Origin: Dhillonvirus LF50P3 | Sequence record: OZ035753.1 | Strand: one strand, 5' to 3' | Length of the DNA: 45,099 bases | In this document: positions 1-45,099 of the stretch, in pieces | Layout of the letters: the number at the start of each line of letters is the position of its first letter | How positions within the stretch are numbered: the stretch's first letter is position 1 | Notes under the pieces: generated by a model | The model's input: the letters and a program-made list of their open reading frames with translations, nothing else | Database searches by the model: none | Told to the model about the DNA's origin: nothing | Position numbers and translations under genes: made by a program

Positions 1-8
1 CGGCGCAT

Positions 9-581
9 ATGAACAAAAGGGCTTATATCATGGCAGAAATCAAAGTTAAGGGCCGACGCGCCAAACTGGACGGACGAGTAGCAGTAACCCCTCGCCGTAA
101 ACCAGGCGAGCAAACCGAGCATACCAATCTCGGACCTGAAATCGAGTACGGCAAGCGCCGTAAAGGCGGCAAATGTGGACGCCCTACTGACTACCGATCC
201 GTTTACTGCGACCAGCTTCGCCGCTATTTTGCCGATGCCGACGCCTGGCAGGTCAATTACTCCGACAAGGGGGCCGCGCAGGTAATACCGCGCAACAAAA
301 TGCCAACCTTCGGCAGATTTGCCGCGGAAATAGGTGTGGGCGTCGCTTGCCTGTATCGCTGGGCGCGCGCACATGAGGAGTTCGCCGAGGCGATGGCGGA
401 CGCGATGGAGTTGCAGAAAACATTCCTGATGGAAGCTGGCGGCGTAACCATCGCGGCGGGCTTCGCCACGTTCCTGCTTAAAGCCAACCACGGCGTCCGC
501 GACGATACCCCACTGGAAGACGACGAAGATGATAACGGCGACGTCGTCGTCGAACCTACCGGCAAAGGCCAGGGCGAATAA
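9..581 (+). CDS. terminase small subunit (putative)
   Basis: 190-aa ORF directly upstream of the large terminase with an overlapping stop/start junction at 581; HTH-like segment FGRFAAEIGVGVACLYRWARAHEEF and acidic C-terminus; call is mainly positional. True start may be upstream of the window or at the internal Met (MAEIKVKG). Confidence 0.55.
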   Translation: MNKRAYIMAEIKVKGRRAKLDGRVAVTPRRKPGEQTEHTNLGPEIEYGKRRKGGKCGRPTDYRSVYCDQLRRYFADADAWQVNYSDKGAAQVIPRNKMPTFGRFAAEIGVGVACLYRWARAHEEFAEAMADAMELQKTFLMEAGGVTIAAGFATFLLKANHGVRDDTPLEDDEDDNGDVVVEPTGKGQGE

Positions 582-1966
582 TGCGTAACTATGCGGCAGA
601 ACATCGCGCACTGGAACGCGCGATCGCAAAGCGAAATCGACCGCCGCGCCCGACACGCGTTGCGCAGGCAGTCCGCCTTTACCAGCCTGATTGTCTTCCG
701 CACCAGGTGGAACTACTGCGGGACACTAAGACTAAAATCCTCGGTCTGTGTTCCGGCTTCGGTGGTGGTAAGTCATGGGTTGCGGCACGTAAGGTCATCC
801 AGCTTCTGACACTGAACCCTGGTCATGACGGCATCGTGACCGAGCCGACTATCCCACTCCTGGTTAAAATCATGTATCCGGAACTGGAGAAGGCATTCGA
901 CGAGGCAGGCTTCCGGTGGAAGTTCAACAAGCAGGACAAGATCTATAGCGTTCTGGTGAAAGGCAAATGGACTCGCGTTATCTGTGAGTCGATGGAGAAC
1001 TATACCCGCCTGATCGGGGTTAACGCCGCGTGGATTGTTGCCGATGAGTTCGACACCACGAAGCAAGTCGTCGCAATGGCGGCATACCACAAATTGCTAG
1101 GTCGTCTGCGTGCGGGCGTGGTCCGTCAGTTTGTCATCGTATCCACGCCGGAAGGCTTCCGGGCAATGTATCAAATTTTCGAGGTGGAGAAAGACAACCA
1201 GAAACGCTTGATCCGGGCGAAGACCACGGACAACCACCATTTACCGGCAGACTTTATCGACACGCTGCGCAGTCAGTACCCGTCTAACCTGATTGATGCG
1301 TACTTGAACGGCCTGTTTGTTAACCTTACGTCGGGCGCGGTGTACAAGATGTTCAACCGGGAGGAGAACGCCAGCACCGAAGAAGTGCAGCCGGAAGACA
1401 CGCTGATTATCGGTATGGACTTTAACGTCACGAAGATGGCGGCGGTCGTGTACGTCAGACGGCAGCGCATCACCGAAAACAAGGAGTTCCGCGACGAGAT
1501 CCACGCAGTGGATGAATTTGTGGACCTGTTTGACACCCCGGCTATGATTGAGGCGATCGAGGAGCGCTACCCGGAACATTGTGCCGCCGGTAGGGTCGTC
1601 GTTTACCCGGATAGCAGCGGCAAATCCCGCAAGACGGTCAACGCGTCGTCGTCCGATATCGCACAACTGGAAGACGCTGGCTTCGAGGTGGAGTATGACA
1701 GCGTTAACCCGCCTGTGAAAGACCGACTGATCGCGATGAATACGATGATGTGCAACTCGAAGGGCGTGCGCCAGTATTTTGTCAACCTGGATAAATGCCC
1801 TACACTAGCGAAATGTCTGGAACAGCAGGTGTACGACCTGAAGAAAGGCGAACCGGATAAAACGGCCGGGGTGGACCACATGAATGATGCAGCGGGCTAT
1901 CCAATTGCGCACCTGTTCCCAGTGATTCGTCCGATCGCCGTTGTTCCAACTGTAGACTTCTACTAA
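581..1966 (+). CDS. terminase large subunit
   Basis: 461-aa ORF with Walker A-like LCSGFGGGKSW in the N-terminal ATPase half and an acidic nuclease-like C-terminal half; sits between small terminase and portal. Confidence 0.85.
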   Translation: MRNYAAEHRALERAIAKRNRPPRPTRVAQAVRLYQPDCLPHQVELLRDTKTKILGLCSGFGGGKSWVAARKVIQLLTLNPGHDGIVTEPTIPLLVKIMYPELEKAFDEAGFRWKFNKQDKIYSVLVKGKWTRVICESMENYTRLIGVNAAWIVADEFDTTKQVVAMAAYHKLLGRLRAGVVRQFVIVSTPEGFRAMYQIFEVEKDNQKRLIRAKTTDNHHLPADFIDTLRSQYPSNLIDAYLNGLFVNLTSGAVYKMFNREENASTEEVQPEDTLIIGMDFNVTKMAAVVYVRRQRITENKEFRDEIHAVDEFVDLFDTPAMIEAIEERYPEHCAAGRVVVYPDSSGKSRKTVNASSSDIAQLEDAGFEVEYDSVNPPVKDRLIAMNTMMCNSKGVRQYFVNLDKCPTLAKCLEQQVYDLKKGEPDKTAGVDHMNDAAGYPIAHLFPVIRPIAVVPTVDFY

Positions 1967-1976
1967 GGAAACGAAC

Positions 1977-3497
1977 ATGACCGTTAACGTTGACAACCAG
2001 CACCCCCTCTATGCGCGCATCGCGCCAGAGTGGAAAATGATCCGGGATTGTGTAGCAGGGGAGCGCGCTGTGAAGGCGTGCGGCCCTTTGTACCTGCCAC
2101 ATCCTGCCAGCGGCGACAATACTGACCCGAAATCACGGGCGCGGTATAAGGCGTATAAGCAACGCGCTGTATTCCTGAACGCCACCGCCCGCACACTTAA
2201 CGCGCTGTTAGGCGTTGCCTTTGCTAAACCGGTAAGTCTGGACCTTTCCGGGGCGATGGCTGACCTGATTGACGACGTAGACGGCAGCGGCATGCCGCTG
2301 CCGCAACTCCTGCGCGGTGCTATGTCTGAAGTTCTGCAATCAGGCCGTGCGGGCTTTATGGTCGACTACGACCGCCAGGCGCATTTTGATGAACTGGGTA
2401 ATGTTGTGCCGCAGACAGCCGCCGAGATGGCGTCACACCGCCCGCTTATCCGCCTGTACACGGCAGAACAGATCATCAACTGGCGGCAGACCCACGGCGT
2501 CGATACACTAATTGTGCTGAAGGAAACGGACGAAATCAGCACCGAAGACCCGGACGACTTCGCAAACCACGAAGTAACAATCTGGACCGAGCTTCGCATG
2601 ATTAACGGTGCGGCACACGCCCGCCGCTGGTACTACAACGCGGACACGTCCGAGGTGCAAATGGATTTGCCGCGTGGATTCACCCGCACCGACCTGGTGC
2701 CGCTGGTGGATGCCGCCGGTAATGCGCTGACACAACTTCCGTTTTGCTGGTGTGGTGCGGTGGACAACAACGCAACGCCAGACGCCGCTCCGCTGGCGGA
2801 TATCGCATCCATCAACATTAAGCACTACAACGCCGAAGCTGACGTCGCCGAGATTGCGCACATCGTGGGCCAGCCTACCCTGGTGGCAACGGGCTTGACT
2901 CAATCATGGGCAGACAAGAACCTGAAGGGCGGCATTGCCCTCGGTGCGACTAAGGGCGTTATCCTGGGCCAGAACATGGACGCTAAACTGATTCAGGCGG
3001 AGGAGCGCAACTTGTCGGTTGCACTGTGTGAGCGTCGCGAATTGCAAATGGCTAAACTTGGCGCGGCCCTGGTCGAGAAGGGGACCGCACCTAAGACGGC
3101 AACCGAGGCGGCCTATGATGCGCAGACTGATAACAGTATCCTGTCGCTTATTGCCGGTAACGTTGAGAAGGCTTTCAACCGTGCGCTGCAAATCGTGCAG
3201 CTATTCACAGGCGACACCGCCGACCAGCGCGTAACGCTGAATAAGTTTTACACCGAGATCACGGTGGACGCACAGCTTATGACCGCGATGATGGCAGGTG
3301 TGCAGACTGGTACTGTCCGTCTGGCGGACTTTATCAAGTGGATGATGGCCCAGGGCGTCATTGATGACTCGCAAACCGTCGAGCAGGTGGAAGACGAACT
3401 GCGAAATCAGAATCCATTGCCTCAAATGTCCCCGGATGCGGTAGAATCTACCGAAGAAGACCCGGACAAGGTAGCGGACAATGGCGAAGACAATTAA
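1977..3497 (+). CDS. portal protein
   Basis: 506-aa ORF immediately after the large terminase, acidic C-terminal tail, RBS AAGGAAACGAAC before the ATG; size and position typical of portal proteins. Confidence 0.8.
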   Translation: MTVNVDNQHPLYARIAPEWKMIRDCVAGERAVKACGPLYLPHPASGDNTDPKSRARYKAYKQRAVFLNATARTLNALLGVAFAKPVSLDLSGAMADLIDDVDGSGMPLPQLLRGAMSEVLQSGRAGFMVDYDRQAHFDELGNVVPQTAAEMASHRPLIRLYTAEQIINWRQTHGVDTLIVLKETDEISTEDPDDFANHEVTIWTELRMINGAAHARRWYYNADTSEVQMDLPRGFTRTDLVPLVDAAGNALTQLPFCWCGAVDNNATPDAAPLADIASINIKHYNAEADVAEIAHIVGQPTLVATGLTQSWADKNLKGGIALGATKGVILGQNMDAKLIQAEERNLSVALCERRELQMAKLGAALVEKGTAPKTATEAAYDAQTDNSILSLIAGNVEKAFNRALQIVQLFTGDTADQRVTLNKFYTEITVDAQLMTAMMAGVQTGTVRLADFIKWMMAQGVIDDSQTVEQVEDELRNQNPLPQMSPDAVESTEEDPDKVADNGEDN

Positions 3498-4584
3498 TCA
3501 ACATTTGGCGGATCGAATGATTCGCCGTCACATCTTCACCCAGCGCCTGAGCAATGACCAGGCGCGGAGGGTGCTGGCTATGTGGGAGAAGTTCAGACCC
3601 TCGTTACTTGGTAAGCTGACCGAGTTGCTTGATGGCAAAAAATCCATGAATAACAGGGCACTTTCCACGCTGTTAACGCAACTCGACAAGACCGTTAAAG
3701 CAGAATTGCGCACCGAGTTTAAGGCGTTGGCTGAAAGCCTTCAGGAGTTTGCCGACACCGAGGCTGATTATCTTGCCGATACATTAACGGCAGCGATCCA
3801 GCCCGCGGTCGCCGTACCGGCTGTCGAGGTGGTGGGTGTTGTGACCGGCGCGCAGATCGCAGCGACGGCAATGAAAAACCCGTTCCAGGGAAACACCATG
3901 ATGCAGTGGCCTGATTCACTTTCCGAGTGGACCCGGACGCAGATCGGCAATCAGGTGCGCGCGGGATTCATCCAGGGCAAGCCGACTATGGAAATTATTG
4001 CGGACGTGAGGCGCGCGCTAGGCGGTCGTAGTGCGCAAGCAATCTCAAGCGTTGTTAAGTCCGCGGTCAACCACTATGCGGCGACCGCCCGCGAATTAAT
4101 GGTAAAAGCTAATGACGATATTCTCGAAGGACGCCAATGGTTGGCTACATTGGACACGCATACTTCTCCCATGTGCCAGCTACGCGATCGCCTGTTTTAT
4201 CCAGTTGATGTTACTCCCGACACAAAAGGGAAGCGCGGCGGGAAAATGGTGGCGGGATCACAATATGGCGCTGGTCCGGGCAAGCTACATTATTGCTGCC
4301 GGTCTACGGAGACGTGGAAAGTCAAAGGCATGGAAGATTGGCCCAGTGGTAAGCGTCCGGCACTGAAGGCTGACGCGGGTCGATTGCTTAGTGAGCAGGT
4401 CGACGCGCAGACTGATTTCTTCTCCTGGGTGCAGCGCCAGCCTCGCCATATTCTGGAGGAATTATATGGGGTGCAGCGCGCCGATCAGATTATGCGCGGC
4501 GTGAAAGTGCCGAAGATGTTCACCGATACTGGCGAACTAATGACTATTGCACAGCTTAAAAACCGGGGGTTATGGCGTGATTAA
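3481..4584 (+). CDS. minor head protein, Mu F-like / SPP1 gp7-like head morphogenesis protein
   Basis: 367-aa ORF overlapping the portal stop; contains the characteristic segment WLATLDTHTSPMCQLRDRLFYP of the phage Mu F head-morphogenesis family. Confidence 0.7.
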   Translation: MAKTINQHLADRMIRRHIFTQRLSNDQARRVLAMWEKFRPSLLGKLTELLDGKKSMNNRALSTLLTQLDKTVKAELRTEFKALAESLQEFADTEADYLADTLTAAIQPAVAVPAVEVVGVVTGAQIAATAMKNPFQGNTMMQWPDSLSEWTRTQIGNQVRAGFIQGKPTMEIIADVRRALGGRSAQAISSVVKSAVNHYAATARELMVKANDDILEGRQWLATLDTHTSPMCQLRDRLFYPVDVTPDTKGKRGGKMVAGSQYGAGPGKLHYCCRSTETWKVKGMEDWPSGKRPALKADAGRLLSEQVDAQTDFFSWVQRQPRHILEELYGVQRADQIMRGVKVPKMFTDTGELMTIAQLKNRGLWRD

Positions 4585-4906
4585 GTATGCAGCGATTGGG
4601 CTGGTTATCGGTCTGGTGGTAGGATTCTGGCTAGGTGACTCCTATCGCGCTGGCGTAGTGGCGGAGGCGGCGCAAGAAGCGCAAGCAGAAGCCCAACGGC
4701 AGCAAACTAAAGTTATTGAGCGCTCCGTGCAGGCCGAACAAGCCCGCGACGTAGAATACCGGACTATCACGAAAGAGGTTGTTAAATATGTTACGCGCCC
4801 TAACCGCCCTGATTGTAGTTTTGATGCTGAGCGCGTGCGGATCAAGCAACGTGCCGTTGATGCCGCTAACGGAGTCGGCACTGCGACCGCCGTGCAAGTT
4901 CGATAA
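4547..4906 (+). CDS. i-spanin (Rz-like), putative
   Basis: N-terminal hydrophobic helix IKYAAIGLVIGLVVGFWLG followed by an Ala/Gln/Glu-rich coiled-coil-like segment; an out-of-frame lipoprotein ORF overlaps its 3' end, the classic overlapped spanin arrangement. Start could be ATG 4547 or GTG 4577. Confidence 0.55.
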   Translation: MHSLKTGGYGVIKYAAIGLVIGLVVGFWLGDSYRAGVVAEAAQEAQAEAQRQQTKVIERSVQAEQARDVEYRTITKEVVKYVTRPNRPDCSFDAERVRIKQRAVDAANGVGTATAVQVR

Positions 4907-5018
4907 CCCGTCCGCGGACCCCGACGAAGATTTGATGATTGACGTGAAAAATATGGAATGCGGCGCGAAGCTAAGGGCGCAAGTGCTGGATTTGCAGAAA
5001 ATAATTCGGGGGCTGTGA
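4779..5018 (+). CDS. o-spanin lipoprotein (Rz1-like), putative
   Basis: Signal peptide plus lipobox LRALTALIVVLMLSAC-GSS; short proline-containing mature part; starts inside the i-spanin ORF in the +1 frame and extends past it. Confidence 0.55.
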   Translation: MLNMLRALTALIVVLMLSACGSSNVPLMPLTESALRPPCKFDNPSADPDEDLMIDVKNMECGAKLRAQVLDLQKIIRGL

Positions 5019-5030
5019 TGGCCCCCTTTT
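5008..5030. terminator. bidirectional intrinsic terminator between convergent genes
   Basis: GGGGGC-tgtgatg-GCCCCC stem-loop followed by TTTT; lies between the o-spanin stop (5016–5018, inside the loop) and the stop of the minus-strand gene at 5032. Confidence 0.6.
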
Positions 5031-5031
5031 G

Positions 5032-5796
5032 TTAGCGCGGAATACCGCAGATTTCGTTTAACGTCTTCACGTCCAGCGCCACCGCCGTGGATTTAGGCTT
5101 GTCCGGGTATGGAATGAATTGTTCCACTTCAGGCCACGCCTTGATCAGCTTCTTATCGGTATTGTGCATATCCAGCACGCCGGTAACGGTTAGTTTGAAC
5201 GCGTCATACGTCGCGCGCAATTCGCGGCGGGCCTTGTCGTTACGGTCCAGGCGCTTGCAGAAATCATGATCCGCCGGGAAATCTGCACGACAGCGCGGCT
5301 TATAGATCGGCAGCGCTTTCCCATCCTCGTCCACTTCGCACACAGAAGCCAGCATTACTTCTTCGTACCCAGGTACAATATCGCCGAGATCGGGAGATAG
5401 CGTATTCATGTATTTATATTCCCAGTATCCGCGATGTACTCGGTATTGTAGTCCGTCACCGCTCAATGACAGTGTGCGCACATTTCCGCCTGCGTTGATT
5501 TCGAAAGTGGCGTCGTAAACTCTGCCGATGCCTTTTGGGCGGTCAGCGTTATAACTATACGTCGCCTTGTTGGTGTATACGCTTACTCCGTACATCTGCG
5601 ACGGGTCATCGCCGATTGCTTTAATGCGCGCGAGTAGCTCGGCGAAAGTGCGAATTCCTTCCGGCATACAGTCCAGCGTAATGGCGTACGCCAGGTCGCG
5701 CGAGTCCATCATGATGGATTTGGCTTCGGTCGCGATTTCGTGGTCGCGCAGGATGTTAGCCAGAATCTGGTTTTTAATGTCTTTTGTAAGTCTCAT
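5032..5796 (-). CDS. hypothetical protein encoded opposite to the structural operon
   Basis: 254-aa ORF starting MRLTKDIKNQ with RBS GAGGA 8 nt upstream. The six-frame ORF extends to 6243 but that N-terminal part is low-complexity antisense of the scaffold gene and was trimmed. Own promoter-like element upstream and terminator downstream. Confidence 0.6.
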   Translation of the reverse strand: MRLTKDIKNQILANILRDHEIATEAKSIMMDSRDLAYAITLDCMPEGIRTFAELLARIKAIGDDPSQMYGVSVYTNKATYSYNADRPKGIGRVYDATFEINAGGNVRTLSLSGDGLQYRVHRGYWEYKYMNTLSPDLGDIVPGYEEVMLASVCEVDEDGKALPIYKPRCRADFPADHDFCKRLDRNDKARRELRATYDAFKLTVTGVLDMHNTDKKLIKAWPEVEQFIPYPDKPKSTAVALDVKTLNEICGIPR

Positions 5797-5825
5797 TTTT
5801 GCGTCCTCGTTGTTGGTGTGCAACC

Positions 5826-5854
5826 AATATATGCAACCAATACGCGGATTGCAA
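5826..5854 (-). promoter_or_regulatory. sigma70-like promoter candidate for the 5032–5796 gene
   Basis: Read on the minus strand: TTGCAA, 17-nt spacer containing TTGGTTGCA, TATATT, then GGTTGCACACCAAC...GAGGAC...ATG. Nearly the same promoter and leader recur at 40380–40436. Confidence 0.45.
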
Positions 5855-5944
5855 GCGAATTTTGCGATTATTTTTATCACTGATAATATTAGAGGCGTGA
5901 AGTCGAGCGGGTGGCCCGCTCTGCCACAATCCCAGGGGGATAGC

Positions 5945-6649
5945 ATGAAACTTACTAAAGCAGAATATGACGCGTTGCCGGAAGGTATGAAGGCGCTTTT
6001 TGTTGCCGATGGCGACGGGTATAAATCAACGTTCATGACCGCTGAAGAAGTACAGGCGGAAATCAAGGGTCTGAAAGACAACAACGCGAAGCTGGTGAGC
6101 GAGAAGAAAGCAGAAGCCGAACGCCGCGCCGAAGCTGAGCGCCTTGCGAAAGAGAAAGAGGAAGCCGCCGCGCGCAAAAATGGCGACCTCGAAGCGATCG
6201 ACAAGTCCTGGAAAGATAAGTTTGCTAAACACGAAGCAGACACAGCGGGAAAAATCGAAGCCTACCGCAAGCAGATCCACGATCTAACCATCGGCAGCGC
6301 TGCCAAAGACCTGGCATCGAAGCTATTCGGTAAGAATGCGGGCATCATGCAACGCCACGTAATGGATCGTCTGACGCTGGAAGACGGCGAAGACGGCAGC
6401 TTGAAAGTGCGTGTCTTGCAGGATGGCAAACCGTCCGCGCTGACTATGGAAGAGTTAGAAAAAGAGTTCCGTAATAACGCCGATTTTGCATCCGTCCTGG
6501 CGGGCACGCCAGCCGGTGGTGCGCCTAGCAAACCGACGCAGGTTGTCGAAGATGTGAAGTCGAAAATCACTATGGGCCACAGCTTCGGTATCACTGACCT
6601 TACGAAACAGGCAGGTGAAATCATCGCTAAGATGGGCGACGACGAGTAA
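5945..6649 (+). CDS. head scaffolding protein (putative)
   Basis: 234-aa ORF from MKLTKAEYDALPEG with RBS AGGGGGA; Lys/Glu/Ala-rich coiled-coil-like segment AEAERRAEAERLAKEKEEAAARK; directly upstream of the major capsid gene. Confidence 0.6.
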   Translation: MKLTKAEYDALPEGMKALFVADGDGYKSTFMTAEEVQAEIKGLKDNNAKLVSEKKAEAERRAEAERLAKEKEEAAARKNGDLEAIDKSWKDKFAKHEADTAGKIEAYRKQIHDLTIGSAAKDLASKLFGKNAGIMQRHVMDRLTLEDGEDGSLKVRVLQDGKPSALTMEELEKEFRNNADFASVLAGTPAGGAPSKPTQVVEDVKSKITMGHSFGITDLTKQAGEIIAKMGDDE

Positions 6650-6746
6650 GCAGATTGCCCGCGAAAGCGGGCAATTTTGCGAGCGCGTAAATCTAAGGTA
6701 ACATTAACGTCACTGGGCGAATGCTCACAACTCAAAGGATTTCGAT

Positions 6747-7847
6747 ATGTCTTTAACAGTGTTCCAGCGTAAACTCGTTACCGCGGTTACGCAAATGATC
6801 CCCGACAACCTGAACGTATTCAACGCTGCCGCCAATGGCGCTGTTGTTCTCGGTACTGGTGAAGTGCTGAAGGATGTTATTGAGAAAATGTCCGTAGGCT
6901 TGATCGCCAACCTCGTTACCGACCGTAACGCCTACGCCCCTGTCGGCACTCCGGCAACCGCTAAAGTGCTGGCGCGTATGCTGACCAACTCCGTTAACCT
7001 ATCCGCGAAAGTGGGTCCGGTAGCAATCACTAAGGCTATGATGGCTAAGATCGAAACCAACGTTAACAGCGTTGCGGCTGAGATTGCGGCACAGGCTACT
7101 CAAGCGATTATGCTGCACTACCTGAAAGCTGGTATCGGCGCAAGTAAAGCGGCGATCGAAAGCAACGCAGCGGCAAAATACACCCAACCGGCGCGCGTTG
7201 ACGGCGTTGGCGGTCGTACCTTCCCGACCCTGGCAGACTTCCCGCTGGCGGCTTCTAAGTTCGGCGATCAGGCGTCTTTGATTAAGTCTTGGTTTATGGA
7301 CGGCGTTACCTGGGCAAACTTCATTGCGTACCAGGCACTCCCTTCCGCTGAACAGGTATTCGCAATTGGCGATCTCCAGGTAATGGGTGATGGCCTGGGC
7401 CGTCGCTTCATTATCTCCGATGCCGCTGCCGATGCTATGGGGGCGGGTAACATGCTGGGTCTGGTCCCTGGCGCGGTTGCAGTTACCACCAACGGCCTCG
7501 ATATGCTGGCGCAGGAGAAAGGCGGTAACGAGAACATCGAGCGCTGGTGGCAGGGCGAGTTCGACTTCAACGTGGCTGTTAAAGGCTACCGTCTGAAGGC
7601 GTCCGCTCGTACCCCGATCGAAGGCGTCCGCTCGTTCAAGCTGGACGATATCACCACTTCCGCTAACTGGGAACTGGACCAGGGTCAGGTAGACAACGCA
7701 CCGGCAACCGTGCAGGACGTTGGCGCTGTTGGTGATGGCGATACTAAAGGCCGTCGTAAGACCCAGGCCGCACAGGCAGTGCCTACCCGCCACATCAAGG
7801 AAACCGCTGGCGTACTGGTTACGCTGACGGCGACTACCGCGTCTTAA
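6747..7847 (+). CDS. major capsid protein
   Basis: 366-aa ORF after the scaffold gene, RBS AAAGGA, followed by a strong intrinsic terminator as expected for a highly expressed structural gene; size typical. Confidence 0.8.
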   Translation: MSLTVFQRKLVTAVTQMIPDNLNVFNAAANGAVVLGTGEVLKDVIEKMSVGLIANLVTDRNAYAPVGTPATAKVLARMLTNSVNLSAKVGPVAITKAMMAKIETNVNSVAAEIAAQATQAIMLHYLKAGIGASKAAIESNAAAKYTQPARVDGVGGRTFPTLADFPLAASKFGDQASLIKSWFMDGVTWANFIAYQALPSAEQVFAIGDLQVMGDGLGRRFIISDAAADAMGAGNMLGLVPGAVAVTTNGLDMLAQEKGGNENIERWWQGEFDFNVAVKGYRLKASARTPIEGVRSFKLDDITTSANWELDQGQVDNAPATVQDVGAVGDGDTKGRRKTQAAQAVPTRHIKETAGVLVTLTATTAS

Positions 7848-7865
7848 TCGACGCACATCCCAAAT

Positions 7866-7890
7866 GGGCGGGCATAAGCCCGCCTTTTTT
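7866..7890 (+). terminator. intrinsic terminator after the major capsid gene
   Basis: GGGCGGGC-ataa-GCCCGCC stem-loop followed by TTTTTT. Confidence 0.7.
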
Positions 7891-7905
7891 ATAGGAGCAA
7901 ATAAG

Positions 7906-8406
7906 ATGTATGGCGACCCGCAAACCTTTGTTGTTTATGCCGCTGCGCGAGGCGTTGAAATTACGCAGAGCGACGCAACGCGACACCTTACCATTGTTAA
8001 TGACTTCCTTAACGGCATCAACTGGATCGGCGAACAGGCGGACCAGACAGGGATAGACGCATGGCCCCGCATCAATTACCCATCGGACGGGAAGCCGGTG
8101 CAAAACACGCTTACTGAAGATTTGGCAGTAGTTCCCGCTGGGCAGATTGTAGACTTCGCATCAATCCCTGTTGCCGTTGAGCAAGCCGTTTACCGGCTGG
8201 CAATGTTGGTGGCGGACGATGTTGATATTTCTCCGATCGGCGATGGCAAGGAGACTATCCGCGAAACTGTAGGCCCGATCACGATGGAGTATGACCCTGC
8301 GTCGATTGGTAGCGGGGTATCGTTCCCGTGGTGGGATGGCTTGTTAGGGCACTGGGTTGATTCTGGCGGCAACGCCGCAGGCAATTTCGACGTATTCAGG
8401 GGGTAA
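7906..8406 (+). CDS. hypothetical structural protein (head completion/connector region)
   Basis: In-frame ATG at 7906 preceded by RBS AGGAG; the listed start at 7864 lies inside the terminator hairpin and was rejected. Confidence 0.5.
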   Translation: MYGDPQTFVVYAAARGVEITQSDATRHLTIVNDFLNGINWIGEQADQTGIDAWPRINYPSDGKPVQNTLTEDLAVVPAGQIVDFASIPVAVEQAVYRLAMLVADDVDISPIGDGKETIRETVGPITMEYDPASIGSGVSFPWWDGLLGHWVDSGGNAAGNFDVFRG

Positions 8407-8513
8407 TATGAATCCTGCATTACTCGCGGCGATAATCGCCGCCAACGCTAAACGGCAACCAGAACAAGAACCGGAGCCAGAACCAGTACCACCGTCACAG
8501 GAGAGCGAAGAAG

Positions 8514-8867
8514 ATGGCGGGCTTTAATTACGCAGGATTAAAGCGGAAAGTGAATCCGCTGATTAAAAAATTCGGCATGACCGTTACGGTTACGCGTCCG
8601 GGATCGGTTGACCGCGTAGACGGCGACGAAGTGGTAATCCCGCCAACGTCGTTTGACGTCATCGGTCTTCGCGAGGAGTACAAGCCCAGCGAGATCGACG
8701 GAACGCGTATCGTTGCCGGTGATGTGAAGTTTTTATGTCGGGCGGTTGAGCAATTGCGGGTGGGCGACCTGGTTAACCTGAACGGCACTGACTACCGGGT
8801 CGTCAACCCCAACCCCCTGCAACCGGCGGGCACTACCATGCTGTTTCAACTACAGCTAAGGGGCTAA
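8514..8867 (+). CDS. hypothetical structural protein (head-tail joining region)
   Basis: 117-aa ORF in the tightly packed block between capsid and tail genes; no recognisable motif. Confidence 0.45.
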   Translation: MAGFNYAGLKRKVNPLIKKFGMTVTVTRPGSVDRVDGDEVVIPPTSFDVIGLREEYKPSEIDGTRIVAGDVKFLCRAVEQLRVGDLVNLNGTDYRVVNPNPLQPAGTTMLFQLQLRG

Positions 8868-8868
8868 C

Positions 8869-9462
8869 GTGGCTGAAGTCTACTCATTCGCCGCCACTAT
8901 TGCTACGTGGGTGGATAAGACGAAGGAGAACAACGATAAGGCGGTGCGGGCGTACGGGATGCAAATACTCGGACGACTGATCGAGATCTCCCCGGTTGGC
9001 GACCCTCGCCGGTGGAAGATTAACAAGGCTTATGCGATGGCCCGCCAGCACGCGAACAAGGTGAACGCCGCACAGCGCCGCAAGAATGGCGGCAAACTGA
9101 AGCGTGGGCAGAAGAAGCACGCCAGTGTGCTCATCTCATTCAAAACTAAAAACGGCAACGTCACGTTCCGCCAGCGTGGCTGGGCGGCGAAGAATTACAC
9201 CGGAGGACGCTTCCGGGGAAACTGGCAGGTTACGTTCGACCGCCCGGCTGTCGGCGCTATTGACCGCGTGGACAAGGCCGGAACGGCAACATTAGCCGCG
9301 GGGCGTGAAGTGCTGGCGCATTATGATTCCGGTGAATACGGGTCGATCTGGTTTACTAACAATGTGCCGTATGCGCAGCGACTTGAGTATGGCTGGAGTA
9401 AACAAGCGCCCGCGGGGATTGTTCGCGTCGTAGCGGCAGAAATCAATTCGAAGGTGAAATAA
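8869..9462 (+). CDS. hypothetical structural protein (head-tail joining region)
   Basis: 197-aa ORF with GTG start at 8869 two nt after the upstream stop and RBS-like AAGGGG; positional call. Confidence 0.45.
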   Translation: MAEVYSFAATIATWVDKTKENNDKAVRAYGMQILGRLIEISPVGDPRRWKINKAYAMARQHANKVNAAQRRKNGGKLKRGQKKHASVLISFKTKNGNVTFRQRGWAAKNYTGGRFRGNWQVTFDRPAVGAIDRVDKAGTATLAAGREVLAHYDSGEYGSIWFTNNVPYAQRLEYGWSKQAPAGIVRVVAAEINSKVK

Positions 9463-9884
9463 TGAGCAATACTCTAATCCGCAAGGCGCTTAACAGCGTA
9501 GTAGAAGAATTATCGGTAAGCCTGAGCACTAACCAGCGCCCGATAAAGGTTAACTGGGAGAACGTGAGCGGCGACCACGCAAACGGCAGCGGTGTCTACC
9601 TCGAACCGTACCTGCTTCCGGCACCGACCCAGTTTGTGGGCTTCCAGCAGAAGGGCCGGATCTATGCAGGCGTGTATCAGATTGCCGTGGTATTTCCTGC
9701 TGGCACGGGCACACAGTATGCAAGCGAACTGGCGGACGCCATTGCGACGTCAGACAAGTGGCAGGCCGTAAGGCTTACCGGCGCTGCATTCCAGCTTCAG
9801 GACGCGCCATACACCAGTTCAGTGATTGAGGATGTTGACCGCGCCCGCATCGTGGTTACAGTGCCCTATTCCTGTTGTGCCTGA
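9462..9884 (+). CDS. hypothetical structural protein (tail completion-like)
   Basis: 140-aa ORF whose start overlaps the upstream stop; positioned just before the major tail protein. Confidence 0.4.
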   Translation: MSNTLIRKALNSVVEELSVSLSTNQRPIKVNWENVSGDHANGSGVYLEPYLLPAPTQFVGFQQKGRIYAGVYQIAVVFPAGTGTQYASELADAIATSDKWQAVRLTGAAFQLQDAPYTSSVIEDVDRARIVVTVPYSCCA

Positions 9885-9944
9885 TTTGGCGCAATTCTGC
9901 GCGTGCTGTATCATTAAACCGTATATCTAAACAGGAGCTTTATT

Positions 9945-10670
9945 ATGGGTTATCAACTTCCCAACGGGTCCAGCGTCCAGATCGGGTCCGTATTAGGCAG
10001 CGGCATCGCGGTTACGGCAGCTACCAACGCCGCCGCGTCGATCTCCGACCTTACGCAAGGTTGCGTAATTACCTGCGCGGCTTCGCATGGTCTGGTTGTT
10101 GGCGACGTTGTTATGTTCACTAAAACCCCGTGGGTCCGAGCGCTTAACCGCGCGTTCATCGTGGGTAAAGTGGATACTAACGACGTGACGCTGGCGCGCT
10201 TCGACACCGAAGACGTCACAAAATACCCGACCGGCGCTTTCAGCGTAGGCACTCCGGGCGAAGTGGTGAAGGTGTCGGGCTTTATCGACTTCCCTTTCAT
10301 TACTAACGTTGCCGTGTCTGGTGGCGACCAGCAGACGACTACCTTCCAGCCGTTACAGGTGAACACCGCAATCAGTCTTAACACCACGAAAAACCCGTTG
10401 GTTCAGACTTACACCTTCACCCACGACGAAGAAGACCCGATCCGCCCAATCCTGGAAGACCTGGACGACACACAGAAAACCACTGTGATTAAGTTCACGA
10501 ACCCAGCGGCAGCAAGCGGCAAAGGTGAAATCCGTATTTACCCTGCTAAGGTATCTTTCCAGAAGATTCCGTCCGCTGAAGTAAACAACGTGGAAACGGT
10601 ACAATCCACTCTGACCATGCAGTCTGATATGGTTATCTACCGTAAGGATCTGGTCGAGGCATTGTCTTGA
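9945..10670 (+). CDS. major tail protein (tail tube), putative
   Basis: 241-aa ORF with RBS AACAGGAG, immediately upstream of the G/G-T chaperone pair and followed by a strong terminator; canonical position for the tube protein. Confidence 0.6.
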   Translation: MGYQLPNGSSVQIGSVLGSGIAVTAATNAAASISDLTQGCVITCAASHGLVVGDVVMFTKTPWVRALNRAFIVGKVDTNDVTLARFDTEDVTKYPTGAFSVGTPGEVVKVSGFIDFPFITNVAVSGGDQQTTTFQPLQVNTAISLNTTKNPLVQTYTFTHDEEDPIRPILEDLDDTQKTTVIKFTNPAAASGKGEIRIYPAKVSFQKIPSAEVNNVETVQSTLTMQSDMVIYRKDLVEALS

Positions 10671-10700
10671 TTTGGTCGCTTAAATAGCGAGTGATAATAT

Positions 10701-10725
10701 GGGGCCAGCACGGCCCCTTTTTTTT
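10701..10725 (+). terminator. intrinsic terminator after the major tail gene
   Basis: GGGGCC-agcac-GGCCCC stem-loop followed by TTTTTTTT. Confidence 0.7.
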
Positions 10726-10741
10726 ATTGGAGAATATTACA

Positions 10742-11104
10742 ATGGCTAAAGCACCACTCTTCACACTTGACCCTAAGCCAACCTTTAAGCTGCAGATTGA
10801 GATCCCGCGCCCTGGCGAGAACGAACCGGGCAAGATGACGTTTACCGTACGCCACCGCCCGATCGACGAGTTTTCGCAGACCATGCAGGACACCGAACGC
10901 AAGCTGTCGGAATATGACGACAATGACCCGGACGGCTTTAACGTTATGGTCGAGGCCATCATGCACGTCGCAGAAGGCTGGAATCTGCCGGACGAATTTA
11001 ACGCGGAGAACGTCCGCCGCCTGGTGGTCAACTATCCACGCGCGTTCGGTGTGTTCCACACGTCGTACTATCTCGAACTGATGGGATTGCGTGAAAAAAA
11101 CTAA
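10742..11104 (+). CDS. tail assembly chaperone (lambda G-like)
   Basis: 120-aa ORF starting MAKAPLFT at 10742 (the listed 10691 start runs through the terminator); ends at a slippery heptamer; sits between major tail and tape measure genes. Confidence 0.6.
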   Translation: MAKAPLFTLDPKPTFKLQIEIPRPGENEPGKMTFTVRHRPIDEFSQTMQDTERKLSEYDDNDPDGFNVMVEAIMHVAEGWNLPDEFNAENVRRLVVNYPRAFGVFHTSYYLELMGLREKN

Positions 11105-11418
11105 TTGAGGCGGCGCGACGCTTTTATGGCCCGCCGCCACCCTCTGAAGATTTAGCCGCAAGTTTATGGGGCGCGGCCCCCGAAGATGTTTGTCCTCCTG
11201 TTGCACTATGGCCCGACAACGCGAAGATAGTCGCAGTCTTCACAGATTGCGCCACGCAATGGCGCACCGGATTTGGTGGCGCATACGGCATCGACTACGG
11301 CGTGCTGGAGTGGTTATTTAAGATGCACGGTATCGAAAACGAGCAGCGCGCGTTTAAAGATATCAAGCTAATGGAACGCATCGCGCTTGATGAAATGGCG
11401 CAGCAGAACCCAGCATAA
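10742..11418 (+). CDS. tail assembly chaperone G-T fusion made by -1 programmed frameshift
   Basis: Slippery heptamer A_AAA_AAC at 11095–11101 in the zero frame, 1 nt before the G stop; the -1 frame is open for about 105 further codons (KLIEAARRFYGPPPPSEDL...EMAQQNPA) to TAA 11416–11418 and has no start codon of its own near its 5' end. Confidence 0.55.
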
Positions 11419-11422
11419 TGAA

Positions 11423-11737
11423 GCGGGACAAGCGGGACGTCCCGTTTTGTCCCGCCCCTGTGAAACTGCATACCTACTCACTCTCATTGCATAATCTAAA
11501 AGCGGGACAAGCGGGACGTCCCGTTTTGTCCCACCCCACAAAAGTGCATACGTATTCGGTTTTCGTGCATAAAACAAACGGGACAGAAAGCGGGACAAAC
11601 AAGAGGCGGGACAAAGCGGGACAGCACCCCGTCCCCGCCAGTGCTGCCGCGGTTTTCAGCCGATCGGGACAGGCGGGACAACCCCCAGTCTTTCAGACTA
11701 GACGGGGGTCAATGGCCCCCTCGTCTGAGACTGAATA
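11423..11737. repeat. CGGGAC(A) motif array with two 33-bp hairpin-palindromes and a long stem-loop (copy 1)
   Basis: Near-palindromic units GCGGGACAAGCGGGACGTCCCGTTTTGTCCC(G/A)C at 11423–11455 and 11502–11534; four direct CGGGACA sites at 11579–11623; two more at 11665–11680; imperfect long hairpin 11686–11733. The 11576–11737 part recurs at 40063–40219. Confidence 0.7.
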
Positions 11738-11801
11738 AGGTTTGTTTTGAAATCGCTGATACAATATCCATCGGCAACTGCATAAAAAAGGGGACTGCAT
11801 A

Positions 11802-14444
11802 ATGGCAGATCAGGCAGCAGGCATCACGCTAAAGGCTGATGTTGCACAAATCAGAACGGCAAATACTGTGCTGGACTCCTTCGCACAGAAATCCGAGAAC
11901 ACAGAAAACAAGGTTAAGAAATTAAACGACACCCTCGGCAAATCCAAAAAGGTGACGAGTGACGCCGCGGGCGGAATGGAAAAGCTGGCAAACGAATCGC
12001 AGCGCGCCGCCGATGGCATGACTAAACAGGAGCGACTCGCCAACAGGTTAGGGATGTCGACTAAAAACCTGGGCTTTGCCTCGCGTAACGCCGCATTCCA
12101 GCTACAGGATATTGCGGTAACGCTTGAGATGGGGATGCCGGTTCACCGCGTCATGCTTCAGCAGTTACCGCAGCTAACTGGGGCGTTCGGTGGACTGGGT
12201 AACACGCTGCGTTATGTTGCGGGCTTCCTCGGCCCAGTAGGGATCGGCCTCGCCGCCGTAACGGCAACGTTAGGCGTGGGCGTGGCAATTACGTCCCGCG
12301 CAGAGAACCAGGTCGCCGCGCTTAACAAGACGCTGGCGCTGTCAGGTAACATTTCCGGCCTCACTGCAAACCAGATCCTGGTGTTATCCGAGAACGCCGA
12401 GCGCATGGGCGGATCATTCCGCAAGACGCGTGACACAATCCAGGCGCTGGCGGCGGCGGGTGTGAAAGCGGGTGGTGACTTCGGCGCATTGGCTAAGGTA
12501 GTTAATGACTTTGCGAAGGTGTCCAGCCAGCCGATCGAGGATGTGGTAGCGGCGGTGGCGAAGCTGTCAACCGACCCCGTTGGCGGACTGCGTGCGCTGG
12601 CGGATAAGTATCACGTCGTAAACGAAGCGCAGATCCAGCAGGTGCAGTCACTAGTGACGGCTGGTCGCGAAACCGAAGCGGTGGCGCTGGCTAACAAAAC
12701 AGCCGCAGCGTCGTTTACCACTATGACCAATGAGATCAAGTCCAACATGGGTACGCTTGAGCGGTCGATGAACGCCATCACCTCGGCAGCTAAATCTATG
12801 TGGGATGCCATCCTGGATGTTGGACGCGCGCAGTCATCGAATGAGTCCGAGATGAAAGCGCGTGAGTCATTGCAGCGGCTGACCACGGCTTACTATGCCG
12901 AGATGAAAGCGGTAAACGCTGCCGGTGGGGTGATGACTGAAGCGCAAAAAGCGCGTATTAATATGCTTTACAGCGAACTGGTAGCGCAGGAGAAGGTGGT
13001 GGCGTCGCTCACCCTGCGCAACCGAGCCGAGCGAGACAACGCAAGTGCCGCTGACGAAGCAGCAAAGGCGAACGAAGAGGCAAACCGCACCGCCCGCGAC
13101 CGCGCCGCGTTTGAGAAGGAGTACGCAACCAACGCGAAGAGGCGCGCCGACGAGATCGCCCGCCTCAATTTGCTTAATAAGCGCGGCGTGATTGACGAGA
13201 AAGAGCTTGCCGAGGCGGTGAAGCAGGTAAACGAGCGTTACAAAGACCCCGCCCCGAAGAAGGCCGCCGCTGTTCGAGTCGATGCCGGGCTGAAAATGCT
13301 GGAGGTCGCACGGAGCGAACTGGCACAGCTTCGAGAATCAGGCAAGCAGATCGAGGCCAACTCTTCGACGCAGACCCGCACGCAACGAGCGCAAGCGGCC
13401 CTTAACAAGCTGATTGCCGACAACGAGCAGTTAATCGCTGCGAGCAAAGAAAGGGCACTGACGGCAGCAGAGAAGCAGCAATTAGTCGAGTTCGGGCGCG
13501 TGAAGGAAGTCCGCGAGCAGATCGTCGAAGAAGCCAAATTGCTGGACGCGAAAGAGAAGCAGGTCAAGGCGCACGCGCAGATCGACGCCTTCGTTAAGAA
13601 CCAGAACGCCGAGCTAAAAGCCACCGCGGCGGGCTATGCGCTTTCCACTCGCGAAGCGGCTAACCTTCGCGAAGAATTGCAGCTAATTGATCGCCTGAAG
13701 CGGGTGGGCGCTAACGATACTGATATTGATCTGGCGGTATCTAAGCTGCGCGAAGTGCAGGAAGCACAGACCGGTGCTAACGCCTCGCTATGGGACGGCT
13801 TCAGCCGCGGGCTTAAGGATAGCGTGGATGAAATGGGTAACGGATATACGCAGATGGCGTCACTCACAAAATTCACGTTCGGCGCTATGCAGGACACGAT
13901 GAACGAGTTTTTCGAGACTGGCAAGCTGAACGCAAAGGATATGGTTAAGTCCATCCTGAGCGAATTAATCAAGCTGGCTACATCGCAGGCATTCAAGTCC
14001 ATCGTTAGCGCTTTCGGTGGCGACGGCGGCAAAAACGGATTGTTCGGCGCTATCTTCTCGGGCCTCACTAAGAATGCGGACGGCGGAGCGTACGCAGGGG
14101 GCAATCTCGCGGCCTATTCGGGGAAAGTGGTAAGCCAGCCTACCTTTTTCAGTTATGGCGTCCAGGCGTTCGCTAAGGGCGCAGGATTGATGGGTGAGGC
14201 CGGACCCGAAGCCATCATGCCACTGAAGCGCGGCCCGGACGGCAAACTTGGAGTCGCCGCTGCCGGTGTAGGCGGAGGGATGATTGTGACGACCAACGTT
14301 AACATGGGGACCGGTAAGACGGATACCAGTGTTAGCGGACCAGACCCGCGCACCGCGCAGGCGTTCGGAAAGCAAATCACCGAAGCGGTGAAGGCCGAGA
14401 TCGTGAAAGCGACGAAACCGGGTGGTGTACTTTACAAACGATGA
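11802..14444 (+). CDS. tail tape measure protein
   Basis: 880-aa, largely alpha-helical, Ala/Gln/Glu/Lys-rich ORF with hydrophobic and Gly-rich segments; downstream of G/G-T and upstream of the tail-tip genes. Confidence 0.85.
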   Translation: MADQAAGITLKADVAQIRTANTVLDSFAQKSENTENKVKKLNDTLGKSKKVTSDAAGGMEKLANESQRAADGMTKQERLANRLGMSTKNLGFASRNAAFQLQDIAVTLEMGMPVHRVMLQQLPQLTGAFGGLGNTLRYVAGFLGPVGIGLAAVTATLGVGVAITSRAENQVAALNKTLALSGNISGLTANQILVLSENAERMGGSFRKTRDTIQALAAAGVKAGGDFGALAKVVNDFAKVSSQPIEDVVAAVAKLSTDPVGGLRALADKYHVVNEAQIQQVQSLVTAGRETEAVALANKTAAASFTTMTNEIKSNMGTLERSMNAITSAAKSMWDAILDVGRAQSSNESEMKARESLQRLTTAYYAEMKAVNAAGGVMTEAQKARINMLYSELVAQEKVVASLTLRNRAERDNASAADEAAKANEEANRTARDRAAFEKEYATNAKRRADEIARLNLLNKRGVIDEKELAEAVKQVNERYKDPAPKKAAAVRVDAGLKMLEVARSELAQLRESGKQIEANSSTQTRTQRAQAALNKLIADNEQLIAASKERALTAAEKQQLVEFGRVKEVREQIVEEAKLLDAKEKQVKAHAQIDAFVKNQNAELKATAAGYALSTREAANLREELQLIDRLKRVGANDTDIDLAVSKLREVQEAQTGANASLWDGFSRGLKDSVDEMGNGYTQMASLTKFTFGAMQDTMNEFFETGKLNAKDMVKSILSELIKLATSQAFKSIVSAFGGDGGKNGLFGAIFSGLTKNADGGAYAGGNLAAYSGKVVSQPTFFSYGVQAFAKGAGLMGEAGPEAIMPLKRGPDGKLGVAAAGVGGGMIVTTNVNMGTGKTDTSVSGPDPRTAQAFGKQITEAVKAEIVKATKPGGVLYKR

Positions 14445-14451
14445 TAAAATG

Positions 14452-14480
14452 GCCCTCACATCCATCGTGGGGGCTTTTTT
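14452..14480 (+). terminator. intrinsic terminator after the tape measure gene
   Basis: GCCCTCAC...GTGGGGGC imperfect stem-loop followed by TTTTTT. Confidence 0.55.
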
Positions 14481-15080
14481 ATGTCACAAGGTACAATCAC
14501 ATTAACTAAGGGGAGTAAGACCGTTACGGGCGCGGGAACGGCGTTCCTTAGCGAGATCGGGAAGGTACGCGTATTCGCCCGCATCGACGGCAACGACTAC
14601 ACCGGCAAAATTGCAGCATTCAACTCGAACACGGTCATTACACTGAAAGATAACTGGGCCGGTCCGACAAAAGCCGGTGTGGCTTATGAGCTAATCGAAG
14701 CGCACGACCCGCGGTCAAACGAATGGCCCTATTACTGGCACATGCAATTGCAAGGCGGCGGGGACGTGCAGTTGGCTTTCCGGTCCGAGGAATTGCAATT
14801 CGGTAACGGTTACGGCCAGAACATCGCGGACGGCCCGAACGCCGAAACGAAACAGTTCCCCGTGCAATTCATCGGACTGACTACTGACAAGTGGTGCGAC
14901 CCTAAACTGGTTTACAACTTTCTTCGCGGTCACTTCGTCAAGCCGTTTGTCGTCACCGCGCCGGATGGCGAAACAGGTTTATTCGTGGTCGAGCGATCGA
15001 GCTTGTCGTACACTGACAACGGACACAACACGGCAACGGTGTCCGCCACCCTTAAGACTGCTATTGGATTCGTAAGATGA
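14481..15080 (+). CDS. minor tail protein (lambda M position)
   Basis: 199-aa ORF first after the tape measure; its N-terminus (MSQGTITLTKGSKTVTGAGTAF) resembles the N-terminus of the tail fiber at 21956. Confidence 0.5.
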   Translation: MSQGTITLTKGSKTVTGAGTAFLSEIGKVRVFARIDGNDYTGKIAAFNSNTVITLKDNWAGPTKAGVAYELIEAHDPRSNEWPYYWHMQLQGGGDVQLAFRSEELQFGNGYGQNIADGPNAETKQFPVQFIGLTTDKWCDPKLVYNFLRGHFVKPFVVTAPDGETGLFVVERSSLSYTDNGHNTATVSATLKTAIGFVR

Positions 15081-15865
15081 ATAAACTATATCGCGAGGCG
15101 ACACGCTTCGACCCATCGGGCCGCGTTCGCCTGATTCACATTGACGCTCAGGACGTGGAACCTGGAGACGGCGCGATCGGAGCGGGGCATCACTATTTTC
15201 ACTACTGCTTTATTCCGCACACTGCGGAGGATATTGCTGCCGCTGGGGGTGACGAGGATAAGCTGAAGCCAAAATCCATCTTCTTCGGCGGGCAGGAGTT
15301 CGAATTCTGGCCCTTCGATCTGTCTGGCCTTAACTTCTCCACATCGACGGCAGCAGAACCGCAACTAACAATCGTCGATATTGGCGGCATAATAACCCGG
15401 CTGTCGCTGAACCACGACCAGCTACTTGGCGCGAAGGTTGAGATCATTGATACGTTCGCGAAGTTCCTGGACAACGGGACAGATCCAGACCCGACGCAGA
15501 AACGAGTTCAGGAGTATTACATCGACTCGCAGGTCGGGCGCAATCCGGGCAAGCAAATTACCTTCGCACTATCCTCGCCTGCGGATATGGAAGGGCAGGT
15601 CGTTCCCCGTCGCCAAATCATGAATATGTGCGAATGGGCGCTCAACGGGAAGTACGCCAGCGGGGACGGCTGCACGTGGAACCTTGCGAAGCCTGGCATC
15701 AAATACTACGACGAGCGCGGAAACGAAGTCATCTCGATGAATATGGACCGCTGCGGCGGATGCTTGTCGGACTGCTATCTTCGTTTTGGGCAAGGGCTTG
15801 CGGACCCTAAAGCGGCGGTGCTGGACTTCGGCGGCTTTCCGGGGTCCAGATTAATTAAGGGGTAG
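15077..15865 (+). CDS. minor tail protein L-like
   Basis: 262-aa ORF overlapping the upstream stop; C-terminal cysteine cluster (CEWALNG...C...CGGCLSDC) consistent with the Fe-S site described for lambda gpL-type proteins. Confidence 0.6.
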   Translation: MNKLYREATRFDPSGRVRLIHIDAQDVEPGDGAIGAGHHYFHYCFIPHTAEDIAAAGGDEDKLKPKSIFFGGQEFEFWPFDLSGLNFSTSTAAEPQLTIVDIGGIITRLSLNHDQLLGAKVEIIDTFAKFLDNGTDPDPTQKRVQEYYIDSQVGRNPGKQITFALSSPADMEGQVVPRRQIMNMCEWALNGKYASGDGCTWNLAKPGIKYYDERGNEVISMNMDRCGGCLSDCYLRFGQGLADPKAAVLDFGGFPGSRLIKG

Positions 15866-15867
15866 TC

Positions 15868-16608
15868 ATGTTAACGAAGAAGGTTAAAAGCGATATCGCC
15901 GCACACGTCGCGGCATGTCTGCCGGAAGAAGCCTGCGGCCTGGTTGTCATGGTGGGCCGTAAGCAAGTATTCGTCCCGTGCCTTAACGTGTTTGAAGACC
16001 CGACCGGCGTGCGCTCACGCAAAGACGCTTTCACTATTAGTGATATGGCCTGGATGGATGCCGAGGATATGGGCGACGTCGTGCGCGTAGTCCACTCGCA
16101 CCCAGGTCAGCGCGAGTTAACCCCGTCGTTGGGCGACGTTAACGGATGCAACGGCAGCGGCGTCGTCTGGACCATCACTAACGAATATGGCGACTTCATC
16201 GAGATCGACCCGGAAGACCCGCCGCTGGTAGGCCGCCGATTTGTTCTCGGGGTTACTGACTGTTACGGCCTCGTCATGGCATGGCATAAAAAGCAGGGCG
16301 TAAACCTGCCAGACTTCCGCGTACCGTACAACTGGTGGGAGACAGGCGAAAACCTGTATATGGACAATTGGTATGGAGCGGGCTTCCGGGAGTGTGCGGA
16401 GAATACGCCAGGGGCGATGGTCATCATGCAGATTAGCGCGCCAGTGCCTAACCATGCCGGAATCTACCTTCCGGGCAACCAACTACTACACCATATCTAC
16501 GGCAGTCTGTCGAGCGTGATACCCTTCCGGTCAGGATTTTTCCGCGACAATGTGGTTAAATGGGTGCGTCATAAAGACCTACCGGGGAATATCACAGAAT
16601 GGCAATGA
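15868..16608 (+). CDS. tail tip protein K-like (JAB/MPN metalloprotease-like plus NlpC/P60-like)
   Basis: 246-aa ORF with a JAMM-type motif VVHSHPG and a downstream Cys/His-containing domain, as in lambda gpK-family proteins. Confidence 0.7.
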   Translation: MLTKKVKSDIAAHVAACLPEEACGLVVMVGRKQVFVPCLNVFEDPTGVRSRKDAFTISDMAWMDAEDMGDVVRVVHSHPGQRELTPSLGDVNGCNGSGVVWTITNEYGDFIEIDPEDPPLVGRRFVLGVTDCYGLVMAWHKKQGVNLPDFRVPYNWWETGENLYMDNWYGAGFRECAENTPGAMVIMQISAPVPNHAGIYLPGNQLLHHIYGSLSSVIPFRSGFFRDNVVKWVRHKDLPGNITEWQ

Positions 16609-17216
16609 CAACGTTTAAATTGTACGGCGTCTTAGGGCGTCGATTCGGTAAAGTGCATAAGCTGGACTGCTTCACACCGGGCGAAGGCATCACCGGCCTG
16701 TGTGTGAAGTTGCCCGGGTTACAAGACTTTTTAATGTCGGCCCACCTGGACAACATGATGTTCAAGGTGCGCAAAGGCGACCACACAATGACCGGTTATG
16801 ATGAGCTTGGCGAGTTCCACGGCAACCGCGTCGTTACCATCGCGCCTGTTATGACTGGCGCAAAAAGAGGATTGGGCCAATTGCTGGCGGGTGTCGCGAT
16901 CGTAGTGGCGTCGTTCTATACGGGCGGACTTGCTACTGCCGCTTTCGGGGCTTCTGCGGCAACCGCTGCCGCTATCGGTACGGCTACGTTTTCGTTCGGC
17001 ATGTCGATGGCGCTGGGTGGCGTTATGCAATTGTTGTCGCCTCAACCGAAAGGATTGCAGACACGGCAGGACGTGGATAACAAGGCTTCGTATGCGTTCG
17101 GGGGGCCGGTAAACACGACCGCGCAAGGGACCGCACTTGGTGTATTATGGGGCGAGCGTGAGATCGGCGGCGCTATTATTTCAGCCGGAATCGTAACCGA
17201 GGATTTGAACGAATGA
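16599..17216 (+). CDS. tail assembly protein I-like
   Basis: 205-aa ORF overlapping K; N-terminus MAMTTFKLYGVLGRRFG and a Gly/Ala-rich hydrophobic C-terminal part typical of lambda gpI-like proteins. Confidence 0.6.
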   Translation: MAMTTFKLYGVLGRRFGKVHKLDCFTPGEGITGLCVKLPGLQDFLMSAHLDNMMFKVRKGDHTMTGYDELGEFHGNRVVTIAPVMTGAKRGLGQLLAGVAIVVASFYTGGLATAAFGASAATAAAIGTATFSFGMSMALGGVMQLLSPQPKGLQTRQDVDNKASYAFGGPVNTTAQGTALGVLWGEREIGGAIISAGIVTEDLNE

Positions 17217-20200
17217 CGATTATTTACGACGTCACGGGCCATAAAGGCGGCGGCGGCAAACAGCACACCCCACAGGAGACGCCCGATAGCCTGCATTCGC
17301 TGGCTAAAATCCGCATCTTGCTTGCGCTGGGAGAAGGTGAGTTCGAAGGTATTCCAGACCCTAACGAATTACGGCGGCGCGTATATCTGGACGGAACACC
17401 GATCCAGAACGCAGACCTGTCAGAAAACTTCCCCGGAGCGCGTGTGGAGTTCCGCCCAGGCACACAGCACCAGGATGTGATCCACGGATTTTCAGCGGTG
17501 GAAAGTGAGCAATCTGTCGGCGTAAAACTGGAAAACGGCACGCCGTGGGTGCGCCAGATTAACGATACCAGTCTGGACGCCGTTCGCATTCGCATCGGCA
17601 TTCCGGCCCTGTACACTAACGAAGATAATGGCGACCTGGTGGGCGGGCGCATCGACTATAAGATCGTTGTGTATACGGATAACGCCGACCCGCGTGAGTT
17701 CAGATTCGCCGCCGTTGGTAAAACAATGTCGCTATATGAGCGCGACCACCGCATCGAATTACCGCCGAACGTGAATACCGGCTGGCGAGTGGAGGTGCAC
17801 CGCATAACGGCAGACTCCACATCGGCGAAAGTGGTTAATGATATCCGGGTGCAATCCATCACTGAGATTATCGACGCCCGCCTGCGTTACCCGCTAACCG
17901 CGCTGTTGTTTGTGGAGTTCGACGCCAAAGCGTTCCAGAACATCCCGCGCGTGTCCATCAAGTGCAAAGGCCGCAAAGTTCTAATACCTAACAACTACGA
18001 CCCGATTAATCATACCTATTCCGGGGACTGGGACGGCACGTTTAAACGCGCATGGACGGATAACCCCGCGTGGCACTGGTACGATATTTGTATTACTGAG
18101 CGCTTCGGCCTCGGTCGGCGTATCAAACCGCAAATGTTAAACCGGTACGCGCTCTACCAGATTGCGCAGCGCTGCGATCAGTTGGTCAGCGACGGCAACG
18201 GTGGTCGAGAAATCCGCTTTAAGAATGATATGTACATTCAGTCACAGACGGATGCCTGGACCGTGCTTAAGGATTTAGCCGCTATCTTTGCCGGTATGAC
18301 CTGGTGGGGAAATCAGATGTTGAATATCGTCAGTGACCAGCCGGTCGCAGCGGTATCGCACACCATCACCAACGCCTCGGTCATTGATGGCCGATTCGAC
18401 TACGCGTCCGGTAGCCAGAAAACTCGGTATTCCACATTCGCGGTAGCATACGGCAACCCGAAGAACCACTATGAAGATGCCATTGCTACGGGGCAGCGTG
18501 TCGAACTGGTACGCCGCCATAAGATTAACCGTCTGGATATAACGGCGATCGGCTGTACGCGTGAGTCAGAAGCGCAACGACGTGGGCACTGGGCGCTAAT
18601 CTCCAACCAGCTTGACCAGCAAGTTAGCTTTAAGGTCGGCATGGAGGGACTTTTCTTTATTCCGGGTAGCGTAGTCGCGATCGCCGATACAAACATTTCT
18701 GGTGGCTTCGAGACACGCGGCGGTCGCCTGTTGTCGGACCCTGGCACGCGGACGGTGCTGAACACAGACAGCGAAATCACGTTCCGCCCGGGTGATAAAT
18801 TCCTGGTACGCACCGATAGCGGTAATGTGGAGACTCGCGAGATCGCCAGCGTCAACGGCAACAAGGTTACGCTAAAAACTGCACTGGACGCCGACCCTAT
18901 TCCAGACCAGCCGTTTTGCGTCGATGGCAACGATATCCAGTTGCAGAAGTTCCGCATCACCGACCTGGAATATGACGACTCTACCAGCACTTTTTCAGTG
19001 CGCGGGATCGAGTACAACGATAGCAAATATGATGCCGTTGATAATGGCGCTCGCCTTGATCCGGGCATCTTTACTCAAGTGCCCGACGGTGTAATGAAGG
19101 GGCCAGAGTCCGTAACCATCACCCCGTCGCAGATTTCATCGCAAGGCCAGCTAATCACCAACGTGGATATTGTATTCCCTCCGGTGAAGGACGCCGTGGT
19201 GTATGAAATCCAGTGGCGACGTACCAGCTTGCAGAATATGGAAATCCAGTGGGGTAACGACTGGGTGAACATCCCCCGCACGGCATCGAACGGCGCGCAC
19301 ATCCCTAACGTGTTCTCCGGTAACTACCAGGCACGCGTCCGCGCAATCGGTATGGGTGAGATTTCATCCCCGTGGGTGTCGTCTGCCATCACGCCGATAG
19401 AAGGTCGTCTCGGCGGGCTTAACGCGCCTATCATCACCAACGCGATTTCGGGCCTCCACCAAATTTTGTGGAAGTGGAACCACAACAACGCCGCGACGGA
19501 TATTTCGTACACCGAGCTTGAAGTGCGCAAGACCGGTGAAACGGAGTGGAAATTTCTTACCAACGTCCCATATCCGGGGGCGGAGTATGCGCAAACGTCA
19601 CTGGAGTTCGGGATCTATCAGCAGTTGCGCGCCCGTGTAGCGGATAAAATCGGCAACCTGTCGGACTGGTCGGCCCCGTTTGAAGGGCAGGTGAGTGACA
19701 AAGTTGACGAATACATGAAGGGGCTTGATGACGAGTTCTTGACTTCCGAGGACGGTAAACGCTTCCAGGAAGCGATCGACACCATGCCGCAAGGTATCTA
19801 TGAGTCTATGCTTACGGACGCCCAGCAGCTATTCAATGCCCGCGCCGAGTATAAAGGGATTTATGCGGAAATCACGGTGGCGTATAACGTGGCGGCGGAC
19901 GCGCATAAAGCCGTAGCGCAACTGGAAACGTTGATCGGCACGCGCCTTGATGACGCCGAAGCATCAATCCACACGTTGCAGACTGCGCAAAGCACACATG
20001 AACAAGCGTTCGCCCAGTACCAGCAAACTGTTGCCGCTAAGTTTTCGGAACAGGAAGCCGCCATCCAGCAGGTACAAACGGCAACGGCGGACGTGGCTGG
20101 CGCACTGGCTGAGTACAAGACCCAGGTAGCGGCACAGTTCGGTCAGCAGTCCGCCGCGATCGAGCAGAAGATGACGTCTTCGTTTAACCATGCTGGCGGC

Positions 20201-20659
20201 AGCGCCACGTACAGTCTTAAGGCTGGCGTGACGTATAACGGGACTTACTATGACGCCGGTATGCAGCTTTCAGTTGTGACGTCTGGCAACGCAGTTAAAT
20301 CGCGTATTGCGTTCAAAGCCGACCAGTTCTATATCATGCACCCATCTAATGGGTCGCTTTCGTCCGCGTTTATCGTTGACGGCGGGCAGGTGTATATTGA
20401 CACGGCACGCATCAAGGATGCGTCAATCAACTTTGCGCAGATCACGGACACGCTGCAATCAAATAACTTCGCTTCAGGGTCACGCGGCTGGCGTATCCAG
20501 AAAGGCGGCGCTGCGGAGTTTAACGAAGTAACGGTCCGCGGCAACCTGTACGCCACATCGGGTAACTTCGGGTTTTCTGGCGGGACCGTGACGATCGACA
20601 AGACAGGCGTAAACGTGCCGTTACCTGGCGGGGGAAGGGTGAAAGTCGGGACGTGGTAA
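17213..20659 (+). CDS. host specificity / central tail fiber protein J-like
   Basis: 1148-aa ORF overlapping I, the largest tail gene after the tape measure; completes a lambda-like M-L-K-I-J order. Confidence 0.85.
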   Translation: MTIIYDVTGHKGGGGKQHTPQETPDSLHSLAKIRILLALGEGEFEGIPDPNELRRRVYLDGTPIQNADLSENFPGARVEFRPGTQHQDVIHGFSAVESEQSVGVKLENGTPWVRQINDTSLDAVRIRIGIPALYTNEDNGDLVGGRIDYKIVVYTDNADPREFRFAAVGKTMSLYERDHRIELPPNVNTGWRVEVHRITADSTSAKVVNDIRVQSITEIIDARLRYPLTALLFVEFDAKAFQNIPRVSIKCKGRKVLIPNNYDPINHTYSGDWDGTFKRAWTDNPAWHWYDICITERFGLGRRIKPQMLNRYALYQIAQRCDQLVSDGNGGREIRFKNDMYIQSQTDAWTVLKDLAAIFAGMTWWGNQMLNIVSDQPVAAVSHTITNASVIDGRFDYASGSQKTRYSTFAVAYGNPKNHYEDAIATGQRVELVRRHKINRLDITAIGCTRESEAQRRGHWALISNQLDQQVSFKVGMEGLFFIPGSVVAIADTNISGGFETRGGRLLSDPGTRTVLNTDSEITFRPGDKFLVRTDSGNVETREIASVNGNKVTLKTALDADPIPDQPFCVDGNDIQLQKFRITDLEYDDSTSTFSVRGIEYNDSKYDAVDNGARLDPGIFTQVPDGVMKGPESVTITPSQISSQGQLITNVDIVFPPVKDAVVYEIQWRRTSLQNMEIQWGNDWVNIPRTASNGAHIPNVFSGNYQARVRAIGMGEISSPWVSSAITPIEGRLGGLNAPIITNAISGLHQILWKWNHNNAATDISYTELEVRKTGETEWKFLTNVPYPGAEYAQTSLEFGIYQQLRARVADKIGNLSDWSAPFEGQVSDKVDEYMKGLDDEFLTSEDGKRFQEAIDTMPQGIYESMLTDAQQLFNARAEYKGIYAEITVAYNVAADAHKAVAQLETLIGTRLDDAEASIHTLQTAQSTHEQAFAQYQQTVAAKFSEQEAAIQQVQTATADVAGALAEYKTQVAAQFGQQSAAIEQKMTSSFNHAGGSATYSLKAGVTYNGTYYDAGMQLSVVTSGNAVKSRIAFKADQFYIMHPSNGSLSSAFIVDGGQVYIDTARIKDASINFAQITDTLQSNNFASGSRGWRIQKGGAAEFNEVTVRGNLYATSGNFGFSGGTVTIDKTGVNVPLPGGGRVKVGTW

Positions 20660-20666
20660 ATGCGAA

Positions 20667-20688
20667 GGGGCCAGATGGCCCCATTTTC
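20667..20688. terminator. hairpin between convergent J gene and minus-strand cassette
   Basis: GGGGCC-agat-GGCCCC stem-loop followed by a short T tract; between the J stop (20659) and the minus-strand stop at 20687. Confidence 0.5.
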
Positions 20689-21652
20689 AATACATATTCG
20701 GGATGACGAGTAGCGGGGTTGGTACTGCAATATTTTTACTTGGCATCTGGAATTGCTGCCGTGAGTAGTTGCCGATGACGCGGTTTTTAGCGACGCGCAC
20801 ATTATTACCCGCCATGCGTATGCCGTTCATGCGGACGTGGTTATAGCCACCGTTGTTCTGAATCAGTGCGCCGGTGTATGAAAGCTGGATCAGGCTGTTT
20901 CCAATATTCTGGTCGCCCGTTCCGATGTTAATAGTGCGGTCATATACGAACGGCTTGTTCACCGTCGAGAACGTAACCTGATTCTGGTTATTCGTCATGG
21001 TGATTCCGGCCCCCGGCGTTGGTGGTGTGTTGTTGAATATCACCAAATCCATGTCCACCGAAGCCGCCACATCGTCGATGCCTCCATAGGACGCGTTGCG
21101 GACGATAATACTGCCGCCGTCGAAGCCTACTGATACGTTGCCATCGTCCCATCGGGCGAACGGGACACCGCTAACGGGCAATGCCATACTGCCGTTGACG
21201 CGCACGCGCTGTGCGTATCGGCAGGTCATTAGCTTAGACACGTTGGATATGGCGGTGAAGTCCGTCGAGTTAGCCACCAGTAAACCTGCGTTGCGCGACC
21301 CAACCGGCAGCACTTCCATTATGACGCCCGCCCATTGTGGTAAACCTGAGTACGCGCCATACACATCCTCCCCGCGCAGGGTTATTCCGCTATTACCGTT
21401 GCGAGTAACCGACGTAACGTAAAACGGATCAGGTATTACCAGTGTCTGGTCGAACACTTCAATCACCTCTACCGGGCGAGTGAGCGCTACGATTACTTGC
21501 GACCCCTCCGTAAGCGGGGTGTTAATGGTTAGCGTCTTGTTGGCCTGTGCCCGCTGGTTAAAGCTGGTGCAGTATGACGGCGCGCGGAGTCCCGCGGTGA
21601 TTTCCATTACCGGCCTGCCGTCGTTATAGTCGATAAGTATTCCAGCGCCCAT
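20687..21652 (-). CDS. hypothetical Asn/Gly/Val/Thr-rich protein co-transcribed with the Cor-like lipoprotein
   Basis: 321-aa ORF whose ATG lies 2 nt after the lipoprotein stop (TAATAATG), implying coupled translation; no signal peptide; composition resembles fiber or beta-helix proteins (GGYNHVRMNGIRMAGNNVRVAKNRVIGNY). Confidence 0.55.
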   Translation of the reverse strand: MGAGILIDYNDGRPVMEITAGLRAPSYCTSFNQRAQANKTLTINTPLTEGSQVIVALTRPVEVIEVFDQTLVIPDPFYVTSVTRNGNSGITLRGEDVYGAYSGLPQWAGVIMEVLPVGSRNAGLLVANSTDFTAISNVSKLMTCRYAQRVRVNGSMALPVSGVPFARWDDGNVSVGFDGGSIIVRNASYGGIDDVAASVDMDLVIFNNTPPTPGAGITMTNNQNQVTFSTVNKPFVYDRTINIGTGDQNIGNSLIQLSYTGALIQNNGGYNHVRMNGIRMAGNNVRVAKNRVIGNYSRQQFQMPSKNIAVPTPLLVIPNMY

Positions 21653-21654
21653 TA

Positions 21655-21876
21655 TTACCACTCCCGTGATTTAACTGATACGGTGCCTGAGAAATTGCCG
21701 TCGCTATCGGATGACAGCCCAGTGAATCGCATGTCCACATCTCCTGCCGGGACTTTTTGCCCGTCAACGTAGCGCAACATGCAGCTACCGTAAGCAACCG
21801 TAACGCAATCGCCATTGTTGCGTTCTACGGCGCAACCGGACAAAAGAACCGCACAAATCATAATTAAAGTTTTCAT
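21655..21876 (-). CDS. small lipoprotein, Cor-like superinfection-exclusion candidate
   Basis: 73-aa ORF starting MKTLIMICAVLLSGC (lipobox LSGC) with RBS AGGGGA; located opposite-strand beside tail-fiber genes as are Cor/Llp-type lipoproteins of FhuA-dependent phages. The listed 94-aa version was trimmed. Confidence 0.6.
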   Translation of the reverse strand: MKTLIMICAVLLSGCAVERNNGDCVTVAYGSCMLRYVDGQKVPAGDVDMRFTGLSSDSDGNFSGTVSVKSREW

Positions 21877-21955
21877 GGTATCATCCCCTATATTTGGTTG
21901 AGTTTTAGTATTACACCGCTCAACCAGGATTGCAACCAATTACGAGGATTTAGCT

Positions 21956-24382
21956 ATGGCAGCGGGTACGCTATCCGTAACGAACAACAGCAAGGCGGTA
22001 GTAGGGGTTGGCACAACGTTTACCGCGTTTAAAGCAGGCGACTTTTTAACGCTGGTGGTAGGACAAGTCCCCTACACCGTAGCGATCGCGTCCATTGAAA
22101 GCGCAACCGCGCTCACGCTGGTGTTACCGTTCGACGGCCCAACGGCAACCGGCCTTGCGTGGGACGGCGTTAAACGCGATACCATGTCACTGGCAACGAT
22201 GGGCGTTACCGTACAGGCACAGAAAGCGTTGCGATTGATGATCGCAGATGAAAACAACTGGCGCGCTATCTTCGGCGAAGAAGAAGAAATCTCGGTCACG
22301 CTACCGAACGGTCAAGTGGTGCAGGGTATGTCGTGGGGCTACCTGTCAAAACTGCTTAAAGACGTAGATCCTGTTGAATTGCAGGCTATCGCGGACCAGA
22401 CCATCACGGCTAAAAACCAGGCGCAAGGATTCCGTAACGAGGCGGAAGGATTCAAGAACACCGCGAATACCGCGAAAGAGGCCGCAGTAGCTGCGAAGAC
22501 CGCGGCTGAAACGGCGCAGGGTAAAGCCGAGACAGCTAAAACGGCAGCGGAGTCCGCGAAGACTGCCGCCGAAACAGCTAAATCGCAGGCCGTAACCGCT
22601 AAAGACCAGGCAAAAGGATTCCGCGACGAGGCAGAAGGCTTTGCGAACAGCGCGGACGCGTCAAAGAAAGTGCCGTATGCTGGCGTGGATATTGGAACGC
22701 CTGCTGGCATTAGGGATATGCTCAAGACGCTACGTGATACGGTCAAAGGTGGCTTTTGGCGGGTAACGAACTCGACGCAGTTCCCGGCTGGCGAACTGAC
22801 ACCTGGTCGCTATGGTCCCGGTGTGTGTGGCGGGGCGGGCGATACTTTCTTTGCAATCAACGTTGACTATCAAACCTCTCGCGTCAAAGTTTACGCTGGA
22901 AACAATGCCGCGATTAACGGCTCTTCGGGGAATGTGAGCGCCGTCGAACTAGCAAGGCTGGGTGCTAACGGGGACGTGGCGTTAGCGGACGGCGGGACCG
23001 GTGCATCGAACGACCAGGACGCGAGAAAAAACCTTCAGGCAATGCACGAGCGACAGGCATCGTTGGGTACTGAAGATCTTAACGAATTGAAAGGGGATAA
23101 GGCTGGATTTTACTTTCAGTCCATGTCGGCGAACGCCACCCCTGAGCGTAACTATCCAGTCGCCACGGCTGGTTGCTTGCTGGTGCAGCGTACTGGTGCT
23201 AACGTCGCGACAAGCTGCGTGCAGACTTTCACATCATACTTAGACGGGCGTCGGTGGATGCGCTGGATTAGCAACGGGGCAACTGGCACCTGGTCGCAGT
23301 GGTACGAATTATATAACTCGGGGTCGTCGCCGACTTTTTCCGGGGTGGTCGCGGGCTCTTCGGTGGAGGCTAGAGGGGACGGAAAGCGCGCAGTTCTTCG
23401 CACATGGCCTAACGATGTATCTGTTTCCAACTCGGCATCTAATAAATTCTTGCAATTAAGGGACAATGGTGAGCTTGCATATGACAACAAGCTGATCGCG
23501 TATAATGGCCTTGTAGCAAGCGGCTCATTTTATATGCAAGTTCCGAGCATTAAGGTTAATACCGCTAATGGTGGCTTCCGTATCGACGGAACAACGGCAA
23601 CAAACGACCAACCACTGCACGTAACAGGCTACAACTCCGCAGGTACGCGTCTTTGGTTTTTAGGGAAGGACACCGGGACGAACGCGCTATTCCTGAACGA
23701 TGTTACATCGTCTAAGGTTGAGCTGATCACAGACGGCGTTGTGCTTGGTACAAAGAATTTTGCGGGCAAGGCATACGTCCAGGCCGCAAGTTTAGAGATC
23801 GACCGACCGAGCGGCAAGTATTTCAAAATGCTGAACGACGGCAACTCGTCGCACCCGGCAACCTTCAAATTATGGGGTAACGGGTCCGATAGGGCGTCGG
23901 TTTTTGAGTGTGGTTTTGATAACGGCCCTGGGTGGGTGTTTTACGCGCAATATAACAGCAACGGCACGCGCCAGATGAACGTTAACGGCACGGTAAACTG
24001 CACGACGGTAAACCAGTCGTCTGACCGCGAGTTGAAGGATAACATCAAGCCGATCGAGAACGCCCGCGCGGGCCTTGCTAAGATGGGTGGCTATACCTAC
24101 ACCCTGAAGAAAGACGGTATGCCGTACGCCGGGGTGATTGCACAGGAAGTAATGGACGTTGTGCCGGAAGCGGTGAGCACTTTTGAGGACTACGAATACC
24201 TGGCAGGACCAACGAAAGACGGCGAGGAACTGGTAGGGCGTCAGCGCTTCTTCCAGGTTGATTATGGTGCTATTGCTGCATACGCGGTGCAAGTGTGTAA
24301 AGAACAGGAAGAGGAACTGGTGTCATTGCGTAGCGAACTGGAGGAATTGAAAGCTGCCGTAGCGGCACTGACTAAAGCATAA
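21956..24382 (+). CDS. tail fiber with C-terminal intramolecular chaperone (peptidase S74-like) domain
   Basis: 808-aa ORF; C-terminus NQSSDRELKDNIKPIENARAGLAKMGGYTYTLK matches the self-cleaving chaperone domain found at the C-termini of endosialidase-type and L-shaped fibers; internal AKTAAETAK-type helical repeats flanked by a duplicated QAQGFRNEAEGF / QAKGFRDEAEGF motif. Confidence 0.8.
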   Translation: MAAGTLSVTNNSKAVVGVGTTFTAFKAGDFLTLVVGQVPYTVAIASIESATALTLVLPFDGPTATGLAWDGVKRDTMSLATMGVTVQAQKALRLMIADENNWRAIFGEEEEISVTLPNGQVVQGMSWGYLSKLLKDVDPVELQAIADQTITAKNQAQGFRNEAEGFKNTANTAKEAAVAAKTAAETAQGKAETAKTAAESAKTAAETAKSQAVTAKDQAKGFRDEAEGFANSADASKKVPYAGVDIGTPAGIRDMLKTLRDTVKGGFWRVTNSTQFPAGELTPGRYGPGVCGGAGDTFFAINVDYQTSRVKVYAGNNAAINGSSGNVSAVELARLGANGDVALADGGTGASNDQDARKNLQAMHERQASLGTEDLNELKGDKAGFYFQSMSANATPERNYPVATAGCLLVQRTGANVATSCVQTFTSYLDGRRWMRWISNGATGTWSQWYELYNSGSSPTFSGVVAGSSVEARGDGKRAVLRTWPNDVSVSNSASNKFLQLRDNGELAYDNKLIAYNGLVASGSFYMQVPSIKVNTANGGFRIDGTTATNDQPLHVTGYNSAGTRLWFLGKDTGTNALFLNDVTSSKVELITDGVVLGTKNFAGKAYVQAASLEIDRPSGKYFKMLNDGNSSHPATFKLWGNGSDRASVFECGFDNGPGWVFYAQYNSNGTRQMNVNGTVNCTTVNQSSDRELKDNIKPIENARAGLAKMGGYTYTLKKDGMPYAGVIAQEVMDVVPEAVSTFEDYEYLAGPTKDGEELVGRQRFFQVDYGAIAAYAVQVCKEQEEELVSLRSELEELKAAVAALTKA

Positions 24383-24388
24383 CGAGAA

Positions 24389-24410
24389 GGGGCCATCCGG
24401 CCCCTTTTTT
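24389..24410. terminator. bidirectional intrinsic terminator
   Basis: GGGGCC-atcc-GGCCCC stem-loop followed by TTTTTT; between the tail fiber stop (24382) and the minus-strand stop at 24409. Confidence 0.7.
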
Positions 24411-24984
24411 AGTTTGAGTTTTCCCAGTCCATTTTGCGCCGCACCAGCGGGCTTTCGTAATATTCCTTGCCTTCCACTTCCACCAGAGGCCAGTCGTTCA
24501 CAATCACGTATGGCTCTGCGATATCCTCGATCACGCCGTGCGCGCTTTGCGGCCCTAACGATACACCCACCAGGATAACACCGGCAACGCGACGTGACAG
24601 ATACTCGCGAGCGCAACGCGCCTCTACCAGCCCGCGACGGATGCCGCTGGTGGCTTTAACCTCGTAGGTCCAGACGGCATCGATCACATGCTCGCGGAAG
24701 TCGGGGCCGGACTTTACCTTGCGCTTGCCGACCATGATGATATCGCCGCGGTCGATGGTATTGGAGCTAAACAAGCCGGTACGCATTAGTAAGCCTTGCG
24801 GTATGCAACTACGCCCGCCCGCCTGCCCCTCAAGGTACATACCGGCAAACATCTCGCCCAAAACACCGACAAGACGGCTTTGCTTGCACGCGTCAGACTT
24901 TAAGCGCCACTGGTCAAACTCGATGCTTGCTATCATCGCCGCCAGGTGGAATTGTTTACCGGATATTTCATATTCGCCGTACAT
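24409..24984 (-). CDS. hypothetical protein, possible PD-(D/E)xK-type nuclease
   Basis: 191-aa ORF with RBS GAGGA; contains a D...EVK arrangement (VIDAVWTYEVKATSG) reminiscent of restriction-endonuclease-fold nucleases; weak motif-level call only. Confidence 0.4.
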   Translation of the reverse strand: MYGEYEISGKQFHLAAMIASIEFDQWRLKSDACKQSRLVGVLGEMFAGMYLEGQAGGRSCIPQGLLMRTGLFSSNTIDRGDIIMVGKRKVKSGPDFREHVIDAVWTYEVKATSGIRRGLVEARCAREYLSRRVAGVILVGVSLGPQSAHGVIEDIAEPYVIVNDWPLVEVEGKEYYESPLVRRKMDWENSN

Positions 24985-25026
24985 CGTGTGGTCCTCATTG
25001 ATGCGGGCCGAAGCCCGCGATTAGAA

Positions 25027-25548
25027 TTATTTCAGTGCGCTACGTACCAGTGTTTTTTCCATGTTGCGGAAGTCTTCCGGCGTCATGAGGATTTTGGACC
25101 CATCCTCGCCAGTGAGCACGACAATAGGCTGGACGTCCTGGGCTACGACGCCGAAATCGGCGGCTTTGACAGTCTTGCCCGCAGATGCCGAAGGACTCCA
25201 CGTTCCGCCTGTTTTGATGGGCCAACCTTTAAGGCTGTCGTATTGCGCTGCCGTTGTATCGACCTGAATCTCGTCGTGTACGGTCATGTACGACTCGCCC
25301 AGCAATGCGGCATACGCCACCAGATCCACGATGTTATCTTCCTGGTGCTTACGGTGCTGGCGCACCAGCTTCAGGCAGATCAGGAAGGTCCAGGCTTCTT
25401 GCTCGGTAAGGTCGCGACCGGTAAGCGCGTTAAACACGGCGGCGACCTGTTTAGCGCTGCGTTCTTCTTTCGCGTTGTCATAGCCGTTTTCTTTTCCGCG
25501 CTGCTCCATAGTGGTGGCGGCGTTTTTGCAGTATTCGTATGCTTTCAT
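25027..25548 (-). CDS. hypothetical protein
   Basis: 173-aa ORF preceded by a sigma70-like promoter candidate; no confident motif. Confidence 0.5.
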   Translation of the reverse strand: MKAYEYCKNAATTMEQRGKENGYDNAKEERSAKQVAAVFNALTGRDLTEQEAWTFLICLKLVRQHRKHQEDNIVDLVAYAALLGESYMTVHDEIQVDTTAAQYDSLKGWPIKTGGTWSPSASAGKTVKAADFGVVAQDVQPIVVLTGEDGSKILMTPEDFRNMEKTLVRSALK

Positions 25549-25593
25549 TATGTTTTCCTTTTTAGCGTGGGGCCGTATTGCCCCGACGCGTTA

Positions 25594-25623
25594 ACTATAG
25601 TGCAACCAACCTATTGGTTGCAA
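25594..25623 (-). promoter_or_regulatory. sigma70-like promoter candidate overlapping a 22-bp palindrome
   Basis: Minus-strand reading TTGCAA, 18-nt spacer, TATAGT; the -35 lies inside the palindrome TGCAACCAAcctaTTGGTTGCA (25601–25622), which also overlaps the stop of the upstream gene. Confidence 0.45.
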
Positions 25624-26081
25624 GTGAATTTTGCAACGTTTATCGCATAAATTTTCGGGACCAGATCGCTGCACGCCCGACGAATTGCCGCGATGTTCTT
25701 AGGACAGTCTTCAATGATGACCAGTTCCGATACGTCCGCATAGCAGACCATTTTGAACACCGCGCACGCTTTAAACTCTGGCGGCGGGGTGTCGTCCAGC
25801 ATGTGGCGCATAAACAACCGCCCTACGGGGAATACTTCCAATTGCTCGGCGGTGGTTTCCCAGCATTCGCGCTGCCGGTTTGTCAGATACGCTATCTCGA
25901 AGCCTTGCTCTTTATACATGCGCAACAGCGGCAGCATATCCATGTTCAGGTCTTCGCGTACGTGCGCTTTGTGCCACTTCGCCCAAAAAGTGGATTTGGT
26001 TTTTATACCCGGCACAAGGTCGGCGCGTGCATCACTCGAACCATTAATAACGCCATCCAGATCACAAATCAGTAGTTTCAT
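25611..26081 (-). CDS. HAD-superfamily phosphatase-like protein (possible nucleotidase)
   Basis: 156-aa ORF with RBS GAGGAA and the HAD motif I signature LLICDLDGV at the N-terminus. Confidence 0.5.
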   Translation of the reverse strand: MKLLICDLDGVINGSSDARADLVPGIKTKSTFWAKWHKAHVREDLNMDMLPLLRMYKEQGFEIAYLTNRQRECWETTAEQLEVFPVGRLFMRHMLDDTPPPEFKACAVFKMVCYADVSELVIIEDCPKNIAAIRRACSDLVPKIYAINVAKFTCNQ

Positions 26082-26302
26082 TTTAATTCCTCAACCAAAT
26101 CCGAACGAACAACTCTGGCGGAAAACTTGTTACACACAAGATGCCAATTTGCGGTTATGACAAGCCAGCCGGTAAGGTCCATACCCAGGATATATTCTGG
26201 ACGTGACACTCGCTTCACACGATCGCGGCGCGGGTCGATGTTATAGTCTCTTTGCATTCGGTCTACTACCGCGGGGTCGCGGTCAACGATTAAGATATTC
26301 AT
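26078..26302 (-). CDS. hypothetical protein
   Basis: 74-aa ORF from the internal ATG (MNILIVDRD); the listed ORF starts at GTG 26311. Packed between the HAD-like and Dam-like genes. Confidence 0.4.
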   Translation of the reverse strand: MNILIVDRDPAVVDRMQRDYNIDPRRDRVKRVSRPEYILGMDLTGWLVITANWHLVCNKFSARVVRSDLVEELK

Positions 26303-26768
26303 GTAACTCACTCTCGCTCATTATTTCAATTTGTGCGCTGCCGATGGGCGGCGCTTCGTCAAATATTATCAATTGCTGGCACTTGTTATTGCTCGGCCCG
26401 ACTTCACCGGTTACAGCGTGTATAAATCTCACCCGCCAGTCCAGAAGAATTATCAGGTTTGCAGTCCTCCGGGCCAGCCTCGCCCACTTCGTCGACGTGT
26501 CCTGATTCAGTAGCATGACAGTCCGGCGTCCGTGCGCTGCGCACTCGACCCACGGCAGCGGGTCGGAATACGGCGGATTGCACCACTTCCACCCTTTCAA
26601 CTCTGCCCAGTCCACATCAAGCGCGCTGTGCTCTGCCGTGAAGTAACGCGGTAGCAGATGATTGGCGTCGCTTGCCGCCATATCGTAACGGAATCGGTAT
26701 TTCCGACGAAGCGGTTTAAATAAAGCTGGCGGCGTGCGCCAGCTATCTTTTTGCTCACTCTTCAGCAT
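26283..26768 (-). CDS. dam: DNA N6-adenine methyltransferase (phage Dam-type)
   Basis: 161-aa ORF with N-terminal WRTPPALF, DMAASDANHL and the catalytic NPPY motif, matching the small phage Dam family. Confidence 0.75.
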   Translation of the reverse strand: MLKSEQKDSWRTPPALFKPLRRKYRFRYDMAASDANHLLPRYFTAEHSALDVDWAELKGWKWCNPPYSDPLPWVECAAHGRRTVMLLNQDTSTKWARLARRTANLIILLDWRVRFIHAVTGEVGPSNNKCQQLIIFDEAPPIGSAQIEIMSESELHEYLNR

Positions 26769-27219
26769 GATCTTGGTCTATCGCGTACAGGGCAATCTTA
26801 TCGCCTTTCGTCAAGATGCGCTGCACGCGCTTTGACTCCTCGGCGCTCATAGGGCGAGCGTTCGGGTATAGGCTGCCGTTTGTGGGATTGCGCCACGCCA
26901 CAAGCACCAGATCTTTCCGGTCGATCTTAGACTGGCGGCCCTTCGGTCGCACGTACGCCTCGGCCCGTTTGCAATGCTCGCGCAGACCTTCGGCAGTGAT
27001 GCGGTTTAGCGCGACGGTGGTTGTGTACCCGGTGCGCTGCATAATACCCATCAACTCATACAGCAGTTCGAAGCGCTCCTCTAACTCCTTGCGCATCTTT
27101 TCCTCGCCTTCATAGCTCGCCAGGTAGGTATCCGCCAGCGCGTTCGCCCGTTCGACCTGTTCGCGGGCTTCGAGGCATTGCGCGGCCCAGTAATTTTTCT
27201 CTTCTTGTAAAATTTTCAT
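26755..27219 (-). CDS. hypothetical protein
   Basis: ORF from MKILQEEKNYWAAQ with RBS GGAGA; promoter-like element 27266–27294 upstream; helical and charged, no confident motif. Confidence 0.5.
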   Translation of the reverse strand: MKILQEEKNYWAAQCLEAREQVERANALADTYLASYEGEEKMRKELEERFELLYELMGIMQRTGYTTTVALNRITAEGLREHCKRAEAYVRPKGRQSKIDRKDLVLVAWRNPTNGSLYPNARPMSAEESKRVQRILTKGDKIALYAIDQDHAEE

Positions 27220-27265
27220 CGTGTTGTCTCCAGGTATTAAAAAGGGCGTCCAACCGGACACCCTT

Positions 27266-27294
27266 AAGATAATGCAACCAATCTAATTATGCAA
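27266..27294 (-). promoter_or_regulatory. sigma70-like promoter candidate with tandem TTGGTTGCA elements
   Basis: Minus-strand reading aTTGGTTGCATaattagaTTGGTTGCATTATCTT: TTGCAT, 17-nt spacer, TATCTT. Confidence 0.45.
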
Positions 27295-27299
27295 CCAAT

Positions 27300-27623
27300 T
27301 TACGAATAAAAATTTGGGTCGCGTGCAACGTCTACCAGATACAGATTGCAGATTCGGTTGCCGTAGTGGCCTGGTGTTCGCTGGCGGCACACAACGGCGT
27401 AGCCTGGAGGAATTGTATTGCCGGTCGCGATAATCCACGCCACGCGTGCGCCCGATAGAGTTTTGCCGTTGCATTCGATGCGCGTGCCGCCATCTGCAGT
27501 GTTAAGGTTGCCGATTTTGCAGCCGGTGGACTTCAGACGAATGACGCCGGTTTTGCTGTCGTAGGTGAATAGCTGGTTAGTCATTGCGACCGAAAAGTCG
27601 ATGGCTTCGAATGTCGTATTCAT
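27300..27623 (-). CDS. HNH-like endonuclease, possibly degenerate
   Basis: 107-aa ORF whose layout (YDSKTGVIRLK...GKTLSGARVAWIIATG...GNRICNLYLV) resembles small phage HNH homing-endonuclease-like proteins, but the canonical His-Asn-His residues are not clearly present. Confidence 0.45.
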   Translation of the reverse strand: MNTTFEAIDFSVAMTNQLFTYDSKTGVIRLKSTGCKIGNLNTADGGTRIECNGKTLSGARVAWIIATGNTIPPGYAVVCRQRTPGHYGNRICNLYLVDVARDPNFYS

Positions 27624-28330
27624 TTTAAATTTTCCTCGTTAACCGCTATCGCGAAGCCGCGCGGAGTGAGCGACCGGATTAATTTTGTGCGGGCTGATTT
27701 GCCTCCGAGGCGACTATACTGCTTCGAGTACCCTTTTTCAACGAAAACGGGTTTCTTCTCTGGCATACGGAAGCCGTTGCCGGTCCATAAGCAGGTCAGC
27801 TTCGGATATGAATCGCGGGCGTTGATGTATTCCGGGAAGAGCGGGTGTACGTCATCCTCCGGCAGATATCCCCCATACTCCCACGGGTCGAATGAGTGAT
27901 CCGGTTTGCGCCACTGGGTGGATAGCACACTGCGCGGATTCTCAATCATATATGGCACTTCGAAGAAGTCACCCAGGTAAGCGGCGATCTTCGCGGTGCG
28001 CACCGCCTTAAGCTGAAAGGCTGGGTCTTTTGCACGCTTGCGCGGGAAAGCTGGCGCACCGCTCACTGCCAGATCCGTGCACGGAGGAAACGCATAGATG
28101 ATATCTGGCGTACCGAAATCGCCATTCATCGCACGGTCTACAAAGTCCAGATCGATAAACTCATTGCGATACCGGATTCCGCGACCATAAATCCGGTAGT
28201 CAAGGTAAGACCCGTGATCGGCTTCGGAGTAGTTGAAGCAATAACACTTATGCCCCATCTCAGCCGCACGCTCAATCATCAAGCCGCTGCCGTCAAACAA
28301 CGACCAGATTGTCATTTTAGCAATAGTCAT
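27620..28330 (-). CDS. C5-cytosine DNA methyltransferase-like protein (compact)
   Basis: 236-aa ORF with motif I-like SLFDGSG, motif IV-like AFPPCTDLAVSG (catalytic Cys, Thr in place of the usual Gln) and motif VI-like MIENPRS; shorter than typical C5 methyltransferases. Confidence 0.5.
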   Translation of the reverse strand: MTIAKMTIWSLFDGSGLMIERAAEMGHKCYCFNYSEADHGSYLDYRIYGRGIRYRNEFIDLDFVDRAMNGDFGTPDIIYAFPPCTDLAVSGAPAFPRKRAKDPAFQLKAVRTAKIAAYLGDFFEVPYMIENPRSVLSTQWRKPDHSFDPWEYGGYLPEDDVHPLFPEYINARDSYPKLTCLWTGNGFRMPEKKPVFVEKGYSKQYSRLGGKSARTKLIRSLTPRGFAIAVNEENLK

Positions 28331-29787
28331 TTGCGCGCCTTTTTAGCTTTCATGTATTCCATCAAGTCGTCCTGGATATCTCGCTTACTGTCGCGGCGCT
28401 CGGCGACCAATTCGTCCAGTGTCCCGCGCGCCTGGATAATGTAGACGAATACCGGTCGAGGGTGTCCGGCCTGCATCTGGCGAACCGGCCCGATACGTTC
28501 AACGATCTGCGAAAAGTGCTCAAAGTTCCAGGTATCGGAGAAGATTGCCAGGTGATGACCGCCGTCCTGCAAGTTAAGGCCGTGGCCCGCCGATGCCGGG
28601 TGCGCAAACATGATGGGGATCTCGCCTCTGTTCCACGCTTCCATATCCTTATTGCCCTGCTTACCTTTACCCAGCGCAACGCCGTGCGGAAATTTCTTCT
28701 TAAGACGTGCCAGGTCATGCTTGTACTGATACGCAACGAGCAACGGCGCACCGTTCAACTCCTCCACGATACTTTCCAGCGCGTCCAGTTTGGCGTCGTG
28801 AATCTTCACCCACTCGTCGGTCCTTTCGCCGTCTTCGTCCACCTTATACACAGCGCCGGAAGCAAGCTGAAGGCACTTAATTGTCTTCGATGCCGCGTTC
28901 GCCGCTTCCACAGTCCCGCTTTCCAGTTCGGCGAATAGCTCGCTTTCAAACTGGTCGTAAATCTTGCGGGCTTTCTTCGGCAGGTCCACAACAACAGGCG
29001 TATAGATTGGCTTGTCGCACCCGAAATATTCAGCCGCGTCAACGGTGAGGGATACATCTGACAGACGTTGTTGTATCTCTTTCTCGGAGTTCTTTAGCGG
29101 AGCGTGCTGCATAGTGAAGCTGCCAGGCTTAACAGGCTTGCTAATGAACCAGCGGTCGGTAAATGCCTTATAGCTACTGCCGAGGCGTTCGCCACCGTCG
29201 ACAAACCACGTCTGACCCCATAAGTCTTTCAGCCCGTTGGGTGCGGGTGTGCCTGTAAGGTTAATCCAGCGCTTGACGTGTTTATGTGCAATCGCTGCCA
29301 GTGCGCGGGCGCGCTTGCTCCCCTGCTTGCTACGATAGCCTTTCAGCTTAGTCGATTCATCGGCAACAACGACCGTAAAGGGCCACGCATCGCCGTAATA
29401 TTCGACCAGCCACTCAACCACATCGTAGTTAACACAAACCACGTTAGCGTCGCTCTCAAGCGCGGCAATACGGTCCTTCTCCGGTCCGGTGCCGTCTACG
29501 ACCAGCAGGGATGAGAACCGCCATTTCTCCTGTTCCGGGGGCCATGTACCCGACGCAACACGCAGCGGGGCCAGCACCAGTACGCGGTCCTCATGATGGG
29601 ACAGGACGCCAGTCTGGAACATTTTATTCAGCGCCCACATTGTCGCGCCGGTTTTACCGGATCCCATTGTCGCCCATATATTACATCGCTTATGCTTGAG
29701 GATGAACGCGGTTATCAACTTCTGATATTCGCGGCGTCGGAAACGTGCCATATCTTTATTCCGCCTTTTTCCAGACTTCTGTTTCAC
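28327..29787 (-). CDS. SNF2/DEAD-like superfamily II helicase
   Basis: 486-aa ORF with Walker A-like MGSGKTG, DEAD-box-like VVADESTKL and C-terminal helicase-domain motifs. Confidence 0.8.
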   Translation of the reverse strand: MKQKSGKRRNKDMARFRRREYQKLITAFILKHKRCNIWATMGSGKTGATMWALNKMFQTGVLSHHEDRVLVLAPLRVASGTWPPEQEKWRFSSLLVVDGTGPEKDRIAALESDANVVCVNYDVVEWLVEYYGDAWPFTVVVADESTKLKGYRSKQGSKRARALAAIAHKHVKRWINLTGTPAPNGLKDLWGQTWFVDGGERLGSSYKAFTDRWFISKPVKPGSFTMQHAPLKNSEKEIQQRLSDVSLTVDAAEYFGCDKPIYTPVVVDLPKKARKIYDQFESELFAELESGTVEAANAASKTIKCLQLASGAVYKVDEDGERTDEWVKIHDAKLDALESIVEELNGAPLLVAYQYKHDLARLKKKFPHGVALGKGKQGNKDMEAWNRGEIPIMFAHPASAGHGLNLQDGGHHLAIFSDTWNFEHFSQIVERIGPVRQMQAGHPRPVFVYIIQARGTLDELVAERRDSKRDIQDDLMEYMKAKKARK

Positions 29788-29989
29788 TGTTCCAGTTCCT
29801 TTTTGTGGCGTCGTAGTTGGTGGCGTGTCCGATGTGCACGCCGGTCGCCCGGAAGCTCTTAAATTTTTGCCAGCACACCGTTAACGGCAGCGGGTAATTC
29901 ATGCCCGCGATAAACCATACGCGATCGCCTGGTTTGCATTCGCCCAGTGTGGTGAGTCGGTAGTGTTCTTTCATCGTCATGTCTCCCAA
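29756..29989 (-). CDS. hypothetical small protein
   Basis: 77-aa ORF overlapping the helicase start; no motif; may start at an internal Met. Confidence 0.3.
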   Translation of the reverse strand: MGDMTMKEHYRLTTLGECKPGDRVWFIAGMNYPLPLTVCWQKFKSFRATGVHIGHATNYDATKRNWNSETEVWKKAE

Positions 29990-30017
29990 AAATGGCGGGA
30001 CAAGCCCGCCGTATTAA

Positions 30018-30191
30018 TTATGCTTGCGCTGCGCGGTAACGGCGCTGCCGTTCACGCTCTTTTTTATTGCGGCATGATTTGCACTCGGCCCTATACCCGT
30101 CTGGACTGCGCGCAGTCTTACCGGTGTATTTGTGGAACTGGGATAGCGGCTTGATGCAACCGCAATTACTGCAGCGTTTTTCTTCAATCAT
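30018..30191 (-). CDS. zinc-ribbon-like small protein
   Basis: 57-aa ORF from MIEEKRCSNCGC with RBS GAGGA 8 nt upstream; two Cys pairs (CSNCGC ... CKSC) and a basic C-terminus. Confidence 0.45.
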   Translation of the reverse strand: MIEEKRCSNCGCIKPLSQFHKYTGKTARSPDGYRAECKSCRNKKERERQRRYRAAQA

Positions 30192-30231
30192 TTCTAAAAT
30201 CCTCGTTAGTGCTAACCTGCTCACTATACTG

Positions 30232-30510
30232 TTACGCGACCAATTCAGCAACCAATAAATCACAGTCGGCTATGTTGTCGATGACGCGAACGTCCGCACC
30301 GCGGCGGGCCATCCGCTCATGTTCTCGTACCTGGTGCGGCTTCGGTTTGCCTCCGGGGCGCTTCACTTCGACGAAAACTATTCTGCCGTTGATGATGATA
30401 ATCAGATCGGGCGCACCGGCGCGCCCCTCCCAAGCCACTTTGCGGCAGAATCCGCCGACGGCTTTCACCAGCTTCATAAGGTGACTTTGAATCTTGCCTT
30501 CTGGTGTCAT
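30232..30510 (-). CDS. VRR-NUC domain nuclease
   Basis: 92-aa ORF with PDLIIIINGRIVFVEVKRPGGK, the D...E.K core of VRR-NUC/PD-(D/E)xK nucleases commonly found next to phage helicase genes. Confidence 0.7.
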   Translation of the reverse strand: MTPEGKIQSHLMKLVKAVGGFCRKVAWEGRAGAPDLIIIINGRIVFVEVKRPGGKPKPHQVREHERMARRGADVRVIDNIADCDLLVAELVA

Positions 30511-30702
30511 TTAGTTTGCAATTCCACGTTACGCAGACGAAGGTCTACCGGTATATCCGATCGACCGGTTAGCGCCAGCGCCAGGTTTTCAGGCGTGACA
30601 AGTGCCGTTATGGTCTTGCCACGTTCCAGTCTAATGACGATTCGAATCTCGTCATTGTCCGTCGCTCCAGCGCGCATAATGCTCATTTCTGCTTTCATAA
30701 TC

Positions 30703-32994
30703 TTACTTCCTGTACCTGTACATAATGTCGCCTTCGGCGGCAAGTGGGAAGCCTTTCGCCCAAATAGGCAGGTCGCACATCAGCGCGCAAAGCTCCTCGG
30801 TCGTGTAGTCGTCGGTGTCCGGCACTTCTGTGATCAATTCGTCGTGTACTGACAGGACGATTTCATACCCCGCAGCTTCAACGCCAGGCATGGACCATGC
30901 GAGAATATCGCGACACAACGCCTGTACGATGTTCTCCGTCAGTTTGCCGCCGTAGGTATACTGGAATCCCCACTGGCGCGTCGTCTGATTCTCGCCCTGA
31001 TATTTAATGCGTGTGCTGGTGCGCTTCTTGCCGGTGTCTTCGTCAATCTCGGTAGTGACAGACAGCGCGATGCCCGGGTAGCTCATGATGCGCCCCGACG
31101 GCAACTCAATTTTCAACCACCAACCGGCGGCGTTAGGGTCGTCGCGCTCCTCGTCGAAGGTTGGGTCGTGCTTCGCCTTCGTACGGACAATCTTGAGCGC
31201 TTTTCTACCGTCCGGGCGAACGTTCGCGCCCGCCCAGTATGCTTTGCCCGGATTGCGGATTGCACACAACACCGCGTCCTCAAGCTCGGCCCAAAAGGCT
31301 ACCGTCTTCGGGTGAGCCTCACGCCACATACGTTTGATTGCGTCACAAGTAAGCCATACGTTTTTCGGCAGTATGTATGTTGGGCGCTCGTCTTTCTTAC
31401 CTGGCTTCGGTGGGCGTTTCGCTTCGTTAATGCGGGCGTACTCATAACCACGTTTCGCCGCCGCCCAAATGTGATCCGGGAACGTGCCTTTCATCACGTC
31501 CGCCATAGTGTAAAGGTCGAGGCCCAGGTTTTTAGCGAACTGCAAGAACGCCGCGACGCCGCCACCATAGCCCAGTCCCAATTCGCACGCCTTACCAATC
31601 TGGCGTAAGTCCTTGCGGTTGGCTTTAATGTAATCCGGGTCCAGGCCGAACATCTTACCGGCAGTCTCACAATAGATATCGCGACCGGCCTTAAACACCA
31701 TGAGCGCTGTTTTCTCGCCCGCGATCCAGGCAAGGCCACGCCCTTCCACGTTGGAGTAGTCCGCTACGACAAACTTCTTGCCCTTCGCCGGAATAATGCA
31801 CCCGCGAACGGTCGAGGCGGTTAGCTTCGATATGTCATACGCCCAGTGCGCGGTCCCGCGTAACAGGGAGTTGATGCCGTTGGTGAGCATGTGCGACCGG
31901 ACCCAAAACGAGACGTCGCTTTCGCCTTCGCGGCGCTTAATCTTACCTTCGTGGTCGTCGCTATACTCGCCGCGTGCCAGGTTTTGAGGCTGAAAGCCTT
32001 TACCGGCCCAGCGCAGCGTGCGCTTTGCGCCGCCATACTGAAGACACCCACGGCGGCGACCATCGGCAGACAGGCCATTAACGAGCGGATTGTATTTAGT
32101 CGATGCCGTTGATGACGCTCCGAGGCGCATTTCGATAAGCGCTTTGCCCTCGTCGGGGAAGTCCGGGTCTTCAAGCAGGTCGTTAAGTGTGGATTTCTGC
32201 GCGTTGTGGATCGTGAACGCTGGGGCGATATCACGCAGGATTGGCAGGAAATCATTGCCGGTCAGCTTACCGCCAAATCGCTCCCAGGCTTCTTCCTTCA
32301 ATTCTTCCTTATGCGCCTGCACCGCTTTGATCGCGGCGTTCGCCAGGTCAACGTCCACATAGAAGCCGCGGTCGTTGATCAACTGGTCGATAAGCAGGAT
32401 TTCATCTTCCTTCGGAGTATTACCCCAGTCCGGTATGCGCCAGTAGACTTCACGCATTGCGATAATATCCAGCGCGGCATAGCGCAGAAATTTGGCCCAT
32501 TCTTCCGGGTGAGTCTCGCGAGTGTAGCGGCGTATTTTGTAGGTCTTAGGGGTAGGCTTACAGAATCGTTTAATCAGCGCCTTGCCTGCCTTATCCTTCG
32601 CGTGCTCTGCGTCAACGCCCAGCACCTGGCACTGCATATCGAGGCTACCCGGCAGCGCGTGGCGAAAGGCCATAATCATGGTGTCTTCGATCTGGCTTAC
32701 CGGCAGGTCGATGCCCCACTTCTCACGGATAACCAGGCGGTCAAACAGGAGGCCGTTAGCCATCACTATTTTTGCTTTCTTGCGGGATACATGGCGGAGC
32801 GCCTTGCGCAGTTCACGCGGCATTGTGGGGGATTCAGTGCAATCCCATGTCTGCACGCGGCCTTCGTCGATGGCGTAGGTGCAAATCATAATCTCGGTTG
32901 TTGGGTGCTCCGCGTAGGCGTACGCCCCAACTTTCTTCAGGTCCACCCCGCTAAATGTCTCGGTATCGAGAAACAGGCGTTCGAAGTCTTTCAT
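30703..32994 (-). CDS. DNA polymerase, family A, with N-terminal 3'-5' exonuclease domain
   Basis: 763-aa ORF: exonuclease motif LFLDTETFS; polymerase motif A VVADYSNVEGRGLAWIAGE; motif B RQIGKACELGLGYGGG; motif C VLSVHDELITE. Confidence 0.85.
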   Translation of the reverse strand: MKDFERLFLDTETFSGVDLKKVGAYAYAEHPTTEIMICTYAIDEGRVQTWDCTESPTMPRELRKALRHVSRKKAKIVMANGLLFDRLVIREKWGIDLPVSQIEDTMIMAFRHALPGSLDMQCQVLGVDAEHAKDKAGKALIKRFCKPTPKTYKIRRYTRETHPEEWAKFLRYAALDIIAMREVYWRIPDWGNTPKEDEILLIDQLINDRGFYVDVDLANAAIKAVQAHKEELKEEAWERFGGKLTGNDFLPILRDIAPAFTIHNAQKSTLNDLLEDPDFPDEGKALIEMRLGASSTASTKYNPLVNGLSADGRRRGCLQYGGAKRTLRWAGKGFQPQNLARGEYSDDHEGKIKRREGESDVSFWVRSHMLTNGINSLLRGTAHWAYDISKLTASTVRGCIIPAKGKKFVVADYSNVEGRGLAWIAGEKTALMVFKAGRDIYCETAGKMFGLDPDYIKANRKDLRQIGKACELGLGYGGGVAAFLQFAKNLGLDLYTMADVMKGTFPDHIWAAAKRGYEYARINEAKRPPKPGKKDERPTYILPKNVWLTCDAIKRMWREAHPKTVAFWAELEDAVLCAIRNPGKAYWAGANVRPDGRKALKIVRTKAKHDPTFDEERDDPNAAGWWLKIELPSGRIMSYPGIALSVTTEIDEDTGKKRTSTRIKYQGENQTTRQWGFQYTYGGKLTENIVQALCRDILAWSMPGVEAAGYEIVLSVHDELITEVPDTDDYTTEELCALMCDLPIWAKGFPLAAEGDIMYRYRK

Positions 32995-33161
32995 TGCTTT
33001 ATCCTCACTACGGCGTCAGCGCTGCCGATCATGGAGAAGATGCCGTCGGACAGGGCGATTTCTTCGCCGTTGTTGCGAATCTCGGCAACTGTGAAATATT
33101 CCCCCAGTAGCTTGGACCATACTTGCATTCCGACTTTTACTTCGCTGGCTTTAATACGCAT
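32991..33161 (-). CDS. hypothetical small protein translationally coupled to the polymerase
   Basis: 56-aa ORF (MRIKASEVKVG...) whose TGA stop overlaps the polymerase ATG (ATGA junction). Confidence 0.4.
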   Translation of the reverse strand: MRIKASEVKVGMQVWSKLLGEYFTVAEIRNNGEEIALSDGIFSMIGSADAVVRIKQ

Positions 33162-33177
33162 TTTTCATTGTCCTATT

Positions 33178-33199
33178 AAAAAGCCCGCATTAAGCGGGC
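33178..33199 (-). terminator. intrinsic terminator candidate after the SSB gene
   Basis: Minus-strand hairpin AGCCCGC-ttaat-GCGGGCT followed by TTTTT, downstream of the SSB stop at 33220. Confidence 0.5.
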
Positions 33200-33219
33200 T
33201 TGAATAGTGGGCTTTGCCC

Positions 33220-34002
33220 TTAACGGCGGCGACGTTTACGTGGCGCTTCGTCTTCGTCGTCGTCCTCATCTTCGTCATCGCGTGGCTTACGACGTTTGCG
33301 AGGTTTTTCATCTTCCTCATCGTCGTCGTCATCGCGGCGCTTGGATTTCTTGGACTTGCGCGGCTTGTCATCTTCGTCATCGTCATCACGACGTTTTGAC
33401 TTTTTGGACTTGCGCGGGCTTTCGTCTTCGTCATCGTTGTCCAGGTCTTCGTCGGAACATGAAGACCCGCCACCTCCGAAGGCTTCGCCGTCTTCACGGA
33501 ATCGCAGACCCAGCAAGCCAGCCCCGAGTCCCTTGCCGTTGGTATTGTTCCACGCCCAAATATCCAGGGACACATTGCAATAACAACCGGAGTAGATCTC
33601 CTGGCCTTCGATCTCGTCACCTTCTACGGTCAGACCTTGTTCCGTCTGCTTCTCGCCGAGTGACGTTTGAATGATCGGCTGTTTGAACGATTTGGCGTTG
33701 ATATACAACATGCCTTCGAATTCTTCGGTTACTTCATCGCGCTCGTCGCCGTCGCGCACTGCGCATTCCTTAGAATCCTGGGCGTAGTGGCGGTCCATCC
33801 ACTTATCGGCATTCTTCTCGGATTTCAGCTTGTCGGTGAGCACTGCGCGCGCTGCCGCTTCCACTTTGTCCACCTGCGGATCTTCTTTATCCAGAAGAAT
33901 CACGGCACGGTATGCCGGTTTTTGTCCATCCTGTTTAGGGGTATCACGTTCCCAAATTTTCAGGAAGCATACGCGCACATTTTTCAGGTTGACTTTAGCC
34001 AT
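33220..34002 (-). CDS. single-stranded DNA-binding protein, DUF2815-like (T7 gp2.5-type) with repetitive charged tail
   Basis: N-terminus MAKVNLKNVRVCFLKIWE typical of the DUF2815 phage SSB family; the C-terminal 80 residues are alternating poly-Asp/Glu and Lys/Arg blocks encoded by DNA-level tandem repeats. Confidence 0.6.
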   Translation of the reverse strand: MAKVNLKNVRVCFLKIWERDTPKQDGQKPAYRAVILLDKEDPQVDKVEAAARAVLTDKLKSEKNADKWMDRHYAQDSKECAVRDGDERDEVTEEFEGMLYINAKSFKQPIIQTSLGEKQTEQGLTVEGDEIEGQEIYSGCYCNVSLDIWAWNNTNGKGLGAGLLGLRFREDGEAFGGGGSSCSDEDLDNDDEDESPRKSKKSKRRDDDDEDDKPRKSKKSKRRDDDDDEEDEKPRKRRKPRDDEDEDDDEDEAPRKRRRR

Positions 34003-34092
34003 TTTCCAATTCCTCATTTTCACATATATCGGGGTTATTGGAAGCCACCCCGTTCGGCTTGGTTGCCAATTTACTTGGTTGCGCCTAAGCGG

Positions 34093-34335
34093 TCAAGCAT
34101 TTTCATTAAAAAGATTTCTGGTAACGTAGTCGGTAGCGTTCTCGATCCAGCTTAATGGCGGGCGGTCGATATTCTTCGCCCCCCAATCGGCGGCAGCTTC
34201 GCTATATCCGTCATCCAGCCAGCGGGTCGGATGCCGAATCATCCACGCCACCCTTAACACGCCATGCACACAATGCAGGATAAAGCCCAGCGCGCCGATA
34301 ACAAACATCAATAATATTGCGAATACTTTATTCAT
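34093..34335 (-). CDS. hypothetical membrane protein
   Basis: 80-aa ORF with N-terminal hydrophobic helix VFAILLMFVIGALGFILHCV. Confidence 0.4.
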   Translation of the reverse strand: MNKVFAILLMFVIGALGFILHCVHGVLRVAWMIRHPTRWLDDGYSEAAADWGAKNIDRPPLSWIENATDYVTRNLFNENA

Positions 34336-35758
34336 TGCTTAAGTCCTCGTCAGTAGCTACAGGCCACGCAGGGCGCGGGTCGTCGATGGGTGCTAATACC
34401 GGTTTAGCTGGTGCGCGCGTTATTTTATCACACAACTTTGCCCACACTTTCGGCTTCTCGTCCTTCAATACCTTCTCGGCATCAGTAGGGCTGAGTAATG
34501 TTTCTTTGTACATAACATCGCGCTTGATCCGGGCCTTCGTGAAGATTTCAATCACTTCGCTTTCGTCCGCCCACTTGCGGATCCCTTCCTTACCGGCAAC
34601 CATTTTGAGGCCCAGCGATTCGCCTTCGCCAGCCATAACCGCCTTGAATACCGCGGACTCTATAGCCTTGATGTGCTGGCGCATTGCGTCTAGACCTTCA
34701 TATGCCTTGCGCAGTTCTGCGGCGGTCATAGCGCCTGGGGCCGCTTCTTTCTTACCACGCTTCGCACGTCGTGCCGCTTTGCGGGCTTCGCGGGCCATAT
34801 TGCGGTCGTGATTGGCGCATTCTTCCTCTGTCGCAATACTCACGTCGTCGCCCAGGTCTTCGTCTGTTGCCGTTGGTGGGGCCATCGTGTCGATTGCGGC
34901 CTTAGCGCGGGCGCTACACTGATCCGCAAATCTGCACCACTGACACGCATCAACGCTCGGTCGGAAGTCGGCACGGGTGAGTCCCTTTTTGCCGCGGGCG
35001 TACGCTTCCAGGGCGGCGATAGCACGCTTGGACGCAAACTTCGCGAATATCTCCAGGGCTTCTACCGAAATATCCCACTCCGACGCCCCGCCGCAATACG
35101 GCTGGAAGATAACCAGGCGCACGGTCGTAATGTCGTACATGGATTGCAGCTTGCGCAGCAGGCCGAGCGCGTACAACATAAGCTGTTTGTTTTCTTTCGC
35201 CTCGACCTTATGTCGTCCCGTCTTCAGGTCGCCAACAATCAGCATGTACGTGCCGTCGGTCTTCTTCATGACCATGACCATATCCGCAGTGCCGAACGTC
35301 TTAACCCGGTTGCCGTCGATCTCGAAGCCAGAGTGTAGGACGCGGGTGAGATCGGCGCGCATCTCAAGCTGAACAAACTCCGCCACTTCGAGTAGCGGTC
35401 GCCAGTGGTCGATGTACGCGTCGCACTGTTTCACCATGTCGTCGTTGACCAGTACGCCGCCTTTCGGTGCTTTCGGGTGCGCCTTTACCGGCCCCTTACC
35501 TTCGTTCTCGACGTAGCACCCTTTGTACGTTTTCGCGGTTATCAGCTTCTCACCGGCGATAATGCGGTTGAGCACGACTTCCGATACGGTGTGCATACTC
35601 GTACCGTTAATAGCCGCTTGCCCGGATTCGTTCGGGATATCTTTTTCCACCACCAGGGCGGCGGGGCAACCCATCCATTTTTTAGCACCGGATGGGCCGA
35701 GTAATGAGTGTTCCGTGTTGCTGCCGGATTGCGTTTTACGTTTTGGTTTAATCGCCAT
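34328..35758 (-). CDS. Cas4/RecB-like PD-(D/E)xK nuclease, DUF2800-like, with C-terminal extension
   Basis: 476-aa ORF with N-terminal GPSGAKKWMGCPAA, central D...E.K-type core (LIVGDLKTG) and cysteine cluster CQWCRFADQC typical of Fe-S-containing Cas4-like nucleases; about 170-residue charged C-terminal extension. Confidence 0.65.
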   Translation of the reverse strand: MAIKPKRKTQSGSNTEHSLLGPSGAKKWMGCPAALVVEKDIPNESGQAAINGTSMHTVSEVVLNRIIAGEKLITAKTYKGCYVENEGKGPVKAHPKAPKGGVLVNDDMVKQCDAYIDHWRPLLEVAEFVQLEMRADLTRVLHSGFEIDGNRVKTFGTADMVMVMKKTDGTYMLIVGDLKTGRHKVEAKENKQLMLYALGLLRKLQSMYDITTVRLVIFQPYCGGASEWDISVEALEIFAKFASKRAIAALEAYARGKKGLTRADFRPSVDACQWCRFADQCSARAKAAIDTMAPPTATDEDLGDDVSIATEEECANHDRNMAREARKAARRAKRGKKEAAPGAMTAAELRKAYEGLDAMRQHIKAIESAVFKAVMAGEGESLGLKMVAGKEGIRKWADESEVIEIFTKARIKRDVMYKETLLSPTDAEKVLKDEKPKVWAKLCDKITRAPAKPVLAPIDDPRPAWPVATDEDLSNE

Positions 35759-35946
35759 TATTCCACCCTTGAAAATTGAGCAATGTAATAATCGTGTTCA
35801 ACATTGGCCCGCTTCGCGGCTTCGTTCATGGTCGGGGCGAGTTCGCAGGCTTGCGTCCAGCAACGAATACAGTCCACATTCATAACAATTTCCGGTTGCT
35901 CGTCGCCGGTGATACGGCAACGAAATAAAACAAAGAATATAGCCAT

Positions 35947-36198
35947 TTATTTTGTCTCCCAGCGATCAATTGTTTTTGCTTCGGATGCAACTGCGAAGCG
36001 AACATATTCCAGATTGGAATCCGCCCAAATATAAAAGTCGGGATTAATAAAGGTGGTGCGCTTAATTTGCGCGGGGGTATTGCGGCGTTTGTCTATTACG
36101 GCAACGCGTGACTGAAAATTGCCGATGCGTTCGAATAGCCAATAATATGGGCGCTGGTCGCGGGAGTCCACCGCCTCGATTAGCGTGAAGCGTGCCAT
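35947..36198 (-). CDS. hypothetical protein
   Basis: 83-aa ORF in the minus-strand early block; no motif. Confidence 0.4.
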   Translation of the reverse strand: MARFTLIEAVDSRDQRPYYWLFERIGNFQSRVAVIDKRRNTPAQIKRTTFINPDFYIWADSNLEYVRFAVASEAKTIDRWETK

Positions 36199-36376
36199 TG
36201 TCTCGTCCTCTAAAAATAGGCCCGCAGATTAGCGGGCCGGATAATATTAATCTTCACCGCCGAGTTGTCTATAAACCTCGTCCGGGTCGTCGCCTCTTTC
36301 TTCGCAGAAGGCGGTGAATGCCGCCCAATTTTCCGCTATGAAATCGAGCATGATTCTCATTTCATAGTCCATGATA

Positions 36377-36895
36377 TTAATCTTCCAGTTCGAAATAAGT
36401 TTCGACGATTTCTTTTAGCTCTTTGTGGAAGTCTTCGACGTCGTCATCTTCCAGCTTAGCGATTGATTTGATCTCGAACGATTCCAGCAGGTCGTCGAAT
36501 TCATCGTTCGCATCGTCGTCATCGCCACCGGCGATAATCGCGGCATACTGCTTGATTTCGTCGCGCATTTCTGCCAGCGGATCGGCATCTTTCTTACCTT
36601 TGCCTTTCGCCGGTGCTTTTTTAGACTTAGCCGGTTTTTCGTCTTCTGCGTCTTCGTCGTCGTCATCTTCTACGACTTCTTTTTTGGCCTTACCCTTCGC
36701 CGGTGCTTTTTTAGCTTTAGCCGGTTTTTCGTCTTCGGCGTCATCGTCGTCATCTTCGGCAACTTCTTTTTTGGCCTTAGACGGCTTCTTGTCTTCCTGT
36801 TTACCAACGGCAGCGCCAACGGTTTCATAATGCTTTGCAATGGTTTCCAGTGCTACTACGCCGCGAGTGATCAGGTTTACGATTTGCTCAAACAT
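36377..36895 (-). CDS. acidic repeat protein
   Basis: 172-aa ORF from MFEQIVNLITRG with RBS GGAGAT; contains two copies of a Lys/Ala-rich plus poly-Asp/Glu unit (KKPSKAKKEVAEDDDDDAEDEKPAKAKKAPAKGKAKKEVVEDDDDEDAEDEKPAKSKKAPAKGKGKK) from a DNA tandem repeat, then a very acidic C-terminus. The listed start at 37075 runs into the intergenic region and was trimmed. Confidence 0.55.
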   Translation of the reverse strand: MFEQIVNLITRGVVALETIAKHYETVGAAVGKQEDKKPSKAKKEVAEDDDDDAEDEKPAKAKKAPAKGKAKKEVVEDDDDEDAEDEKPAKSKKAPAKGKGKKDADPLAEMRDEIKQYAAIIAGGDDDDANDEFDDLLESFEIKSIAKLEDDDVEDFHKELKEIVETYFELED

Positions 36896-37132
36896 GGTAT
36901 ATCTCCGATTGGTTAAGTTTAGGTGTCGGCAGTTAACTTCGTCGGTGGCCTTAACATATTGCCAGGTTACGCGTTCTCCCGTTCGGGTAGTGGACCTGGT
37001 TATATAATCACGGTTGGGAATCCTGACACTTCGATCCGGCCCCTGCGTTGCCCCTCTCCAGTTTGCGTCCTGCATCCTGTCGACGGGGGGAATAATAGAT
37101 TGGTTGCAGGATGGGTGTCAACAACTAATTTC

Positions 37133-37167
37133 AAAAAAAAAGCGCCGAGGCAAAATGCGACGGCGCT
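37133..37167 (-). terminator. orphan minus-strand intrinsic terminator in a divergent intergenic region
   Basis: Plus strand shows A9 then AGCGCCG-aggcaaaatgcga-CGGCGCT; on the minus strand this is a 7-bp GC-rich stem followed by U9. No minus-strand CDS ends here. Confidence 0.55.
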
Positions 37168-37237
37168 AACCAATAAGAGACAATGAGACGGGAATTATTA
37201 TTACACGCGTGCGCGCCCGTTTCAATATCCAAAGGAT

Positions 37238-37266
37238 TTGACACAGTGCAGTTTTGGGTGTAGTTT
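37238..37266 (+). promoter_or_regulatory. sigma70-like promoter candidate for the HTH gene
   Basis: Consensus -35 TTGACA, 17-nt spacer, -10-like TAGTTT; about 30 nt upstream of the ATG at 37298 with RBS GAGGG. Confidence 0.4.
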
Positions 37267-37297
37267 CGTTGGTCATTAACCAACTGAGGGCAGAGCA

Positions 37298-37627
37298 ATG
37301 AATGTAAACGACGCAATCGAAATGTTAACGAAGACTGTTTGCAGTGAGACAAGCCGGTCATGGGCATATACCGATGCCGTGGGGGCTGTGTTATTTGAAA
37401 TCGAACGACTGCGGCTTACCGAAAAAGAATTGCGCGCCAGGCTGGAACTACTCAACGGTACAGCAGCAAGCAAGCTGCAAAAACACAATGAAGAAATGGA
37501 AGAATACAAAAAGCAGGTTATCCGTTTGCGCGCCGAGGGCAAATCTTGGGCGATGATTGCCGAGTTGACCGGAATTAATCAGAGCACAGTGCGCTCCTGG
37601 GTACGCAATAATAAAACTTCTAAGTAA
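37298..37627 (+). CDS. small helix-turn-helix DNA-binding protein (putative transcriptional regulator)
   Basis: 109-aa ORF; coiled-coil-like middle and C-terminal HTH-like segment KSWAMIAELTGINQSTVRSWVRN; first gene of the right-hand plus-strand block. Confidence 0.6.
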   Translation: MNVNDAIEMLTKTVCSETSRSWAYTDAVGAVLFEIERLRLTEKELRARLELLNGTAASKLQKHNEEMEEYKKQVIRLRAEGKSWAMIAELTGINQSTVRSWVRNNKTSK

Positions 37628-37637
37628 GGCCACGGCA

Positions 37638-39902
37638 ATGAGCTTGATTAAATTCGCTATAACAAAACCCGCTAAAAAAGGCGAAAAAGCCAGGGCGGAA
37701 AACTTCCAGATGACGACCGATGAGTTTTTCGAATTTATCAAAGATGCGAAAGAAATCTCCTCGGTGCATATCAACAAGACGGAAGATAAAGCCGAGTATG
37801 CGCGCCGCAAGCGTAAGGCCGATGGCATCGTGGCGTATACCAGTGACGGATTGCGTCGTAAGACCAGTGCGGTGGACCGCTCGATCCTGTTCTTTGATAT
37901 TGACCGCACCGACACCCGCACCCTGCGCCGCTGCCGTAAGGCGTTCATCGACGCGGGACTGGAGCACGTCTTCCACACCACTACCGGCGACCGCCACCCG
38001 CTGAAAGGCGGCACGCGTTGCGCTCGTTTCCTGGTGCTCACTGACAAGCCTGTACCGGCGGAAGACCTGGGCCGCGTCCAGTATGCACTATTACACCAAC
38101 TGGGCCTGTCAGATGTGGACTTCGACGATTGCACGAAAGACACAAACCGCCTTATGTACCTGCCTCACCAGCAATCGGTTGTTAAGTGTCACTACGGCAA
38201 ACGCGCCCGCGTCCGTCGTCTTCTTCGCCTGGCTGATAAGCTGGGAGTGGAAAAAGAGGAAGTACGCCGCGAACTAACCCAGGGCGATGACGGCGTGGCG
38301 GACGGTATTCTGGATTGGTGCTTCCAGGCGGGATTCGAACCGCTGTCGTCCGGTCGTGGTTATGAAGTGCCGTGCCCTAACGAACACCTGCATAGCGGCG
38401 AAGGGTCAACCGCTATCATGGTTAAGGATGGCGAGATCCGTTTCAAGTGTATGCACACCGGCAACGAGTGTTGCTCGGAACTGAATAGACACCAGCACCT
38501 GGCGCTACGTCTTATCGGGATCCCGGACCACCTGAACGTCGAACCGCACAACATGTCACGTAAGCAAATCGCCGCCATCCTTCCGGGACTGGACGATGAG
38601 GAAGTGGAATCGTGCTACGAACATATCGTTGATGCGGTCGGAGACGGCGACGAGTACGGCGTATGTACAGATGCAGACCTGGACAACGAGCCGGTTGCTC
38701 TGTTCAGTAAGCACGACCCGATCATCGAGGGGCTGATTAACTTCAAATCGACCTGGTATCTGGCTGGCGAGTCGAACATCGGTAAATCGTTCTACGTGCT
38801 GGGCCAGATGGCGTCAGTATCTGCCGGTATTCCGTTCGGCGGCGCGAAGGTCGTCCAGTCTCATTGCTTCTATTTCGACGCGGAAGGTGGCGAAGCCTCC
38901 AACCAGCGTAAGGAGGCATTGCAGATTAAATATGAGCACGACCTGGACAAGCTGCACATTATCGATCTGCAATCACGCGGCTGGGATATCACCAGCAAAT
39001 CCGGCTTGCGTGAAGTTATCAGCTTCATCAACCGCACCGCTAACGGCGAGCCGGTTGGCCTGGTGGCGTTCGACTCACTCAACCAGACTGTTGCGCTGCG
39101 GTCCGCCGATGCAAAACCGTTCGACGAGAACAACGCCAGCGATATGGGCGAAGTGGTCAAAGCGCTGAAGGCCATTGCGGAAAATACAGGCGGCAGTGCG
39201 GGCGTCATCCACCACCCGGCGAAAGGTGCAAACGGCAGCAGATCCCCCCGCGGGTCCGGCGCGCTGCATGGTGCTGTTGATTCTGCGTTCTTCCTGGAGC
39301 AACCGGACGACAACCAGCCAGGCCAATTGAACCTGTATCACGAAAAGGCACGTAACGGCATCAAGCAAGCGCCGCGCGGCTTCGTCCTGCTCAAGTGCAA
39401 GGTTAAGGTGGATCTCCGCAAGTCCGAAGCGTTCGAAGCCCACCAGTCCACCAGCGCCGGGCCAGACTTCGGCGATGTGGTTGCCGGTTGGGACGTCAAG
39501 CCGATTGCATCCACGCCACGCGACGAGACTCTGTACCTCGTACCGGTCGCCCTGGCACCGTTCGCTATTGAACAGGCGAAGGCTGCGGGCAAAGCAGCAG
39601 TTAAGGAAGAGAACGCCGCAGGGCCGCGCAACGAAAAAGAGAAAGTGCTTTATGCAGCACTGGAAAAACTGATGGAAGATAACCCGGACCATACCGGATT
39701 CAGCAAATCGGCAATTGTCCGCCAGGCTGGGCTTGCGAAAGGTGGCACATCTACGAAGGCAATAGACGATATGGTCGAGCGCGGCGTGCTTGGGTTTTAC
39801 ACAGACCCACACACCGGGGCCATCTATGGGTCGTCTAATATCGTCATCAAAACGAACATACCCATCACGCTTTCGGCTACCGATGACGACCTGAAAGATT
39901 AA
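37638..39902 (+). CDS. DNA primase/helicase fusion
   Basis: 754-aa ORF: N-terminal primase-like region with acidic cluster LFFDIDRTD, a Cys/His cluster (CPNEHLH...CMHTGNECC) and a C-terminal RecA/DnaB-like ATPase with Walker A GESNIGKS and Walker B-like LVAFDSL. Confidence 0.8.
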   Translation: MSLIKFAITKPAKKGEKARAENFQMTTDEFFEFIKDAKEISSVHINKTEDKAEYARRKRKADGIVAYTSDGLRRKTSAVDRSILFFDIDRTDTRTLRRCRKAFIDAGLEHVFHTTTGDRHPLKGGTRCARFLVLTDKPVPAEDLGRVQYALLHQLGLSDVDFDDCTKDTNRLMYLPHQQSVVKCHYGKRARVRRLLRLADKLGVEKEEVRRELTQGDDGVADGILDWCFQAGFEPLSSGRGYEVPCPNEHLHSGEGSTAIMVKDGEIRFKCMHTGNECCSELNRHQHLALRLIGIPDHLNVEPHNMSRKQIAAILPGLDDEEVESCYEHIVDAVGDGDEYGVCTDADLDNEPVALFSKHDPIIEGLINFKSTWYLAGESNIGKSFYVLGQMASVSAGIPFGGAKVVQSHCFYFDAEGGEASNQRKEALQIKYEHDLDKLHIIDLQSRGWDITSKSGLREVISFINRTANGEPVGLVAFDSLNQTVALRSADAKPFDENNASDMGEVVKALKAIAENTGGSAGVIHHPAKGANGSRSPRGSGALHGAVDSAFFLEQPDDNQPGQLNLYHEKARNGIKQAPRGFVLLKCKVKVDLRKSEAFEAHQSTSAGPDFGDVVAGWDVKPIASTPRDETLYLVPVALAPFAIEQAKAAGKAAVKEENAAGPRNEKEKVLYAALEKLMEDNPDHTGFSKSAIVRQAGLAKGGTSTKAIDDMVERGVLGFYTDPHTGAIYGSSNIVIKTNIPITLSATDDDLKD

Positions 39903-39977
39903 ATCCTGCGCGCATTGGTTGCCGATATGGGAATTCCCATATCGCTAAATGGTTAAATTTTGCGCGCATTGGTTGCC
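39901..39977. repeat. 23-bp direct repeats flanking a perfect 22-bp palindrome
   Basis: AAATCCTGCGCGCATTGGTTGCC (39901–39923) and AAATTTTGCGCGCATTGGTTGCC (39955–39977); between them CGATATGGGAATTCCCATATCG (39923–39944) is its own reverse complement; a third partial copy GTATTGGTTGCCG at 40001–40013. Confidence 0.7.
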
Positions 39978-40062
39978 ATTTTGAGTGTTTTTATCAGGTC
40001 GTATTGGTTGCCGTGTAGTGTGAATATAGTGAATAGTTATGCAGTTTTGTTGCATAAAGTAA

Positions 40063-40219
40063 GCGGGACAGAAAGCGGGACAAACAAGGGGCGGGACAAA
40101 GCGGGACAGCACCCCCGTCCCGCCCCGGATGGCGCGGCCTGGAGAGGAGCGGGACAGGCGGGACAACCCCCAGTCTTTCAGACTAGACGGGGGTCAATGG
40201 CCCCCCTCGTCTGAGACTG
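40063..40219. repeat. CGGGAC(A) motif array and long stem-loop (copy 2)
   Basis: GCGGGACA at 40063, 40075, 40091, 40101, 40149 and 40158, then the hairpin CAGTCTTTCAGACTAGACGGGGGTCAATGGCCCCCCTCGTCTGAGACTG (40171–40219); near-identical to 11576–11737. Confidence 0.7.
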
Positions 40220-40379
40220 AATAAAATCCGGGGATTGCAAAACACACGGCAGCATGATGCGAAGTTCGGTCGTCGACGAACTAGGCAACCAATGCGGGTC
40301 GCATTATGCCGAGTGAAAAATGCAGTTTGCAGCCACAGCGGATAGCGATCAACTTTTTCATGCGCGTGATTAACATTGG

Positions 40380-40408
40380 TTGCACCCTACCTGGCACCCT
40401 GCTATATT
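40380..40408 (+). promoter_or_regulatory. sigma70-like promoter candidate with conserved leader
   Basis: TTGCAC (inside ATTGGTTGCAC), 17-nt spacer, TATATT, then TTGGTTGCACACCAACGTGAGGAC...ATG at 40437; the -10 and leader closely match 5797–5831 on the minus strand. Confidence 0.45.
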
Positions 40409-40436
40409 GGTTGCACACCAACGTGAGGACTGAACA

Positions 40437-40742
40437 ATGAAAGCGATTATCTGGAATTACGCAATGGCCCTGGCAAAGCTGAACGAAGCGAAAGCGCTGA
40501 ACGGCAACGTAGACCGTGCGCGCCAGTTTGCGACACTGGCATACCAGTCAATCATGTGTGCGCTAGACGATATGGACGCCAGCATGGATGACCTGGGTCC
40601 GCTGCGTAAGGCAATCCATGAATACGCGCTGGCATTCTCCCGTGAGCGCCTGGCTTATCGCTTCGGTATTGGCGAGAAGGCAGTGACAAACGTCGCCAGG
40701 ATTAAAGCCCAGCGTGAGCTATTCGCCCAGCTTGCGAAATAA
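40437..40742 (+). CDS. hypothetical protein
   Basis: 101-aa ORF with RBS GAGGAC and the promoter candidate just upstream. Confidence 0.5.
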   Translation: MKAIIWNYAMALAKLNEAKALNGNVDRARQFATLAYQSIMCALDDMDASMDDLGPLRKAIHEYALAFSRERLAYRFGIGEKAVTNVARIKAQRELFAQLAK

Positions 40743-40751
40743 GGGGCCAAA

Positions 40752-41021
40752 ATGGGACGTAGACGAGCAAAACAGCTTTCGTGGCATATTCCCCTGCATT
40801 GCATACGAATATGGGCTAAGAATGCGACTGAGGGCGATTCTGTATTCTGGTGCTATCGCGATGACGTAAAGCCACTGACGCAGACTCGCTACTTACACCA
40901 GTTCGCAGCACAACACGATTTCAGGGTGCGGACTTCCTTGCAACCAATGGGAATACGTATTACATTACGCCAGAAGCCCGCCATTGAGCGGGTGGGCAAA
41001 CACTGGAGACTGAGCAAATGA
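40752..41021 (+). CDS. hypothetical protein
   Basis: 89-aa ORF with RBS AAGGGG; ends in the repeated junction GGAGACTGAGCAAATGA. Confidence 0.5.
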   Translation: MGRRRAKQLSWHIPLHCIRIWAKNATEGDSVFWCYRDDVKPLTQTRYLHQFAAQHDFRVRTSLQPMGIRITLRQKPAIERVGKHWRLSK

Positions 41022-41170
41022 TCAAAGTTCAGAGCAAGGCAACCGGTCTGATTTATCTTGTGGTGTGGGAGGGGAACGGAAGCGTAACGCTCATGCACCC
41101 AAAAACCAAATCACGCCACACTATCAGCCAATTTACCCTGAACCAGAACTATCGGAGACTGAGCAAATGA
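41018..41170 (+). CDS. hypothetical small protein
   Basis: 50-aa ORF bounded at both ends by the repeated junction motif, which supplies RBS, ATG and the overlapping upstream stop. Confidence 0.4.
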   Translation: MIKVQSKATGLIYLVVWEGNGSVTLMHPKTKSRHTISQFTLNQNYRRLSK

Positions 41171-41319
41171 CACCAATGCAAAGAGCGCTAATGGCGGGAT
41201 TCTCGCAGAAGTTTATTTCGGTAGACGCCTGCATAGCTGATTATGAGATGGACGGCATCGCTACGGTATGCGATGGCGACTATAAGACTGTTGACGAGAT
41301 TGAGGAGACTGAGCAATGA
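41167..41319 (+). CDS. hypothetical small acidic protein
   Basis: 50-aa ORF starting at the second junction ATG and ending in the third junction; the listed 41065 start ignores the junction RBS. Confidence 0.4.
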   Translation: MTPMQRALMAGFSQKFISVDACIADYEMDGIATVCDGDYKTVDEIEETEQ

Positions 41320-41870
41320 GATTACTATTCCGCCGCAAATCAGACGGGCGCATACTGAAGCCGATCCAGACCCTGGATTCCTACGTCCGCTTGCACCACG
41401 CGGCAAGCGATCGGGTATTCCGCGCATCGAAGGGCACATTGCCGCAGTTCTTCGAAGTCCTCACACACGATATTGAGCGCGGCGATGTGTTGCGTGATAT
41501 TCGCGACGGGCAATTGTGGGTCGTGGAGCACACCTCCCAGCACGGCTTGCGGTTGAAGTCCGGTATCTTGTTGAAGGGGATGACGTACTTCGGCCTCGTA
41601 AATTACGAGCGAGTGGGTCGCAAATACAGCCTTCGGGACCGCCAGCCTCATGAGCGCGTGGAGTTCCGCAAGTCGCAGCCCGCGTATGCCACTTACGACG
41701 CGAGCAAAGTGATGGAGCCGATCCGCCAGGCCACGCGTGAGATAGTCAATCGCTTTGATGCCGTGACGAATGCACAGCGCCAGGCGCGGGAATACGGTGT
41801 GGGATTTATCCGTGTCGAACCAGACGGCAGCATGAAGGCCATCGACCCGCGCTCGGTGATTCTGAAATGA
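41316..41870 (+). CDS. hypothetical protein
   Basis: 184-aa ORF starting at the third junction ATG; no motif. Confidence 0.5.
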   Translation: MRLLFRRKSDGRILKPIQTLDSYVRLHHAASDRVFRASKGTLPQFFEVLTHDIERGDVLRDIRDGQLWVVEHTSQHGLRLKSGILLKGMTYFGLVNYERVGRKYSLRDRQPHERVEFRKSQPAYATYDASKVMEPIRQATREIVNRFDAVTNAQRQAREYGVGFIRVEPDGSMKAIDPRSVILK

Positions 41871-42089
41871 GTGCGTCTATCCGTGATATGCTCATGCACA
41901 ACCGCTTTGAGATAGGCGGTCGGGTGTTTCGCAATTACTTCGTGGCGCGTGCATGGGCGCGCCATATTGGCAAACCGGAAGGGGCAATTCGATGCTATAC
42001 GTCTTCGCGGTAGTATGTGGCGGTAGTCTGGCAGCCCTGGTGCTGTTGGCGGCTGTTATTAGTCTGGTTAAATACCTATGGAGCAGATT

Positions 42090-42377
42090 ATGATTCATGA
42101 TGTGATTTATTGGTTTGGTATGGCCAGCATGTTATGCCTGGTTACGGGAGTGCTGGGCGCAATATGGGTATTCCTGGTATGGCCCGCCGTGGAAGCTGCC
42201 AGCATTACCCGGATGACGTTCCAGATATACAAGCGCCGCGGGATCACGGAGCACCCGACCAGGTTGCGCATGTGGTGGCTGTGGTATCGCGATATGATCG
42301 GCGGGCGAATGTTCGAGGCCGTCCGATCGGAAGGGTGGGAGTGGAAAGGCGTCGGCAAGTGGTCCATTTTCGATTAA
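42090..42377 (+). CDS. hypothetical membrane protein
   Basis: ORF with hydrophobic N-terminal helices (WFGMASMLCLVTGVLGAIWVFLVW); alternative start at 42078; followed by a strong terminator. Confidence 0.45.
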   Translation: MIHDVIYWFGMASMLCLVTGVLGAIWVFLVWPAVEAASITRMTFQIYKRRGITEHPTRLRMWWLWYRDMIGGRMFEAVRSEGWEWKGVGKWSIFD

Positions 42378-42395
42378 TTATGCAAGCGTGATATA

Positions 42396-42429
42396 GTCCC
42401 AGTGAGCTAAAACTTACTGGGACTTTTTT
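42396..42429 (+). terminator. intrinsic terminator upstream of the lysis cassette
   Basis: GTCCCAGTGAG...CTTACTGGGAC long stem-loop followed by TTTTTT; the holin ATG follows at 42430. Confidence 0.65.
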
Positions 42430-42720
42430 ATGGATAAGCTAAACGAGTGGTTATTTGCCCTCGCATGTCTGGCAGGCGGCTTCGTAGGCGCACGCATTCA
42501 TGGCGAGGCTACGAAAGGCCCGCTGAACTTCGTTTTATATATCGTAGTTGGCTTCCTGTGCGCCGTATTTGGTGCGCCAGCTATCGCCGAGTGGGCGGGC
42601 TTATCGGGCGAGCGCACTGTCGCCGGTTTGGGCTTCGTAACTGCAATCTTCTGGATGCCAATAGCCGCCCGGATCAGGGAGACTATTGAGTCGTTCCGAC
42701 TTCCGGGGGGCGCAAAATGA
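42430..42720 (+). CDS. holin (putative, three predicted transmembrane helices)
   Basis: 96-aa ORF with three hydrophobic segments and a charged C-terminus; first gene of a holin-holin-endolysin arrangement. Confidence 0.6.
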   Translation: MDKLNEWLFALACLAGGFVGARIHGEATKGPLNFVLYIVVGFLCAVFGAPAIAEWAGLSGERTVAGLGFVTAIFWMPIAARIRETIESFRLPGGAK

Positions 42721-42962
42721 TTATCTCCGTCCTGTTGTTTGTTATCATAGGGGCTTCGTCCCTGTTTAACGTGTATGCGCCGTCCGTCCAGGATGGCATT
42801 TTAGGCCGGGTGTTATATCTGCTAACGGCGATGATCTGCGTTATCGGATTGTTGCAAACAGGAGACGTATCTGACACCACCTGGACCGCGTTAATCTGGC
42901 TGTTTGCATTGCGCACGCTGCGTAATGCTGTTTTGAATGGGGTAAAACATGCGATTCAGTGA
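42717..42962 (+). CDS. second holin-like or antiholin-like membrane protein
   Basis: 81-aa ORF overlapping the holin stop; two or three hydrophobic helices; directly upstream of the endolysin. Confidence 0.45.
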   Translation: MIISVLLFVIIGASSLFNVYAPSVQDGILGRVLYLLTAMICVIGLLQTGDVSDTTWTALIWLFALRTLRNAVLNGVKHAIQ

Positions 42963-43440
42963 CAACGGTCTAAGATTTACGGCAGCATGGGAGGCTTTCA
43001 GCCCGGTGCCGTATTTCGCGACCAAGAAAGAGCAGGCCCGCGGCCTGTACACATGGGGTTATGGTCATACCGGCACTAATCCTCCTCGAAGCATTACCCG
43101 CGAGGAAGCGCTGGCACTGCTCAAGCGCGATGTGGCGTATGCTGAGGACTGGGTGAACAAATACGCACATCCGAGCATTAACCAGGCGCAATTCGACGCG
43201 CTGGTGGACCTGGTAATCAACGCCGGTCAGGGTCCGATCGTACCGGACCATATCGCTAATGACTTCGATGATGCGGTGCGCCTGGGTGACTGGGCGAAGG
43301 TCCGTGCTACTCTGCCGCAGTTCCGCAAGCAAGGCGGGGAAGTGCTTAAGGGTCTGGTCCGTCGAGCAATTGGCAGACAGGCGTTGTTTGATGGTAAGCA
43401 GTGGGACGTTGCCGAGCGAATCGGGCGTAACGCAGCATAA
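42949..43440 (+). CDS. endolysin, phage lysozyme-like (GH24-type)
   Basis: 163-aa ORF with the lysozyme-family signature around EAFSPVPYFATKKEQARGLYTWGYGHTG (compare the G-x-x-T-I-G-Y-G-H motif of P22/T4-type lysozymes); no signal peptide. Confidence 0.7.
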   Translation: MRFSDNGLRFTAAWEAFSPVPYFATKKEQARGLYTWGYGHTGTNPPRSITREEALALLKRDVAYAEDWVNKYAHPSINQAQFDALVDLVINAGQGPIVPDHIANDFDDAVRLGDWAKVRATLPQFRKQGGEVLKGLVRRAIGRQALFDGKQWDVAERIGRNAA

Positions 43441-43456
43441 TACGAGGTAACACAGT

Positions 43457-43618
43457 ATGTTAAAAAGCATTCTTGATCATAACGCTGACGCGCTCGCCGC
43501 GCTGGCTAAAACCGAAGACCCTGGCGCACGCGCTATCATCGCGGACACTATCAGCCATGCAGGCGTCTTTGACGCGAAGCTGCCGAGTCCGCCACCGCCG
43601 GAAGAGCCAGAAGTGTAA
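43457..43618 (+). CDS. hypothetical small protein
   Basis: 53-aa ORF with RBS GAGG, proline-rich acidic C-terminus; followed by a terminator. Confidence 0.4.
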   Translation: MLKSILDHNADALAALAKTEDPGARAIIADTISHAGVFDAKLPSPPPPEEPEV

Positions 43619-43625
43619 ACTACCA

Positions 43626-43650
43626 AGCCCGGATAATTCCGGGCTTTTTA
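43626..43650 (+). terminator. intrinsic terminator after the lysis block
   Basis: AGCCCGGA-taat-TCCGGGCT stem-loop followed by TTTTT. Confidence 0.7.
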
Positions 43651-43855
43651 TTGCTTGACTCGCAACCAACACAGGGGCCATACTGCAACCAATCAACTGG
43701 AGGAGTAATCAAGATGGCACGTAAAGATATTTGGGTATTAGCGATCTGGACCACCGCGGCTTTTATCGGCATGGTTATTTGCGAATTGATATAGCCCGTC
43801 GCAATACGGACCGTGGTATATTGTCCACGGTCCACTAATCAGGAATTAATTAAAT

Positions 43856-44998
43856 ATGCACCCGCAAACTAAAATTACCGATGAGCAATTGATCGCAGAA
43901 ATTCAGGCAGGGACTACGGTTAAAGAGATTGCGAAGAAATACGGGATTGCCCTACGAAACGTCTACATGCGCAAAGCCCGCCTGTCGAAGAAAGGCATTG
44001 GACACGGCAACGATGCCGTAATCCGCAAGCGCGTTGCCGATGGCTTTGGGGTTAAGCGCGTATCGGCCCTGGTGCGCGGCAATGGCGAAGAGGTCATGTC
44101 GTGGGTCATCACTGAGCAGGACAAAGAGCGCCAACTCGAAGCCATGCGCGCTGTTGTCGAGGGTATGAACAGCGAAATCACACCGGCAGCGCCAGTAAAA
44201 GCCCCGCCAGTACCGATCCAGGCGCTCGACTTGCTCAACCTGTACACCGTGTCAGACTTCCACCTGGGCATGTTGGCATGGGGCGAGGAGACTGGCGAAG
44301 ACTGGGATATGGCGATCGCCGAAGACCTGTTCTACCGCTGGTTTGTCGAAGCCTTCGCACGCGCCCCGGACGCAGGCACTGCCGTGATCAATATCCTCGG
44401 TGATATGGCCCACTTTGATAGCCTCGATGCTGTCACTCCGGCAAGTGGTCACATACTGGACGCCGACACCCGATACCAGAAGTTGGTCCGCTACATGATT
44501 CGCATGGTGCGCAACGTCGTCGAACTGGCGCTGCAAAAACACCACAAAGTCAAACTGCTAATCGTCCAGGGAAATCATGACGAGTCGGGTATGATTTGGC
44601 TGGCTGAGATGTTCAATACTCTGTACGAGAACGAGCCGCGCGTCGATGTGGATACGTCCCCGGACGTCTACAAAATGGTGCAGCACGGCAAGACCACGCT
44701 ATTCTTCCACCACGGGCACAAAGCGCGATTCGATGCTATCGAGCAGGTTATGATTTCTAAATTCAGACAGGCTTTCGGATCCAGTGAGTACAGCTACGCG
44801 CACGTAGGCCACTTGCACCACCAGAAGATTGTAGAATCCCGCAACATGATTGTTGAACAGCACCGGACGCTCGCAGCGAAAGACGCCTACGCCAGTCGTG
44901 GTGGTTGGATGAGCGGTCGCAGCGCAAACGTCGTAACCTATAGCGCCAACTACGGCGAAGTAGCGCGCTTAACCATTAGCCCCGAAATGTTGAAGTAA
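43856..44998 (+). CDS. HTH domain fused to a calcineurin-like metallophosphoesterase
   Basis: 380-aa ORF: N-terminal HTH-like TVKEIAKKYGIALRNVYMRKARL, then metallophosphatase motifs DFHLG, GDMAHFD, GNHDE and GHLHH (Mre11/SbcD or Ser/Thr phosphatase-like fold). Confidence 0.6.
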   Translation: MHPQTKITDEQLIAEIQAGTTVKEIAKKYGIALRNVYMRKARLSKKGIGHGNDAVIRKRVADGFGVKRVSALVRGNGEEVMSWVITEQDKERQLEAMRAVVEGMNSEITPAAPVKAPPVPIQALDLLNLYTVSDFHLGMLAWGEETGEDWDMAIAEDLFYRWFVEAFARAPDAGTAVINILGDMAHFDSLDAVTPASGHILDADTRYQKLVRYMIRMVRNVVELALQKHHKVKLLIVQGNHDESGMIWLAEMFNTLYENEPRVDVDTSPDVYKMVQHGKTTLFFHHGHKARFDAIEQVMISKFRQAFGSSEYSYAHVGHLHHQKIVESRNMIVEQHRTLAAKDAYASRGGWMSGRSANVVTYSANYGEVARLTISPEMLK

Positions 44999-45099
44999 CG
45001 GCGACCCGTAACCCTCCCAGCCTGCCGATTTGGTGGGCTTTTTTGTGCCTGTTATAATCCCAATTAGATGGCAGGGCCGTCTCCTATGTTGCCGATGGT

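What the first reader, a model, noticed from the sequence alone, without database searches (positions are those of the whole stretch)
5032..5796. Unrecognised 254-aa gene on the opposite strand between the spanin pair and the scaffold gene
Seen directly: a minus-strand ORF with a good RBS sits inside the otherwise plus-strand head gene block. It has a bidirectional terminator at its 3' end and the conserved promoter and leader element at its 5' end, the same element that drives the first gene after the primase. The protein has no transmembrane segment and no motif I can place. Inference: a moron-like insertion, possibly a host-takeover, exclusion or anti-defence factor co-regulated with early genes.
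Basis: partly seen in the sequence, partly recalled or inferred. Interest (0 to 1): 0.5.

Follow-up and report, generated by a model that had tools for sequence, protein, structure and literature searches.

The report
Known phage gene nmad5, function unresolved
The "unrecognised" gene is the already described nmad5 gene of Dhillonvirus coliphages: a conserved but dispensable early gene whose point mutation lets these phages escape the bacterial Tmn defence, and whose biochemical job is still unknown and is probably not DNA modification.

Summary
The sequence features are real. There is a minus-strand ORF at 5032-5796 (254 aa) with a GAGGA RBS. It has a sigma-70-like promoter that shares a 20-nt element with the promoter of the first gene after the helicase-primase. 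A hairpin terminator sits between it and the convergent spanin gene.

The gene is not unrecognised. It matches Pfam PF18757 (Nmad5) over its full length (E 2e-56). It is the nmad5 gene of Dhillonvirus. It occupies this position in about 145 of 149 sequenced relatives, with dN/dS 0.12.

It has been studied (PMC11846954). K216E lets these phages escape the Tmn defence. Deletion is viable but gives no escape. The gene could not be cloned. The window carries wild-type K216.

New here:
- The phage has no base-hypermodification genes.
- Two AlphaFold models (pLDDT 75 and 82) have no relative among solved structures.
- K216 lies in the family's signature motif (T-x-x-K-L-x-x-x-W-P).
- Nmad5 genes occur in replication or recombination operons, nin regions and hypermodification clusters. 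In at least four unrelated lineages, counting Dhillonvirus, they are lone opposite-strand genes inside late operons.

Best reading: a self-contained early accessory gene that encodes a non-enzymatic binding protein. The molecular function is still open.

The parts
5032..5796 (-). nmad5 coding sequence (254 aa plus stop), Nmad5 family protein
   Evidence: ORF and translation. Pfam PF18757: E 2.1e-56, 191.7 bits against a cutoff of 27, covering protein residues 1-253 and profile positions 1-206 of 206. PHROG 1965. 100% identical to a protein already in NCBI (P0001).
5804..5808 (-). Shine-Dalgarno GAGGA, 7 nt upstream of the ATG
   Evidence: Read directly from the sequence. Conserved as GAGGAC in 11 relatives.
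5826..5854 (-). sigma-70-like promoter TTGCAA-17-TATATT
   Evidence: Consensus scan, 9 of 12 matches. The same architecture recurs at other intergenic sites in the window. Activity and timing are not shown.
5812..5831 (-). 20-nt element (-10 hexamer plus the start of the leader), identical to 40403-40422 (+)
   Evidence: the repeat finder pair I14, 20 nt, 100% complementary. Sequences read.
5819..5840 (-). two copies of the phage-wide box TTGGTTGCA (5840-5832 and 5827-5819)
   Evidence: 28 hits against 11.4 expected, reached by 0 of 100 shuffles. Site-by-site listing.
40403..40422 (+). twin of the promoter/leader element, before ORF 40437-40742
5008..5026 (.). hairpin terminator between the convergent o-spanin gene and nmad5
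   Evidence: Called on both strands. Minus-strand RNA fold is -13.7 kcal/mol. A terminator is annotated at the equivalent place in phage PTXU06.
5149..5151 (-). codon AAG for Lys216, the residue whose change to Glu gives escape from Tmn in relatives; wild type here
   Evidence: and the codon read. K216E/K296E comes from PMC11846954. The +80 offset is confirmed by the 334-aa annotation of SM_S22 CDS0006. K216 is invariant in 33 Dhillonvirus representatives and is the majority residue in the family consensus.
5035..5256 (-). residues 181-254: the most constrained module (long helix, T213-K216-L217-W221-P222 motif, flexible linker, C-terminal tail ...TLNEICGIPR)
   Evidence: dN/dS 0.023. Near-zero entropy. 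Family-wide invariant residues L217, W221 and N247. This region carries most of the matches to distant homologues.
5497..5661 (-). residues 46-100: the variable middle segment
   Evidence: Highest entropy. dN/dS 0.31, which is relaxed but not positive selection.

Best explanation
Shown: this is the nmad5 gene of a Dhillonvirus (HK578-like) coliphage. It is a real, conserved but dispensable gene. It forms its own transcription unit on the opposite strand of the head-gene block.

Inferred:
1. It is transcribed by host RNA polymerase from a promoter of the type used in the replication and early region. It would therefore be made before, and independently of, the surrounding late genes.
2. Its product is not an enzyme of DNA base modification in this phage. 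It is a non-catalytic binding protein of a fold with no solved relative.
3. Its working surface is the invariant patch formed by the N-terminal strand (MRLT), the motif T213-x-x-K216-L217-x-x-x-W221-P222 and the conserved C-terminal tail. Through this patch it engages a conserved partner in DNA replication or recombination, or in the host.
4. The Tmn defence reads out, or is blocked through, that same surface. This would explain why the charge reversal K216E abolishes Tmn defence while deleting the gene does not.
For: Identity:
- Pfam Nmad5, full length.
- 84-100% identical 254-aa proteins in all Dhillonvirus clusters.
- 190 phage records match, 149 at 60% identity or more.

Reality and constraint:
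- 12 DNA copies are intact, dN/dS 0.116 overall and 0.023 for aa 181-254.

Autonomous unit and promoter type.

Not base modification here:
- The window encodes DUF2800/PD-(D/E)XK exonuclease, Enc34-type ssDNA-binding protein, PolA, SNF2 helicase, Dam and helicase-primase. It encodes no 5-hmdU kinase, aGPT-Pplase, hydroxymethylase, PLP or radical-SAM enzyme.
- BASEL phenotyping describes Queuovirinae as remarkably restriction-resistant 'particularly if compared to' Dhillonvirus (PMC8594841).
- The M6 5-NedU pathway was reconstituted from purified gp54, gp51, gp53 and gp52 without Nmad5 (PMC8989533).

No enzyme-like fold:
- Two AF2 models, pLDDT 74.6 and 81.9.
- Foldseek against viral models finds only other Nmad5 proteins.
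- A PDB profile search finds nothing.

Binding-surface reading:
- Family-wide invariant residues are L217, W221 and N247. R2, L3, G104, T213, P222, L246, G251 and P253 are at least 90% conserved. These are mostly structural or hydrophobic residues.
- In both models residue 2 forms a beta-bridge next to T213.
- The C-terminal tail follows a low-confidence linker at 233-241.

Context:
- In the sister gut-phage group the homologous replication operon contains Nmad5 just upstream of the DUF2800 exonuclease (PolA 66%, SNF2 66%, DUF2800 55% identical to the window).
- Other lineages place it next to PolA, primase-helicase, PD-(D/E)XK, RecT-like or SbcC-like genes, or in lambdoid nin regions.

Tmn genetics and cloning failure: PMC11846954.

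Tmn is known to sense an early, replisome-associated phage protein, T2 RIIB, by direct binding (preprint PMC13001434).
Against:
- The contexts are heterogeneous. In L046, L047 and L049 the gene sits in structural modules, so a link to replication is not universal.
- Two lineages do place Nmad5 inside thymidine-hypermodification clusters, so a modification-related role in those phages is not excluded.
- Absence of a fold match is negative evidence only, and parts of the model (aa 60-70, 120-135, 233-254) are of low confidence.
- Expression timing is inferred from promoter sequence alone.
- Conserved polar residues (R2, T4, N14, T213, K233, N247, C250) could still form an unrecognised active site.
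Confidence: 0.5

Rival explanations
1. Nmad5 is an anti-defence protein. It is an early inhibitor of some host immune protein, and K216E is a specificity change that makes it also inhibit the tested Tmn allele, a gain of function.
For: - The escape allele is a missense change, while the deletion stays sensitive. This is the signature of a gain of function (PMC11846954).
- Moron-like, self-contained units in late operons of four unrelated lineages.
- Dispensable and occasionally lost.
- No enzyme fold.
- Variable middle segment.
- Anti-Tmn homologues in the same phages show allele-specific inhibition (PMC11846954).
Against: - The part carrying K216 is invariant from Escherichia to Vibrio, Pseudomonas and Bordetella phages. 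That fits a conserved core target better than a fast-evolving immune protein.
- The middle segment shows relaxed rather than positive selection, dN/dS 0.31.
- No hit in PADLOC or NCBIfam.
- No defence system is known to be blocked by wild-type Nmad5.
Confidence: 0.2
2. Nmad5 is itself a protein pattern sensed by Tmn, as RIIB is in T2. A second, redundant trigger in the phage explains why the deletion is still sensitive.
For: - Independent escape mutants of two phages hit the same residue (PMC11846954).
- Tmn is activated by direct binding of an early phage protein. A single residue of RIIB separates binding from activation (preprint PMC13001434).
- K216 is a charged residue in the most conserved motif. 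That it is surface-exposed is assumed, not measured.
Against: - If a second trigger exists, a point mutation in Nmad5 alone should not give full escape, yet it does (PMC11846954).
- SM_S24, which naturally lacks aa ~171-248, is reported as still inhibited by Tmn (PMC11846954).
- No sequence relation to RIIB: hhalign probability 0.1%.
Confidence: 0.12
3. Nmad5 is a DNA or nucleotide modification enzyme, or an obligatory accessory to one, as its name and the 2025 paper assume. Tmn would then sense the modified DNA.
For: - The family name.
- Location inside thymidine-hypermodification clusters in M6-like and related phages, next to 5-hmdU DNA kinase, PLP enzyme, thymidylate-synthase-like enzyme and PolA (PMC9476957).
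- The phage does encode DNA methyltransferases.
Against: - No hypermodification partner genes in the window.
- About 16 of the 18 lineages I examined lack them near Nmad5.
- The M6 pathway was reconstituted without Nmad5 (PMC8989533).
- No enzyme-like fold.
- Dhillonviruses are described as restriction-sensitive relative to truly modified phages (PMC8594841).
- A loss of modification should be phenocopied by the deletion, and it is not (PMC11846954).
Confidence: 0.1
4. The ORF is a chance open frame or a pseudogene and is not expressed.
For: None found. An in-frame upstream extension (to 6243) exists and has misled one annotation.
Against: - Full-length Pfam match.
- dN/dS 0.12 with dS 0.49.
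- Constant length of 254 aa in 33 cluster representatives.
- Missense escape mutants and a reversion experiment (PMC11846954).
Confidence: 0.01

Closest known systems
nmad5 of Dhillonvirus phages SM_S22 (CDS0006) and SM_A8 (CDS7), Yamashita et al. 2025 (PMC11846954)
   Same: - Same gene: 89.8% amino-acid identity to SM_S22.
- Same position between the spanin and scaffold genes.
- Same K216.
- The published properties should carry over: K216E gives Tmn escape, the deletion is viable, the gene is not clonable.
   Different: - Only allelic differences, concentrated in aa 46-100.
- SM_S22 is annotated 80 codons too long, as a 334-aa CDS that overlaps the scaffold gene. This is why the paper's K296 equals K216.
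- The window has no extra gene between promoter and nmad5. HK578-like relatives carry one.
Nmad5 proteins in the thymidine-hypermodification clusters of M6/YuA-like Pseudomonas and Bordetella phages (PF18757; PMC9476957)
   Same: - Same Pfam family.
- About 40% identity over aa 173-253, including the T-x-x-K-L-x-x-x-W-P motif and the C-terminal tail.
- Located close to a family A DNA polymerase.
   Different: - Those genes lie beside 5-hmdU DNA kinase, aGPT-Pplase, PLP and radical-SAM enzymes. The window has none of these.
- They are shorter, about 200 aa, and lack the Dhillonvirus insert at about aa 125-150.
Nmad5 at the head of the replication operon of gut phages (L003/L033; Klebsiella phage VLCpiS11a group)
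   Same: - Homologous replication module: primase 48%, DUF2800 55%, PolA 66% and SNF2 66% identical to the window.
- Nmad5 shares the same termini.
   Different: - There Nmad5 is co-directional and inside the operon, upstream of the exonuclease.
- It is only 26% identical, far more diverged than the enzymes. It has either evolved much faster or been acquired separately.
T2 RIIB as trigger of Tmn (preprint PMC13001434)
   Same: A non-structural phage protein in which a single residue decides whether Tmn defends. RIIB is documented as early; for Nmad5 early expression is only inferred.
   Different: - No sequence relation.
- rIIB nonsense mutants escape, whereas a nmad5 deletion does not (PMC11846954).
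- RIIB is membrane-associated. Nmad5 has no hydrophobic segment.
Classical morons of lambdoid and HK97-like phages (own knowledge: promoter-gene-terminator units inserted between late genes)
   Same: - Own promoter and terminator.
- Opposite strand, between head genes.
- Dispensable.
   Different: Fixed at one site across a whole genus and under strong purifying selection. The gene family is also found inside replication operons.

Membership tests
Pfam PF18757 Nmad5 (nucleotide modification associated domain 5) | Full-length profile match above the curated gathering score | tested here: met
   E 2.1e-56, 191.7 bits against a cutoff of 27, protein residues 1-253 on profile positions 1-206 of 206. 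Also PHROG 1965, E 1.4e-61.
Pfam PF18757 Nmad5 (nucleotide modification associated domain 5) | Family signature residues: N-terminal R-L-T, a GG pair, T-x-x-K-L-x-x-x-W-P, and C-terminal L-N-x-x-C-G-x-P | tested here: met
   R2, L3, T4, G103, G104, T213, K216, L217, W221, P222, L246, N247, C250, G251 and P253 are all present.
Pfam PF18757 Nmad5 (nucleotide modification associated domain 5) | Gene neighbourhood of nucleotide or base modification enzymes, the context behind the family's name | tested here: not met
   - The neighbours are spanin and scaffold genes.
- The whole window has no 5-hmdU kinase, aGPT-Pplase, hydroxymethylase, PLP or radical-SAM genes.
- This context is a property of a subset of members, 2 of about 18 lineages surveyed. 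It is not a requirement of the Pfam model.
Thymidine hypermodification pathway component | Required for, or catalysing, a step in the synthesis of a modified base | not testable with these tools
   The literature reports M6 5-NedU synthesis reconstituted from purified gp54, gp51, gp53 and gp52 only (PMC8989533). No enzyme-like fold was found. Nucleoside analysis of Dhillonvirus DNA is needed.
Moron (autonomous accessory unit in a late operon) | Own promoter and terminator, inserted between late genes | tested here: met
   Promoter 5854-5826 and hairpin 5008-5026 by consensus scans. Opposite strand within the head block. Function of the signals is not shown.
Moron (autonomous accessory unit in a late operon) | Variable presence among closely related genomes | tested here: not met
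   145 of about 149 Dhillonvirus records cover at least 80% of the protein. The position is kept in a lineage only 64% identical. Only SM_S24, JL1 and Teewinot carry deletions.
Tmn trigger (RIIB-like pattern) | Loss of the protein abolishes defence, and the protein binds or activates Tmn | not testable with these tools
   Published: missense K216E escapes, but the deletion does not (PMC11846954). SM_S24, with a natural deletion, is reported as Tmn-sensitive. There is no sequence relation to RIIB.
Known defence or anti-defence protein families (PADLOC-DB 2.0), NCBIfam | Profile match | tested here: not met
   No match at E up to 0.1 in PADLOC or up to 0.01 in NCBIfam.

The most novel reading that the evidence does not exclude
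Nmad5 is misnamed. It would be a mobile, self-contained early-gene cassette found across proteobacterial phages, not a nucleotide-modification factor. It would encode a binder of a new fold whose invariant N-terminal strand, T-x-x-K-L-x-x-x-W-P patch and C-terminal tail dock onto a conserved host or replisome hub. The Tmn defence would monitor, or be blocked through, exactly that patch. Nmad5 and RIIB would then be two unrelated examples of one rule: Tmn watches phage proteins that attach to the replication machinery.
Probability: 0.25. Interest if true: 0.6.

Novelty: already known. Interest (0 to 1): 0.3.

Why it matters
The gene and its family are known, so the finding adds no new element.

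What remains open is what a widespread phage protein family actually does. The family gave about 96 cluster representatives at 50% identity in a 1.8-billion-protein library.

The evidence here weakens the assumption in the literature that Dhillonvirus Nmad5 is a DNA-modification enzyme and that Tmn senses modified DNA. It points instead to a protein-protein surface centred on K216.

That matters for engineering therapeutic phages that evade Tmn. It also matters for understanding what Tmn recognises.

Tried and rejected
- Relation to the known Tmn trigger RIIB. hhalign probability 0.1%. Rejected.
- Known defence or anti-defence and NCBIfam models. No hits.
- Rfam on the whole window. No RNA family.
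- Strict linkage to the PolA/DUF2800 replication module. I first favoured this. I then weakened it because lambdoid phages without PolA and structural-module insertions also carry Nmad5.
- Host-nuclease inhibitor of the lambda Gam type. I considered this because of neighbouring exonuclease and annealase genes. Nothing supports it: the pI is 6.1, so the protein lacks the strong acidity I would expect of a DNA mimic, and there is no fold match.
- Positive selection in the variable segment. dN/dS is 0.31, so selection is only relaxed.
- A family-wide scan of viral contigs with the 90-sequence alignment failed because no block was conserved enough.
- Iyer et al. 2013, the source of the family name, is not in the held library. 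Its reasoning could not be checked.
- No transcriptome of a Dhillonvirus infection was found.

Full report
WHAT THE WINDOW IS

The 2-kb stretch around the finding matches 158 phage records at 80-97% identity. Almost all are Escherichia or Shigella phages of the genus Dhillonvirus (HK578-like siphoviruses).

The gene order matches annotated relatives such as Bas84: terminase, portal, head morphogenesis, spanins, the ORF in question, scaffold, major capsid, tail genes. A minus-strand replication operon follows. It encodes a DUF2800/PD-(D/E)XK exonuclease, an Enc34-type ssDNA-binding protein, a family A polymerase, an SNF2 helicase and Dam. A divergent HTH gene and a helicase-primase complete the region.

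THE OBSERVATION

- The ORF runs from ATG 5796 to TAA 5034-5032 on the minus strand and encodes 254 aa.
- GAGGA lies 7 nt before the start.
- A sigma-70-like promoter, TTGCAA-17-TATATT, lies at 5854-5826.
- The 20 nt TATATTGGTTGCACACCAAC (5831-5812, minus) are identical to 40403-40422 (plus). The second copy lies just before ORF 40437-40742, the first sizeable ORF I could place after the helicase-primase gene.
- The core TTGGTTGCA is a phage-wide box: 28 hits with at most one mismatch against 11.4 expected, reached by none of 100 shuffles.
- The exact or near-exact copies of the box lie mostly between genes. There the box either supplies a TTGCA -35 element or sits just upstream of, or over, the -10.
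- The hairpin at 5008-5026 is called as a terminator on both strands. The T-run is better on the plus strand.
- There is no hydrophobic segment.
- The longer in-frame ORF (to 6243) is not the gene. All homologues start at MRLT. The extension runs through the promoter and into the scaffold gene.

IDENTITY

The protein is a full-length member of Pfam PF18757, Nmad5 (E 2.1e-56), and of PHROG 1965. An identical protein is already in NCBI. Several GenBank records call the orthologue an Nmad5 domain protein.

A 2025 paper (PMC11846954) studied exactly this gene in phages SM_S22 and SM_A8.

- Spontaneous escape from the Tmn defence (a KAP/YobI-type transmembrane NTPase) mapped to Lys216Glu. This is written Lys296Glu in SM_S22.
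- Reverting the mutation restored sensitivity, and introducing it gave resistance.
- Deleting nmad5 was tolerated but did not give escape.
- The gene could not be cloned, apparently because it is toxic.

I confirmed that SM_S22 CDS0006 is annotated as 334 aa. That is 80 codons too long and overlaps the scaffold gene, so K296 is K216. The window has the wild-type AAG codon at 5151-5149.

CONSERVATION

- A tblastn of the window protein finds 190 phage records, 149 at 60% identity or more. Of all records, 145 cover at least 80% of the protein.
- Twelve DNA copies are intact and keep K216. dN/dS is 0.116 overall: 0.067 for aa 1-45, 0.31 for aa 46-100 and 0.023 for aa 181-254.
- Among 33 full-length cluster representatives, residues 1-20 and 181-254 are nearly invariant. 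Residues 51-95 and 116-127 vary.
- A lineage whose Nmad5 is only 64% identical keeps the gene at the same place.
- The gene is nevertheless dispensable in nature. SM_S24 has a 238-nt out-of-frame deletion that removes about aa 171-248. JL1 and Teewinot keep only the first 54-62 codons. Truncated variants occur in metagenomes.

The gene is therefore a conserved accessory gene, not a recent insertion.

The variable spot is next to it. The promoter box stays about 115 nt from the scaffold start. Between the promoter and nmad5, relatives carry either nothing or one extra gene of at least four unrelated kinds, in most cases followed by a GGGGCGAAAGCCCC hairpin.

WHAT THE PROTEIN LOOKS LIKE

Two AlphaFold2 models were made, from 32- and 51-sequence alignments. 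Their mean pLDDT is 74.6 and 81.9, and pTM is 0.73 and 0.78. They agree on the following layout:

- three N-terminal helices;
- a small beta sheet with a poorly predicted insert;
- a long helix at 178-209;
- two short helices at 214-227;
- a low-confidence linker at 233-241;
- a short C-terminal helix.

Residue 2 forms a beta-bridge beside T213.

Across 90 diverse family members the invariant residues are L217, W221 and N247. The consensus reads RLTK...GG...ADH.L...T..KL.E.WPE....P...K...LN...GLP. The Tmn-escape residue K216 therefore sits inside the family's signature motif.

WHERE THE FAMILY LIVES

I examined about 18 independent lineages.

Replication, recombination or nucleotide-metabolism operons:
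- gut phages L003/L033, upstream of the DUF2800 exonuclease;
- L005, after PolA;
- Jilinvirus ECO1230-10, between helicase and primase;
- Edwardsiella eiAU, after the primase;
- L042, after primase-helicase, PolA and HNH genes;
- L041, between a PD-(D/E)XK nuclease and RecT-like and SbcC-like genes;
- L043;
- L050, with an exonuclease, dNMP kinase and PolA.

Lambdoid nin regions: SPN3UB and L052.

Thymidine-hypermodification clusters: M6-like L040, and L051 (PMC9476957).

Other positions: co-directional next to a tail protein in L048, and among many small early-region genes in Bas95.

Lone opposite-strand genes inside structural operons, unexpectedly, in three further unrelated phages:
- L046, HK97-like, between connector and capsid genes;
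- L047, Vibrio phage P23, next to the capsid gene;
- L049, an E217-like myovirus, between sheath and tail terminator.

L049 has a near-consensus promoter 34 nt upstream. L046 and L047 have two-way hairpins right after the stop.

The Dhillonvirus arrangement is thus one instance of a recurrent pattern: a portable promoter-gene-terminator unit that needs its own expression programme.

WHY I DO NOT THINK IT MODIFIES DNA HERE

- The window has none of the partner enzymes.
- About 16 of the 18 lineages lack them nearby.
- The M6 pathway was rebuilt from four purified enzymes without Nmad5 (PMC8989533).
- BASEL phenotyping contrasts the restriction-resistant, truly modified Queuovirinae with Dhillonvirus (PMC8594841).
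- The fold resembles no enzyme.
- A loss of modification should be phenocopied by the deletion, and it is not (PMC11846954).

HOW IT MOST LIKELY WORKS

Shown: the identity of the gene, the strength of selection on it, its autonomous signals, and the location of K216 in the signature motif.

Inferred: the gene is expressed with the replication and early genes. The protein acts by binding, through the patch made of the N-terminal strand, the T213-P222 motif and the C-terminal tail. Its partner is conserved across proteobacterial phage-host systems, either a replication or recombination component or a host hub. That would also explain the toxicity.

Tmn is now reported to be switched on by direct contact with an early, replisome-associated phage protein, RIIB of T2. 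A single residue separates binding from activation (preprint PMC13001434). Nmad5 is unrelated to RIIB, but the genetics are similar in kind.

K216E escapes and the deletion does not. The mutation therefore cannot be a simple loss of function. Three readings remain:
- the mutant protein shields or sequesters the real trigger;
- it has become an inhibitor of Tmn (rival 1);
- Nmad5 is one of two triggers (rival 2, least consistent with the data).

I put 0.5 on the general 'early, non-catalytic binding protein, not a modification enzyme' reading. I put 0.2 on the dedicated anti-defence version, 0.12 on the direct-trigger version and 0.1 on the modification model.

VERDICT

It is wrong on 'unrecognised' and on being a variable insertion.

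The gene and family are already known and published, so novelty is low. The open question is the biochemical role of Nmad5. This analysis narrows that role but does not settle it.

Noticed in passing
L008-L016, about 2350-2990 in each locus (the equivalent window position is the 148-nt gap 5797-5944): The interval between the conserved promoter and the nmad5 start is a cargo slot. Relatives carry nothing or one extra gene of at least four unrelated kinds: about 104 aa, 135 aa (HK578_006-like), 53 aa (EK99P-1) and about 170 aa. In most cases the extra gene is followed by the hairpin GGGGCGAAAGCCCC, which has no T-run.
   Followed up: partly
L012 2353-2919: One cargo gene resembles the central domain of the DNA polymerase III beta sliding clamp (motif DVRYYLNGV...ASDGHRL). 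The Pfam DNA_pol3_beta_2 match has E 7e-4 and 20.3 bits, below the cutoff of 27.
   Followed up: partly
window 5819-5840, 21931-21939, 25601-25622, 27273-27298, 37100-37108, 39915-40012, 40376-40415, 40939-40947, 43661-43692: The box TTGGTTGCA, palindromic at 25601-25622, marks at least eight intergenic, promoter-like sites. It supplies a TTGCA -35 element or flanks the -10. It may also be the operator of a phage regulator. The HTH protein at 37298-37627 is a candidate.
   Followed up: partly
window 26755-27261 (-): This ORF is 84% identical to SM_S22 CDS0035. By the paper's gene numbering that is most likely the anti-Tmn gene 'ORF35' (my inference). It has its own double TTGGTTGCA promoter at 27273-27298. 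The phage would then carry both Tmn-related loci. Most anti-Tmn homologues were reported inactive against the tested Tmn (PMC11846954).
   Followed up: partly
window 26078-26311 (-): A 74-77-aa ORF (MNILIVDRDP...) lies between the Dam methyltransferase and the HAD phosphatase genes. Its length and position match the description of Ksap1, the Dhillonvirus protein sensed by Klebsiella Avs2 (PMC11564622). The sequence was not compared.
   Followed up: no
window 11421-11720 and 40028-40205: A 178-nt direct repeat (85% identity) is packed with GCGGGACA iterons and inverted copies. One copy lies before the tape-measure gene. The other lies in the long non-coding stretch after the helicase-primase gene. 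It could be an origin or a protein-binding array (D2, D9, I1, I19).
   Followed up: no
window 36377-37075 (-): The first gene of the replication operon encodes a 232-aa protein with two 90-nt tandem repeats and long Asp/Glu runs. It has no Pfam family. It occupies roughly the position where the sister gut phages carry their 162-169-aa gene and Nmad5.
   Followed up: no
L046 7001-7663; L047 7001-7630; L049 7001-7633: In three unrelated phages Nmad5 is a lone opposite-strand gene inside the head or tail operons. They are an HK97-like siphovirus, Vibrio phage P23 and an E217-like myovirus. Each unit has promoter-like or two-way terminator-like signals.
   Followed up: partly
L044 (SM_S24) 1501-2055; JL1 and Teewinot records: There are natural knock-outs of nmad5. 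SM_S24 has a 238-nt out-of-frame deletion. JL1 and Teewinot keep only the first 54-62 codons. SM_S24 is reported as Tmn-sensitive, which agrees with the engineered deletion (PMC11846954).
   Followed up: partly
L053 (SM_S22) 461-1465: The published SM_S22 nmad5 CDS is over-extended by 80 codons and overlaps the scaffold gene by about 200 nt on the other strand. Residue numbers in the paper (K296) need -80 to match other phages.
   Followed up: yes

What the first reader, a model, noticed from the sequence alone, without database searches (positions are those of the whole stretch)
5797..5860. Recurring TTGGTTGCA element in promoter-like regions, with a near-identical promoter and leader at two distant loci
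Seen directly: TTGGTTGC(A/C) or its complement recurs in intergenic or gene-boundary regions at about 5822–5840, 21930–21940, 25601–25622 (as a perfect palindrome), 27273–27298 (tandem), 34058–34085 (tandem), 37101–37110, 39914–39923, 39968–39977, 40004–40013, 40376–40385, 40407–40416 and 43662–43690. In several cases it overlaps a sigma70-like -35 (TTGCAA/TTGCAT/TTGCAC) with a 17–18 nt spacer to a TATATT/TATAGT/TATCTT -10. The stretch -10 TATATT plus leader TTGGTTGCACACCAAC...GAGGAC is nearly identical upstream of the minus-strand gene at 5796 and the plus-strand gene at 40437. Inference: a phage-specific promoter family or an operator for a phage regulator; the HTH protein at 37298–37627 is a candidate.
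Basis: partly seen in the sequence, partly recalled or inferred. Interest (0 to 1): 0.6.

Follow-up and report, generated by a model that had tools for sequence, protein, structure and literature searches.

The report
Conserved 8-mer operator in phage promoters
A lytic E. coli phage carries about twenty exact copies of TTGGTTGC packed into the promoters of nearly all its non-structural transcription units and beside its likely replication origin; related phages of other genera share the word, so it is probably the binding site of an unidentified phage regulator.

Summary
The window is a complete Dhillonvirus genome (HK578/SO-1-like lytic siphophage). TTGGTTGC occurs 22 times against 2 expected, and 17 copies lie in the 7.5% of the genome that is non-coding (P about 1e-15). 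One-mismatch variants are not enriched.

Copies sit in three fixed positions of sigma70-like promoters: supplying the -35 (TTGCAx, 17-bp spacer), abutting the -10, or overlapping the -10 and start site. There are usually two per promoter, in either orientation. They cover nine promoters that between them head most non-structural transcription units, and none of the structural operons. Four further copies flank a cluster of GC-rich iterons downstream of the primase-helicase gene.

The 8-mer is conserved as islands in variable spacers within the genus. It is equally enriched in Eiauvirus eiAU (23 copies) and in two Guernseyvirinae (13 and 12). Jersey-like and Cornell-like phages carry TTGGCTGC at the homologous origin-flanking positions.

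Best reading: an operator for a conserved, co-evolving phage-encoded DNA-binding protein that occludes early and middle promoters and also marks the origin. The binder remains unidentified. I found no description of the motif in the literature I could search.

The parts
5820..5840 (-). Two co-oriented 8-mers (5833-5840, 5820-5827) in the promoter of the Nmad5-domain gene 5032-5796. One fills the spacer and one overlaps the -10 and start site.
   Evidence: TTGCAA-17-TATATT, 5854-5826; both copies invariant in 4 Dhillonvirus genomes while the flanks vary
5813..5827 (-). TTGGT-N5-ACCAA palindrome at the start site, followed by the ACCAAC leader and the GAGGA ribosome-binding site.
   Evidence: the same element occurs at 37269-37283 and 40407-40421
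21907..21939 (-). 8-mer 21932-21939 supplying the -35 TTGCAA (21935-21930), a 17-nt spacer and the -10 AATACT (21912-21907). This is the promoter of the lipoprotein plus receptor-binding-protein genes 21876-20687. A degenerate reversed copy TTGGTTGA lies at 21894-21901.
   Evidence: LM40P1 has two exact copies here; hexamers read by hand
25594..25623 (-). Inverted pair 25602-25609 (-) and 25614-25621 (+) in the promoter TTGCAA-18-TATAGT of gene 25027-25548.
   Evidence: in LM40P1 the pair is tandem instead of inverted, yet two copies are kept
27266..27298 (-). Tandem pair 27291-27298 and 27274-27281. The first gives the -35 TTGCAT and the second fills the 17-nt spacer before the -10 TATCTT (27271-27266). 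This is the promoter of the hyp33-Dam-phosphatase operon.
   Evidence: hexamers read by hand
30223..30255 (-). 8-mer 30248-30255 giving the -35 TTGCTG, a one-mismatch copy TTGGTCGC at 30236-30243 in the spacer, and the -10 TATAGT (30228-30223). This is the promoter of the zinc-ribbon gene 30018-30191, and it lies inside the 3' end of the VRR-NUC gene.
34059..34096 (-). Promoter TTGACC-17-TAAATT of the SSB gene (33220-34029). It holds two reversed 8-mers (34075-34082 and 34059-34066, both on the + strand), one in the spacer and one just after the -10.
37092..37121 (-). The best sigma70 match in the window, TTGACA-18-TATTAT (11 of 12). It is the promoter of the leftward operon starting with acidic protein 36377-37075. 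A reversed 8-mer (37100-37107, + strand) ends 2 nt before the -10.
37238..37283 (+). Promoter-like TTGACA-17-TAGTTT of the HTH gene and primase-helicase operon, with the TTGGTCATTAACCAA palindrome (37269-37283) at the start site. There is no exact 8-mer here.
   Evidence: hexamers read by hand
39915..40011 (+). Three co-oriented 8-mers of the TTGGTTGCC type (39915, 39969, 40004) between the primase-helicase stop codon and the GC-rich iterons. No convincing promoter was found around them.
   Evidence: copies at the homologous position in eiAU, VLCpiS11a and Otaku, and as TTGGCTGC in SenTO17, Shemara and phiEap-2
40063..40165 (+). Six GCGGGACA iterons forming an origin-like cluster, which corresponds in position to 'region B' of SO-1. 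They lie inside the doubtful 61-aa ORF 40029-40214. They are context for the 8-mer, not part of it.
40285..40292 (-). Reversed 8-mer on the far side of the iteron cluster.
   Evidence: invariant in 4 genomes
40376..40421 (+). Promoter of the rightward operon starting at 40437. The 8-mer 40376-40383 gives the -35 TTGCAC, followed by a 17-nt spacer and the -10 TATATT (40403-40408). The 8-mer 40407-40414 overlaps the -10 and start site. The palindrome is at 40407-40421, followed by the ACCAAC leader.
   Evidence: homologous promoter and leader in SenTO17 and Shemara
43655..43692 (+). Promoter TTGACT-18-CATACT after terminator 43625-43646. It holds two reversed 8-mers (43662-43669 and 43685-43692, both on the - strand), one just after the -35 and one just after the -10. 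It drives a 26-aa ORF (43714-43794) and the SbcD-like gene 43856-44998.
13125..13132 (-). Coding copy in the tape-measure gene. Coding copies are also at 16475-16482 and 40940-40947. These are probably incidental, and the number matches the roughly 2 expected by chance.

Best explanation
TTGGTTGC, usually (A/G)TTGGTTGC(A/C), is most likely the recognition site of a sequence-specific DNA-binding protein encoded by the phage.

How it would work. Two sites are embedded in the RNA-polymerase footprint of nine sigma70-type promoters that head most of the non-structural transcription units: over the -35, against the -10, or over the -10 and start site, in either orientation. When the protein accumulates it would occlude these promoters together. 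That would give coordinated shut-off or feedback control of early and middle transcription, while the structural operons, which lack the site, are unaffected.

The origin. Further copies flank the GC-rich iteron cluster next to the primase-helicase gene. The same protein would therefore also act at, or gate transcription into, the likely replication origin.

What is shown: non-randomness, placement, the fixed positions, conservation, and the lineage-specific T/C variant. What is inferred: that the site binds a protein, that the effect is repression, and what the binder is.
For: Non-randomness.
- 22 copies against 2 expected, with 17 in the 7.5% of the genome that is non-coding.

Fixed positions in promoters.
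- Across 93 sites in five genomes, a -10-like hexamer starts 19 nt after the site in 15 cases. That equals TTGC plus 2 nt as the -35, then a 17-nt spacer.
- It starts 2 nt after the site in 9 cases.
- It overlaps the site start by 2 nt in 13 cases.
- 1.2 cases are expected at each offset.

Features that fit occlusion better than recruitment.
- Reversed copies occupy the spacer and start-site positions (34096-34068, 37121-37092, 43655-43684).
- The promoters are already decent sigma70 matches without any activator (7 to 11 of 12 positions).
- There are usually two sites per promoter. LM40P1 turns an inverted pair into a tandem pair and gains a second copy at 21954/21971.

Conservation.
- Motif columns are invariant in 88% of cases against 61% for other intergenic columns in 4 Dhillonviruses.
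- The same 8-mer is enriched in eiAU (23 against 2.0 expected), VLCpiS11a (13 against 1.3 expected) and Otaku (12). In eiAU and VLCpiS11a copies sit in the same -35, spacer and start-site positions; Otaku was not checked in detail, and several of its copies lie inside genes.

A phage-encoded, co-evolving binder.
- SenTO17, Shemara and phiEap-2 have TTGGCTGC at the homologous origin-flanking positions and, in SenTO17 and Shemara, promoter positions.
- The window has 22 T-type copies and 0 C-type copies.
Against: - No binder is identified. No protein with an obvious sequence-specific fold is both conserved across all lineages that have the motif and conserved in its DNA-reading part.
- The site is asymmetric and is kept as an exact 8-mer with almost no degenerate copies. 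That is unusual for operators and more like an enzyme or iteron recognition word.
- Three or four origin-flanking copies are not in recognisable promoters.
- The fixed -35 position in about 15 promoters could equally suit an activator.
- No transcription start sites or time-course data exist for this genus in the literature I could search.
- The promoter scan as a whole is not enriched over shuffles.
Confidence: 0.5

Rival explanations
1. The 8-mer is an iteron-type recognition word of the replication initiator, the 754-aa primase-helicase. Its primary role would be at the origin, and the promoter copies would be a secondary, autoregulatory use. This is close to the way P4 alpha binds 8-bp type I iterons, and to the way SV40 large T antigen binds its origin and represses early promoters (both comparisons from memory). 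It overlaps with the best explanation and differs only in naming the binder and the primary function.
For: - The cluster next to the 3' end of the primase-helicase gene is the most widely conserved location: window 39915-40414 (6 copies), eiAU 26868-27640 (9), VLCpiS11a 4793-5323 (3), Otaku 26646-26760 (4), SenTO17 and Shemara (3 C-type).
- eiAU has 5 more copies in the second iteron region, before the tape-measure gene.
- The primase-helicase is present in every lineage.
- Its C-terminal 90 residues read like a winged helix (judged by eye from the alignment).
- The exact, asymmetric 8-mer with variable spacing and orientation fits binding by a single protein domain.
Against: - The putative winged helix is hypervariable between lineages that share the identical 8-mer. 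That fits the lineage-specific GC-rich iterons (GCGGGACA, CGCCCCG, GGGGGAG, CGGACAA) better.
- 15 of the 19 intergenic or gene-boundary copies in the window lie in predicted promoters; only four flank the iterons without one.
- Profile search against solved structures found only a weak RepA-helicase match and no origin-binding domain.
- The window's own iteron region A (11423-11680) has no 8-mer.
Confidence: 0.2
2. The 8-mer is a promoter-specificity element. A phage activator, or a factor that re-targets the host sigma subunit, would recognise it at the -35 and switch the host polymerase to a phage 'middle' promoter class, as T4 MotA does with its box (comparison from memory).
For: - The commonest single position is the -35 position with an exact 17-nt spacer: 15 of 93 sites, 13 times the expected number.
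- In those promoters the -35 is always the sub-optimal TTGCAx.
- The motif marks one coherent class of transcription units.
Against: - As many copies lie in the spacer or over the start site, where an activator would clash with the polymerase.
- Seven of 19 intergenic or gene-boundary copies in the window are reversed.
- Promoters whose only copies are reversed and in the spacer have their own good -35 (TTGACA, TTGACC, TTGACT).
- Among the 20 proteins scanned against Pfam, the only sigma-like hit is the weak region-4 match of the HTH protein at 37298-37627, and nothing resembled an activator such as MotA.
Confidence: 0.12
3. The HTH protein at 37298-37627 is the binder.
For: - It has a C-terminal HTH of the HTH_23 / sigma region 4 / LuxR type, which could read an asymmetric site as a monomer.
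- It is the first gene of the rightward operon.
- Its own start site carries a TTGGT-N5-ACCAA palindrome that shares the TTGGT half.
Against: - It has no homologue in eiAU, VLCpiS11a or Otaku, which have the same 8-mer in the same promoter positions. They encode an unrelated Cro-like HTH_3 protein at that locus.
- It is only 76% identical between the window and Oekolampad, although all sites are identical.
Confidence: 0.08
4. The sites bind a host protein shared by Enterobacterales, such as a global regulator or nucleoid protein.
For: - The identical 8-mer is used by phages of E. coli, Sodalis, Edwardsiella, Klebsiella and Serratia whose small early genes are otherwise unrelated.
- Partial resemblance, from memory, to the CytR half-site GTTGCA and to the GntR-family half-site ATTGGT.
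Against: - The strict T versus C split at position 5 follows phage lineage. It would require Salmonella to differ from E. coli while Serratia and Edwardsiella do not.
- Kagunaviruses of E. coli and Raoultella have a single copy.
- The whole 8-mer is invariant, not just the part resembling any host site I could recall. No database of host sites was searched.
Confidence: 0.06
5. The 8-mer is the target of a phage enzyme, such as a methyltransferase or nicking endonuclease, rather than of a regulator.
For: - The exact 8-mer with no degenerate copies looks like an enzyme site.
- The Dam-like methyltransferase (26283-26768, NPPY motif intact) is the only gene whose presence matches the motif perfectly across 10 genomes.
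Against: - Dam-negative relatives have almost no GATC (1-12 observed against 157-175 expected), while Dam-positive ones have normal counts. The enzyme is therefore about GATC, and the match with the motif is probably a lineage effect.
- An enzyme site has no reason to be confined to promoters and to fixed positions within them.
- The sites occur on both strands.
Confidence: 0.04

Closest known systems
Repressor operators embedded in phage early promoters (lambda OR/OL with CI and Cro; phi29 p4 sites). From memory.
   Same: Several sites per promoter overlap the -35, spacer, -10 and start site of host-polymerase promoters. One protein would control many early transcription units. Control of transcription next to the origin could couple regulation to replication, as in lambda.
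   Different: The sites here are asymmetric exact 8-mers without dyad symmetry. They are used in either orientation and with spacings of 12-31 bp. They are spread over nine promoters of a strictly lytic phage. No cognate repressor gene is recognisable.
Origin iterons bound by a primase-helicase: phage P4 alpha protein with its 8-bp type I iterons in ori and crr. From memory.
   Same: An exact asymmetric octamer, in both orientations and with irregular spacing, clustered beside a primase-helicase gene. This phage group also has two iteron regions, A and B.
   Different: In this phage the P4-like two-locus clusters are formed by a different repeat, GCGGGACA. Most copies of TTGGTTGC are in promoters far from either cluster. 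The helicase here is of the RepA/DnaB-like AAA_25 type. No similarity to the alpha origin-binding domain was detected.
SV40 large T antigen and its GAGGC pentamers. From memory.
   Same: As a working analogy, one short asymmetric word flanks the origin and overlaps early promoters, so that an origin-binding replication protein would shut off early transcription.
   Different: There is no homology. Binding by a replication protein is only a hypothesis here.
T4 middle promoters (MotA box plus AsiA). From memory.
   Same: A 9-bp asymmetric box replaces the -35 upstream of a normal -10 in a class of non-late promoters.
   Different: The MotA box has one position and one orientation. Here there are three positions and both orientations. 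No MotA or AsiA relatives appeared in the proteins scanned.
SO-1 GenBank annotation of 'region A' and 'region B' repeat regions (GQ502199).
   Same: The regions that SO-1 annotates as repeat regions A and B correspond in position to the window's two GCGGGACA clusters (11423-11680 and 40063-40165). By position, SO-1's region B would also take in the origin-flanking 8-mers.
   Different: That annotation describes repeats in two regions in general terms. It does not describe the dispersed promoter-associated 8-mer.

Membership tests
sigma70-type promoter | A -35-like and a -10-like hexamer separated by 16-18 bp, upstream of a gene on the same strand | tested here: met
   Five promoters were found by the scan. 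Four more were read (21935-21907, 27294-27266, 30251-30223, 40380-40408). All lie 20-70 nt upstream of a start codon.
sigma70-type promoter | Transcription start 6-8 nt downstream of the -10 | not testable with these tools
   No start-site or RNA-seq data for Dhillonvirus in the searchable literature.
Repressor operator overlapping a promoter | The site lies within the polymerase footprint (-40 to +10) | tested here: met
   Offsets relative to -10-like hexamers peak at +19, +2 and -2, at 8-13 times the expected number.
Repressor operator overlapping a promoter | Dyad symmetry matching a dimeric repressor | tested here: not met
   The 8-mer is asymmetric. Only 25601-25622 is an inverted pair, and LM40P1 has a tandem pair there.
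Repressor operator overlapping a promoter | A cognate DNA-binding protein encoded by the same genome and co-distributed with the sites | tested here: inconclusive
   The HTH protein at 37298-37627 is restricted to the genus. The Cro-like proteins of the relatives do not track the motif type. Only Dam matches the distribution, and it is explained by GATC.
Repressor operator overlapping a promoter | Demonstrated binding and repression | not testable with these tools
   Needs gel-shift, ChIP and reporter assays.
Replication-origin iterons | Clustered repeats adjacent to or inside the initiator gene | tested here: inconclusive
   6 of 22 copies lie within 500 bp after the primase-helicase gene, and the same location is conserved in six other lineages. 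However, the dense regular cluster there is GCGGGACA, not the 8-mer.
Replication-origin iterons | Sequence co-varies with the initiator's DNA-binding domain | tested here: not met
   The C-terminal winged-helix-like segment differs strongly among lineages that share the identical 8-mer. That the segment is a DNA-binding domain is judged by eye only.
T4 MotA-box middle promoter | The box has a single position and orientation, replacing the -35 | tested here: not met
   Three positions and both orientations.
T4 MotA-box middle promoter | MotA-like and AsiA-like proteins encoded | tested here: inconclusive
   None among the 20 proteins scanned against Pfam. Not every small ORF was scanned.
Known RNA element | Match to a curated RNA family | tested here: not met
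   No Rfam family reaches its gathering score anywhere in the window.
Methyltransferase or nickase recognition site | Modified base or strand break at the site | not testable with these tools
   Needs long-read sequencing or nick mapping of virion DNA. The indirect evidence points to GATC as the Dam target.

The most novel reading that the evidence does not exclude
One conserved replication protein, most plausibly the primase-helicase, or alternatively the small basic zinc-ribbon protein at 30018-30191, reads the 8-mer both at the origin and in about ten early promoters. A tailed phage would then couple origin recognition to global early-gene shut-off in the manner of SV40 T antigen. Changing a single base (T5 to C5) would re-key the whole circuit between phage lineages.
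Probability: 0.15. Interest if true: 0.7.

Novelty: new member of a known kind. Interest (0 to 1): 0.45.

Why it matters
Dhillonviruses and Guernseyvirinae are among the coliphages and Salmonella phages most often isolated and used for therapy and for defence-system screens, yet nothing is known about how they time their gene expression.

- **A map of the non-structural promoters.** The 8-mer marks the promoters that head most non-structural transcription units. These include the units embedded antisense in the structural module, such as the receptor-binding and superinfection-exclusion locus.
- **A handle on an unknown regulator.** It defines a regulon of about ten promoters for a factor that can now be fished out with a 10-bp bait.
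- **A portable expression cassette.** SO-1 has swapped the gene at 5032-5796 for a different one but kept the cassette of two 8-mers plus the ACCAAC leader. This is useful for phage engineering.
- **A built-in specificity control.** The single-base T/C difference between lineages can serve as the control in binding experiments.

The kind of element, a phage operator or iteron word, is familiar.

Tried and rejected
1. **HTH protein 37298-37627 as binder.** Rejected as the binder of the shared 8-mer because it is absent from motif-rich relatives.
2. **Cro-like HTH_3 proteins of the relatives.** Their recognition helices do not follow the T/C motif type. VLCpiS11a (T-type) resembles SenTO17 (C-type) more than it resembles eiAU (T-type). 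Dhillonviruses lack such a protein.
3. **hyp48 (36377-37075).** It is conserved everywhere and sits behind the strongest motif promoter. The alignment shows an acidic, low-complexity protein, not a DNA binder.
4. **Dam methyltransferase.** Its distribution matches the motif perfectly, but this is explained by the all-or-none GATC content.
5. **Primase-helicase C-terminal segment.** The homology search with the fragment returned nothing. Profile search against solved structures gave only a weak RepA match. Pfam gave only AAA_25. I therefore ran no structure prediction.
6. **Zinc-ribbon protein 30018-30191.** Only 3 database relatives were found, too few for a useful model. It remains a speculative candidate. 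It is basic (net charge about +10). T-type and C-type lineages differ by a 3-residue indel. It is absent from the single-copy Kagunaviruses. A motif promoter sits directly upstream of it in three lineages.
7. **Scan of viral contigs for tandem pairs.** This gave mostly chance or coding-repeat hits and was uninformative.
8. **RNA-level role of the TTGGT...ACCAA leader.** The predicted hairpins are weak (-3.4 to -7.6 kcal/mol), and the 5' arm lies upstream of the likely start site. There was no Rfam hit.
9. **Phage T1.** It has 8 copies, mostly in coding sequence, so I did not treat it as having the system.
10. **Literature.** Searches for the motif string and for promoter or regulation work on these phages found nothing relevant. 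Subscription-only papers, including the SO-1 and HK578 genome papers, could not be read.
11. **Tool handling.** Several searches were wasted re-fetching loci before I noticed that one data file holds several records.
Full report
**What the window is.** The 45,099-bp window matches over its whole length, at 90-95% identity, more than 130 records of Dhillonvirus phages. These are HK578/SO-1-like lytic siphophages of E. coli, such as slur05, Oekolampad (Bas18) and SO-1. I transferred the 65 annotated genes of Oekolampad by tblastn to obtain a gene map.
- The structural genes run on the + strand from 30 to 20659.
- Two antisense units are embedded in that module: 5032-5796 and 20687-21876.
- The replication genes run leftward from 37276 to 24409.
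- A rightward block, 37298-44998, holds an HTH protein, the primase-helicase, small unknown genes, the lysis genes and an SbcD-like nuclease.

**Checking the observation.** TTGGTTGC occurs 22 times against 1.97 expected, and no shuffle reached 22. ATTGGTTGC and ATTGGTTGCA are the commonest 9-mer and 10-mer of the genome.

Non-coding DNA makes up 7.5% of the window and holds 17 of the 22 copies, P = 1.4e-15. Two more copies sit on a stop codon or in the last codons of a gene. The three truly internal coding copies match the chance expectation.

One-mismatch variants are not enriched in intergenic DNA (5 of 43), so the word is unusually sharp. The near-identical -10 plus leader at 5797-5831 (minus strand) and 40403-40436 is confirmed.

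**Position relative to promoters.** Reading each site in context and using the consensus scan, I find nine sigma70-like promoters carrying the word.

| Promoter (strand) | Hexamers | Position of the 8-mer copies |
|---|---|---|
| 5854-5826 (-) | TTGCAA-17-TATATT | Spacer, and overlapping the -10/start; both co-oriented |
| 21935-21907 (-) | TTGCAA-17-AATACT | The copy is the -35 |
| 25623-25594 (-) | TTGCAA-18-TATAGT | Inverted pair: -35 and spacer |
| 27294-27266 (-) | TTGCAT-17-TATCTT | Tandem: -35 and spacer |
| 30251-30223 (-) | TTGCTG-17-TATAGT | -35, plus a one-mismatch copy in the spacer |
| 34096-34068 (-) | TTGACC-17-TAAATT | Two reversed copies: spacer and just after the -10 |
| 37121-37092 (-) | TTGACA-18-TATTAT | One reversed copy in the spacer |
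| 40380-40408 (+) | TTGCAC-17-TATATT | -35, and overlapping the -10/start |
| 43655-43684 (+) | TTGACT-18-CATACT | Two reversed copies: after the -35 and after the -10 |

I pooled 93 sites from five genomes and counted -10-like hexamers at each offset from the site.
- Starting 19 nt after the site (the -35 position): 15 cases.
- Starting 2 nt after the site: 9 cases.
- Overlapping the site start by 2 nt: 13 cases.
- Expected at each offset: 1.2 cases.

The word is therefore built into promoters at three preferred positions, all inside the polymerase footprint, and in either orientation.

These nine promoters head most of the non-structural transcription units. They include the antisense Nmad5-domain gene and the locus downstream of the J gene. 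The BASEL paper identifies that locus as the receptor-binding-protein locus (PMC8594841), and its first gene matches a phage lipoprotein family. None of the intergenic regions of the structural operons has the word.

**Copies beside the origin.** Four copies (39915, 39969, 40004 and the reversed 40285) flank six GCGGGACA repeats at 40063-40165, immediately after the primase-helicase gene. A second GCGGGACA cluster lies at 11423-11680. The two clusters correspond in position to the 'region A' and 'region B' repeat regions annotated in the SO-1 record. I could not find convincing promoters around 39915-40011.

**Conservation within the genus.** Oekolampad, SO-1 and LM40P1 (the last about 78% identical in the region compared) have 21, 21 and 23 copies at homologous places. 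In four-genome alignments of the nine regions, 88% of motif columns are invariant against 61% of other intergenic columns. The words stand out as islands in variable spacers.

Copy number per promoter is kept while arrangement changes. LM40P1 has a tandem pair where the window has the inverted pair at 25602/25614. It also has a second exact copy where the window has a degenerate one at 21894. SO-1 has a different gene in place of 5032-5796 but keeps the promoter with two 8-mers and the leader.

**Conservation beyond the genus.** The same 8-mer is enriched in three phages outside the genus.

| Phage | Copies | Expected |
|---|---|---|
| Edwardsiella phage eiAU (Eiauvirus) | 23 | 2.0 |
| Klebsiella phage VLCpiS11a (Guernseyvirinae) | 13 | 1.3 |
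| Serratia phage Otaku (Guernseyvirinae) | 12 | not computed |

The preferred flank in eiAU and VLCpiS11a is G rather than A. The promoter geometry is the same: eiAU 42943 and 18146, and VLCpiS11a 19000, 34811 and 15419, all supply TTGCAx with a 17-nt spacer to TATAGT-like hexamers.

In eiAU, nine copies follow the primase-helicase gene and five precede the tape-measure gene. In each place they sit next to CGCCCCG repeats.

Other Guernseyvirinae (SenTO17, phiEap-2, Shemara, Shashou, RP180) have only 1-3 copies. But SenTO17, Shemara and phiEap-2 carry TTGGCTGC at the homologous positions around their own iteron cluster (GGGGGAG or CGGACAA). In SenTO17 and Shemara a copy also lies just upstream of a TTGCAA-17-TAATAT promoter followed by the same ACACCAAC...GAGGAG leader. 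The window has no TTGGCTGC at all.

**Who reads it.** I could not settle this.
- **HTH protein 37298-37627.** It has a real C-terminal HTH but no homologue outside Dhillonvirus.
- **Cro-like proteins at that locus in the other lineages.** They do not follow the motif type.
- **hyp48.** It is acidic and low-complexity.
- **Unbiased presence/absence screen over ten genomes.** It singles out only the Dam-like methyltransferase, whose NPPY motif is intact. But Dam-negative relatives have essentially no GATC, and Dam-positive ones have normal counts. The enzyme is therefore about GATC, and its match with the motif is most simply a shared-lineage effect.
- **Primase-helicase.** It is present everywhere. 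Its last ~90 residues look like a winged helix, but that segment is hypervariable among lineages sharing the identical word. This fits the variable GC-rich iterons better.
- **Basic zinc-ribbon protein 30018-30191.** It is present in every lineage with three or more copies and absent from the single-copy Kagunaviruses. A 3-residue indel separates T-type from C-type lineages. A motif promoter sits directly upstream of it in three lineages. This is suggestive only, and its database family is tiny.

**Most likely mechanism.** Several features fit occlusion of the polymerase by a bound protein better than recruitment:
- two sites per promoter,
- all sites inside the footprint,
- either orientation,
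- promoters that are already reasonable sigma70 matches.

I therefore favour coordinated repression, or feedback control, of the early and middle promoter class. The structural operons lie outside the regulon. The terS upstream region instead has a perfect extended -10, TGtTATAAT, at 45052-45060.

The origin-flanking copies suggest that the same factor also acts at the origin or gates transcription into it. From memory, this resembles transcriptional activation of the lambda origin under Cro/CI control, or T-antigen binding at the SV40 origin and early promoter.

The non-randomness, placement, fixed positions, conservation and T/C variant are shown by tool results. Protein binding, the direction of the effect and the identity of the binder are inference.

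**A second, genus-specific element.** TTGGT-N5-ACCAA occurs exactly three times in the window, each over the predicted start site of a promoter: 5813-5827, 37269-37283 and 40407-40421. One of these is the HTH gene's own promoter. It is absent from eiAU, VLCpiS11a and SenTO17. The HTH protein, which is also genus-specific, would be a natural candidate for this dyad, but that is untested.

**Comparison with what is known.** The element works like a set of phage operators and looks like an iteron word.
- It fails the dyad-symmetry feature of classical operators.
- It fails the single-position feature of T4 MotA boxes.
- It fails the co-variation feature expected of iterons of the primase-helicase.
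- It matches no Rfam family.
- It resembles host sites I could recall (DnaA box, CytR, GntR-type, NtrC) only in part.

I found no mention of the word, or of promoter or regulatory analysis for these phages, in the searchable literature. The SO-1 record annotates only the two repeat regions. Papers behind paywalls could not be checked.

**Verdict.** This is a real, strongly supported cis-element and a new example of a familiar kind of thing, with an unidentified reader. It is of moderate interest. It gives a ready map of the non-structural promoters and a simple bait for finding the regulator in a widely used phage group.

Noticed in passing
window 11423-11680 and 40063-40165: A second over-represented 8-mer, GCGGGACA (16 copies against 2.0 expected), forms two dense clusters. 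One lies between the tail genes and the tape-measure gene. The other lies just after the primase-helicase gene, inside the annotated 61-aa ORF 40029-40214, which is therefore doubtful as a gene. The repeat word differs by lineage: ACGGGACA in LM40P1, CGCCCCG in eiAU, GGGGGAG in SenTO17 and Shemara, CGGACAA in phiEap-2. SO-1 annotates the corresponding regions as repeat regions A and B. The arrangement looks like a two-locus origin (compare P4 ori plus crr, from memory).
   Followed up: partly
whole window compared with loci L004, L005, L006, L130-L133, L135, L136: GATC content is all-or-none. Relatives without the Dam-like gene have 1-12 GATC against 157-175 expected. Those with it, including this window (168 observed, 173 expected), have normal counts. 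This implies that the 161-aa Dam-like enzyme (26283-26768) targets GATC, and that there is strong selection against unmethylated GATC in this phage group.
   Followed up: partly
window 45019-45060: A terminator (45019-45039) is followed by a perfect extended -10, TG-t-TATAAT (45052-45060), upstream of terS, with no 8-mer. This is a candidate late promoter of a different, -35-independent class.
   Followed up: no
window 43714-43794 (+): An unannotated 26-aa hydrophobic ORF (MARKDIWVLAIWTTAAFIGMVICELI) with a GGAGG ribosome-binding site lies directly after the promoter at 43655-43684. It is conserved in Oekolampad, and at least its first part is conserved in SO-1.
   Followed up: partly
window 27235-27263 (-): An 8-bp GC-rich hairpin plus a T-run (terminator-like) begins about 5 nt downstream of the -10 of the promoter with two 8-mers at 27266-27298. 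LM40P1 keeps it with compensatory changes. It could be an attenuator, a 5' stabiliser, or the terminator of the upstream operon placed after the next promoter.
   Followed up: no
window 36377-37075 (-): The first gene behind the strongest promoter encodes a protein (phrog_3127) with three parts: a conserved N-terminal helix, a K/E/P-rich low-complexity linker and a very acidic C-terminal domain. It is conserved across nearly all related lineages examined. Most database relatives start about 60 residues later than this ORF does. A 52-66-nt piece of its 5' end is 83-92% identical in unrelated phages (Jilinvirus Arya, T1-like phages). It could be a DNA mimic or a host-takeover factor.
   Followed up: partly
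window 39925-39944: A perfect 20-bp palindrome, GATATGGGAATTCCCATATC, lies between the first two origin-flanking 8-mers. It is absent from SO-1 and truncated in LM40P1.
   Followed up: no
window 5032-5796 (-) compared with SO-1 5082-5600: The antisense gene in the head module encodes an Nmad5 (nucleotide-modification-associated) domain protein (Pfam E = 2e-56). SO-1 has a beta-clamp-like gene in the same slot, behind the same promoter and leader. The slot therefore behaves as an exchangeable moron site.
   Followed up: partly
window 39600-39899 (primase-helicase residues about 655-754): The C-terminal segment reads like a winged-helix domain and is hypervariable between lineages, in parallel with the lineage-specific GC-rich iterons. 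Residues 240-290 hold an invariant Cys/His cluster, probably the primase zinc site.
   Followed up: partly
locus L136 (phage T1): T1 has its own highly repeated words: ACCAGTCAG (14 copies) and ACCAATCAG (11), which extend to AACCAGTCAG and ACCAATCAGG, and CAAAAAGTGCTAT (8).
   Followed up: no

What the first reader, a model, noticed from the sequence alone, without database searches (positions are those of the whole stretch)
11423..11737. CGGGAC(A) motif array with conserved long stem-loop, present twice, one copy inside the tail operon
Seen directly: the 8-mer GCGGGACA (or CGGGAC) occurs about 14 times in 315 bp between the G-T chaperone stop and the tape measure start, in both orientations. 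Two 33-bp near-palindromes (11423–11455, 11502–11534) each hold four half-sites and could form hairpins or cruciforms. Four direct copies at irregular 10–16 bp spacing follow, then a 48-nt imperfect stem-loop. The segment 11576–11737 recurs almost base-for-base at 40063–40219. Such density and two-orientation arrangement point to a protein-binding array (iteron-like origin, regulator site or partition-like site) rather than coding sequence. A copy inside a morphogenesis operon is unusual.
Basis: partly seen in the sequence, partly recalled or inferred. Interest (0 to 1): 0.75.

Follow-up and report, generated by a model that had tools for sequence, protein, structure and literature searches.

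The report
Second replication-origin-like array in tail operon
The GCGGGACA array between the tail chaperone and tape measure genes is non-coding and is most likely a duplicate replication-origin module, read by the winged-helix tail of the phage's own helicase-primase; this origin type has not been annotated in these phages.

Summary
CGGGAC occurs 13 times in 315 bp where 0.16 are expected, and the 3' unit recurs at 40028-40224 (86.9% identity), directly 3' of the replicative helicase-primase gene.

The window is a Dhillonvirus coliphage, and about 150 relatives keep both copies. In relatives, including Guernseyvirinae, the same architecture follows the helicase-primase gene: AT-rich box, direct and inverted 8-mers, spacer, more 8-mers, long stem-loop, ACGGCARC box. 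The 8-mer differs between lineages (about 13 words). Each word goes with its own signature at the start of the recognition helix of a C-terminal winged helix in the helicase-primase. That domain is swapped as a cassette together with the array.

The protein is an AEP-type primase, a RepA-like helicase and a winged helix. The AT-rich segments beside the arrays are among the least stable DNA in the genome.

Best reading: an iteron origin of the self-loading initiator-helicase kind (SaPI Rep, P4 alpha, pRN1 and RSF1010 are analogues). The tail-operon copy is a Dhillonvirus-specific second origin or origin enhancer. Binding and initiation are inferred, not shown.

The parts
11423..11455 (+). Palindrome 1: two direct and two inverted 8-mer sites (GCGGGACA AGCGGGAC / GTCCCG TTTT GTCCCGC)
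   Evidence: Folds as a single strand with z -4.8. Sites are conserved in relatives.
11456..11501 (+). AT-rich segment 1 with TGCATA / TTGCATAAT boxes; candidate unwinding element
   Evidence: 39% GC against 54.7% for the genome. Contains the least stable 30-mer of the locus (99.1st percentile genome-wide).
11502..11534 (+). Palindrome 2: two direct and two inverted 8-mer sites (the last is degenerate, GTCCCAC)
11535..11577 (+). AT-rich segment 2 (GTGCATA-N15-GTGCATAAAA), homologous to the GTGAATAGTTATGCA box of copy 2 and of relatives
   Evidence: 39.5% GC. Aligns with 40028-40062. The box is conserved across Dhillonvirus and Guernseyvirinae modules.
11578..11623 (+). Four direct 8-mers, spaced 12, 16 and 10 bp
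   Evidence: The spacing pattern is the same in copy 2 and in L030.
11624..11663 (+). GC-rich spacer with a degenerate inverted site (CGTCCCC, 11629-11635)
   Evidence: 72.5% GC. The most divergent part between the two copies.
11664..11680 (+). Two direct 8-mers immediately 5' of the stem-loop
   Evidence: Present in all lineages.
11686..11733 (.). Long imperfect palindrome or stem-loop (short inverted repeat, G5/C5 hairpin, short inverted repeat)
   Evidence: z -2.6 on + and -2.5 on -. The arms are invariant and the apical loop variable within the genus. The architecture is kept with different sequence in other lineages. Paired change between the two copies of contig ...050407.
11734..11801 (+). 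3' flank: TGAATAA, extended -10-like TGaTACAAT (11757-11765), CGGCAAC box (11771-11778; exact ACGGCAAC in many relatives), Shine-Dalgarno sequence before the TMP start at 11802
   Evidence: The promoter reading is by eye only and was not called by the scan.
40020..40062 (+). Copy 2: AT-rich box GTGAATATAGTGAATAGTTATGCAGTTTTGTTGCATAAAGTAA
   Evidence: 27.9% GC. Least stable 30-mer at the 99.8th percentile.
40063..40165 (+). Copy 2: four direct 8-mers, one inverted (40116-40123) in a GC-rich spacer, then two direct
40171..40219 (.). Copy 2: stem-loop, near-identical to 11686-11733
   Evidence: (z -3.7)
40246..40253 (+). ACGGCAGC box 3' of the stem-loop; conserved in all lineages. The word is also scattered about once per kb across the genome.
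37638..39902 (+). Helicase-primase: AEP/PrimPol-fold primase (about aa 1-200), Cys/His zinc module, RepA-like AAA_25 helicase (aa 357-531), C-terminal winged helix
39744..39782 (+). Recognition helix H3 of the winged helix (aa 703-715, GTSTKAIDDMVER); its first residues form the signature that covaries with the 8-mer

Best explanation
The array is a set of binding sites (iterons) for the C-terminal winged-helix domain of the phage's own helicase-primase, and the whole module is a replication origin.

Proposed steps:
1. Helicase-primase protomers dock by their winged helices on the direct and inverted GCGGGACA sites that flank the AT-rich segments.
2. Oligomerisation melts the AT-rich DNA.
3. 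The RepA-like helicase domain loads itself onto the single strand.
4. The adjacent long palindrome is exposed or extruded as a hairpin. It serves as the start signal for the RepB'-like AEP primase domain, with the conserved ACGGCARC box just beyond it.

The ancestral module lies directly 3' of the helicase-primase gene (copy 2, 40020-40253). The Dhillonvirus clade carries a second, larger module in the gap between the tail chaperone and the tape measure gene (the finding). It acts either as a second origin or as a distant cis-acting partner of the first, like crr of P4.

Shown here: the array, its conservation, its non-coding nature, the fold and position of the domain, the covariation, the cassette swapping, and the low duplex stability beside the arrays.

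Inferred: actual binding, melting, priming at the hairpin, and any initiation at either locus.
For: 1. Same architecture, different word. About 13 different 8-mers occupy the same layout 3' of the helicase-primase gene in Dhillon-like and Guernseyvirinae phages.

2. Covariation. Each word goes with its own signature at the N-terminal end of helix 3 of the C-terminal domain. Unrelated members that share a word share the signature; CGGACAA goes with GGGNxRRR in AH01, phiEap-2, L100, L101, L103 and L104.

3. Out-of-sample test. Of ten new signatures, nine came with a new word in the same layout. The class-G signature, closest to class C, predicted AGGGAT-type sites, and these were then found displaced by inserted genes.

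4. Natural swaps. AH01 and L039 are 95-100% identical over about 650 aa, then 44-62% over the last 120 aa. Nucleotide identity resumes right after the stem-loop. One cluster of 81 proteins with at least 90% identical bodies carries 5 C-terminal domain types.

7. The AT-rich segments beside the arrays are at the 99.1st and 99.8th percentile of duplex instability.

8. The tail copy is under selection. It is present in about 152 of 158 records and in a lineage with 74% major-tail identity. Sites are conserved while spacers drift.

9. Precedent. SaPI Rep reads iterons immediately 3' of rep with a C-terminal winged helix around an AT-rich centre (PMC9371898). pRN1 ORF904 (primase, helicase, winged helix) needs a stem-loop 3' of its gene whose structure is conserved and whose sequence is not (PMC4234260).
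Against: - No experimental or marker-frequency data exist. GC skew follows gene strand only and is uninformative.
- Covariation of adjacent segments could partly reflect physical linkage. The repeated breakpoint at the domain boundary argues against this but does not exclude it.
- In copy 2 of this phage the 8-mers lie on only one side of the AT-rich box, unlike SaPI origins.
- The spacers between site clusters are GC-rich in this phage.
- Two class-G contigs (L309, L312) show no array within +-10 kb, and L137 has none next to the gene.
- The stem-loop has several alternative registers and modest z-scores (-2.2 to -4.3). Paired changes would also arise from a twofold-symmetric protein site.
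- An origin inside a late operon would face head-on or co-directional transcription.
Confidence: 0.66

Rival explanations
1. The module works mainly on transcription. The arrays are binding sites, for the helicase-primase tail or another factor, that form a roadblock, terminator or insulator at operon boundaries. At copy 1 they would tune the ratio of tail tube and chaperone to tape measure and distal tail proteins. At copy 2 they would separate the early replication genes from the downstream genes.
For: - Both copies are co-oriented with the flanking genes.
- Each lies at the end of one gene block and is followed by promoter-like sequence (TGaTACAAT at 11757-11765; strong sigma-70 promoters follow the module in Guernseyvirinae).
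- In class-G phages, canonical terminators occupy the position just 3' of the helicase-primase gene.
- In relatives the chaperone-TMP gap carries a terminator and inserted genes.
Against: - The stem-loops lack a U-tract and are not called as terminators on the + strand.
- A winged helix fused to a primase-helicase has no obvious reason to serve as a transcription factor.
- This reading does not explain the AT-rich, minimally stable DNA flanked by sites or the conserved ACGGCARC box.
- It is compatible with, and could coexist with, an origin function.
Confidence: 0.14
2. The module is transcribed into a structured non-coding RNA or 3' UTR. Its repeated 8-mers and hairpins would bind or titrate an RNA-binding protein, or stabilise the mRNA.
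For: - All direct repeats are on the sense strand at both loci.
- Hairpins are predicted.
- Structure is kept with changed sequence across lineages.
Against: - No Rfam family matches, even at permissive thresholds.
- Both strands fold equally well.
- The covarying partner is a winged-helix domain that matches double-stranded-DNA binders.
- Inverted copies and palindromes are as expected for DNA sites.
- No dedicated promoter was called.
Confidence: 0.05
3. The arrays are operators for the small HTH protein encoded at 37298-37627.
For: The HTH gene sits just upstream of the helicase-primase gene in all lineages.
Against: - The HTH recognition region is invariant in Dhillon-like lineages with four different 8-mers.
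- AH01 and L039 XRE proteins are 71/72 identical although their 8-mers differ.
- The HTH type co-occurs with the conserved TTGGTTGC motif, which appears 22 times in the window.
Confidence: 0.03
4. The arrays are packaging (pac/cos) or partition-type sites, read by the small terminase or a ParB-like protein.
For: Clusters of short repeats in both orientations, with an IHF-like box in some lineages, resemble cosB or pac and centromere sites.
Against: - The covariation and the cassette boundary are with the helicase-primase tail, not with the terminase.
- The module is 5 kb or more from terS.
- No ParA or ParB was seen among the proteins scanned.
- These are virulent phages.
Confidence: 0.04
5. 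ORF 11418-11738 (106 aa), annotated as 'hypothetical protein' in several records, is a real gene and the repeats are coding.
For: An ATG-initiated ORF spans the array exactly. Small ORFs are annotated here in some records.
Against: - One-nucleotide indels are frequent among close relatives.
- The annotated ORFs differ from record to record.
- The copy-2 sequence is homologous but lies in a different ORF context.
Confidence: 0.01

Closest known systems
SaPI Rep / PriRep origins (Staphylococcus pathogenicity islands; PMC9371898)
   Same: An initiator-helicase with a C-terminal winged helix recognises short repeats placed immediately 3' of its own gene. Sites lie in both orientations around an AT-rich region. 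Specificity is element-specific. In SaPI5 the primase is fused to the helicase. No separate loader is needed.
   Different: SaPI Reps are AAA+ (SF3 or MCM-like) helicases, whereas this one is a RecA-type RepA-like (AAA_25) helicase. The iterons here are 8-mers rather than 5-6-mers. There is an additional long stem-loop, a conserved AT box and an ACGGCARC box. A second module lies 16-28 kb away in the tail operon. This is a virulent phage, not a satellite.
pRN1 ORF904 and related phage proteins (prim/pol, SF3 helicase, winged helix; PMC4234260, PMC2777425)
   Same: Three-function polypeptide with an AEP-type primase at the N-terminus and a winged helix at the C-terminus. The essential cis element is a long stem-loop 3' of the gene whose structure, not sequence, is conserved.
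   Different: No iterons were found in pRN1. The helicase class differs. The host domain differs.
IncQ plasmid RSF1010 oriV with RepA, RepB' and RepC (from my own knowledge of Scherzinger et al. and Geibel et al. 2009; fold and sequence matches)
   Different: The three functions are separate proteins in RSF1010 and are fused here. RSF1010 iterons are 20-22 bp in 3.5 copies. The sequence similarity is marginal (E 0.11).
Satellite phage P4 ori and crr with the alpha protein (domain organisation in PMC2777425; ori/crr details from my own knowledge of Flensburg and Calendar 1987 and Ziegelin et al. 1993)
   Same: An octamer iteron in direct and inverted copies at two separate loci of one genome. 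Both are bound by the C-terminal winged helix of a primase-helicase.
   Different: P4 alpha is a DnaG-type primase plus SF3 helicase. P4's two sites are 4.5 kb apart, and neither lies in a morphogenesis operon. Whether both sites are required here is unknown.

Membership tests
Iteron origin read by a self-loading initiator-helicase (SaPI Rep / P4 alpha / pRN1 ORF904 kind) | The replication helicase carries a C-terminal winged-helix DNA-binding domain | tested here: met
Iteron origin read by a self-loading initiator-helicase (SaPI Rep / P4 alpha / pRN1 ORF904 kind) | Short repeats immediately 3' of the initiator gene | tested here: met
   Met for copy 2, which starts 118 bp after the stop codon, and for nearly all relatives. 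The copy named in the finding (11423-11737) is NOT adjacent to the gene. It is a distant duplicate.
Iteron origin read by a self-loading initiator-helicase (SaPI Rep / P4 alpha / pRN1 ORF904 kind) | Repeats in opposite orientation on both sides of an AT-rich, easily melted region | tested here: met
   Met in copy 1: palindrome 1, AT segment 1, palindrome 2, AT segment 2, four direct sites. Only partly met in copy 2, where the sites lie on one side of the AT box. Met in Guernseyvirinae, where 1-2 sites lie 5' of the box.
Iteron origin read by a self-loading initiator-helicase (SaPI Rep / P4 alpha / pRN1 ORF904 kind) | Specificity match between the DNA-binding domain and the repeat sequence | tested here: met
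   About 14 signature classes go with about 13 words. There are natural cassette swaps, and an out-of-sample test gave 9 of 10.
Iteron origin read by a self-loading initiator-helicase (SaPI Rep / P4 alpha / pRN1 ORF904 kind) | Demonstrated binding, melting and replication initiation at the site | not testable with these tools
   No experimental data were found for Dhillonvirus or Guernseyvirinae. GC skew is uninformative.
Iteron origin read by a self-loading initiator-helicase (SaPI Rep / P4 alpha / pRN1 ORF904 kind) | Helicase of the SF3 / AAA+ class | tested here: not met
   The central domain is AAA_25, a RecA-type RepA-like domain (E 1.3e-20). The only PDB helicase hit is RepA 1g8y. This is therefore a functional analogue, not a homologue, of the SF3 proteins.
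IncQ RSF1010-type replicon (RepA / RepB' / RepC with oriV) | RepA-like helicase and RepB'-like AEP primase | tested here: met
IncQ RSF1010-type replicon (RepA / RepB' / RepC with oriV) | 3.5 copies of 20-22 bp iterons bound by a separate RepC | tested here: not met
   The repeats are 8-mers present in 7-14 copies, and the reader domain is fused to the helicase.
IncQ RSF1010-type replicon (RepA / RepB' / RepC with oriV) | Hairpin ssi sites used by the primase | tested here: inconclusive
   A long palindrome is present in every lineage and folds on both strands. No sequence similarity to ssiA or ssiB was tested, and priming cannot be assessed.
P4-type two-site origin (ori plus crr) | The same octamer iteron clustered at two distant loci of one genome | tested here: met
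   Also seen in the divergent contig ...050407.
P4-type two-site origin (ori plus crr) | Both loci required in cis for replication | not testable with these tools
   Needs deletion genetics.
Intrinsic (Rho-independent) terminator | GC-rich hairpin followed directly by a U-tract on the transcribed strand | tested here: not met
   No + strand terminator was called at either module. The tail after the stem is GAAUAAGG or GAAUAAAA.
Known structured RNA family (Rfam 15) | Covariance-model match at or near the gathering score | tested here: not met
   No hit at gathering thresholds. In the permissive search, only miRNA hairpin models scored, at about 20 bits against thresholds of 77-90.
Protein-coding gene (ORF 11418-11738) | Reading frame preserved among relatives | tested here: not met
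   Multiple 1-nt indels among 16 close relatives. Annotation is inconsistent.

The most novel reading that the evidence does not exclude
The helicase-primase, its swappable winged helix and the module form a self-contained 'replicon identity' cassette with three layers of DNA recognition:
- a lineage-specific 8-mer read by the swappable tail;
- a structure-specific palindrome;
- the invariant 8-mer ACGGCARC, read by the conserved body of the enzyme. This word marks the origin and, at about one copy per kb, serves as a genome-wide priming or helicase signal.

In Dhillonviruses the two arrays would cooperate over 16-28 kb, by P4 ori/crr-like looping or as dual origins. One of them would be placed in the tail operon so that replication initiation is coupled to late transcription.
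Probability: 0.15. Interest if true: 0.8.

Novelty: new variant of a known kind. Interest (0 to 1): 0.6.

Why it matters
Dhillonvirus and Guernseyvirinae phages are among the most commonly isolated coliphages and Salmonella phages, and they are used in therapy cocktails and in model collections such as BASEL. Their origins of replication are not annotated, and I found no description of them in the searchable literature.

If the reading is right:
- It gives the cis element and the specificity determinant of their replication, so a testable origin and a way to build compatible or incompatible replicons and engineering vectors.
- It shows that origin specificity is exchanged between phages as a compact cassette (winged helix, iterons and stem-loop) with at least 13 specificities. 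That suggests selection for replicon privacy during co-infection, or escape from elements that target or hijack the origin.
- It documents a second origin-like module kept inside a morphogenesis operon for the whole history of a genus.
- It flags a 10-13-fold over-represented 8-mer (ACGGCARC), shared by all these phages, that may be a new replication signal.

Tried and rejected
- Rfam at gathering and permissive thresholds, and tRNA/tmRNA search: nothing.
- Consensus promoter and terminator scans: nothing convincing on the + strand at either module. The - strand 'terminators' called are just the 8-mer palindromes.
- Coding reading of ORF 11418-11738: rejected because of indels.
- HTH protein as binder: rejected by covariation.
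- Pfam on the C-terminal 128 aa and the N-terminal 341 aa, and a PDB sequence search with the single protein: no hits. Structure prediction was needed.
- GC skew: follows gene orientation only.
- Literature searches for the motif and for origins in Dhillonvirus or Guernseyvirinae: nothing relevant. One search failed on a term that was too short.
- Search for complete genomes of Dhillon-like lineages with other 8-mers, to test concerted change of the tail copy: none in the phage collection. One viral-contig scan used too loose a pattern and returned chance hits. Two metagenome scans and the last viral scan found nothing new.
- Class-G cultured relative: none.
- A single conserved secondary structure for the stem-loop across lineages could not be fixed. 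The short inverted repeats allow several registers, so I did not build a covariance model.
- MITE or mobile-element reading: the unit occurs only at these two loci and only once in Guernseyvirinae genomes.
Full report
**What is there.** The window is a Dhillonvirus-type (HK578-like) virulent coliphage. A 401-bp query around the finding matches 158 phage records at 80-97% identity, 152 of them over most of its length.

The finding lies in a 383-bp gap in the tail operon. Upstream is the stop (11418) of the DUF1799 frameshift extension of the Phage_TAC_4 tail chaperone. Downstream is the start (11802) of the tape measure gene.

CGGGAC occurs 13 times in 11423-11737 and 7 times in 40063-40219, against 22 times in the remaining 44.6 kb. 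The expectation for 315 bp is 0.155, and no other 315-bp window has more than two.

The anatomy of the tail-operon module is:
- palindrome 1 (two direct and two inverted sites);
- an AT-rich segment;
- palindrome 2;
- a second AT-rich segment;
- four direct sites spaced 12, 16 and 10 bp;
- a GC-rich spacer with a degenerate inverted site;
- two direct sites;
- a 48-nt imperfect palindrome;
- a short flank with an extended -10-like TGaTACAAT and a CGGCAAC box before the tape measure start.

The unit 11543-11738 aligns with 40028-40224 at 86.9% identity. The flanks are near-identical and the roughly 40-nt spacer is divergent.

**It is not a gene and not a known RNA.** The 106-aa ORF 11418-11738 spans the array, and parts of it are annotated as hypothetical proteins in some records. 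Those annotations disagree with one another. An alignment of 16 close relatives shows repeated single-base indels, conserved 8-mers, drifting spacers, invariant stem arms and a variable apical loop. Rfam finds nothing at curated thresholds and only chance miRNA-hairpin scores in a permissive search. ARAGORN finds nothing. The consensus scan calls no + strand promoter or terminator in either module.

**The second copy gives the context.** Copy 2 begins 118 bp after the stop codon of a 754-aa protein (37638-39902). This protein matches PHROG 3228 'replicative helicase-primase' over its full length and Pfam AAA_25 (RepA-like, RecA-type helicase) at residues 357-531.

I fetched relatives through the C-terminal half of this protein. 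All Dhillonvirus-type loci, including one whose helicase-primase is 69% identical, have the same CGGGAC layout at that position. More distant relatives are Guernseyvirinae: Pantoea phage AH01, Enterobacter phage phiEap-2, Hafnia phage TS33, Salmonella FSL SP-031 and metagenomic contigs. They have the same architecture at the same position but built from a different 8-mer.

The shared plan, from the stop codon onward, is:
- one or two 8-mers;
- an AT-rich box (GTGAATAGTTATGCA, often twice);
- three or four direct 8-mers;
- one or two inverted 8-mers;
- a spacer that in several lineages carries a perfect IHF consensus;
- two or three direct 8-mers;
- a long GC-rich imperfect palindrome, whose apical loop often holds another inverted 8-mer;
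- an ACACGGCARCA box;
- the promoter of the next operon.

Whole Guernseyvirinae genomes contain only this one array. The helicase-locus module is therefore ancestral, and the tail-operon copy is an addition in the Dhillonvirus clade.

**Which protein reads the 8-mer.** Four lines of evidence point to the last ~120 residues of the helicase-primase.

1. Natural swap. AH01 and contig L039 have helicase-primases that are 95-100% identical over about 650 residues. Identity then drops to 44-62% in the last ~120 residues. Their 8-mers (CGGACAA and TCCGACAG) and stem-loops differ, and nucleotide identity resumes immediately after the stem-loop. The exchanged cassette is therefore the C-terminal domain, the array and the stem-loop.

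2. Matched classes. Across all loci, each 8-mer class has its own signature in one short segment of that domain:

| 8-mer | Signature | Members |
|---|---|---|
| CGGACAA | GGGNxRRR | six loci from three hosts, whose domains are otherwise only about 50-60% identical |
| CCGACAR | DGGRRRPA | L039, L113, L115 |
| AGGGATA | AGG[NG]RRPA | L040, TS33 |
| GGGGATRA | KGGGRYAA | L042 |
| GGGGGAGA | KGGDRYKI | L102, L106 |
| GCGGGACA | KGGT[SN]T[KT]A | window, L030 |

3. Out-of-sample test. I classified the C-terminal domains of 119 homologues and fetched DNA for ten signatures not yet seen. Nine had an array in the same layout with a new word: TGTGGCAA, TGTGCCAA, GGTGCCA, ACTCGCAA, TCGCAA, TCCGCACA, GGGGATC, AGGGACAA and AGGGAT(G/C). 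One had a terminator and a reverse gene instead.

   A group that seemed to lack an array ('class G') has a signature closest to the AGGGATA class. In three of its contigs, a reduced array of AGGGATAA, TATCCCT and GGGATGA sites, a stem-loop and an ACGGCARC box were then found 1.3-1.6 kb downstream, displaced by inserted reverse-strand genes. Two class-G contigs remain without a detected array.

4. Repeated cassette exchange. One cluster of 81 proteins whose bodies are at least 90% identical carries five C-terminal domain types, 41-55% identical to each other. Three of these are already matched to three different 8-mers.

Its recognition region is invariant in Dhillon-like lineages with four different 8-mers. 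The XRE-type equivalents of AH01 and L039 are 71/72 identical. It co-occurs with the separate conserved motif TTGGTTGC.

The protein is thus a fusion of a RepB'-like primase, a RepA-like helicase and a sequence-reading winged helix.

**Origin-like properties of the DNA.** The AT-rich segments beside the arrays have 39%, 39.5% and 27.9% GC in a 54.7% GC genome. They contain the least stable 30-mers of each locus, at the 99.1st and 99.8th percentile genome-wide.

In the tail-operon copy these segments are flanked on both sides by sites in both orientations. That is the arrangement described for SaPI origins (PMC9371898).

The terminal palindromes fold better than shuffled controls on either strand (z -2.2 to -4.3). 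Their sequence changes between lineages while the plan is kept. Within one divergent genome, the two copies differ by a paired change, AGAC...GTCT to GGAC...GTCC. This is compatible with hairpin extrusion. It is also compatible with a twofold-symmetric protein site, so I do not treat it as proof of a hairpin.

**The tail-operon copy.** It is present in essentially all Dhillonvirus records, and most IMG/VR Dhillonvirus contigs have two exact copies of the stem-loop arm.

It is also present in contig ...050407, a lineage with only 74% major-tail and 69% helicase-primase identity. There it sits after an inserted reverse-strand gene and three TTGGTTGC motifs. It uses the same GCGGGACA word as that phage's helicase-locus array, and it carries the GAATAGTTATGCA box and a TGATTTATAAGG box.

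Conserved sites with drifting spacers indicate that the sites themselves are under selection.

I could not test the sharpest prediction, that in lineages with another 8-mer the tail copy has changed in step, because no complete genomes of those lineages were retrievable. There is one hint. Two of their contigs end inside the helicase-locus array, and one contig (27.6 kb) has about the length of the interval between the two modules. That is what an assembler does at a repeated sequence.

**Mechanism proposed.**

Shown here:
- an array of sites;
- a covarying, swappable winged helix on the replication enzyme;
- adjacent minimally stable DNA;
- a conserved palindrome and a conserved ACGGCARC box.

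Inferred:
1. Helicase-primase protomers bind the 8-mers through their winged helices and assemble.
2. They melt the AT-rich DNA and load their own RepA-like helicase ring.
3. The palindrome, once single-stranded, acts as an ssi-like start signal for the AEP primase domain.

Dhillonviruses would then have two origins, or an origin and a distant cis partner as in P4 ori/crr.

My confidence that the arrays are binding sites of the helicase-primase tail is about 0.8. My confidence that the module is a replication origin is about 0.66. My confidence that the tail copy itself fires as an origin, rather than acting as an enhancer or regulatory site, is about 0.5.

**Rivals.**
- A mainly transcriptional role (boundary, roadblock or attenuator between operon segments) is the most serious rival. 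Both modules sit at gene-block ends and are followed by promoter-like sequence, and class-G phages have plain terminators right after the gene. However, the stem-loops lack U-tracts, and this reading does not explain the enzyme-borne reader domain or the unstable DNA. It could coexist with origin function.
- A structured-RNA role, HTH operators, packaging or partition sites, and coding sequence are each contradicted by specific tests listed above.

**Comparison with known systems.** The closest functional analogues are:
- SaPI Rep/PriRep origins, where a C-terminal winged helix reads iterons immediately 3' of rep around an AT-rich centre (PMC9371898);
- pRN1 ORF904 and related phage proteins, which combine prim/pol, helicase and winged helix and need a structure-conserved stem-loop 3' of the gene (PMC4234260, PMC2777425);
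- P4 alpha with ori and crr, an octamer iteron at two loci. The domain organisation is in PMC2777425. The site details are from my own knowledge.

In enzyme ancestry the nearest is the RSF1010 RepA/RepB' pair.

It is not a member of the SF3-helicase families, because the helicase domain is RecA-type. It is not an IncQ origin either, because its sites are 8-mers and its reader domain is fused to the helicase. I file it as a new variant of the known kind 'iteron origin read by a self-loading initiator-helicase'.

I found no description of this element or of any origin for Dhillonvirus or Guernseyvirinae in the searchable literature.

**Verdict.** Two corrections apply: the binder is the helicase-primase tail, and the ancestral copy is the one beside that gene.

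The kind of system is known. These points appear to be undescribed and are directly testable:
- this particular enzyme-origin combination;
- its cassette-wise diversification into at least 13 specificities across two phage groups;
- the maintained second module inside the tail operon;
- the associated genome-wide ACGGCARC signal.

Noticed in passing
whole window (51 sites; e.g. 1459, 2281, 40246); also L095, L096, L097, L098: The octamer ACGGCARC is 10-13-fold over-represented: 51 copies in the window against about 4.6-4.9 expected, and 42-59 in Pantoea AH01, Hafnia TS33, phiEap-2 and Oekolampad. It occurs about once per kb, mostly on the + strand in + gene blocks, in two reading frames and in intergenic DNA. 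One copy follows the stem-loop of every module. It may be a priming or helicase signal of the conserved part of the helicase-primase. A Chi-like role is not excluded.
   Followed up: partly
window 5820/5833, 25602/25614, 27274/27291, 34059/34075, 43662/43685, and 39915, 39969, 40004, 40285(-), 40376, 40407 around copy 2: TTGGTTGC occurs 22 times against 2 expected, mostly as pairs in intergenic regions. It is conserved in all Dhillon-like lineages together with the invariant HTH_23/sigma70-r4-like protein (37298-37627). It is replaced by ATGTTGGCTG in several Guernseyvirinae (TS33, phiEap-2, L042), which have an XRE-type HTH instead. It is probably the operator or promoter motif of that regulator.
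   Followed up: partly
L304 4080-4443 (- strand) and L306 4073-4641 (- strand): In relatives, the gap between the tail chaperone and the tape measure gene holds inserted reverse-strand genes preceded by a terminator. This junction is a tolerated insertion site (moron hot spot) in this phage group.
   Followed up: no
L314 12855-12900: The ACGGCAGCA box 3' of the module is expanded into a tandem repeat, (GGCAGCAT) x6, in one class-G contig.
   Followed up: no
L040 about 3805-3825, L096 about 10965-10985, L140 (module spacer), L314 about 12672-12690: The spacer between the two 8-mer clusters carries a match to the IHF consensus WATCAANNNNTTR in several Guernseyvirinae modules (AATCAATAGCTTA, AATCAATAACTTA). 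The box TGATTTATAAGG occurs at the same place in other lineages. The window's own spacers are GC-rich and lack it.
   Followed up: no
L132 (contig end at 12370), L134 (contig end at 5151), L029/L043: Several metagenomic contigs end inside the helicase-locus array. The 27.6-kb L132 contig is about as long as the interval between the two modules. This suggests that assemblies break at the duplicated module.
   Followed up: no
one search hit H27, MG065648.1: A record named 'Campylobacter phage A144' (host Campylobacter jejuni, 35 kb, unannotated) is 92% identical to this coliphage element over its full length. It is probably a mislabelled or contaminant Dhillonvirus sequence.
   Followed up: no
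window 27620-28330 (-) and the homologue of Oekolampad bas18_0032: The phage encodes a Dcm-like C5-cytosine methyltransferase and a Dam-like N6-adenine methyltransferase (PHROG 757 and the Oekolampad annotation). I did not examine whether the GC-rich 8-mers or ACGGCARC overlap their target sites.
   Followed up: no

What the first reader, a model, noticed from the sequence alone, without database searches (positions are those of the whole stretch)
20687..21876. Opposite-strand cassette inside the tail module: Cor-like lipoprotein coupled to a 321-aa Asn/Gly-rich protein
Seen directly: between the J gene and the 808-aa tail fiber, two genes run on the minus strand. The first is a 73-aa lipoprotein (MKTLIMICAVLLSGC) and the second a 321-aa protein whose ATG lies 2 nt after the lipoprotein stop; the pair is flanked by a hairpin terminator and a promoter-like region. 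Established knowledge: small lipoproteins such as Cor and T5 Llp are encoded beside receptor-binding protein genes and block the phage's own outer-membrane receptor (FhuA in those cases). Inference: the 321-aa protein may be a receptor-binding or receptor-interacting partner, or a second exclusion factor; its sequence matched nothing I recognise.
Basis: partly seen in the sequence, partly recalled or inferred. Interest (0 to 1): 0.65.

Follow-up and report, generated by a model that had tools for sequence, protein, structure and literature searches.

The report
Known LptD receptor-binding and exclusion cassette
The two opposite-strand genes are the already characterised host-recognition cassette of Dhillonvirus-type E. 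coli phages: a receptor-binding protein that docks on the essential outer-membrane LPS exporter LptD, preceded by a small lipoprotein that blocks that same receptor, so the finding is real but ordinary.

Summary
On the minus strand, between the J-like tail-tip gene and the lateral tail fibre gene, lie a 73-aa lipoprotein gene (21876..21655) and a 321-aa gene (21652..20687). The second ATG starts 2 nt after the first gene's stop.

Neither protein is unknown.
- **321-aa protein:** it is 97% identical (310/321) to bas18_0025 of phage Oekolampad. That protein's cryo-EM structure bound to the LptDE lipopolysaccharide translocon is published (PDB 9RPT/9RPW/9RQI; Dunbar et al., PNAS 2025).
- **Lipoprotein:** it is 72/73 identical to bas18_0026 (SE_Oeko). 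It is homologous to Rtp45, whose structure on the periplasmic side of LptDE (PDB 9RPS) shows how it prevents RBP binding.
- **Locus type:** it was linked genetically to LptD specificity by Maffei et al. (2021).

Three details are off:
- the receptor is LptD, not FhuA;
- the lipoprotein is a functional analogue of Cor and Llp, not a homologue;
- the "second exclusion factor" alternative is wrong.

Exclusion activity of the Dhillonvirus lipoprotein itself has not been shown experimentally. Verdict: already known, low interest.

The parts
21655..21876 (-). Superinfection-exclusion lipoprotein gene (73 aa; Rtp45 / SE_Oeko type, PF24052). Signal peptide with lipobox LSGC, lipidated Cys15, Ala at +2 (outer-membrane sorting expected), mature protein about 59 aa. 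Cys24 and Cys32 align with the Rtp45 disulfide pair Cys30/Cys38.
   Evidence: sequence. (PF24052, 76.6 bits against a cut-off of 27). (72/73 identical to bas18_0026). (PDB 9RPS chain D, Rtp45, E 1.5e-8, both Cys aligned). (paper: the disulfide and the alignment).
20687..21652 (-). Receptor-binding protein gene (321 aa; DUF6453 / PF20051; orthologue of RBP_Oeko bas18_0025 and homologue of Rtp44). It binds the extracellular face of LptD. The conserved N-terminus (residues 1-34) and C-terminal PNMY motif are candidate tail-docking parts, which is an inference.
   Evidence: PDB 9RPT_C/9RPW/9RQI, E 3.6e-206, full length. (310/321 identical). (PF20051, 403 bits). (phrog_1265, 3.9e-122). (conservation pattern). 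(structure and interface).
20667..20682 (.). GC-rich hairpin (6-bp stem, 4-nt loop) between the convergent stops of J and the RBP gene. Probably a shared bidirectional terminator.
   Evidence: terminator-like on +. (stem predicted on the - strand RNA, weak z-score of -1.55). (a hairpin is kept at this position in Oekolampad and, with a different sequence, in TheodorHerzl).
21907..21935 (-). Weak sigma-70-like element TTGCAA-N17-AATACT with TG at -15/-14, in the 79-bp divergent gap upstream of the lipoprotein gene. Candidate promoter of the two-gene operon (inferred).
   Evidence: Read. It falls below the threshold of the scan. The gap is about 94% conserved across cassette alleles.
17213..20659 (+). 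J-like tail tip protein (1148 aa), 98% identical to Oekolampad bas18_0024. Presumed carrier on whose distal end the RBP is displayed non-covalently (context; attachment not shown here).
   Evidence: phrog_31; FNIII-A_GpJ, Phage_Tail_Tip. (1123/1148 identical). (model in Maffei et al.).
21956..24382 (+). Lateral tail fibre (808 aa) with a C-terminal Peptidase_S74 intramolecular chaperone domain. It is a separate, glycan-directed first-contact fibre, a neighbour of the cassette and not part of it.
   Evidence: (two-fibre model for Dhillonvirus).

Best explanation
The window is a Dhillonvirus-type E. coli siphophage genome. The minus-strand pair is its terminal-receptor recognition module of the LptD type.

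**321-aa protein.** It is the dedicated receptor-binding protein. It is thought to be carried non-covalently at the distal end of the J-like tail tip. [quoted passage not shown] That commits the phage to irreversible adsorption and DNA ejection.

**73-aa protein.** It is made as a prolipoprotein, lipidated at Cys15 and sorted to the inner leaflet of the outer membrane. By homology with Rtp45, it binds LptD from the periplasmic side near strands 5-8, pushes a hairpin up through the lumen and displaces extracellular loop 4. LptD can then no longer accept the RBP. This protects the infected cell from superinfection and protects progeny from being wasted on envelope debris.

**Expression.** The two genes form one translationally coupled unit (2-nt gap, each with its own Shine-Dalgarno motif). 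It has its own weak promoter and shares a hairpin terminator with J.

**Shown by others for 97-99% identical proteins:** LptD dependence of the phage, and RBP-LptDE binding with its structure.

**Shown for a 35%-identical homologue:** lipoprotein-LptDE binding and loop displacement.

**Inferred here:** that the same holds for this phage, the docking on J, and the promoter and terminator.
For: - **Phage identity:** and one search place the window in Dhillonvirus (Gluttony_ev152 94-96% nt, Oekolampad 93.7% nt).
- **RBP:** searches show 310/321 identity to PDB 9RPT chain C, which is Oekolampad bas18_0025, over the full length.
- **Lipoprotein:** one search shows 72/73 identity to bas18_0026. One search gives Rtp45 (PDB 9RPS_D) as the only significant PDB match, with both disulfide cysteines aligned.
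- **Family membership:** one search puts both proteins far above the Pfam gathering scores (PF20051 403 bits, PF24052 76.6 bits).
- **J protein:** one search shows 98% identity to Oekolampad J, including the C-terminus.
- **Published mechanism (Dunbar et al. 2025, PMC12685063):** the RBP_Oeko-LptDE interface is about 1,700 A2 with 20 H-bonds. LptD point mutants abolish both binding and infection. Rtp45 sits at the periplasmic face and displaces EL4 by up to 20 A.
- **Published genetics (Maffei et al. 2021, PMC8594841):** spontaneous lptD mutants resist Oekolampad and six other phages that share this RBP module. The module sits downstream of gpJ.
- **Selection:** one search gives dN/dS of 0.03-0.07.
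- **Synteny:** searches show the same gene order and orientation in Oekolampad, TheodorHerzl and Gluttony.
Against: - Nothing was tested on this phage itself.
- Eleven residues differ from RBP_Oeko: V15R, A37S, E49A, I54V, E95D, V97A, S139A, Q148K, A215T, G246S, S305G. I could not place them relative to the LptD interface, because the contact list exists only as a figure. Gln299, the one RBP contact residue named in the text, is conserved.
- Exclusion by the Dhillonvirus lipoprotein has never been demonstrated. The authors could not express SE_Oeko, and it is only 35% identical to Rtp45, with a longer C-terminal tail.
- DUF6453 RBP homologues in a Seuratvirus and in Salmonella, Klebsiella and Yersinia phages have no detectable lipoprotein homologue within 1.5 kb. 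The pairing is therefore not obligatory.
- The promoter is sub-threshold.
Confidence: 0.93

Rival explanations
1. The 321-aa protein is a membrane protein or 'moron', or a second exclusion factor acting in the infected cell, rather than a virion receptor-binding protein.
For: PHROG labels phrog_1265 'membrane protein; moron, auxiliary metabolic gene and host takeover'. Several RefSeq records repeat 'membrane protein'. The gene lies on the strand opposite to the structural operon and is co-transcribed with an exclusion gene.
Against: [quoted passage not shown] LptD mutations that block infection also block its binding. No signal peptide or lipobox was seen in the sequence. In Salmonella, Klebsiella and Yersinia relatives the homologue sits directly after J on the same strand. 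The PHROG label looks like a propagated misannotation.
Confidence: 0.02
2. The cassette is of the LptD type by descent, but the 11 substitutions have retargeted this RBP, for example to a different LptD allele or host, or to another porin.
For: RBP loci of small siphophages evolve and exchange quickly. Substitutions exist. Near-identical cassettes are deposited under non-E. coli host names such as Sodalis SO-1 and Acinetobacter NJ01.
Against: Identity is 97% and most changes are conservative. dN/dS is 0.07, so there is no sign of diversifying selection. Gln299 is conserved. Far more divergent homologues (33% identity: TheodorHerzl and Rtp44/AugustePiccard) still use LptD.
Confidence: 0.03
3. 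The lipoprotein is not primarily a block to superinfection. Because it is translationally coupled to a virion protein, it is made late and mainly masks LptD in lysing cells and debris so that progeny are not inactivated. Alternatively, it has another role connected with the RBP.
For: There is a 2-nt gap and a shared transcript with the RBP gene. Dunbar et al. themselves list both roles for SE factors. SE_Oeko activity is untested. Some RBP homologues lack a neighbouring lipoprotein.
Against: This is a difference in timing and emphasis, not in molecular mechanism. The Rtp45-LptDE structure supports receptor masking in either case. Expression timing was not measured.
Confidence: 0.25

Closest known systems
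Oekolampad (Bas18) bas18_0025 / bas18_0026: RBP_Oeko and SE_Oeko (PDB 9RPT, 9RPW, 9RQI)
   Same: Same genus, same gene order and orientation. RBP 97% identical, lipoprotein 99%, J 98%. Same 2-nt coupling. Hairpin with the same stem at the same position.
   Different: Eleven RBP substitutions and one lipoprotein substitution. The lateral tail fibre next door is a different allele (808 aa with an S74 chaperone domain, against 606 aa).
Phage Rtp rtp44 / rtp45 (Drexlerviridae; Rtp45-LptDE structure PDB 9RPS)
   Same: Same two families (DUF6453 RBP; PF24052 lipoprotein), same receptor LptD, adjacent genes downstream of J. The disulfide cysteines are conserved.
   Different: About 33% (RBP) and 35% (lipoprotein) identity, according to the paper. 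Different phage family. Rtp45 has a shorter C-terminal tail.
Phage T5 pb5 (Oad) and Llp acting on FhuA
   Same: Same logic. A monomeric RBP at the tip of a siphophage tail binds an outer-membrane beta-barrel. A small periplasmic-side lipoprotein, encoded next to the RBP gene, abolishes RBP binding.
   Different: No sequence relationship was detected. The PDB searches returned only RBP_Oeko and Rtp45. The receptor is a TonB-dependent transporter. Llp works by long-range allostery, whereas Rtp45 physically displaces a loop through the barrel lumen.
Cor lipoproteins of T1, phi80, N15 and HK022 (phrog_1119)
   Different: The only match is E 5e-4 over residues 1-30, i.e. the signal peptide and lipobox. 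The mature part is unrelated. The Cor receptor is FhuA.

Membership tests
LptD-targeting RBP of small siphophages (DUF6453 / PF20051; RBP_Oeko, Rtp44) | Full-length sequence match to the family model above the curated cut-off | tested here: met
   PF20051: 403.4 bits against a cut-off of 25, residues 4-297 of 321. phrog_1265: 3.9e-122, residues 1-321.
LptD-targeting RBP of small siphophages (DUF6453 / PF20051; RBP_Oeko, Rtp44) | Close identity to a member with an experimentally solved complex with LptDE | tested here: met
   310/321 identical to PDB 9RPT chain C.
LptD-targeting RBP of small siphophages (DUF6453 / PF20051; RBP_Oeko, Rtp44) | Encoded immediately downstream of the J-like tail tip gene (the 'bona fide RBP locus') | tested here: met
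   The J stop is at 20659 and the RBP stop at 20687, convergent. The layout is the same in Oekolampad, TheodorHerzl and Gluttony.
LptD-targeting RBP of small siphophages (DUF6453 / PF20051; RBP_Oeko, Rtp44) | Infection depends on LptD, and the protein binds LptDE | not testable with these tools
   Shown for Oekolampad by Maffei et al. and Dunbar et al.. Inferred here from 97% identity.
LptD-targeting RBP of small siphophages (DUF6453 / PF20051; RBP_Oeko, Rtp44) | Virion component attached to the distal end of J | not testable with these tools
   Proposed in the literature. The tail-proximal part is disordered in the cryo-EM map. The N-terminal 34 residues and the C-terminal PNMY motif are conserved across alleles, but this is only suggestive.
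Rtp45-type superinfection-exclusion lipoprotein (PF24052 Phage_lipoprotein) | Sequence match to the family model above the curated cut-off | tested here: met
   PF24052: 76.6 bits against a cut-off of 27, residues 3-73. phrog_4281: 1.6e-33. Rtp45 PDB chain: E 1.5e-8.
Rtp45-type superinfection-exclusion lipoprotein (PF24052 Phage_lipoprotein) | Lipoprotein signal peptide with lipobox cysteine | tested here: met
   MKTLIMICAVLLSG-C15, with Ala at +2. The cysteine aligns with the lipid-anchor Cys of Rtp45.
Rtp45-type superinfection-exclusion lipoprotein (PF24052 Phage_lipoprotein) | Conserved intramolecular disulfide pair (Rtp45 Cys30-Cys38) | tested here: met
   Cys24 and Cys32 align with it. 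They are invariant in the four-sequence alignment. The paper's alignment marks them.
Rtp45-type superinfection-exclusion lipoprotein (PF24052 Phage_lipoprotein) | Expression confers exclusion, and the protein binds LptDE from the periplasm | not testable with these tools
   Binding is shown structurally for Rtp45 only. Expression of SE_Oeko failed. The original Rtp45 resistance experiment (Wietzorrek et al. 2006) could not be read here.
Cor superinfection-exclusion lipoprotein (phrog_1119) | Homology extending over the mature protein | tested here: not met
   The match covers only residues 1-30 of 73 (profile positions 1-32 of 78), E 5.4e-4. No Cor-type Pfam or NCBIfam hit was found even at E up to 10 and E up to 1 respectively.
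T5 pb5 / Llp pair | Detectable sequence similarity to pb5 or Llp | tested here: not met
   PDB sequence searches returned only RBP_Oeko (E up to 0.01) and Rtp45 (E up to 1; the other rows are noise at E about 0.8). Structural similarity was not tested, because the single-sequence model was unusable.

The most novel reading that the evidence does not exclude
The SE_Oeko-type lipoprotein has never been shown to exclude anything, and it is translationally coupled to a virion protein on a transcript of its own. It might therefore do more than Rtp45-style masking. It could be a late-expressed factor whose main job is to keep newly made RBP and virions from being captured by LptD in the producing cell and its debris. 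Its longer C-terminal tail could engage LptDE or LptM differently from Rtp45. DUF6453 RBPs that lack any neighbouring lipoprotein (Seuratvirus, Salmonella, Klebsiella and Yersinia phages) would then use another solution.
Probability: 0.1. Interest if true: 0.35.

Novelty: already known. Interest (0 to 1): 0.12.

Why it matters
For this window it matters mainly as annotation. The phage can be predicted to use LptD, an essential and highly constrained outer-membrane protein, as its terminal receptor, and to carry a cognate receptor-masking lipoprotein.

The annotation is worth correcting, because public records and PHROGs still call the RBP 'membrane protein', 'moron' or 'hypothetical protein'.

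The biology itself is interesting: a phage that binds an open, probably active state of the LPS translocon, and exclusion by physical loop displacement through the barrel. It is already published for 97-99% identical proteins, so nothing new is added here.

Tried and rejected
1. **Structure prediction.** A single-sequence AlphaFold2 model of the 321-aa protein had mean pLDDT 29 and pTM 0.18. It was discarded and no fold search was run on it.
2. **Mapping the substitutions.** I looked for a residue-level list of RBP-LptD contacts to map the 11 substitutions.
3. **Original Rtp45 experiment.** Wietzorrek et al. 2006 (the Rtp45 resistance experiment) is not held in the library.
4. **Promoter scan.** No site with at least 9 of 12 matches was found in the gap upstream of the lipoprotein gene. 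Only a manual 8-of-12 site with an extended -10 element is there.
5. **Lipoprotein in distant loci.** I looked with a lipobox regex (it proved too strict and missed TheodorHerzl's TVGC box) and then with an HMM of three lipoproteins against six-frame translations. Nothing was found within about 1.5 kb in VogelGryff, SPN3UB, NJS1, P840 or KarlSchell.
6. **Cor and Llp membership.** Considered and rejected.
7. **RNA genes.** tRNA and Rfam scans of the whole window were empty.

Full report
**Observation.** The described features are in the sequence at the stated coordinates.
- The J-like tail tip gene (17213-20659, +, 1148 aa) and an 808-aa tail fibre gene (21956-24382, +) flank two minus-strand ORFs.
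- The first runs from ATG 21876 to TAA 21657-21655. It encodes 73 aa beginning MKTLIMICAVLLSGC, which is a classical lipoprotein signal peptide with lipobox L-S-G-C and Ala at +2.
- After two bases (TA), the second ORF starts at ATG 21652 and ends at 20687 (321 aa).
- Each start has a Shine-Dalgarno motif: AGGGGA 7 nt upstream and GGGAG 8 nt upstream.
- The composition is mildly Gly/Asn-rich: G 10.0%, N 9.7%, and also V 10.6%.
- Both ORFs are genuine genes under strong purifying selection. dN/dS is 0.06-0.07 for the long gene and 0-0.04 for the short one, against two relatives that differ by 3.5-7% (long gene) and 2-4% (short gene) at the nucleotide level.

**Flanking signals.**
- A 6-bp all-GC hairpin (20667-20682) lies between the convergent stops of J and the 321-aa gene. 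Its T-run is good on the + strand and poor on the - strand, and its folding z-score is unremarkable.
- A hairpin is kept at the same position in Oekolampad, with a different loop and the same stem. TheodorHerzl has an unrelated sequence that also forms a hairpin there. That argues for function.
- The 'promoter-like region' is weaker. The scan found nothing at its threshold in the 79-bp divergent gap.
- By eye there is TTGCAA-N17-AATACT with an extended -10 TG (21935-21907). The gap is about 94% conserved even in a phage whose cassette proteins are only 33-45% identical.

**Identity.** The window is essentially a complete Dhillonvirus-type E. coli siphophage genome.
- The best match is Gluttony_ev152, at 94-96% nt. 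Oekolampad (BASEL Bas18) matches at 93.7% over the cassette.
- The 321-aa protein is a full-length member of Pfam DUF6453 (PF20051, 403 bits) and phrog_1265. The lipoprotein belongs to PF24052 'Phage_lipoprotein' and phrog_4281.
- A search of PDB sequences gave a single hit for the long protein, chain C of 9RPT/9RPW/9RQI, at E 3.6e-206 over residues 1-321.
- That chain is Oekolampad bas18_0025. The window's protein is 310/321 identical to it.
- The lipoprotein is 72/73 identical to bas18_0026. Its only significant PDB match is Rtp45, chain D of 9RPS, at E 1.5e-8. The lipid-anchor cysteine and both disulfide cysteines align.
- J is 98% identical to Oekolampad J along its whole length.

**What is known about these proteins.**
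- Maffei et al. 2021 (PMC8594841) showed that small siphophages of Drexlerviridae, Dhillonvirus, Nonagvirus and Seuratvirus carry exchangeable 'bona fide RBP loci' directly downstream of gpJ, and that the alleles match terminal-receptor specificity.
- For seven phages including Oekolampad and TheodorHerzl, spontaneous resistant mutants mapped to lptD.
- Dunbar et al. 2025 (PMC12685063) purified RBP_Oeko (bas18_0025) and solved it bound to Shigella flexneri LptDE.
  - It inserts deeply into the extracellular side of an open, laterally gated state of the barrel.
  - The interface is about 1,700 A2, with 20 H-bonds and two salt bridges, mostly to loops EL3-5 and EL11.
  - LptD point mutants selected for phage resistance abolish binding in vitro.
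- The same paper calls bas18_0026 the superinfection-exclusion lipoprotein SE_Oeko, but it could not be expressed.
  - The authors instead solved the 35%-identical Rtp45 on LptDE.
  - Rtp45 sits on the periplasmic side near strands 5-8, between LptE and LptM.
  - It sends a hairpin up the lumen and displaces EL4 by up to 20 A, which is incompatible with RBP binding.
- Black et al. 2025 (PMC13035648) modelled LptD-type RBPs from several families. They describe a beta-sandwich scaffold with loops at a pointed tip, so it is neither a beta-helix nor a fibre.
- Humolli et al. 2025 (PMC11990801) describe the two-step model for Dhillonvirus. The lateral fibre deals with O-antigen, and the central fibre with this RBP module binds the porin-like terminal receptor.

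**Mechanism for this window.**
- By near-identity, the 321-aa protein is the virion's terminal receptor-binding protein for LptD.
- By homology, the 73-aa protein is an outer-membrane-anchored periplasmic lipoprotein that masks LptD in the infected cell.
- The tight coupling (2-nt gap) implies co-expression of the RBP and its 'antidote'. Whether that is early or late is not known.
- The steps shown experimentally belong to Oekolampad and Rtp. Transfer to this phage is an inference, though a strong one at 97-99% identity.
- The eleven RBP substitutions (V15R, A37S, E49A, I54V, E95D, V97A, S139A, Q148K, A215T, G246S, S305G, window residue first) could not be placed relative to the interface, because the contact map is only a figure.
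- Gln299, the one contact residue named in the text, is conserved.

**Comparison and membership.**
- The pair works like T5 pb5/Llp and like Cor, but is a member of neither family.
- The Cor PHROG match is confined to residues 1-30, the signal peptide. No Cor-type family appears in Pfam or NCBIfam even at permissive thresholds.
- No pb5 or Llp chain appears in the PDB searches.
- Mechanistically, Llp acts allosterically on a TonB-dependent transporter, whereas Rtp45 acts by steric displacement within the LptD lumen.

**Additional observations from relatives.**
- The RBP family occurs in 431 phage records.
- In Dhillonvirus the order lipoprotein-then-RBP, opposite to J, is constant.
- In Seuratvirus VogelGryff the RBP is alone on the opposite strand. 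In Salmonella SPN3UB, Klebsiella NJS1 and Yersinia P840 it follows J on the same strand. In all four, no lipoprotein homologue was detected within 1.5 kb.
- An alignment of seven RBPs shows a conserved N-terminus (M..G[IL].I..[NK]DG....[IM].IT[AS]G.R), a conserved central block, and in six of the seven a [ND]MY C-terminus (PNMY in four). The segments in between are variable.
- The conserved ends are candidates for the tail-docking surface. The paper notes that the tail-proximal part is disordered in the map.

**Verdict.** The system is already known in structural detail. Interest is low, other than for correcting annotation, since 'membrane protein' and 'moron' labels persist in PHROGs and RefSeq. 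One modest open point remains: exclusion by the Dhillonvirus-type lipoprotein has not yet been demonstrated directly.

Noticed in passing
L002 (Citrobacter phage HCF1, MN545971.1) 3272-3602: This looks like a decayed LptD-type cassette. It holds a frameshifted lipoprotein homologue, followed by only the first 34 codons of the RBP (82% identical) and then a stop, abutting the end of the J-like gene. The record is flagged UNVERIFIED_ASMBLY, so it may be a sequencing artefact rather than a true remnant.
   Followed up: partly
L008 (KarlSchell_Bas89, PQ850613.1) 2159-3190; also DE5, SGF2, O18-011, TH06/TH34: About 77-kb podoviruses encode a 343-aa 'membrane protein' with 23-26% identity to residues ~111-311 of the RBP. 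They appear to be the Kuravirus / Gordonclarkvirinae type, though that placement is my reading and the record's taxonomy line gives no genus. In KarlSchell_Bas89 the gene lies between tail fibre genes and transglycosylase/ejection-protein genes. It may be a related receptor-binding domain in a different virion architecture.
   Followed up: no
L004 (VogelGryff), L005 (SPN3UB), L006 (NJS1), L007 (P840): DUF6453 RBP homologues in Seuratvirus, Salmonella, Klebsiella and Yersinia phages have no PF24052-like lipoprotein within about 1.5 kb. In three of them the gene lies on the same strand as J. In NJS1 the RBP ORF is not annotated at all.
   Followed up: partly
window 21877-21955 and the 5' end of 21956-24382: The divergent intergenic region and the start of the lateral fibre gene are about 94% conserved between phages whose cassette proteins are only 33-45% identical. 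This marks one recombination boundary of the exchangeable RBP module. The conserved J 3' end is probably the other boundary.
   Followed up: partly
window 21956-24382: The lateral tail fibre allele (808 aa, coiled-coil-like N-terminal half, C-terminal Peptidase_S74 chaperone domain) differs from Oekolampad's 606-aa fibre. It is closest to vB_EcoS_SD276 (97.7%) and welsh (91%), and its distal ~570 aa are shared with ~51-kb phages. This indicates separate mosaic exchange of the primary-receptor fibre.
   Followed up: partly
window 24409-24984 (-): A 191-aa ORF convergent with the tail fibre gene is a full-length member of phrog_10558 (E 1e-117, unknown function). It has no Pfam match and is conserved in Oekolampad as bas18_0028.
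   Followed up: no
database records: Near-identical cassettes (86-93% nt; the SO-1 RBP is 96.6% identical at protein level) are deposited as Sodalis phage SO-1, Acinetobacter phage NJ01 and Campylobacter-labelled phages. Given an RBP specific for enterobacterial LptD, these host labels look doubtful. Separately, PHROG's 'membrane protein / moron' label for phrog_1265 is propagated into RefSeq annotations of the RBP.
   Followed up: no

What the first reader, a model, noticed from the sequence alone, without database searches (positions are those of the whole stretch)
26283..28330. DNA-modification cluster: Dam-type adenine methyltransferase and compact C5-like methyltransferase flanking an HNH-like gene
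Seen directly: within 2 kb on the minus strand are a Dam-family enzyme (NPPY motif), a 154-aa unknown, a small HNH-like protein and a 236-aa protein with C5-methyltransferase motifs I, IV and VI. Established knowledge: phage-encoded orphan methyltransferases protect the genome from host restriction. Inference: this phage may methylate both adenine and cytosine; the HNH-like gene between them could be a selfish insertion.
Basis: partly seen in the sequence, partly recalled or inferred. Interest (0 to 1): 0.5.

Follow-up and report, generated by a model that had tools for sequence, protein, structure and literature searches.

The report
Known Dhillonvirus Dam and Dcm-like methyltransferase genes
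This 2-kb stretch of an E. coli phage (genus Dhillonvirus) really does encode an adenine and a compact cytosine DNA methyltransferase with a small HNH-type nuclease gene between them, but the same gene set is already annotated in about 150 sequenced relatives, so it is ordinary.

Summary
On the minus strand, 26283-28330 encodes four genes:
- a T1/HP1-type Dam (Pfam PF05869, E 5e-35, NPPY at aa 64-67);
- a 154-aa protein found only in this genus;
- a 107-aa HNH_3-like protein that is a nuclease domain only;
- a 236-aa compact C5-cytosine methyltransferase.

The window is a complete Dhillonvirus genome. All four genes are syntenic and already labelled Dam-like, HNH and Dcm-like in about 150 GenBank records. 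The C5 enzyme is 54% identical over its full length to the Dcm of phage KarlJaspers. In a 95%-identical strain (K42), that Dcm was shown by LC-MS to make 5mC and to trigger retron Ec86.

The "selfish insertion" idea is not supported as a recent event. The HNH-like gene is in 157 of 157 Dhillonvirus records at the same locus. Its start overlaps the methyltransferase stop codon, and its dN/dS is 0.06.

Target sites and any anti-restriction benefit remain inferred. Published phenotyping finds Dhillonviruses restriction-sensitive compared with the 7-deazaguanine-modified Queuovirinae. The genome instead avoids many 6-bp palindromes.

Verdict: real, already known, low interest.

The parts
26283..26768 (-). 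T1/HP1-type phage DNA N6-adenine methyltransferase (Dam-like), 161 aa
   Evidence: Pfam PF05869 E 5.2e-35. PHROG 111, E 5.8e-54. PADLOC orphan-MTase model, E 9.6e-11. NPPY at aa 64-67. 92-99% identical in other Dhillonviruses, where it is annotated 'Dam-like'. dN/dS 0.14.
26755..27219 (-). 154-aa protein found only in Dhillonvirus, function unknown (helical or coiled-coil N-terminal half); its 'DNA ligase' label in PHROG and RefSeq is unsupported
   Evidence: PHROG 10530, E 7e-96, full profile 1-154. No Pfam, NCBIfam or PADLOC hit. PDB search gives only weak coiled-coil noise, E >= 0.06. Present in 155 phage records, all Dhillonvirus-type, at 64-93% identity. dN/dS 0.12. GGAG ribosome-binding site before the ATG at 27219.
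27300..27623 (-). 107-aa HNH_3-like protein, nuclease domain only, with no C-terminal DNA-binding module
   Evidence: PHROG 99, E 4e-16, profile positions 108-198 of 383. hhalign against the HNH_3+AP2 endonuclease AH01_52 aligns His86 and Asn93-Leu94 to the catalytic motif. G85, H86, Y87, R90, N93, L94, D98 and D102 are invariant across six family members, including the Eiauvirus homologs. Present in 157 of 157 Dhillonvirus records. Only 8 clusters among 5.8 billion proteins. dN/dS 0.06. The ATG overlaps the stop codon of the upstream methyltransferase gene, and a GAGGA ribosome-binding site precedes it.
27620..28330 (-). Compact (236 aa) DNMT3-like DNA cytosine-C5 methyltransferase ('Dcm-like', PHROG 757 family)
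26078..26302 (-). Context: Ksap1 homolog (74 aa from the ATG), the next gene downstream of Dam in the same operon
   Evidence: PHROG 10685, E 7.8e-46, profile 1-74 of 74. Same position, between the methyltransferase and phosphatase genes, as Ksap1 of SECphi18, the trigger of KpAvs2 (PMC11564622). Leu47 and Thr50, the escape positions in that paper, are present in the window's sequence (read from the translation).
28327..29787 (-). Context: SNF2-family DNA helicase immediately upstream; its stop codon overlaps the C5 methyltransferase start
   Evidence: Pfam PF00176 E 1.8e-10 and PHROG 62 E 1.7e-156. Four-base overlap of the ORFs.

Best explanation
The stretch is an ordinary, conserved part of the leftward early/replication operon of a Dhillonvirus (HK578-like E. 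coli siphovirus). It encodes two orphan DNA methyltransferases.

The first is a minimal T1/HP1-type Dam. It should transfer a methyl group from SAM to adenine N6, most likely in GATC. The site is inferred from characterised relatives, which I recall from my own knowledge.

The second is a compact, DNMT3-like C5-cytosine methyltransferase. It has a catalytic Cys84 in a PPC motif, Glu130 in an ENP motif, and a short target-recognition region of about 60 residues. It should make 5-methylcytosine at a short, narrow motif. That motif is called 'Dcm-like'/CCWGG in annotations, but the specificity has not been determined.

Both enzymes would act on replicating phage DNA, and on any other DNA in the cell. 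They would protect only against restriction enzymes whose sites overlap their motifs. The rest of the phage's anti-restriction strategy is avoidance of 6-bp palindromes.

Between the two methyltransferase genes lie a fixed, selectively maintained HNH_3-like nuclease-domain protein and a genus-specific 154-aa protein. The roles of both are unknown.

Shown here: gene identities, predicted fold, catalytic motifs, conservation, synteny and purifying selection. Shown in the literature for a 54%-identical homolog: 5mC formation. Inferred: target sites, timing and biological benefit.
For: - Identity of the phage and synteny: 92-94% nucleotide identity to about 150 Dhillonvirus genomes with the same gene order and the same annotations.
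- Dam: PF05869 at E 5e-35 with NPPY.
- C5 enzyme: high-confidence model whose best 13 PDB neighbours are all DNA C5-methyltransferases. Motifs I, IV and VI align to M.HhaI and DNMT3A. Cys84, Glu130, Arg141 and Lys177 are conserved in 94-104 of 108 diverse representatives.
- Experimental anchor: 54% full-length identity to KarlJaspers Dcm. The K42 allele of that gene raised 5mC on retron Ec86 msDNA by LC-MS. A C82A/E128A/K175A/K176A mutant did not. Those residues correspond to C84, E130, K177 and L178 here.
- Operon context: strong sigma-70-like promoters at about 37.1-37.3 kb on the minus strand, and 4-14-base gene overlaps.
- Purifying selection on all four genes.
- GATC (168 observed, 208 expected) and CCWGG (155 observed, 165 expected) are not avoided, whereas about 20 six-base palindromes are nearly absent.
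Against: - No methylation data exist for this phage or, as far as I found, for any Dhillonvirus.
- The CCWGG specificity of the homolog was assumed from host Dcm rather than measured.
- Pfam PF00145 does not recognise the protein.
- The usual acidic motif-II residue is Asn33 in this subfamily, where 94 of 108 representatives have Asp.
- BASEL phenotyping gives no sign that the methyltransferases confer restriction resistance.
- Deletion mutants of the Dcm gene (K42) remain viable, as do SECphi18 mutants lacking part of the gene upstream of ksap1, which by gene order is Dam. The genes are therefore dispensable in the laboratory.
Confidence: 0.8

Rival explanations
1. The HNH-like gene is an active, selfish free-standing homing endonuclease inserted between the methyltransferase genes.
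For: It is HNH_3-like with the catalytic His and Asn retained. HNH_3 homing endonucleases are common in related phages, for example AH01 gene 52 next to the helicase. The Eiauvirus homolog carries a relic of an I-HmuI NUMOD-like domain at its N-terminus. Synonymous divergence of this gene and of the 154-aa gene (dS 0.62-0.70) is higher than in the flanking genes (0.13-0.23), so this segment has a different history.
Against: It is present in 157 of 157 Dhillonvirus records at one locus, so no empty target sites are seen. It has no DNA-binding domain: 107 aa against 165-174 aa for AH01_52 and I-HmuI. Its start overlaps the upstream stop codon, so it is not a separate expression unit. dN/dS is 0.06. 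The family is extremely narrow, with 8 clusters in 5.8 billion proteins.
Confidence: 0.08
2. The methyltransferases do not serve anti-restriction. They handle phage DNA metabolism instead. Dam methylation could keep rapidly replicating DNA from MutH or SeqA action, or could regulate packaging or gene expression, with the cytosine enzyme playing a similar housekeeping or decoy role.
For: The genes sit in the replication operon between the helicase and the phosphatase. BASEL found no link between methyltransferases and restriction resistance. The genome already avoids most 6-bp palindromes. K-12 hosts already supply Dam and Dcm methylation (own knowledge).
Against: No direct evidence. Orphan phage Dam and Dcm-type enzymes are classically linked to protection from restriction at GATC- and CCWGG-overlapping sites (own knowledge). 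These two motifs are among those not avoided in the genome, which fits protection by methylation.
Confidence: 0.12
3. The compact C5-like enzyme does not make 5mC in DNA. It either uses another cofactor, such as carboxy-SAM supplied by the host enzyme CmoA (giving 5-carboxymethylcytosine, as CmoX does), or it acts on RNA, as DNMT2 does.
Against: The 54%-identical K42 Dcm gave 5mC by LC-MS against a synthetic standard. DNMT3A and DNMT3B, the best structural matches, have 'GRSW' where M.HhaI has 'GNSV' near the C-terminus (sequences verified), so they also appear to carry Arg at this position; that equivalence, and their use of SAM, are my own reading and knowledge. No CmoA or amide-ligase gene is annotated in the colinear genome. 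I could not align Arg224 to HhaI Asn304 with any tool.
Confidence: 0.03
4. The HNH-like nuclease and the C5 methyltransferase work as a pair, like a small restriction-modification module. Methylated phage DNA would be spared while unmethylated host or competitor DNA is nicked or cut.
For: The nuclease gene is kept next to a C5 methyltransferase and a PF05869 Dam in two genera, although the C5 enzyme is of a different type in Eiauvirus (a canonical PF00145 protein of 330 aa). The gene starts overlap the preceding stops, purifying selection is strong and the His/Asn motif is retained.
Against: The compact methyltransferase family occurs in 1511 phage records, while the HNH-like protein occurs only in Dhillonvirus and Eiauvirus. 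No DNA-recognition domain is detectable. The structure prediction failed. Host DNA in dcm+ strains would be protected if the site is CCWGG.
Confidence: 0.05

Closest known systems
Dcm-like C5 cytosine methyltransferase of Escherichia phage KarlJaspers (Bas06 gene bas06_0055; strain K42 Dcm, the trigger of retron Ec86/Eco1)
   Same: Same length (236 aa) and 54% identity over the whole protein, E 2e-86. Same PHROG 757 family. The same catalytic Cys and Glu, and one of the two Lys residues mutated in that study, are present (C84, E130, K177). The authors also modelled it on DNMT3A.
   Different: It comes from a different phage family (Drexlerviridae, Hanrivervirus) and a different genomic context: there the Dam and Dcm genes are 6 kb apart on opposite strands. 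K176 is Leu178 here. Activity and retron triggering have not been tested for the Dhillonvirus protein.
Annotated Dam-like / HNH / Dcm-like gene set of sequenced Dhillonviruses (e.g. PaulFeyerabend Bas15 genes 0033-0036, welsh genes 16-20, SECphi18, Sodalis phage SO-1)
   Same: Same four genes in the same order and strand at 92-94% nucleotide identity. The C5 protein is 100% identical to that of vB_EcoS-UDS3lw.
   Different: Only allelic differences. Some relatives (welsh, jat, Sponge, Gluttony_ev152) carry an extra 243-bp gene between the 154-aa gene and the HNH-like gene. The annotated C5 start differs by 5 codons in some records.
T1/HP1/VT-2-type phage Dam methyltransferases (Pfam PF05869, TIGR01712)
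   Same: Small single-domain N6-adenine methyltransferase with an (N/D)PPY motif. Clear Pfam match. 35% identity to the Haemophilus phage HP1 homolog and 36% to Stx-phage homologs.
   Different: It scores below the TIGR01712 equivalog cut-off, 83 against 97 bits. It is only 30% identical to the 233-aa Dam-like protein of KarlJaspers. GATC specificity is known for T1, HP1 and VT-2 from my own knowledge and was not tested here.
Eukaryotic DNMT3A/DNMT3B catalytic domain
   Different: 13-14% identity. No dimerisation or regulatory domains. Phage origin. The protein is about 50 residues shorter.
HNH_3 free-standing homing endonucleases (I-HmuI; Pantoea phage AH01 gene 52)
   Same: The same PHROG 99 family. 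The N-terminal beta-rich region plus the HNH_3 nuclease motif are alignable, with His and Asn-Leu conserved.
   Different: No Pfam HNH_3 hit. The His-to-Asn spacing is 2 residues shorter than in AH01_52. No AP2 or NUMOD DNA-binding domain. The gene is fixed in the genus rather than sporadic. A direct pairwise alignment to I-HmuI is not significant (z = -0.8).

Membership tests
Phage N6-adenine methyltransferase, Pfam PF05869 (T1/HP1 Dam type) | Match to the family HMM above the curated threshold | tested here: met
   PF05869 at 121.1 bits against a cut-off of 28.1, E 5.2e-35, covering residues 2-143. The stricter NCBIfam equivalog TIGR01712 is below its cut-off, 83 against 97 bits.
Phage N6-adenine methyltransferase, Pfam PF05869 (T1/HP1 Dam type) | Catalytic (D/N)PPY motif | tested here: met
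   NPPY at aa 64-67, in WCNPPYS.
Phage N6-adenine methyltransferase, Pfam PF05869 (T1/HP1 Dam type) | m6A formation at GATC | not testable with these tools
   Needs methylome or restriction assays. GATC is not avoided in the genome: 168 observed, 208 expected.
DNA cytosine-C5 methyltransferase superfamily (Pfam PF00145) | Match to PF00145 | tested here: not met
   No Pfam hit at E <= 0.1, no NCBIfam hit, and no PDB sequence hit even with a family profile. Only a few close homologs carry a precomputed PF00145 flag.
DNA cytosine-C5 methyltransferase superfamily (Pfam PF00145) | Motif I (FxGxG), motif IV (PC with the catalytic Cys) and motif VI (ENV with the Glu) | tested here: met
   F12-x-G14-x-G16, P83-C84 and E130-N131-P132, aligned to M.HhaI F18/G20/G22/C81 and to DNMT3A motifs I, IV and VI. 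Cys is conserved in 100 of 108 diverse representatives and Glu in 104 of 108.
DNA cytosine-C5 methyltransferase superfamily (Pfam PF00145) | C5-methyltransferase fold | tested here: met
DNA cytosine-C5 methyltransferase superfamily (Pfam PF00145) | Motif X (GN[A/S]V) closing the cofactor pocket | tested here: inconclusive
   The sequence T-P-R224-G-F-A-x-A-V lies at the start of the last helix. No tool gave a reliable alignment of this region to HhaI or DNMT3A.
Compact phage 'Dcm-like' methyltransferases (PHROG 757; K42/KarlJaspers Dcm) | Full-length homology to the experimentally studied member, with its catalytic residues | tested here: met
   PHROG 757 at E 7.4e-84. 54% identity over 234 aa to bas06_0055. 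C82, E128 and K175 correspond to C84, E130 and K177; K176 is Leu178 here.
Compact phage 'Dcm-like' methyltransferases (PHROG 757; K42/KarlJaspers Dcm) | 5mC formation; CCWGG specificity | not testable with these tools
   5mC was shown only for the K42 protein, and CCWGG was assumed there from host Dcm. CCWGG is not avoided in the window: 155 observed, 165 expected.
HNH_3 free-standing homing endonucleases | HNH_3 nuclease motif (His general base, Asn-Leu) | tested here: inconclusive
   No Pfam HNH_3 hit even at E <= 10. PHROG 99 gives E 4e-16. hhalign against AH01_52 puts His86 and Asn93-Leu94 on the motif, but at low hhalign probability (5.8%, E 0.0065). The residues are invariant in the family. 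The AF2 model is unusable, pLDDT 45.
HNH_3 free-standing homing endonucleases | C-terminal DNA-binding module (AP2, NUMOD, IENR) | tested here: not met
   The protein ends right after the nuclease motif. It covers PHROG 99 positions 108-198, whereas AH01_52 covers 117-272 and has an AP2 domain.
HNH_3 free-standing homing endonucleases | Sporadic presence or absence among close relatives (mobility) | tested here: not met
   Present in all 157 Dhillonvirus-type records that match the region, always next to the C5 gene.
CmoX DNA cytosine C5-carboxymethyltransferases | SPPC motif, Arg replacing the motif-X Asn, and a phage CmoA or amide ligase nearby | tested here: not met
   The motif is FPPC, not SPPC. 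The equivalence of the Arg is unresolved. No CmoA or ligase is annotated in the colinear genome. The criteria are taken from PMC12783734.

The most novel reading that the evidence does not exclude
The small HNH_3-like nuclease-domain protein is not a relic. It is a working partner of the phage methyltransferases: a methylation-aware nicking or cutting activity that spares phage DNA modified by the adjacent Dam and C5 enzymes, making a minimal phage-borne restriction-modification-like module. This would explain three things: why it is kept beside a C5 methyltransferase and a PF05869 Dam in both Dhillonvirus and Eiauvirus although the C5 enzyme is of a different type there, why its start overlaps the methyltransferase stop codon, and why it is under strong purifying selection.
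Probability: 0.05. Interest if true: 0.55.

Novelty: already known. Interest (0 to 1): 0.12.

Why it matters
It matters little beyond correct annotation.

The useful points:
1. The 'Dcm-like' label in GenBank rests on fold and motifs, not on Pfam, and its target site has never been measured. Calling it CCWGG-specific is an assumption.
2. Two genes in this small operon are known, or close homologs of known, triggers of bacterial immunity. The Dcm family triggers retron Ec86. Ksap1 triggers KpAvs2. The locus is therefore relevant for predicting which defence systems will stop such phages in therapy or biotechnology.
3. The 'DNA ligase' label propagated for the 154-aa gene has no support and should not be copied.
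4. The HNH-like gene is a fixed core gene of the genus, not a mobile passenger.

Tried and rejected
1. Sequence searches of the 236-aa protein against Pfam, NCBIfam, PADLOC and the PDB, as a single sequence and as a 31-sequence profile, found nothing. Only PHROG, the predicted structure and profile alignment identified it.

3. I tried to align motif X to M.HhaI Asn304 and DNMT3A Arg891 with hhalign, using both the 31-sequence and the 108-sequence profiles. Only motifs I to VI aligned reliably.

4. AlphaFold model of the HNH-like protein: pLDDT 45, unusable, so no fold search was run on it.

5. Direct pairwise alignment of the HNH-like protein to I-HmuI was not significant, z = -0.8. hhalign against I-HmuI matched only the N-terminal extension of the Eiauvirus homolog. 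My first guess, that Cys79 replaces the catalytic His, was dropped. Cys79 is not conserved, and hhalign placed His86 on the HNH_3 His.

6. Two of the three large protein searches went to the HNH-like protein and returned only 5 and 8 clusters, with no bridge to canonical HNH_3 families.

7. The 'restriction endonuclease' annotated next to the compact methyltransferase in Pantoea phage AH01 looked like a possible R-M pairing. It turned out to be the VRR-NUC-type protein (PHROG 93) that the window also encodes at 30232-30510.

8. A literature search for T1/HP1 Dam specificity returned only chromatin HP1 papers. GATC specificity of that family is therefore cited from my own knowledge.

9. I found no published methylome or restriction-digest data for any Dhillonvirus.
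Full report
**What is in the sequence.**
- Dam-type gene: 26283-26768, 161 aa.
- 154-aa gene: 26755-27219. A GTG at 27261 would give 168 aa, but the PHROG profile matches residues 15-168 to its full length, which favours the ATG.
- HNH-like gene: 27300-27623, 107 aa.
- C5-like gene: 27620-28330, 236 aa.

The genes are tightly packed. The helicase stop overlaps the C5 start by 4 bases. The C5 stop overlaps the HNH-like start by 4 bases. The 154-aa gene overlaps Dam by 14 bases. Recognisable ribosome-binding sites precede the starts. Strong sigma-70-like promoters lie at about 37.1-37.3 kb on the same strand. The four genes therefore belong to the long leftward early/replication operon.

**Where the window comes from.** The region is 92-94% identical at the nucleotide level to about 150 genomes of the genus Dhillonvirus. 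These are HK578-like E. coli siphoviruses such as Gluttony, welsh, SECphi18, PaulFeyerabend/Bas15 and Sodalis phage SO-1. The whole window is colinear with PaulFeyerabend from the small terminase gene onward. In those records the same four genes are already annotated as 'Dam-like N6-adenine methyltransferase', 'hypothetical protein' (or 'DNA ligase'), 'putative HNH/homing endonuclease' and 'Dcm-like C5 cytosine methyltransferase'.

**The adenine methyltransferase.** It matches Pfam PF05869 (phage Dam) at E 5.2e-35, PHROG 111 and an orphan-methyltransferase model of PADLOC. NPPY lies at residues 64-67. Relatives occur in 1746 phage records, including Haemophilus phage HP1 and Stx phages at about 35% identity. 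From my own knowledge, the T1, HP1 and VT-2 members methylate GATC. I could not confirm this from the paper library. GATC is not avoided in the genome: 168 observed, 208 expected.

**The cytosine methyltransferase.** Sequence libraries other than PHROG (757, E 7e-84) do not recognise it. The big protein collections hold 2880 close homologs, and 824 clusters at 50% identity. The best-scoring listed members are mostly about 220-260 aa long.

Profile alignments place F12-x-G14-x-G16 on motif I, P83-C84 on the catalytic PC of motif IV, and E130-N-P on motif VI. Cys84, Glu130, Arg141 and Lys177 are conserved in 94-104 of 108 diverse representatives.

The region between Arg141 and the C-terminal helices is only about 60 residues long. 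This explains the compact size and the resemblance to DNMT3.

**Experimental anchor.** A preprint on retron Ec86 (10.1101/2023.08.16.553469) identified a 711-bp 'Dcm' gene of phage KarlJaspers strain K42 as the retron's trigger.
- Expressing it raised 5mC on the msDNA, measured by LC-MS against a synthetic standard.
- A C82A/E128A/K175A/K176A mutant did not raise 5mC.
- The authors modelled the protein on DNMT3A.

The Bas06 allele of that gene (bas06_0055) is also 236 aa. It is 54% identical to the window's protein over the full length, E 2e-86. The mutated residues correspond to C84, E130, K177 and L178 here. The family is thus experimentally tied to 5mC formation.

The CCWGG site was assumed from host Dcm rather than determined. 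The protein shares no detectable sequence family with E. coli Dcm. 'Dcm-like' is therefore a label, not a measured specificity.

**The HNH-like gene.** Support for 'HNH-like' comes from three results.
- PHROG 99 at E 4e-16, covering profile positions 108-198 of 383.
- An hhalign alignment to a bona fide HNH_3+AP2 endonuclease (Pantoea phage AH01 gene 52; Pfam HNH_3 E 1e-11). It aligns 76 columns at 32% identity and puts His86 and Asn93-Leu94 on the catalytic His and the NL of the motif.
- G85, H86, Y87, R90, N93, L94, D98 and D102 are invariant across six family members, including the Eiauvirus homologs.

Against it: no Pfam hit at all, a non-significant direct alignment to I-HmuI, and a failed structure prediction. 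The protein stops right after the nuclease motif and lacks the AP2/NUMOD DNA-binding part of real homing endonucleases.

**Is it a selfish insertion?** The evidence says not in any recent sense.
- The gene is found in every one of the 157 Dhillonvirus-type records that match the region, always at the same place, at 80-98% amino-acid identity.
- Outside the genus it occurs only in Edwardsiella Eiauvirus phages, at about 40% identity.
- It forms only 8 clusters among 5.8 billion proteins.
- Against PaulFeyerabend its dN/dS is 0.06 at dS 0.62, which is clear purifying selection.

In Eiauvirus eiAU-183 the homolog sits between the helicase and a canonical 330-aa PF00145 C5 methyltransferase, which is followed by a PF05869 Dam. 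The helicase / HNH-like / C5 / Dam neighbourhood is therefore older than the genus. The Eiauvirus protein carries a fragment of an I-HmuI-type NUMOD-like domain at its N-terminus, which hints at an ancient homing-endonuclease ancestry.

**The 154-aa gene.** It is restricted to Dhillonvirus (155 records, 64-93% identity). It has no match in Pfam, NCBIfam, PADLOC or the PDB beyond coiled-coil noise. It is under purifying selection, dN/dS 0.12. The 'DNA ligase' name attached to its PHROG and to some RefSeq records has no support. One record itself says 'possible DNA ligase but no evidence'.

**Does the cluster protect against restriction?** This part of the interpretation stays inferred.
[quoted passage not shown] For Drexlerviridae it found no simple relation between methyltransferase genes and restriction resistance.
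- The genome uses another strategy. Of the 54 six-base palindromes expected at least 5 times, 22% are essentially absent, against 0.18% of non-palindromic hexamers. Examples: AAGCTT 0 observed against 15 expected, GGCGCC 0 against 20, GCCGGC 0 against 17, CAGCTG 0 against 15, TCCGGA 1 against 16.
- Many of the avoided sites contain cytosine. The C5 enzyme therefore cannot be a broad-specificity protector.
- GATC and CCWGG are not avoided. This is what one expects if they are covered by methylation from the phage or the host.
- Both methyltransferases appear dispensable in the laboratory. K42 escapers lost dcm. [quoted passage not shown]

**Verdict.** The methylation inference is reasonable and partly backed by published work on a homolog. 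The anti-restriction benefit is unproven, and the selfish-insertion idea is not supported. The feature is a conserved, already annotated part of a well-sampled phage genus. Novelty: already known. Interest: low.

Noticed in passing
window 26078-26302 (minus strand; a GTG start at 26311 is possible): The 74-aa gene just downstream of Dam is a homolog of Ksap1, the SECphi18 protein that directly binds and activates the Klebsiella Avs2 defence protein. It matches PHROG 10685 at full length and sits in the same position, between the methyltransferase and phosphatase genes. Leu47 and Thr50, the escape-mutation positions, are present. It evolves faster than its neighbours (dN/dS 0.33).
   Followed up: partly
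whole window (1-45099): Strong, selective avoidance of about 20 six-base palindromes. For example AAGCTT, GGCGCC, GCCGGC, GGGCCC, CAGCTG and AGGCCT are absent although 10-20 copies are expected, and TCCGGA occurs once against 16 expected. 22% of palindromic hexamers have observed/expected below 0.1, against 0.18% of non-palindromic ones. GATC, CCWGG and GC-only sites such as GCGCGC are not avoided.
   Followed up: partly
window 26755-27623 compared with flanks 26283-26768 and 27620-29787: Against phage PaulFeyerabend, synonymous divergence is 0.62-0.70 in the HNH-like and 154-aa genes but 0.13-0.23 in Dam, the C5 gene and the helicase. The middle of the cluster therefore has a different, older or recombinant, history from its flanks.
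   Followed up: no
window 27220-27299 (gap between the 154-aa and HNH-like genes); L002 2215-2457: Several relatives (welsh, jat, Sponge, Gluttony_ev152) carry an extra 243-bp gene (80 aa, hypothetical) at this position. The window does not. This accounts for the roughly 240-bp length difference in the BLAST matches.
   Followed up: no
window 26724-26744: A perfect 8-bp G+C-rich inverted repeat (AGCTGGCG...CGCCAGCT) with T-rich tails on both strands. It lies inside the 5' end of the Dam gene, just below its 14-base overlap with the 154-aa gene, and is flagged as terminator-like on both strands.
   Followed up: no
L003 3360-3815 (Edwardsiella phage eiAU-183 gp17): The Eiauvirus homolog of the HNH-like protein has an N-terminal extension. 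Residues 8-31 of that extension resemble the C-terminal NUMOD-like DNA-binding element of I-HmuI. It looks like a remnant of another homing endonuclease fused in front of the nuclease domain.
   Followed up: partly
window 24409-26081 (minus strand): Downstream of Ksap1 the operon continues with three genes: a HAD-family phosphatase or polynucleotide-kinase-phosphatase-like protein (25611-26081), a DUF6378 protein (25027-25548) and a 191-aa protein of unknown function (24409-24984).
   Followed up: no
Shigella phage 1b, OR420686.2 36538-36708 (hit H129): In this Dhillonvirus-like record only the last quarter of the C5 methyltransferase matches (24% coverage at 91% identity), beside a gene annotated as a homing endonuclease. 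This may be a natural disruption of the gene.
   Followed up: no
C5 family alignment, position 33 of the window protein: In the enterobacterial-phage subfamily, including the active K42 homolog, the residue after beta-strand 2 that is Asp in 94 of 108 diverse family members (the usual ribose-binding acidic motif II) is Asn. It is followed by an invariant D38-H39-G40 not seen in the wider family.
   Followed up: no
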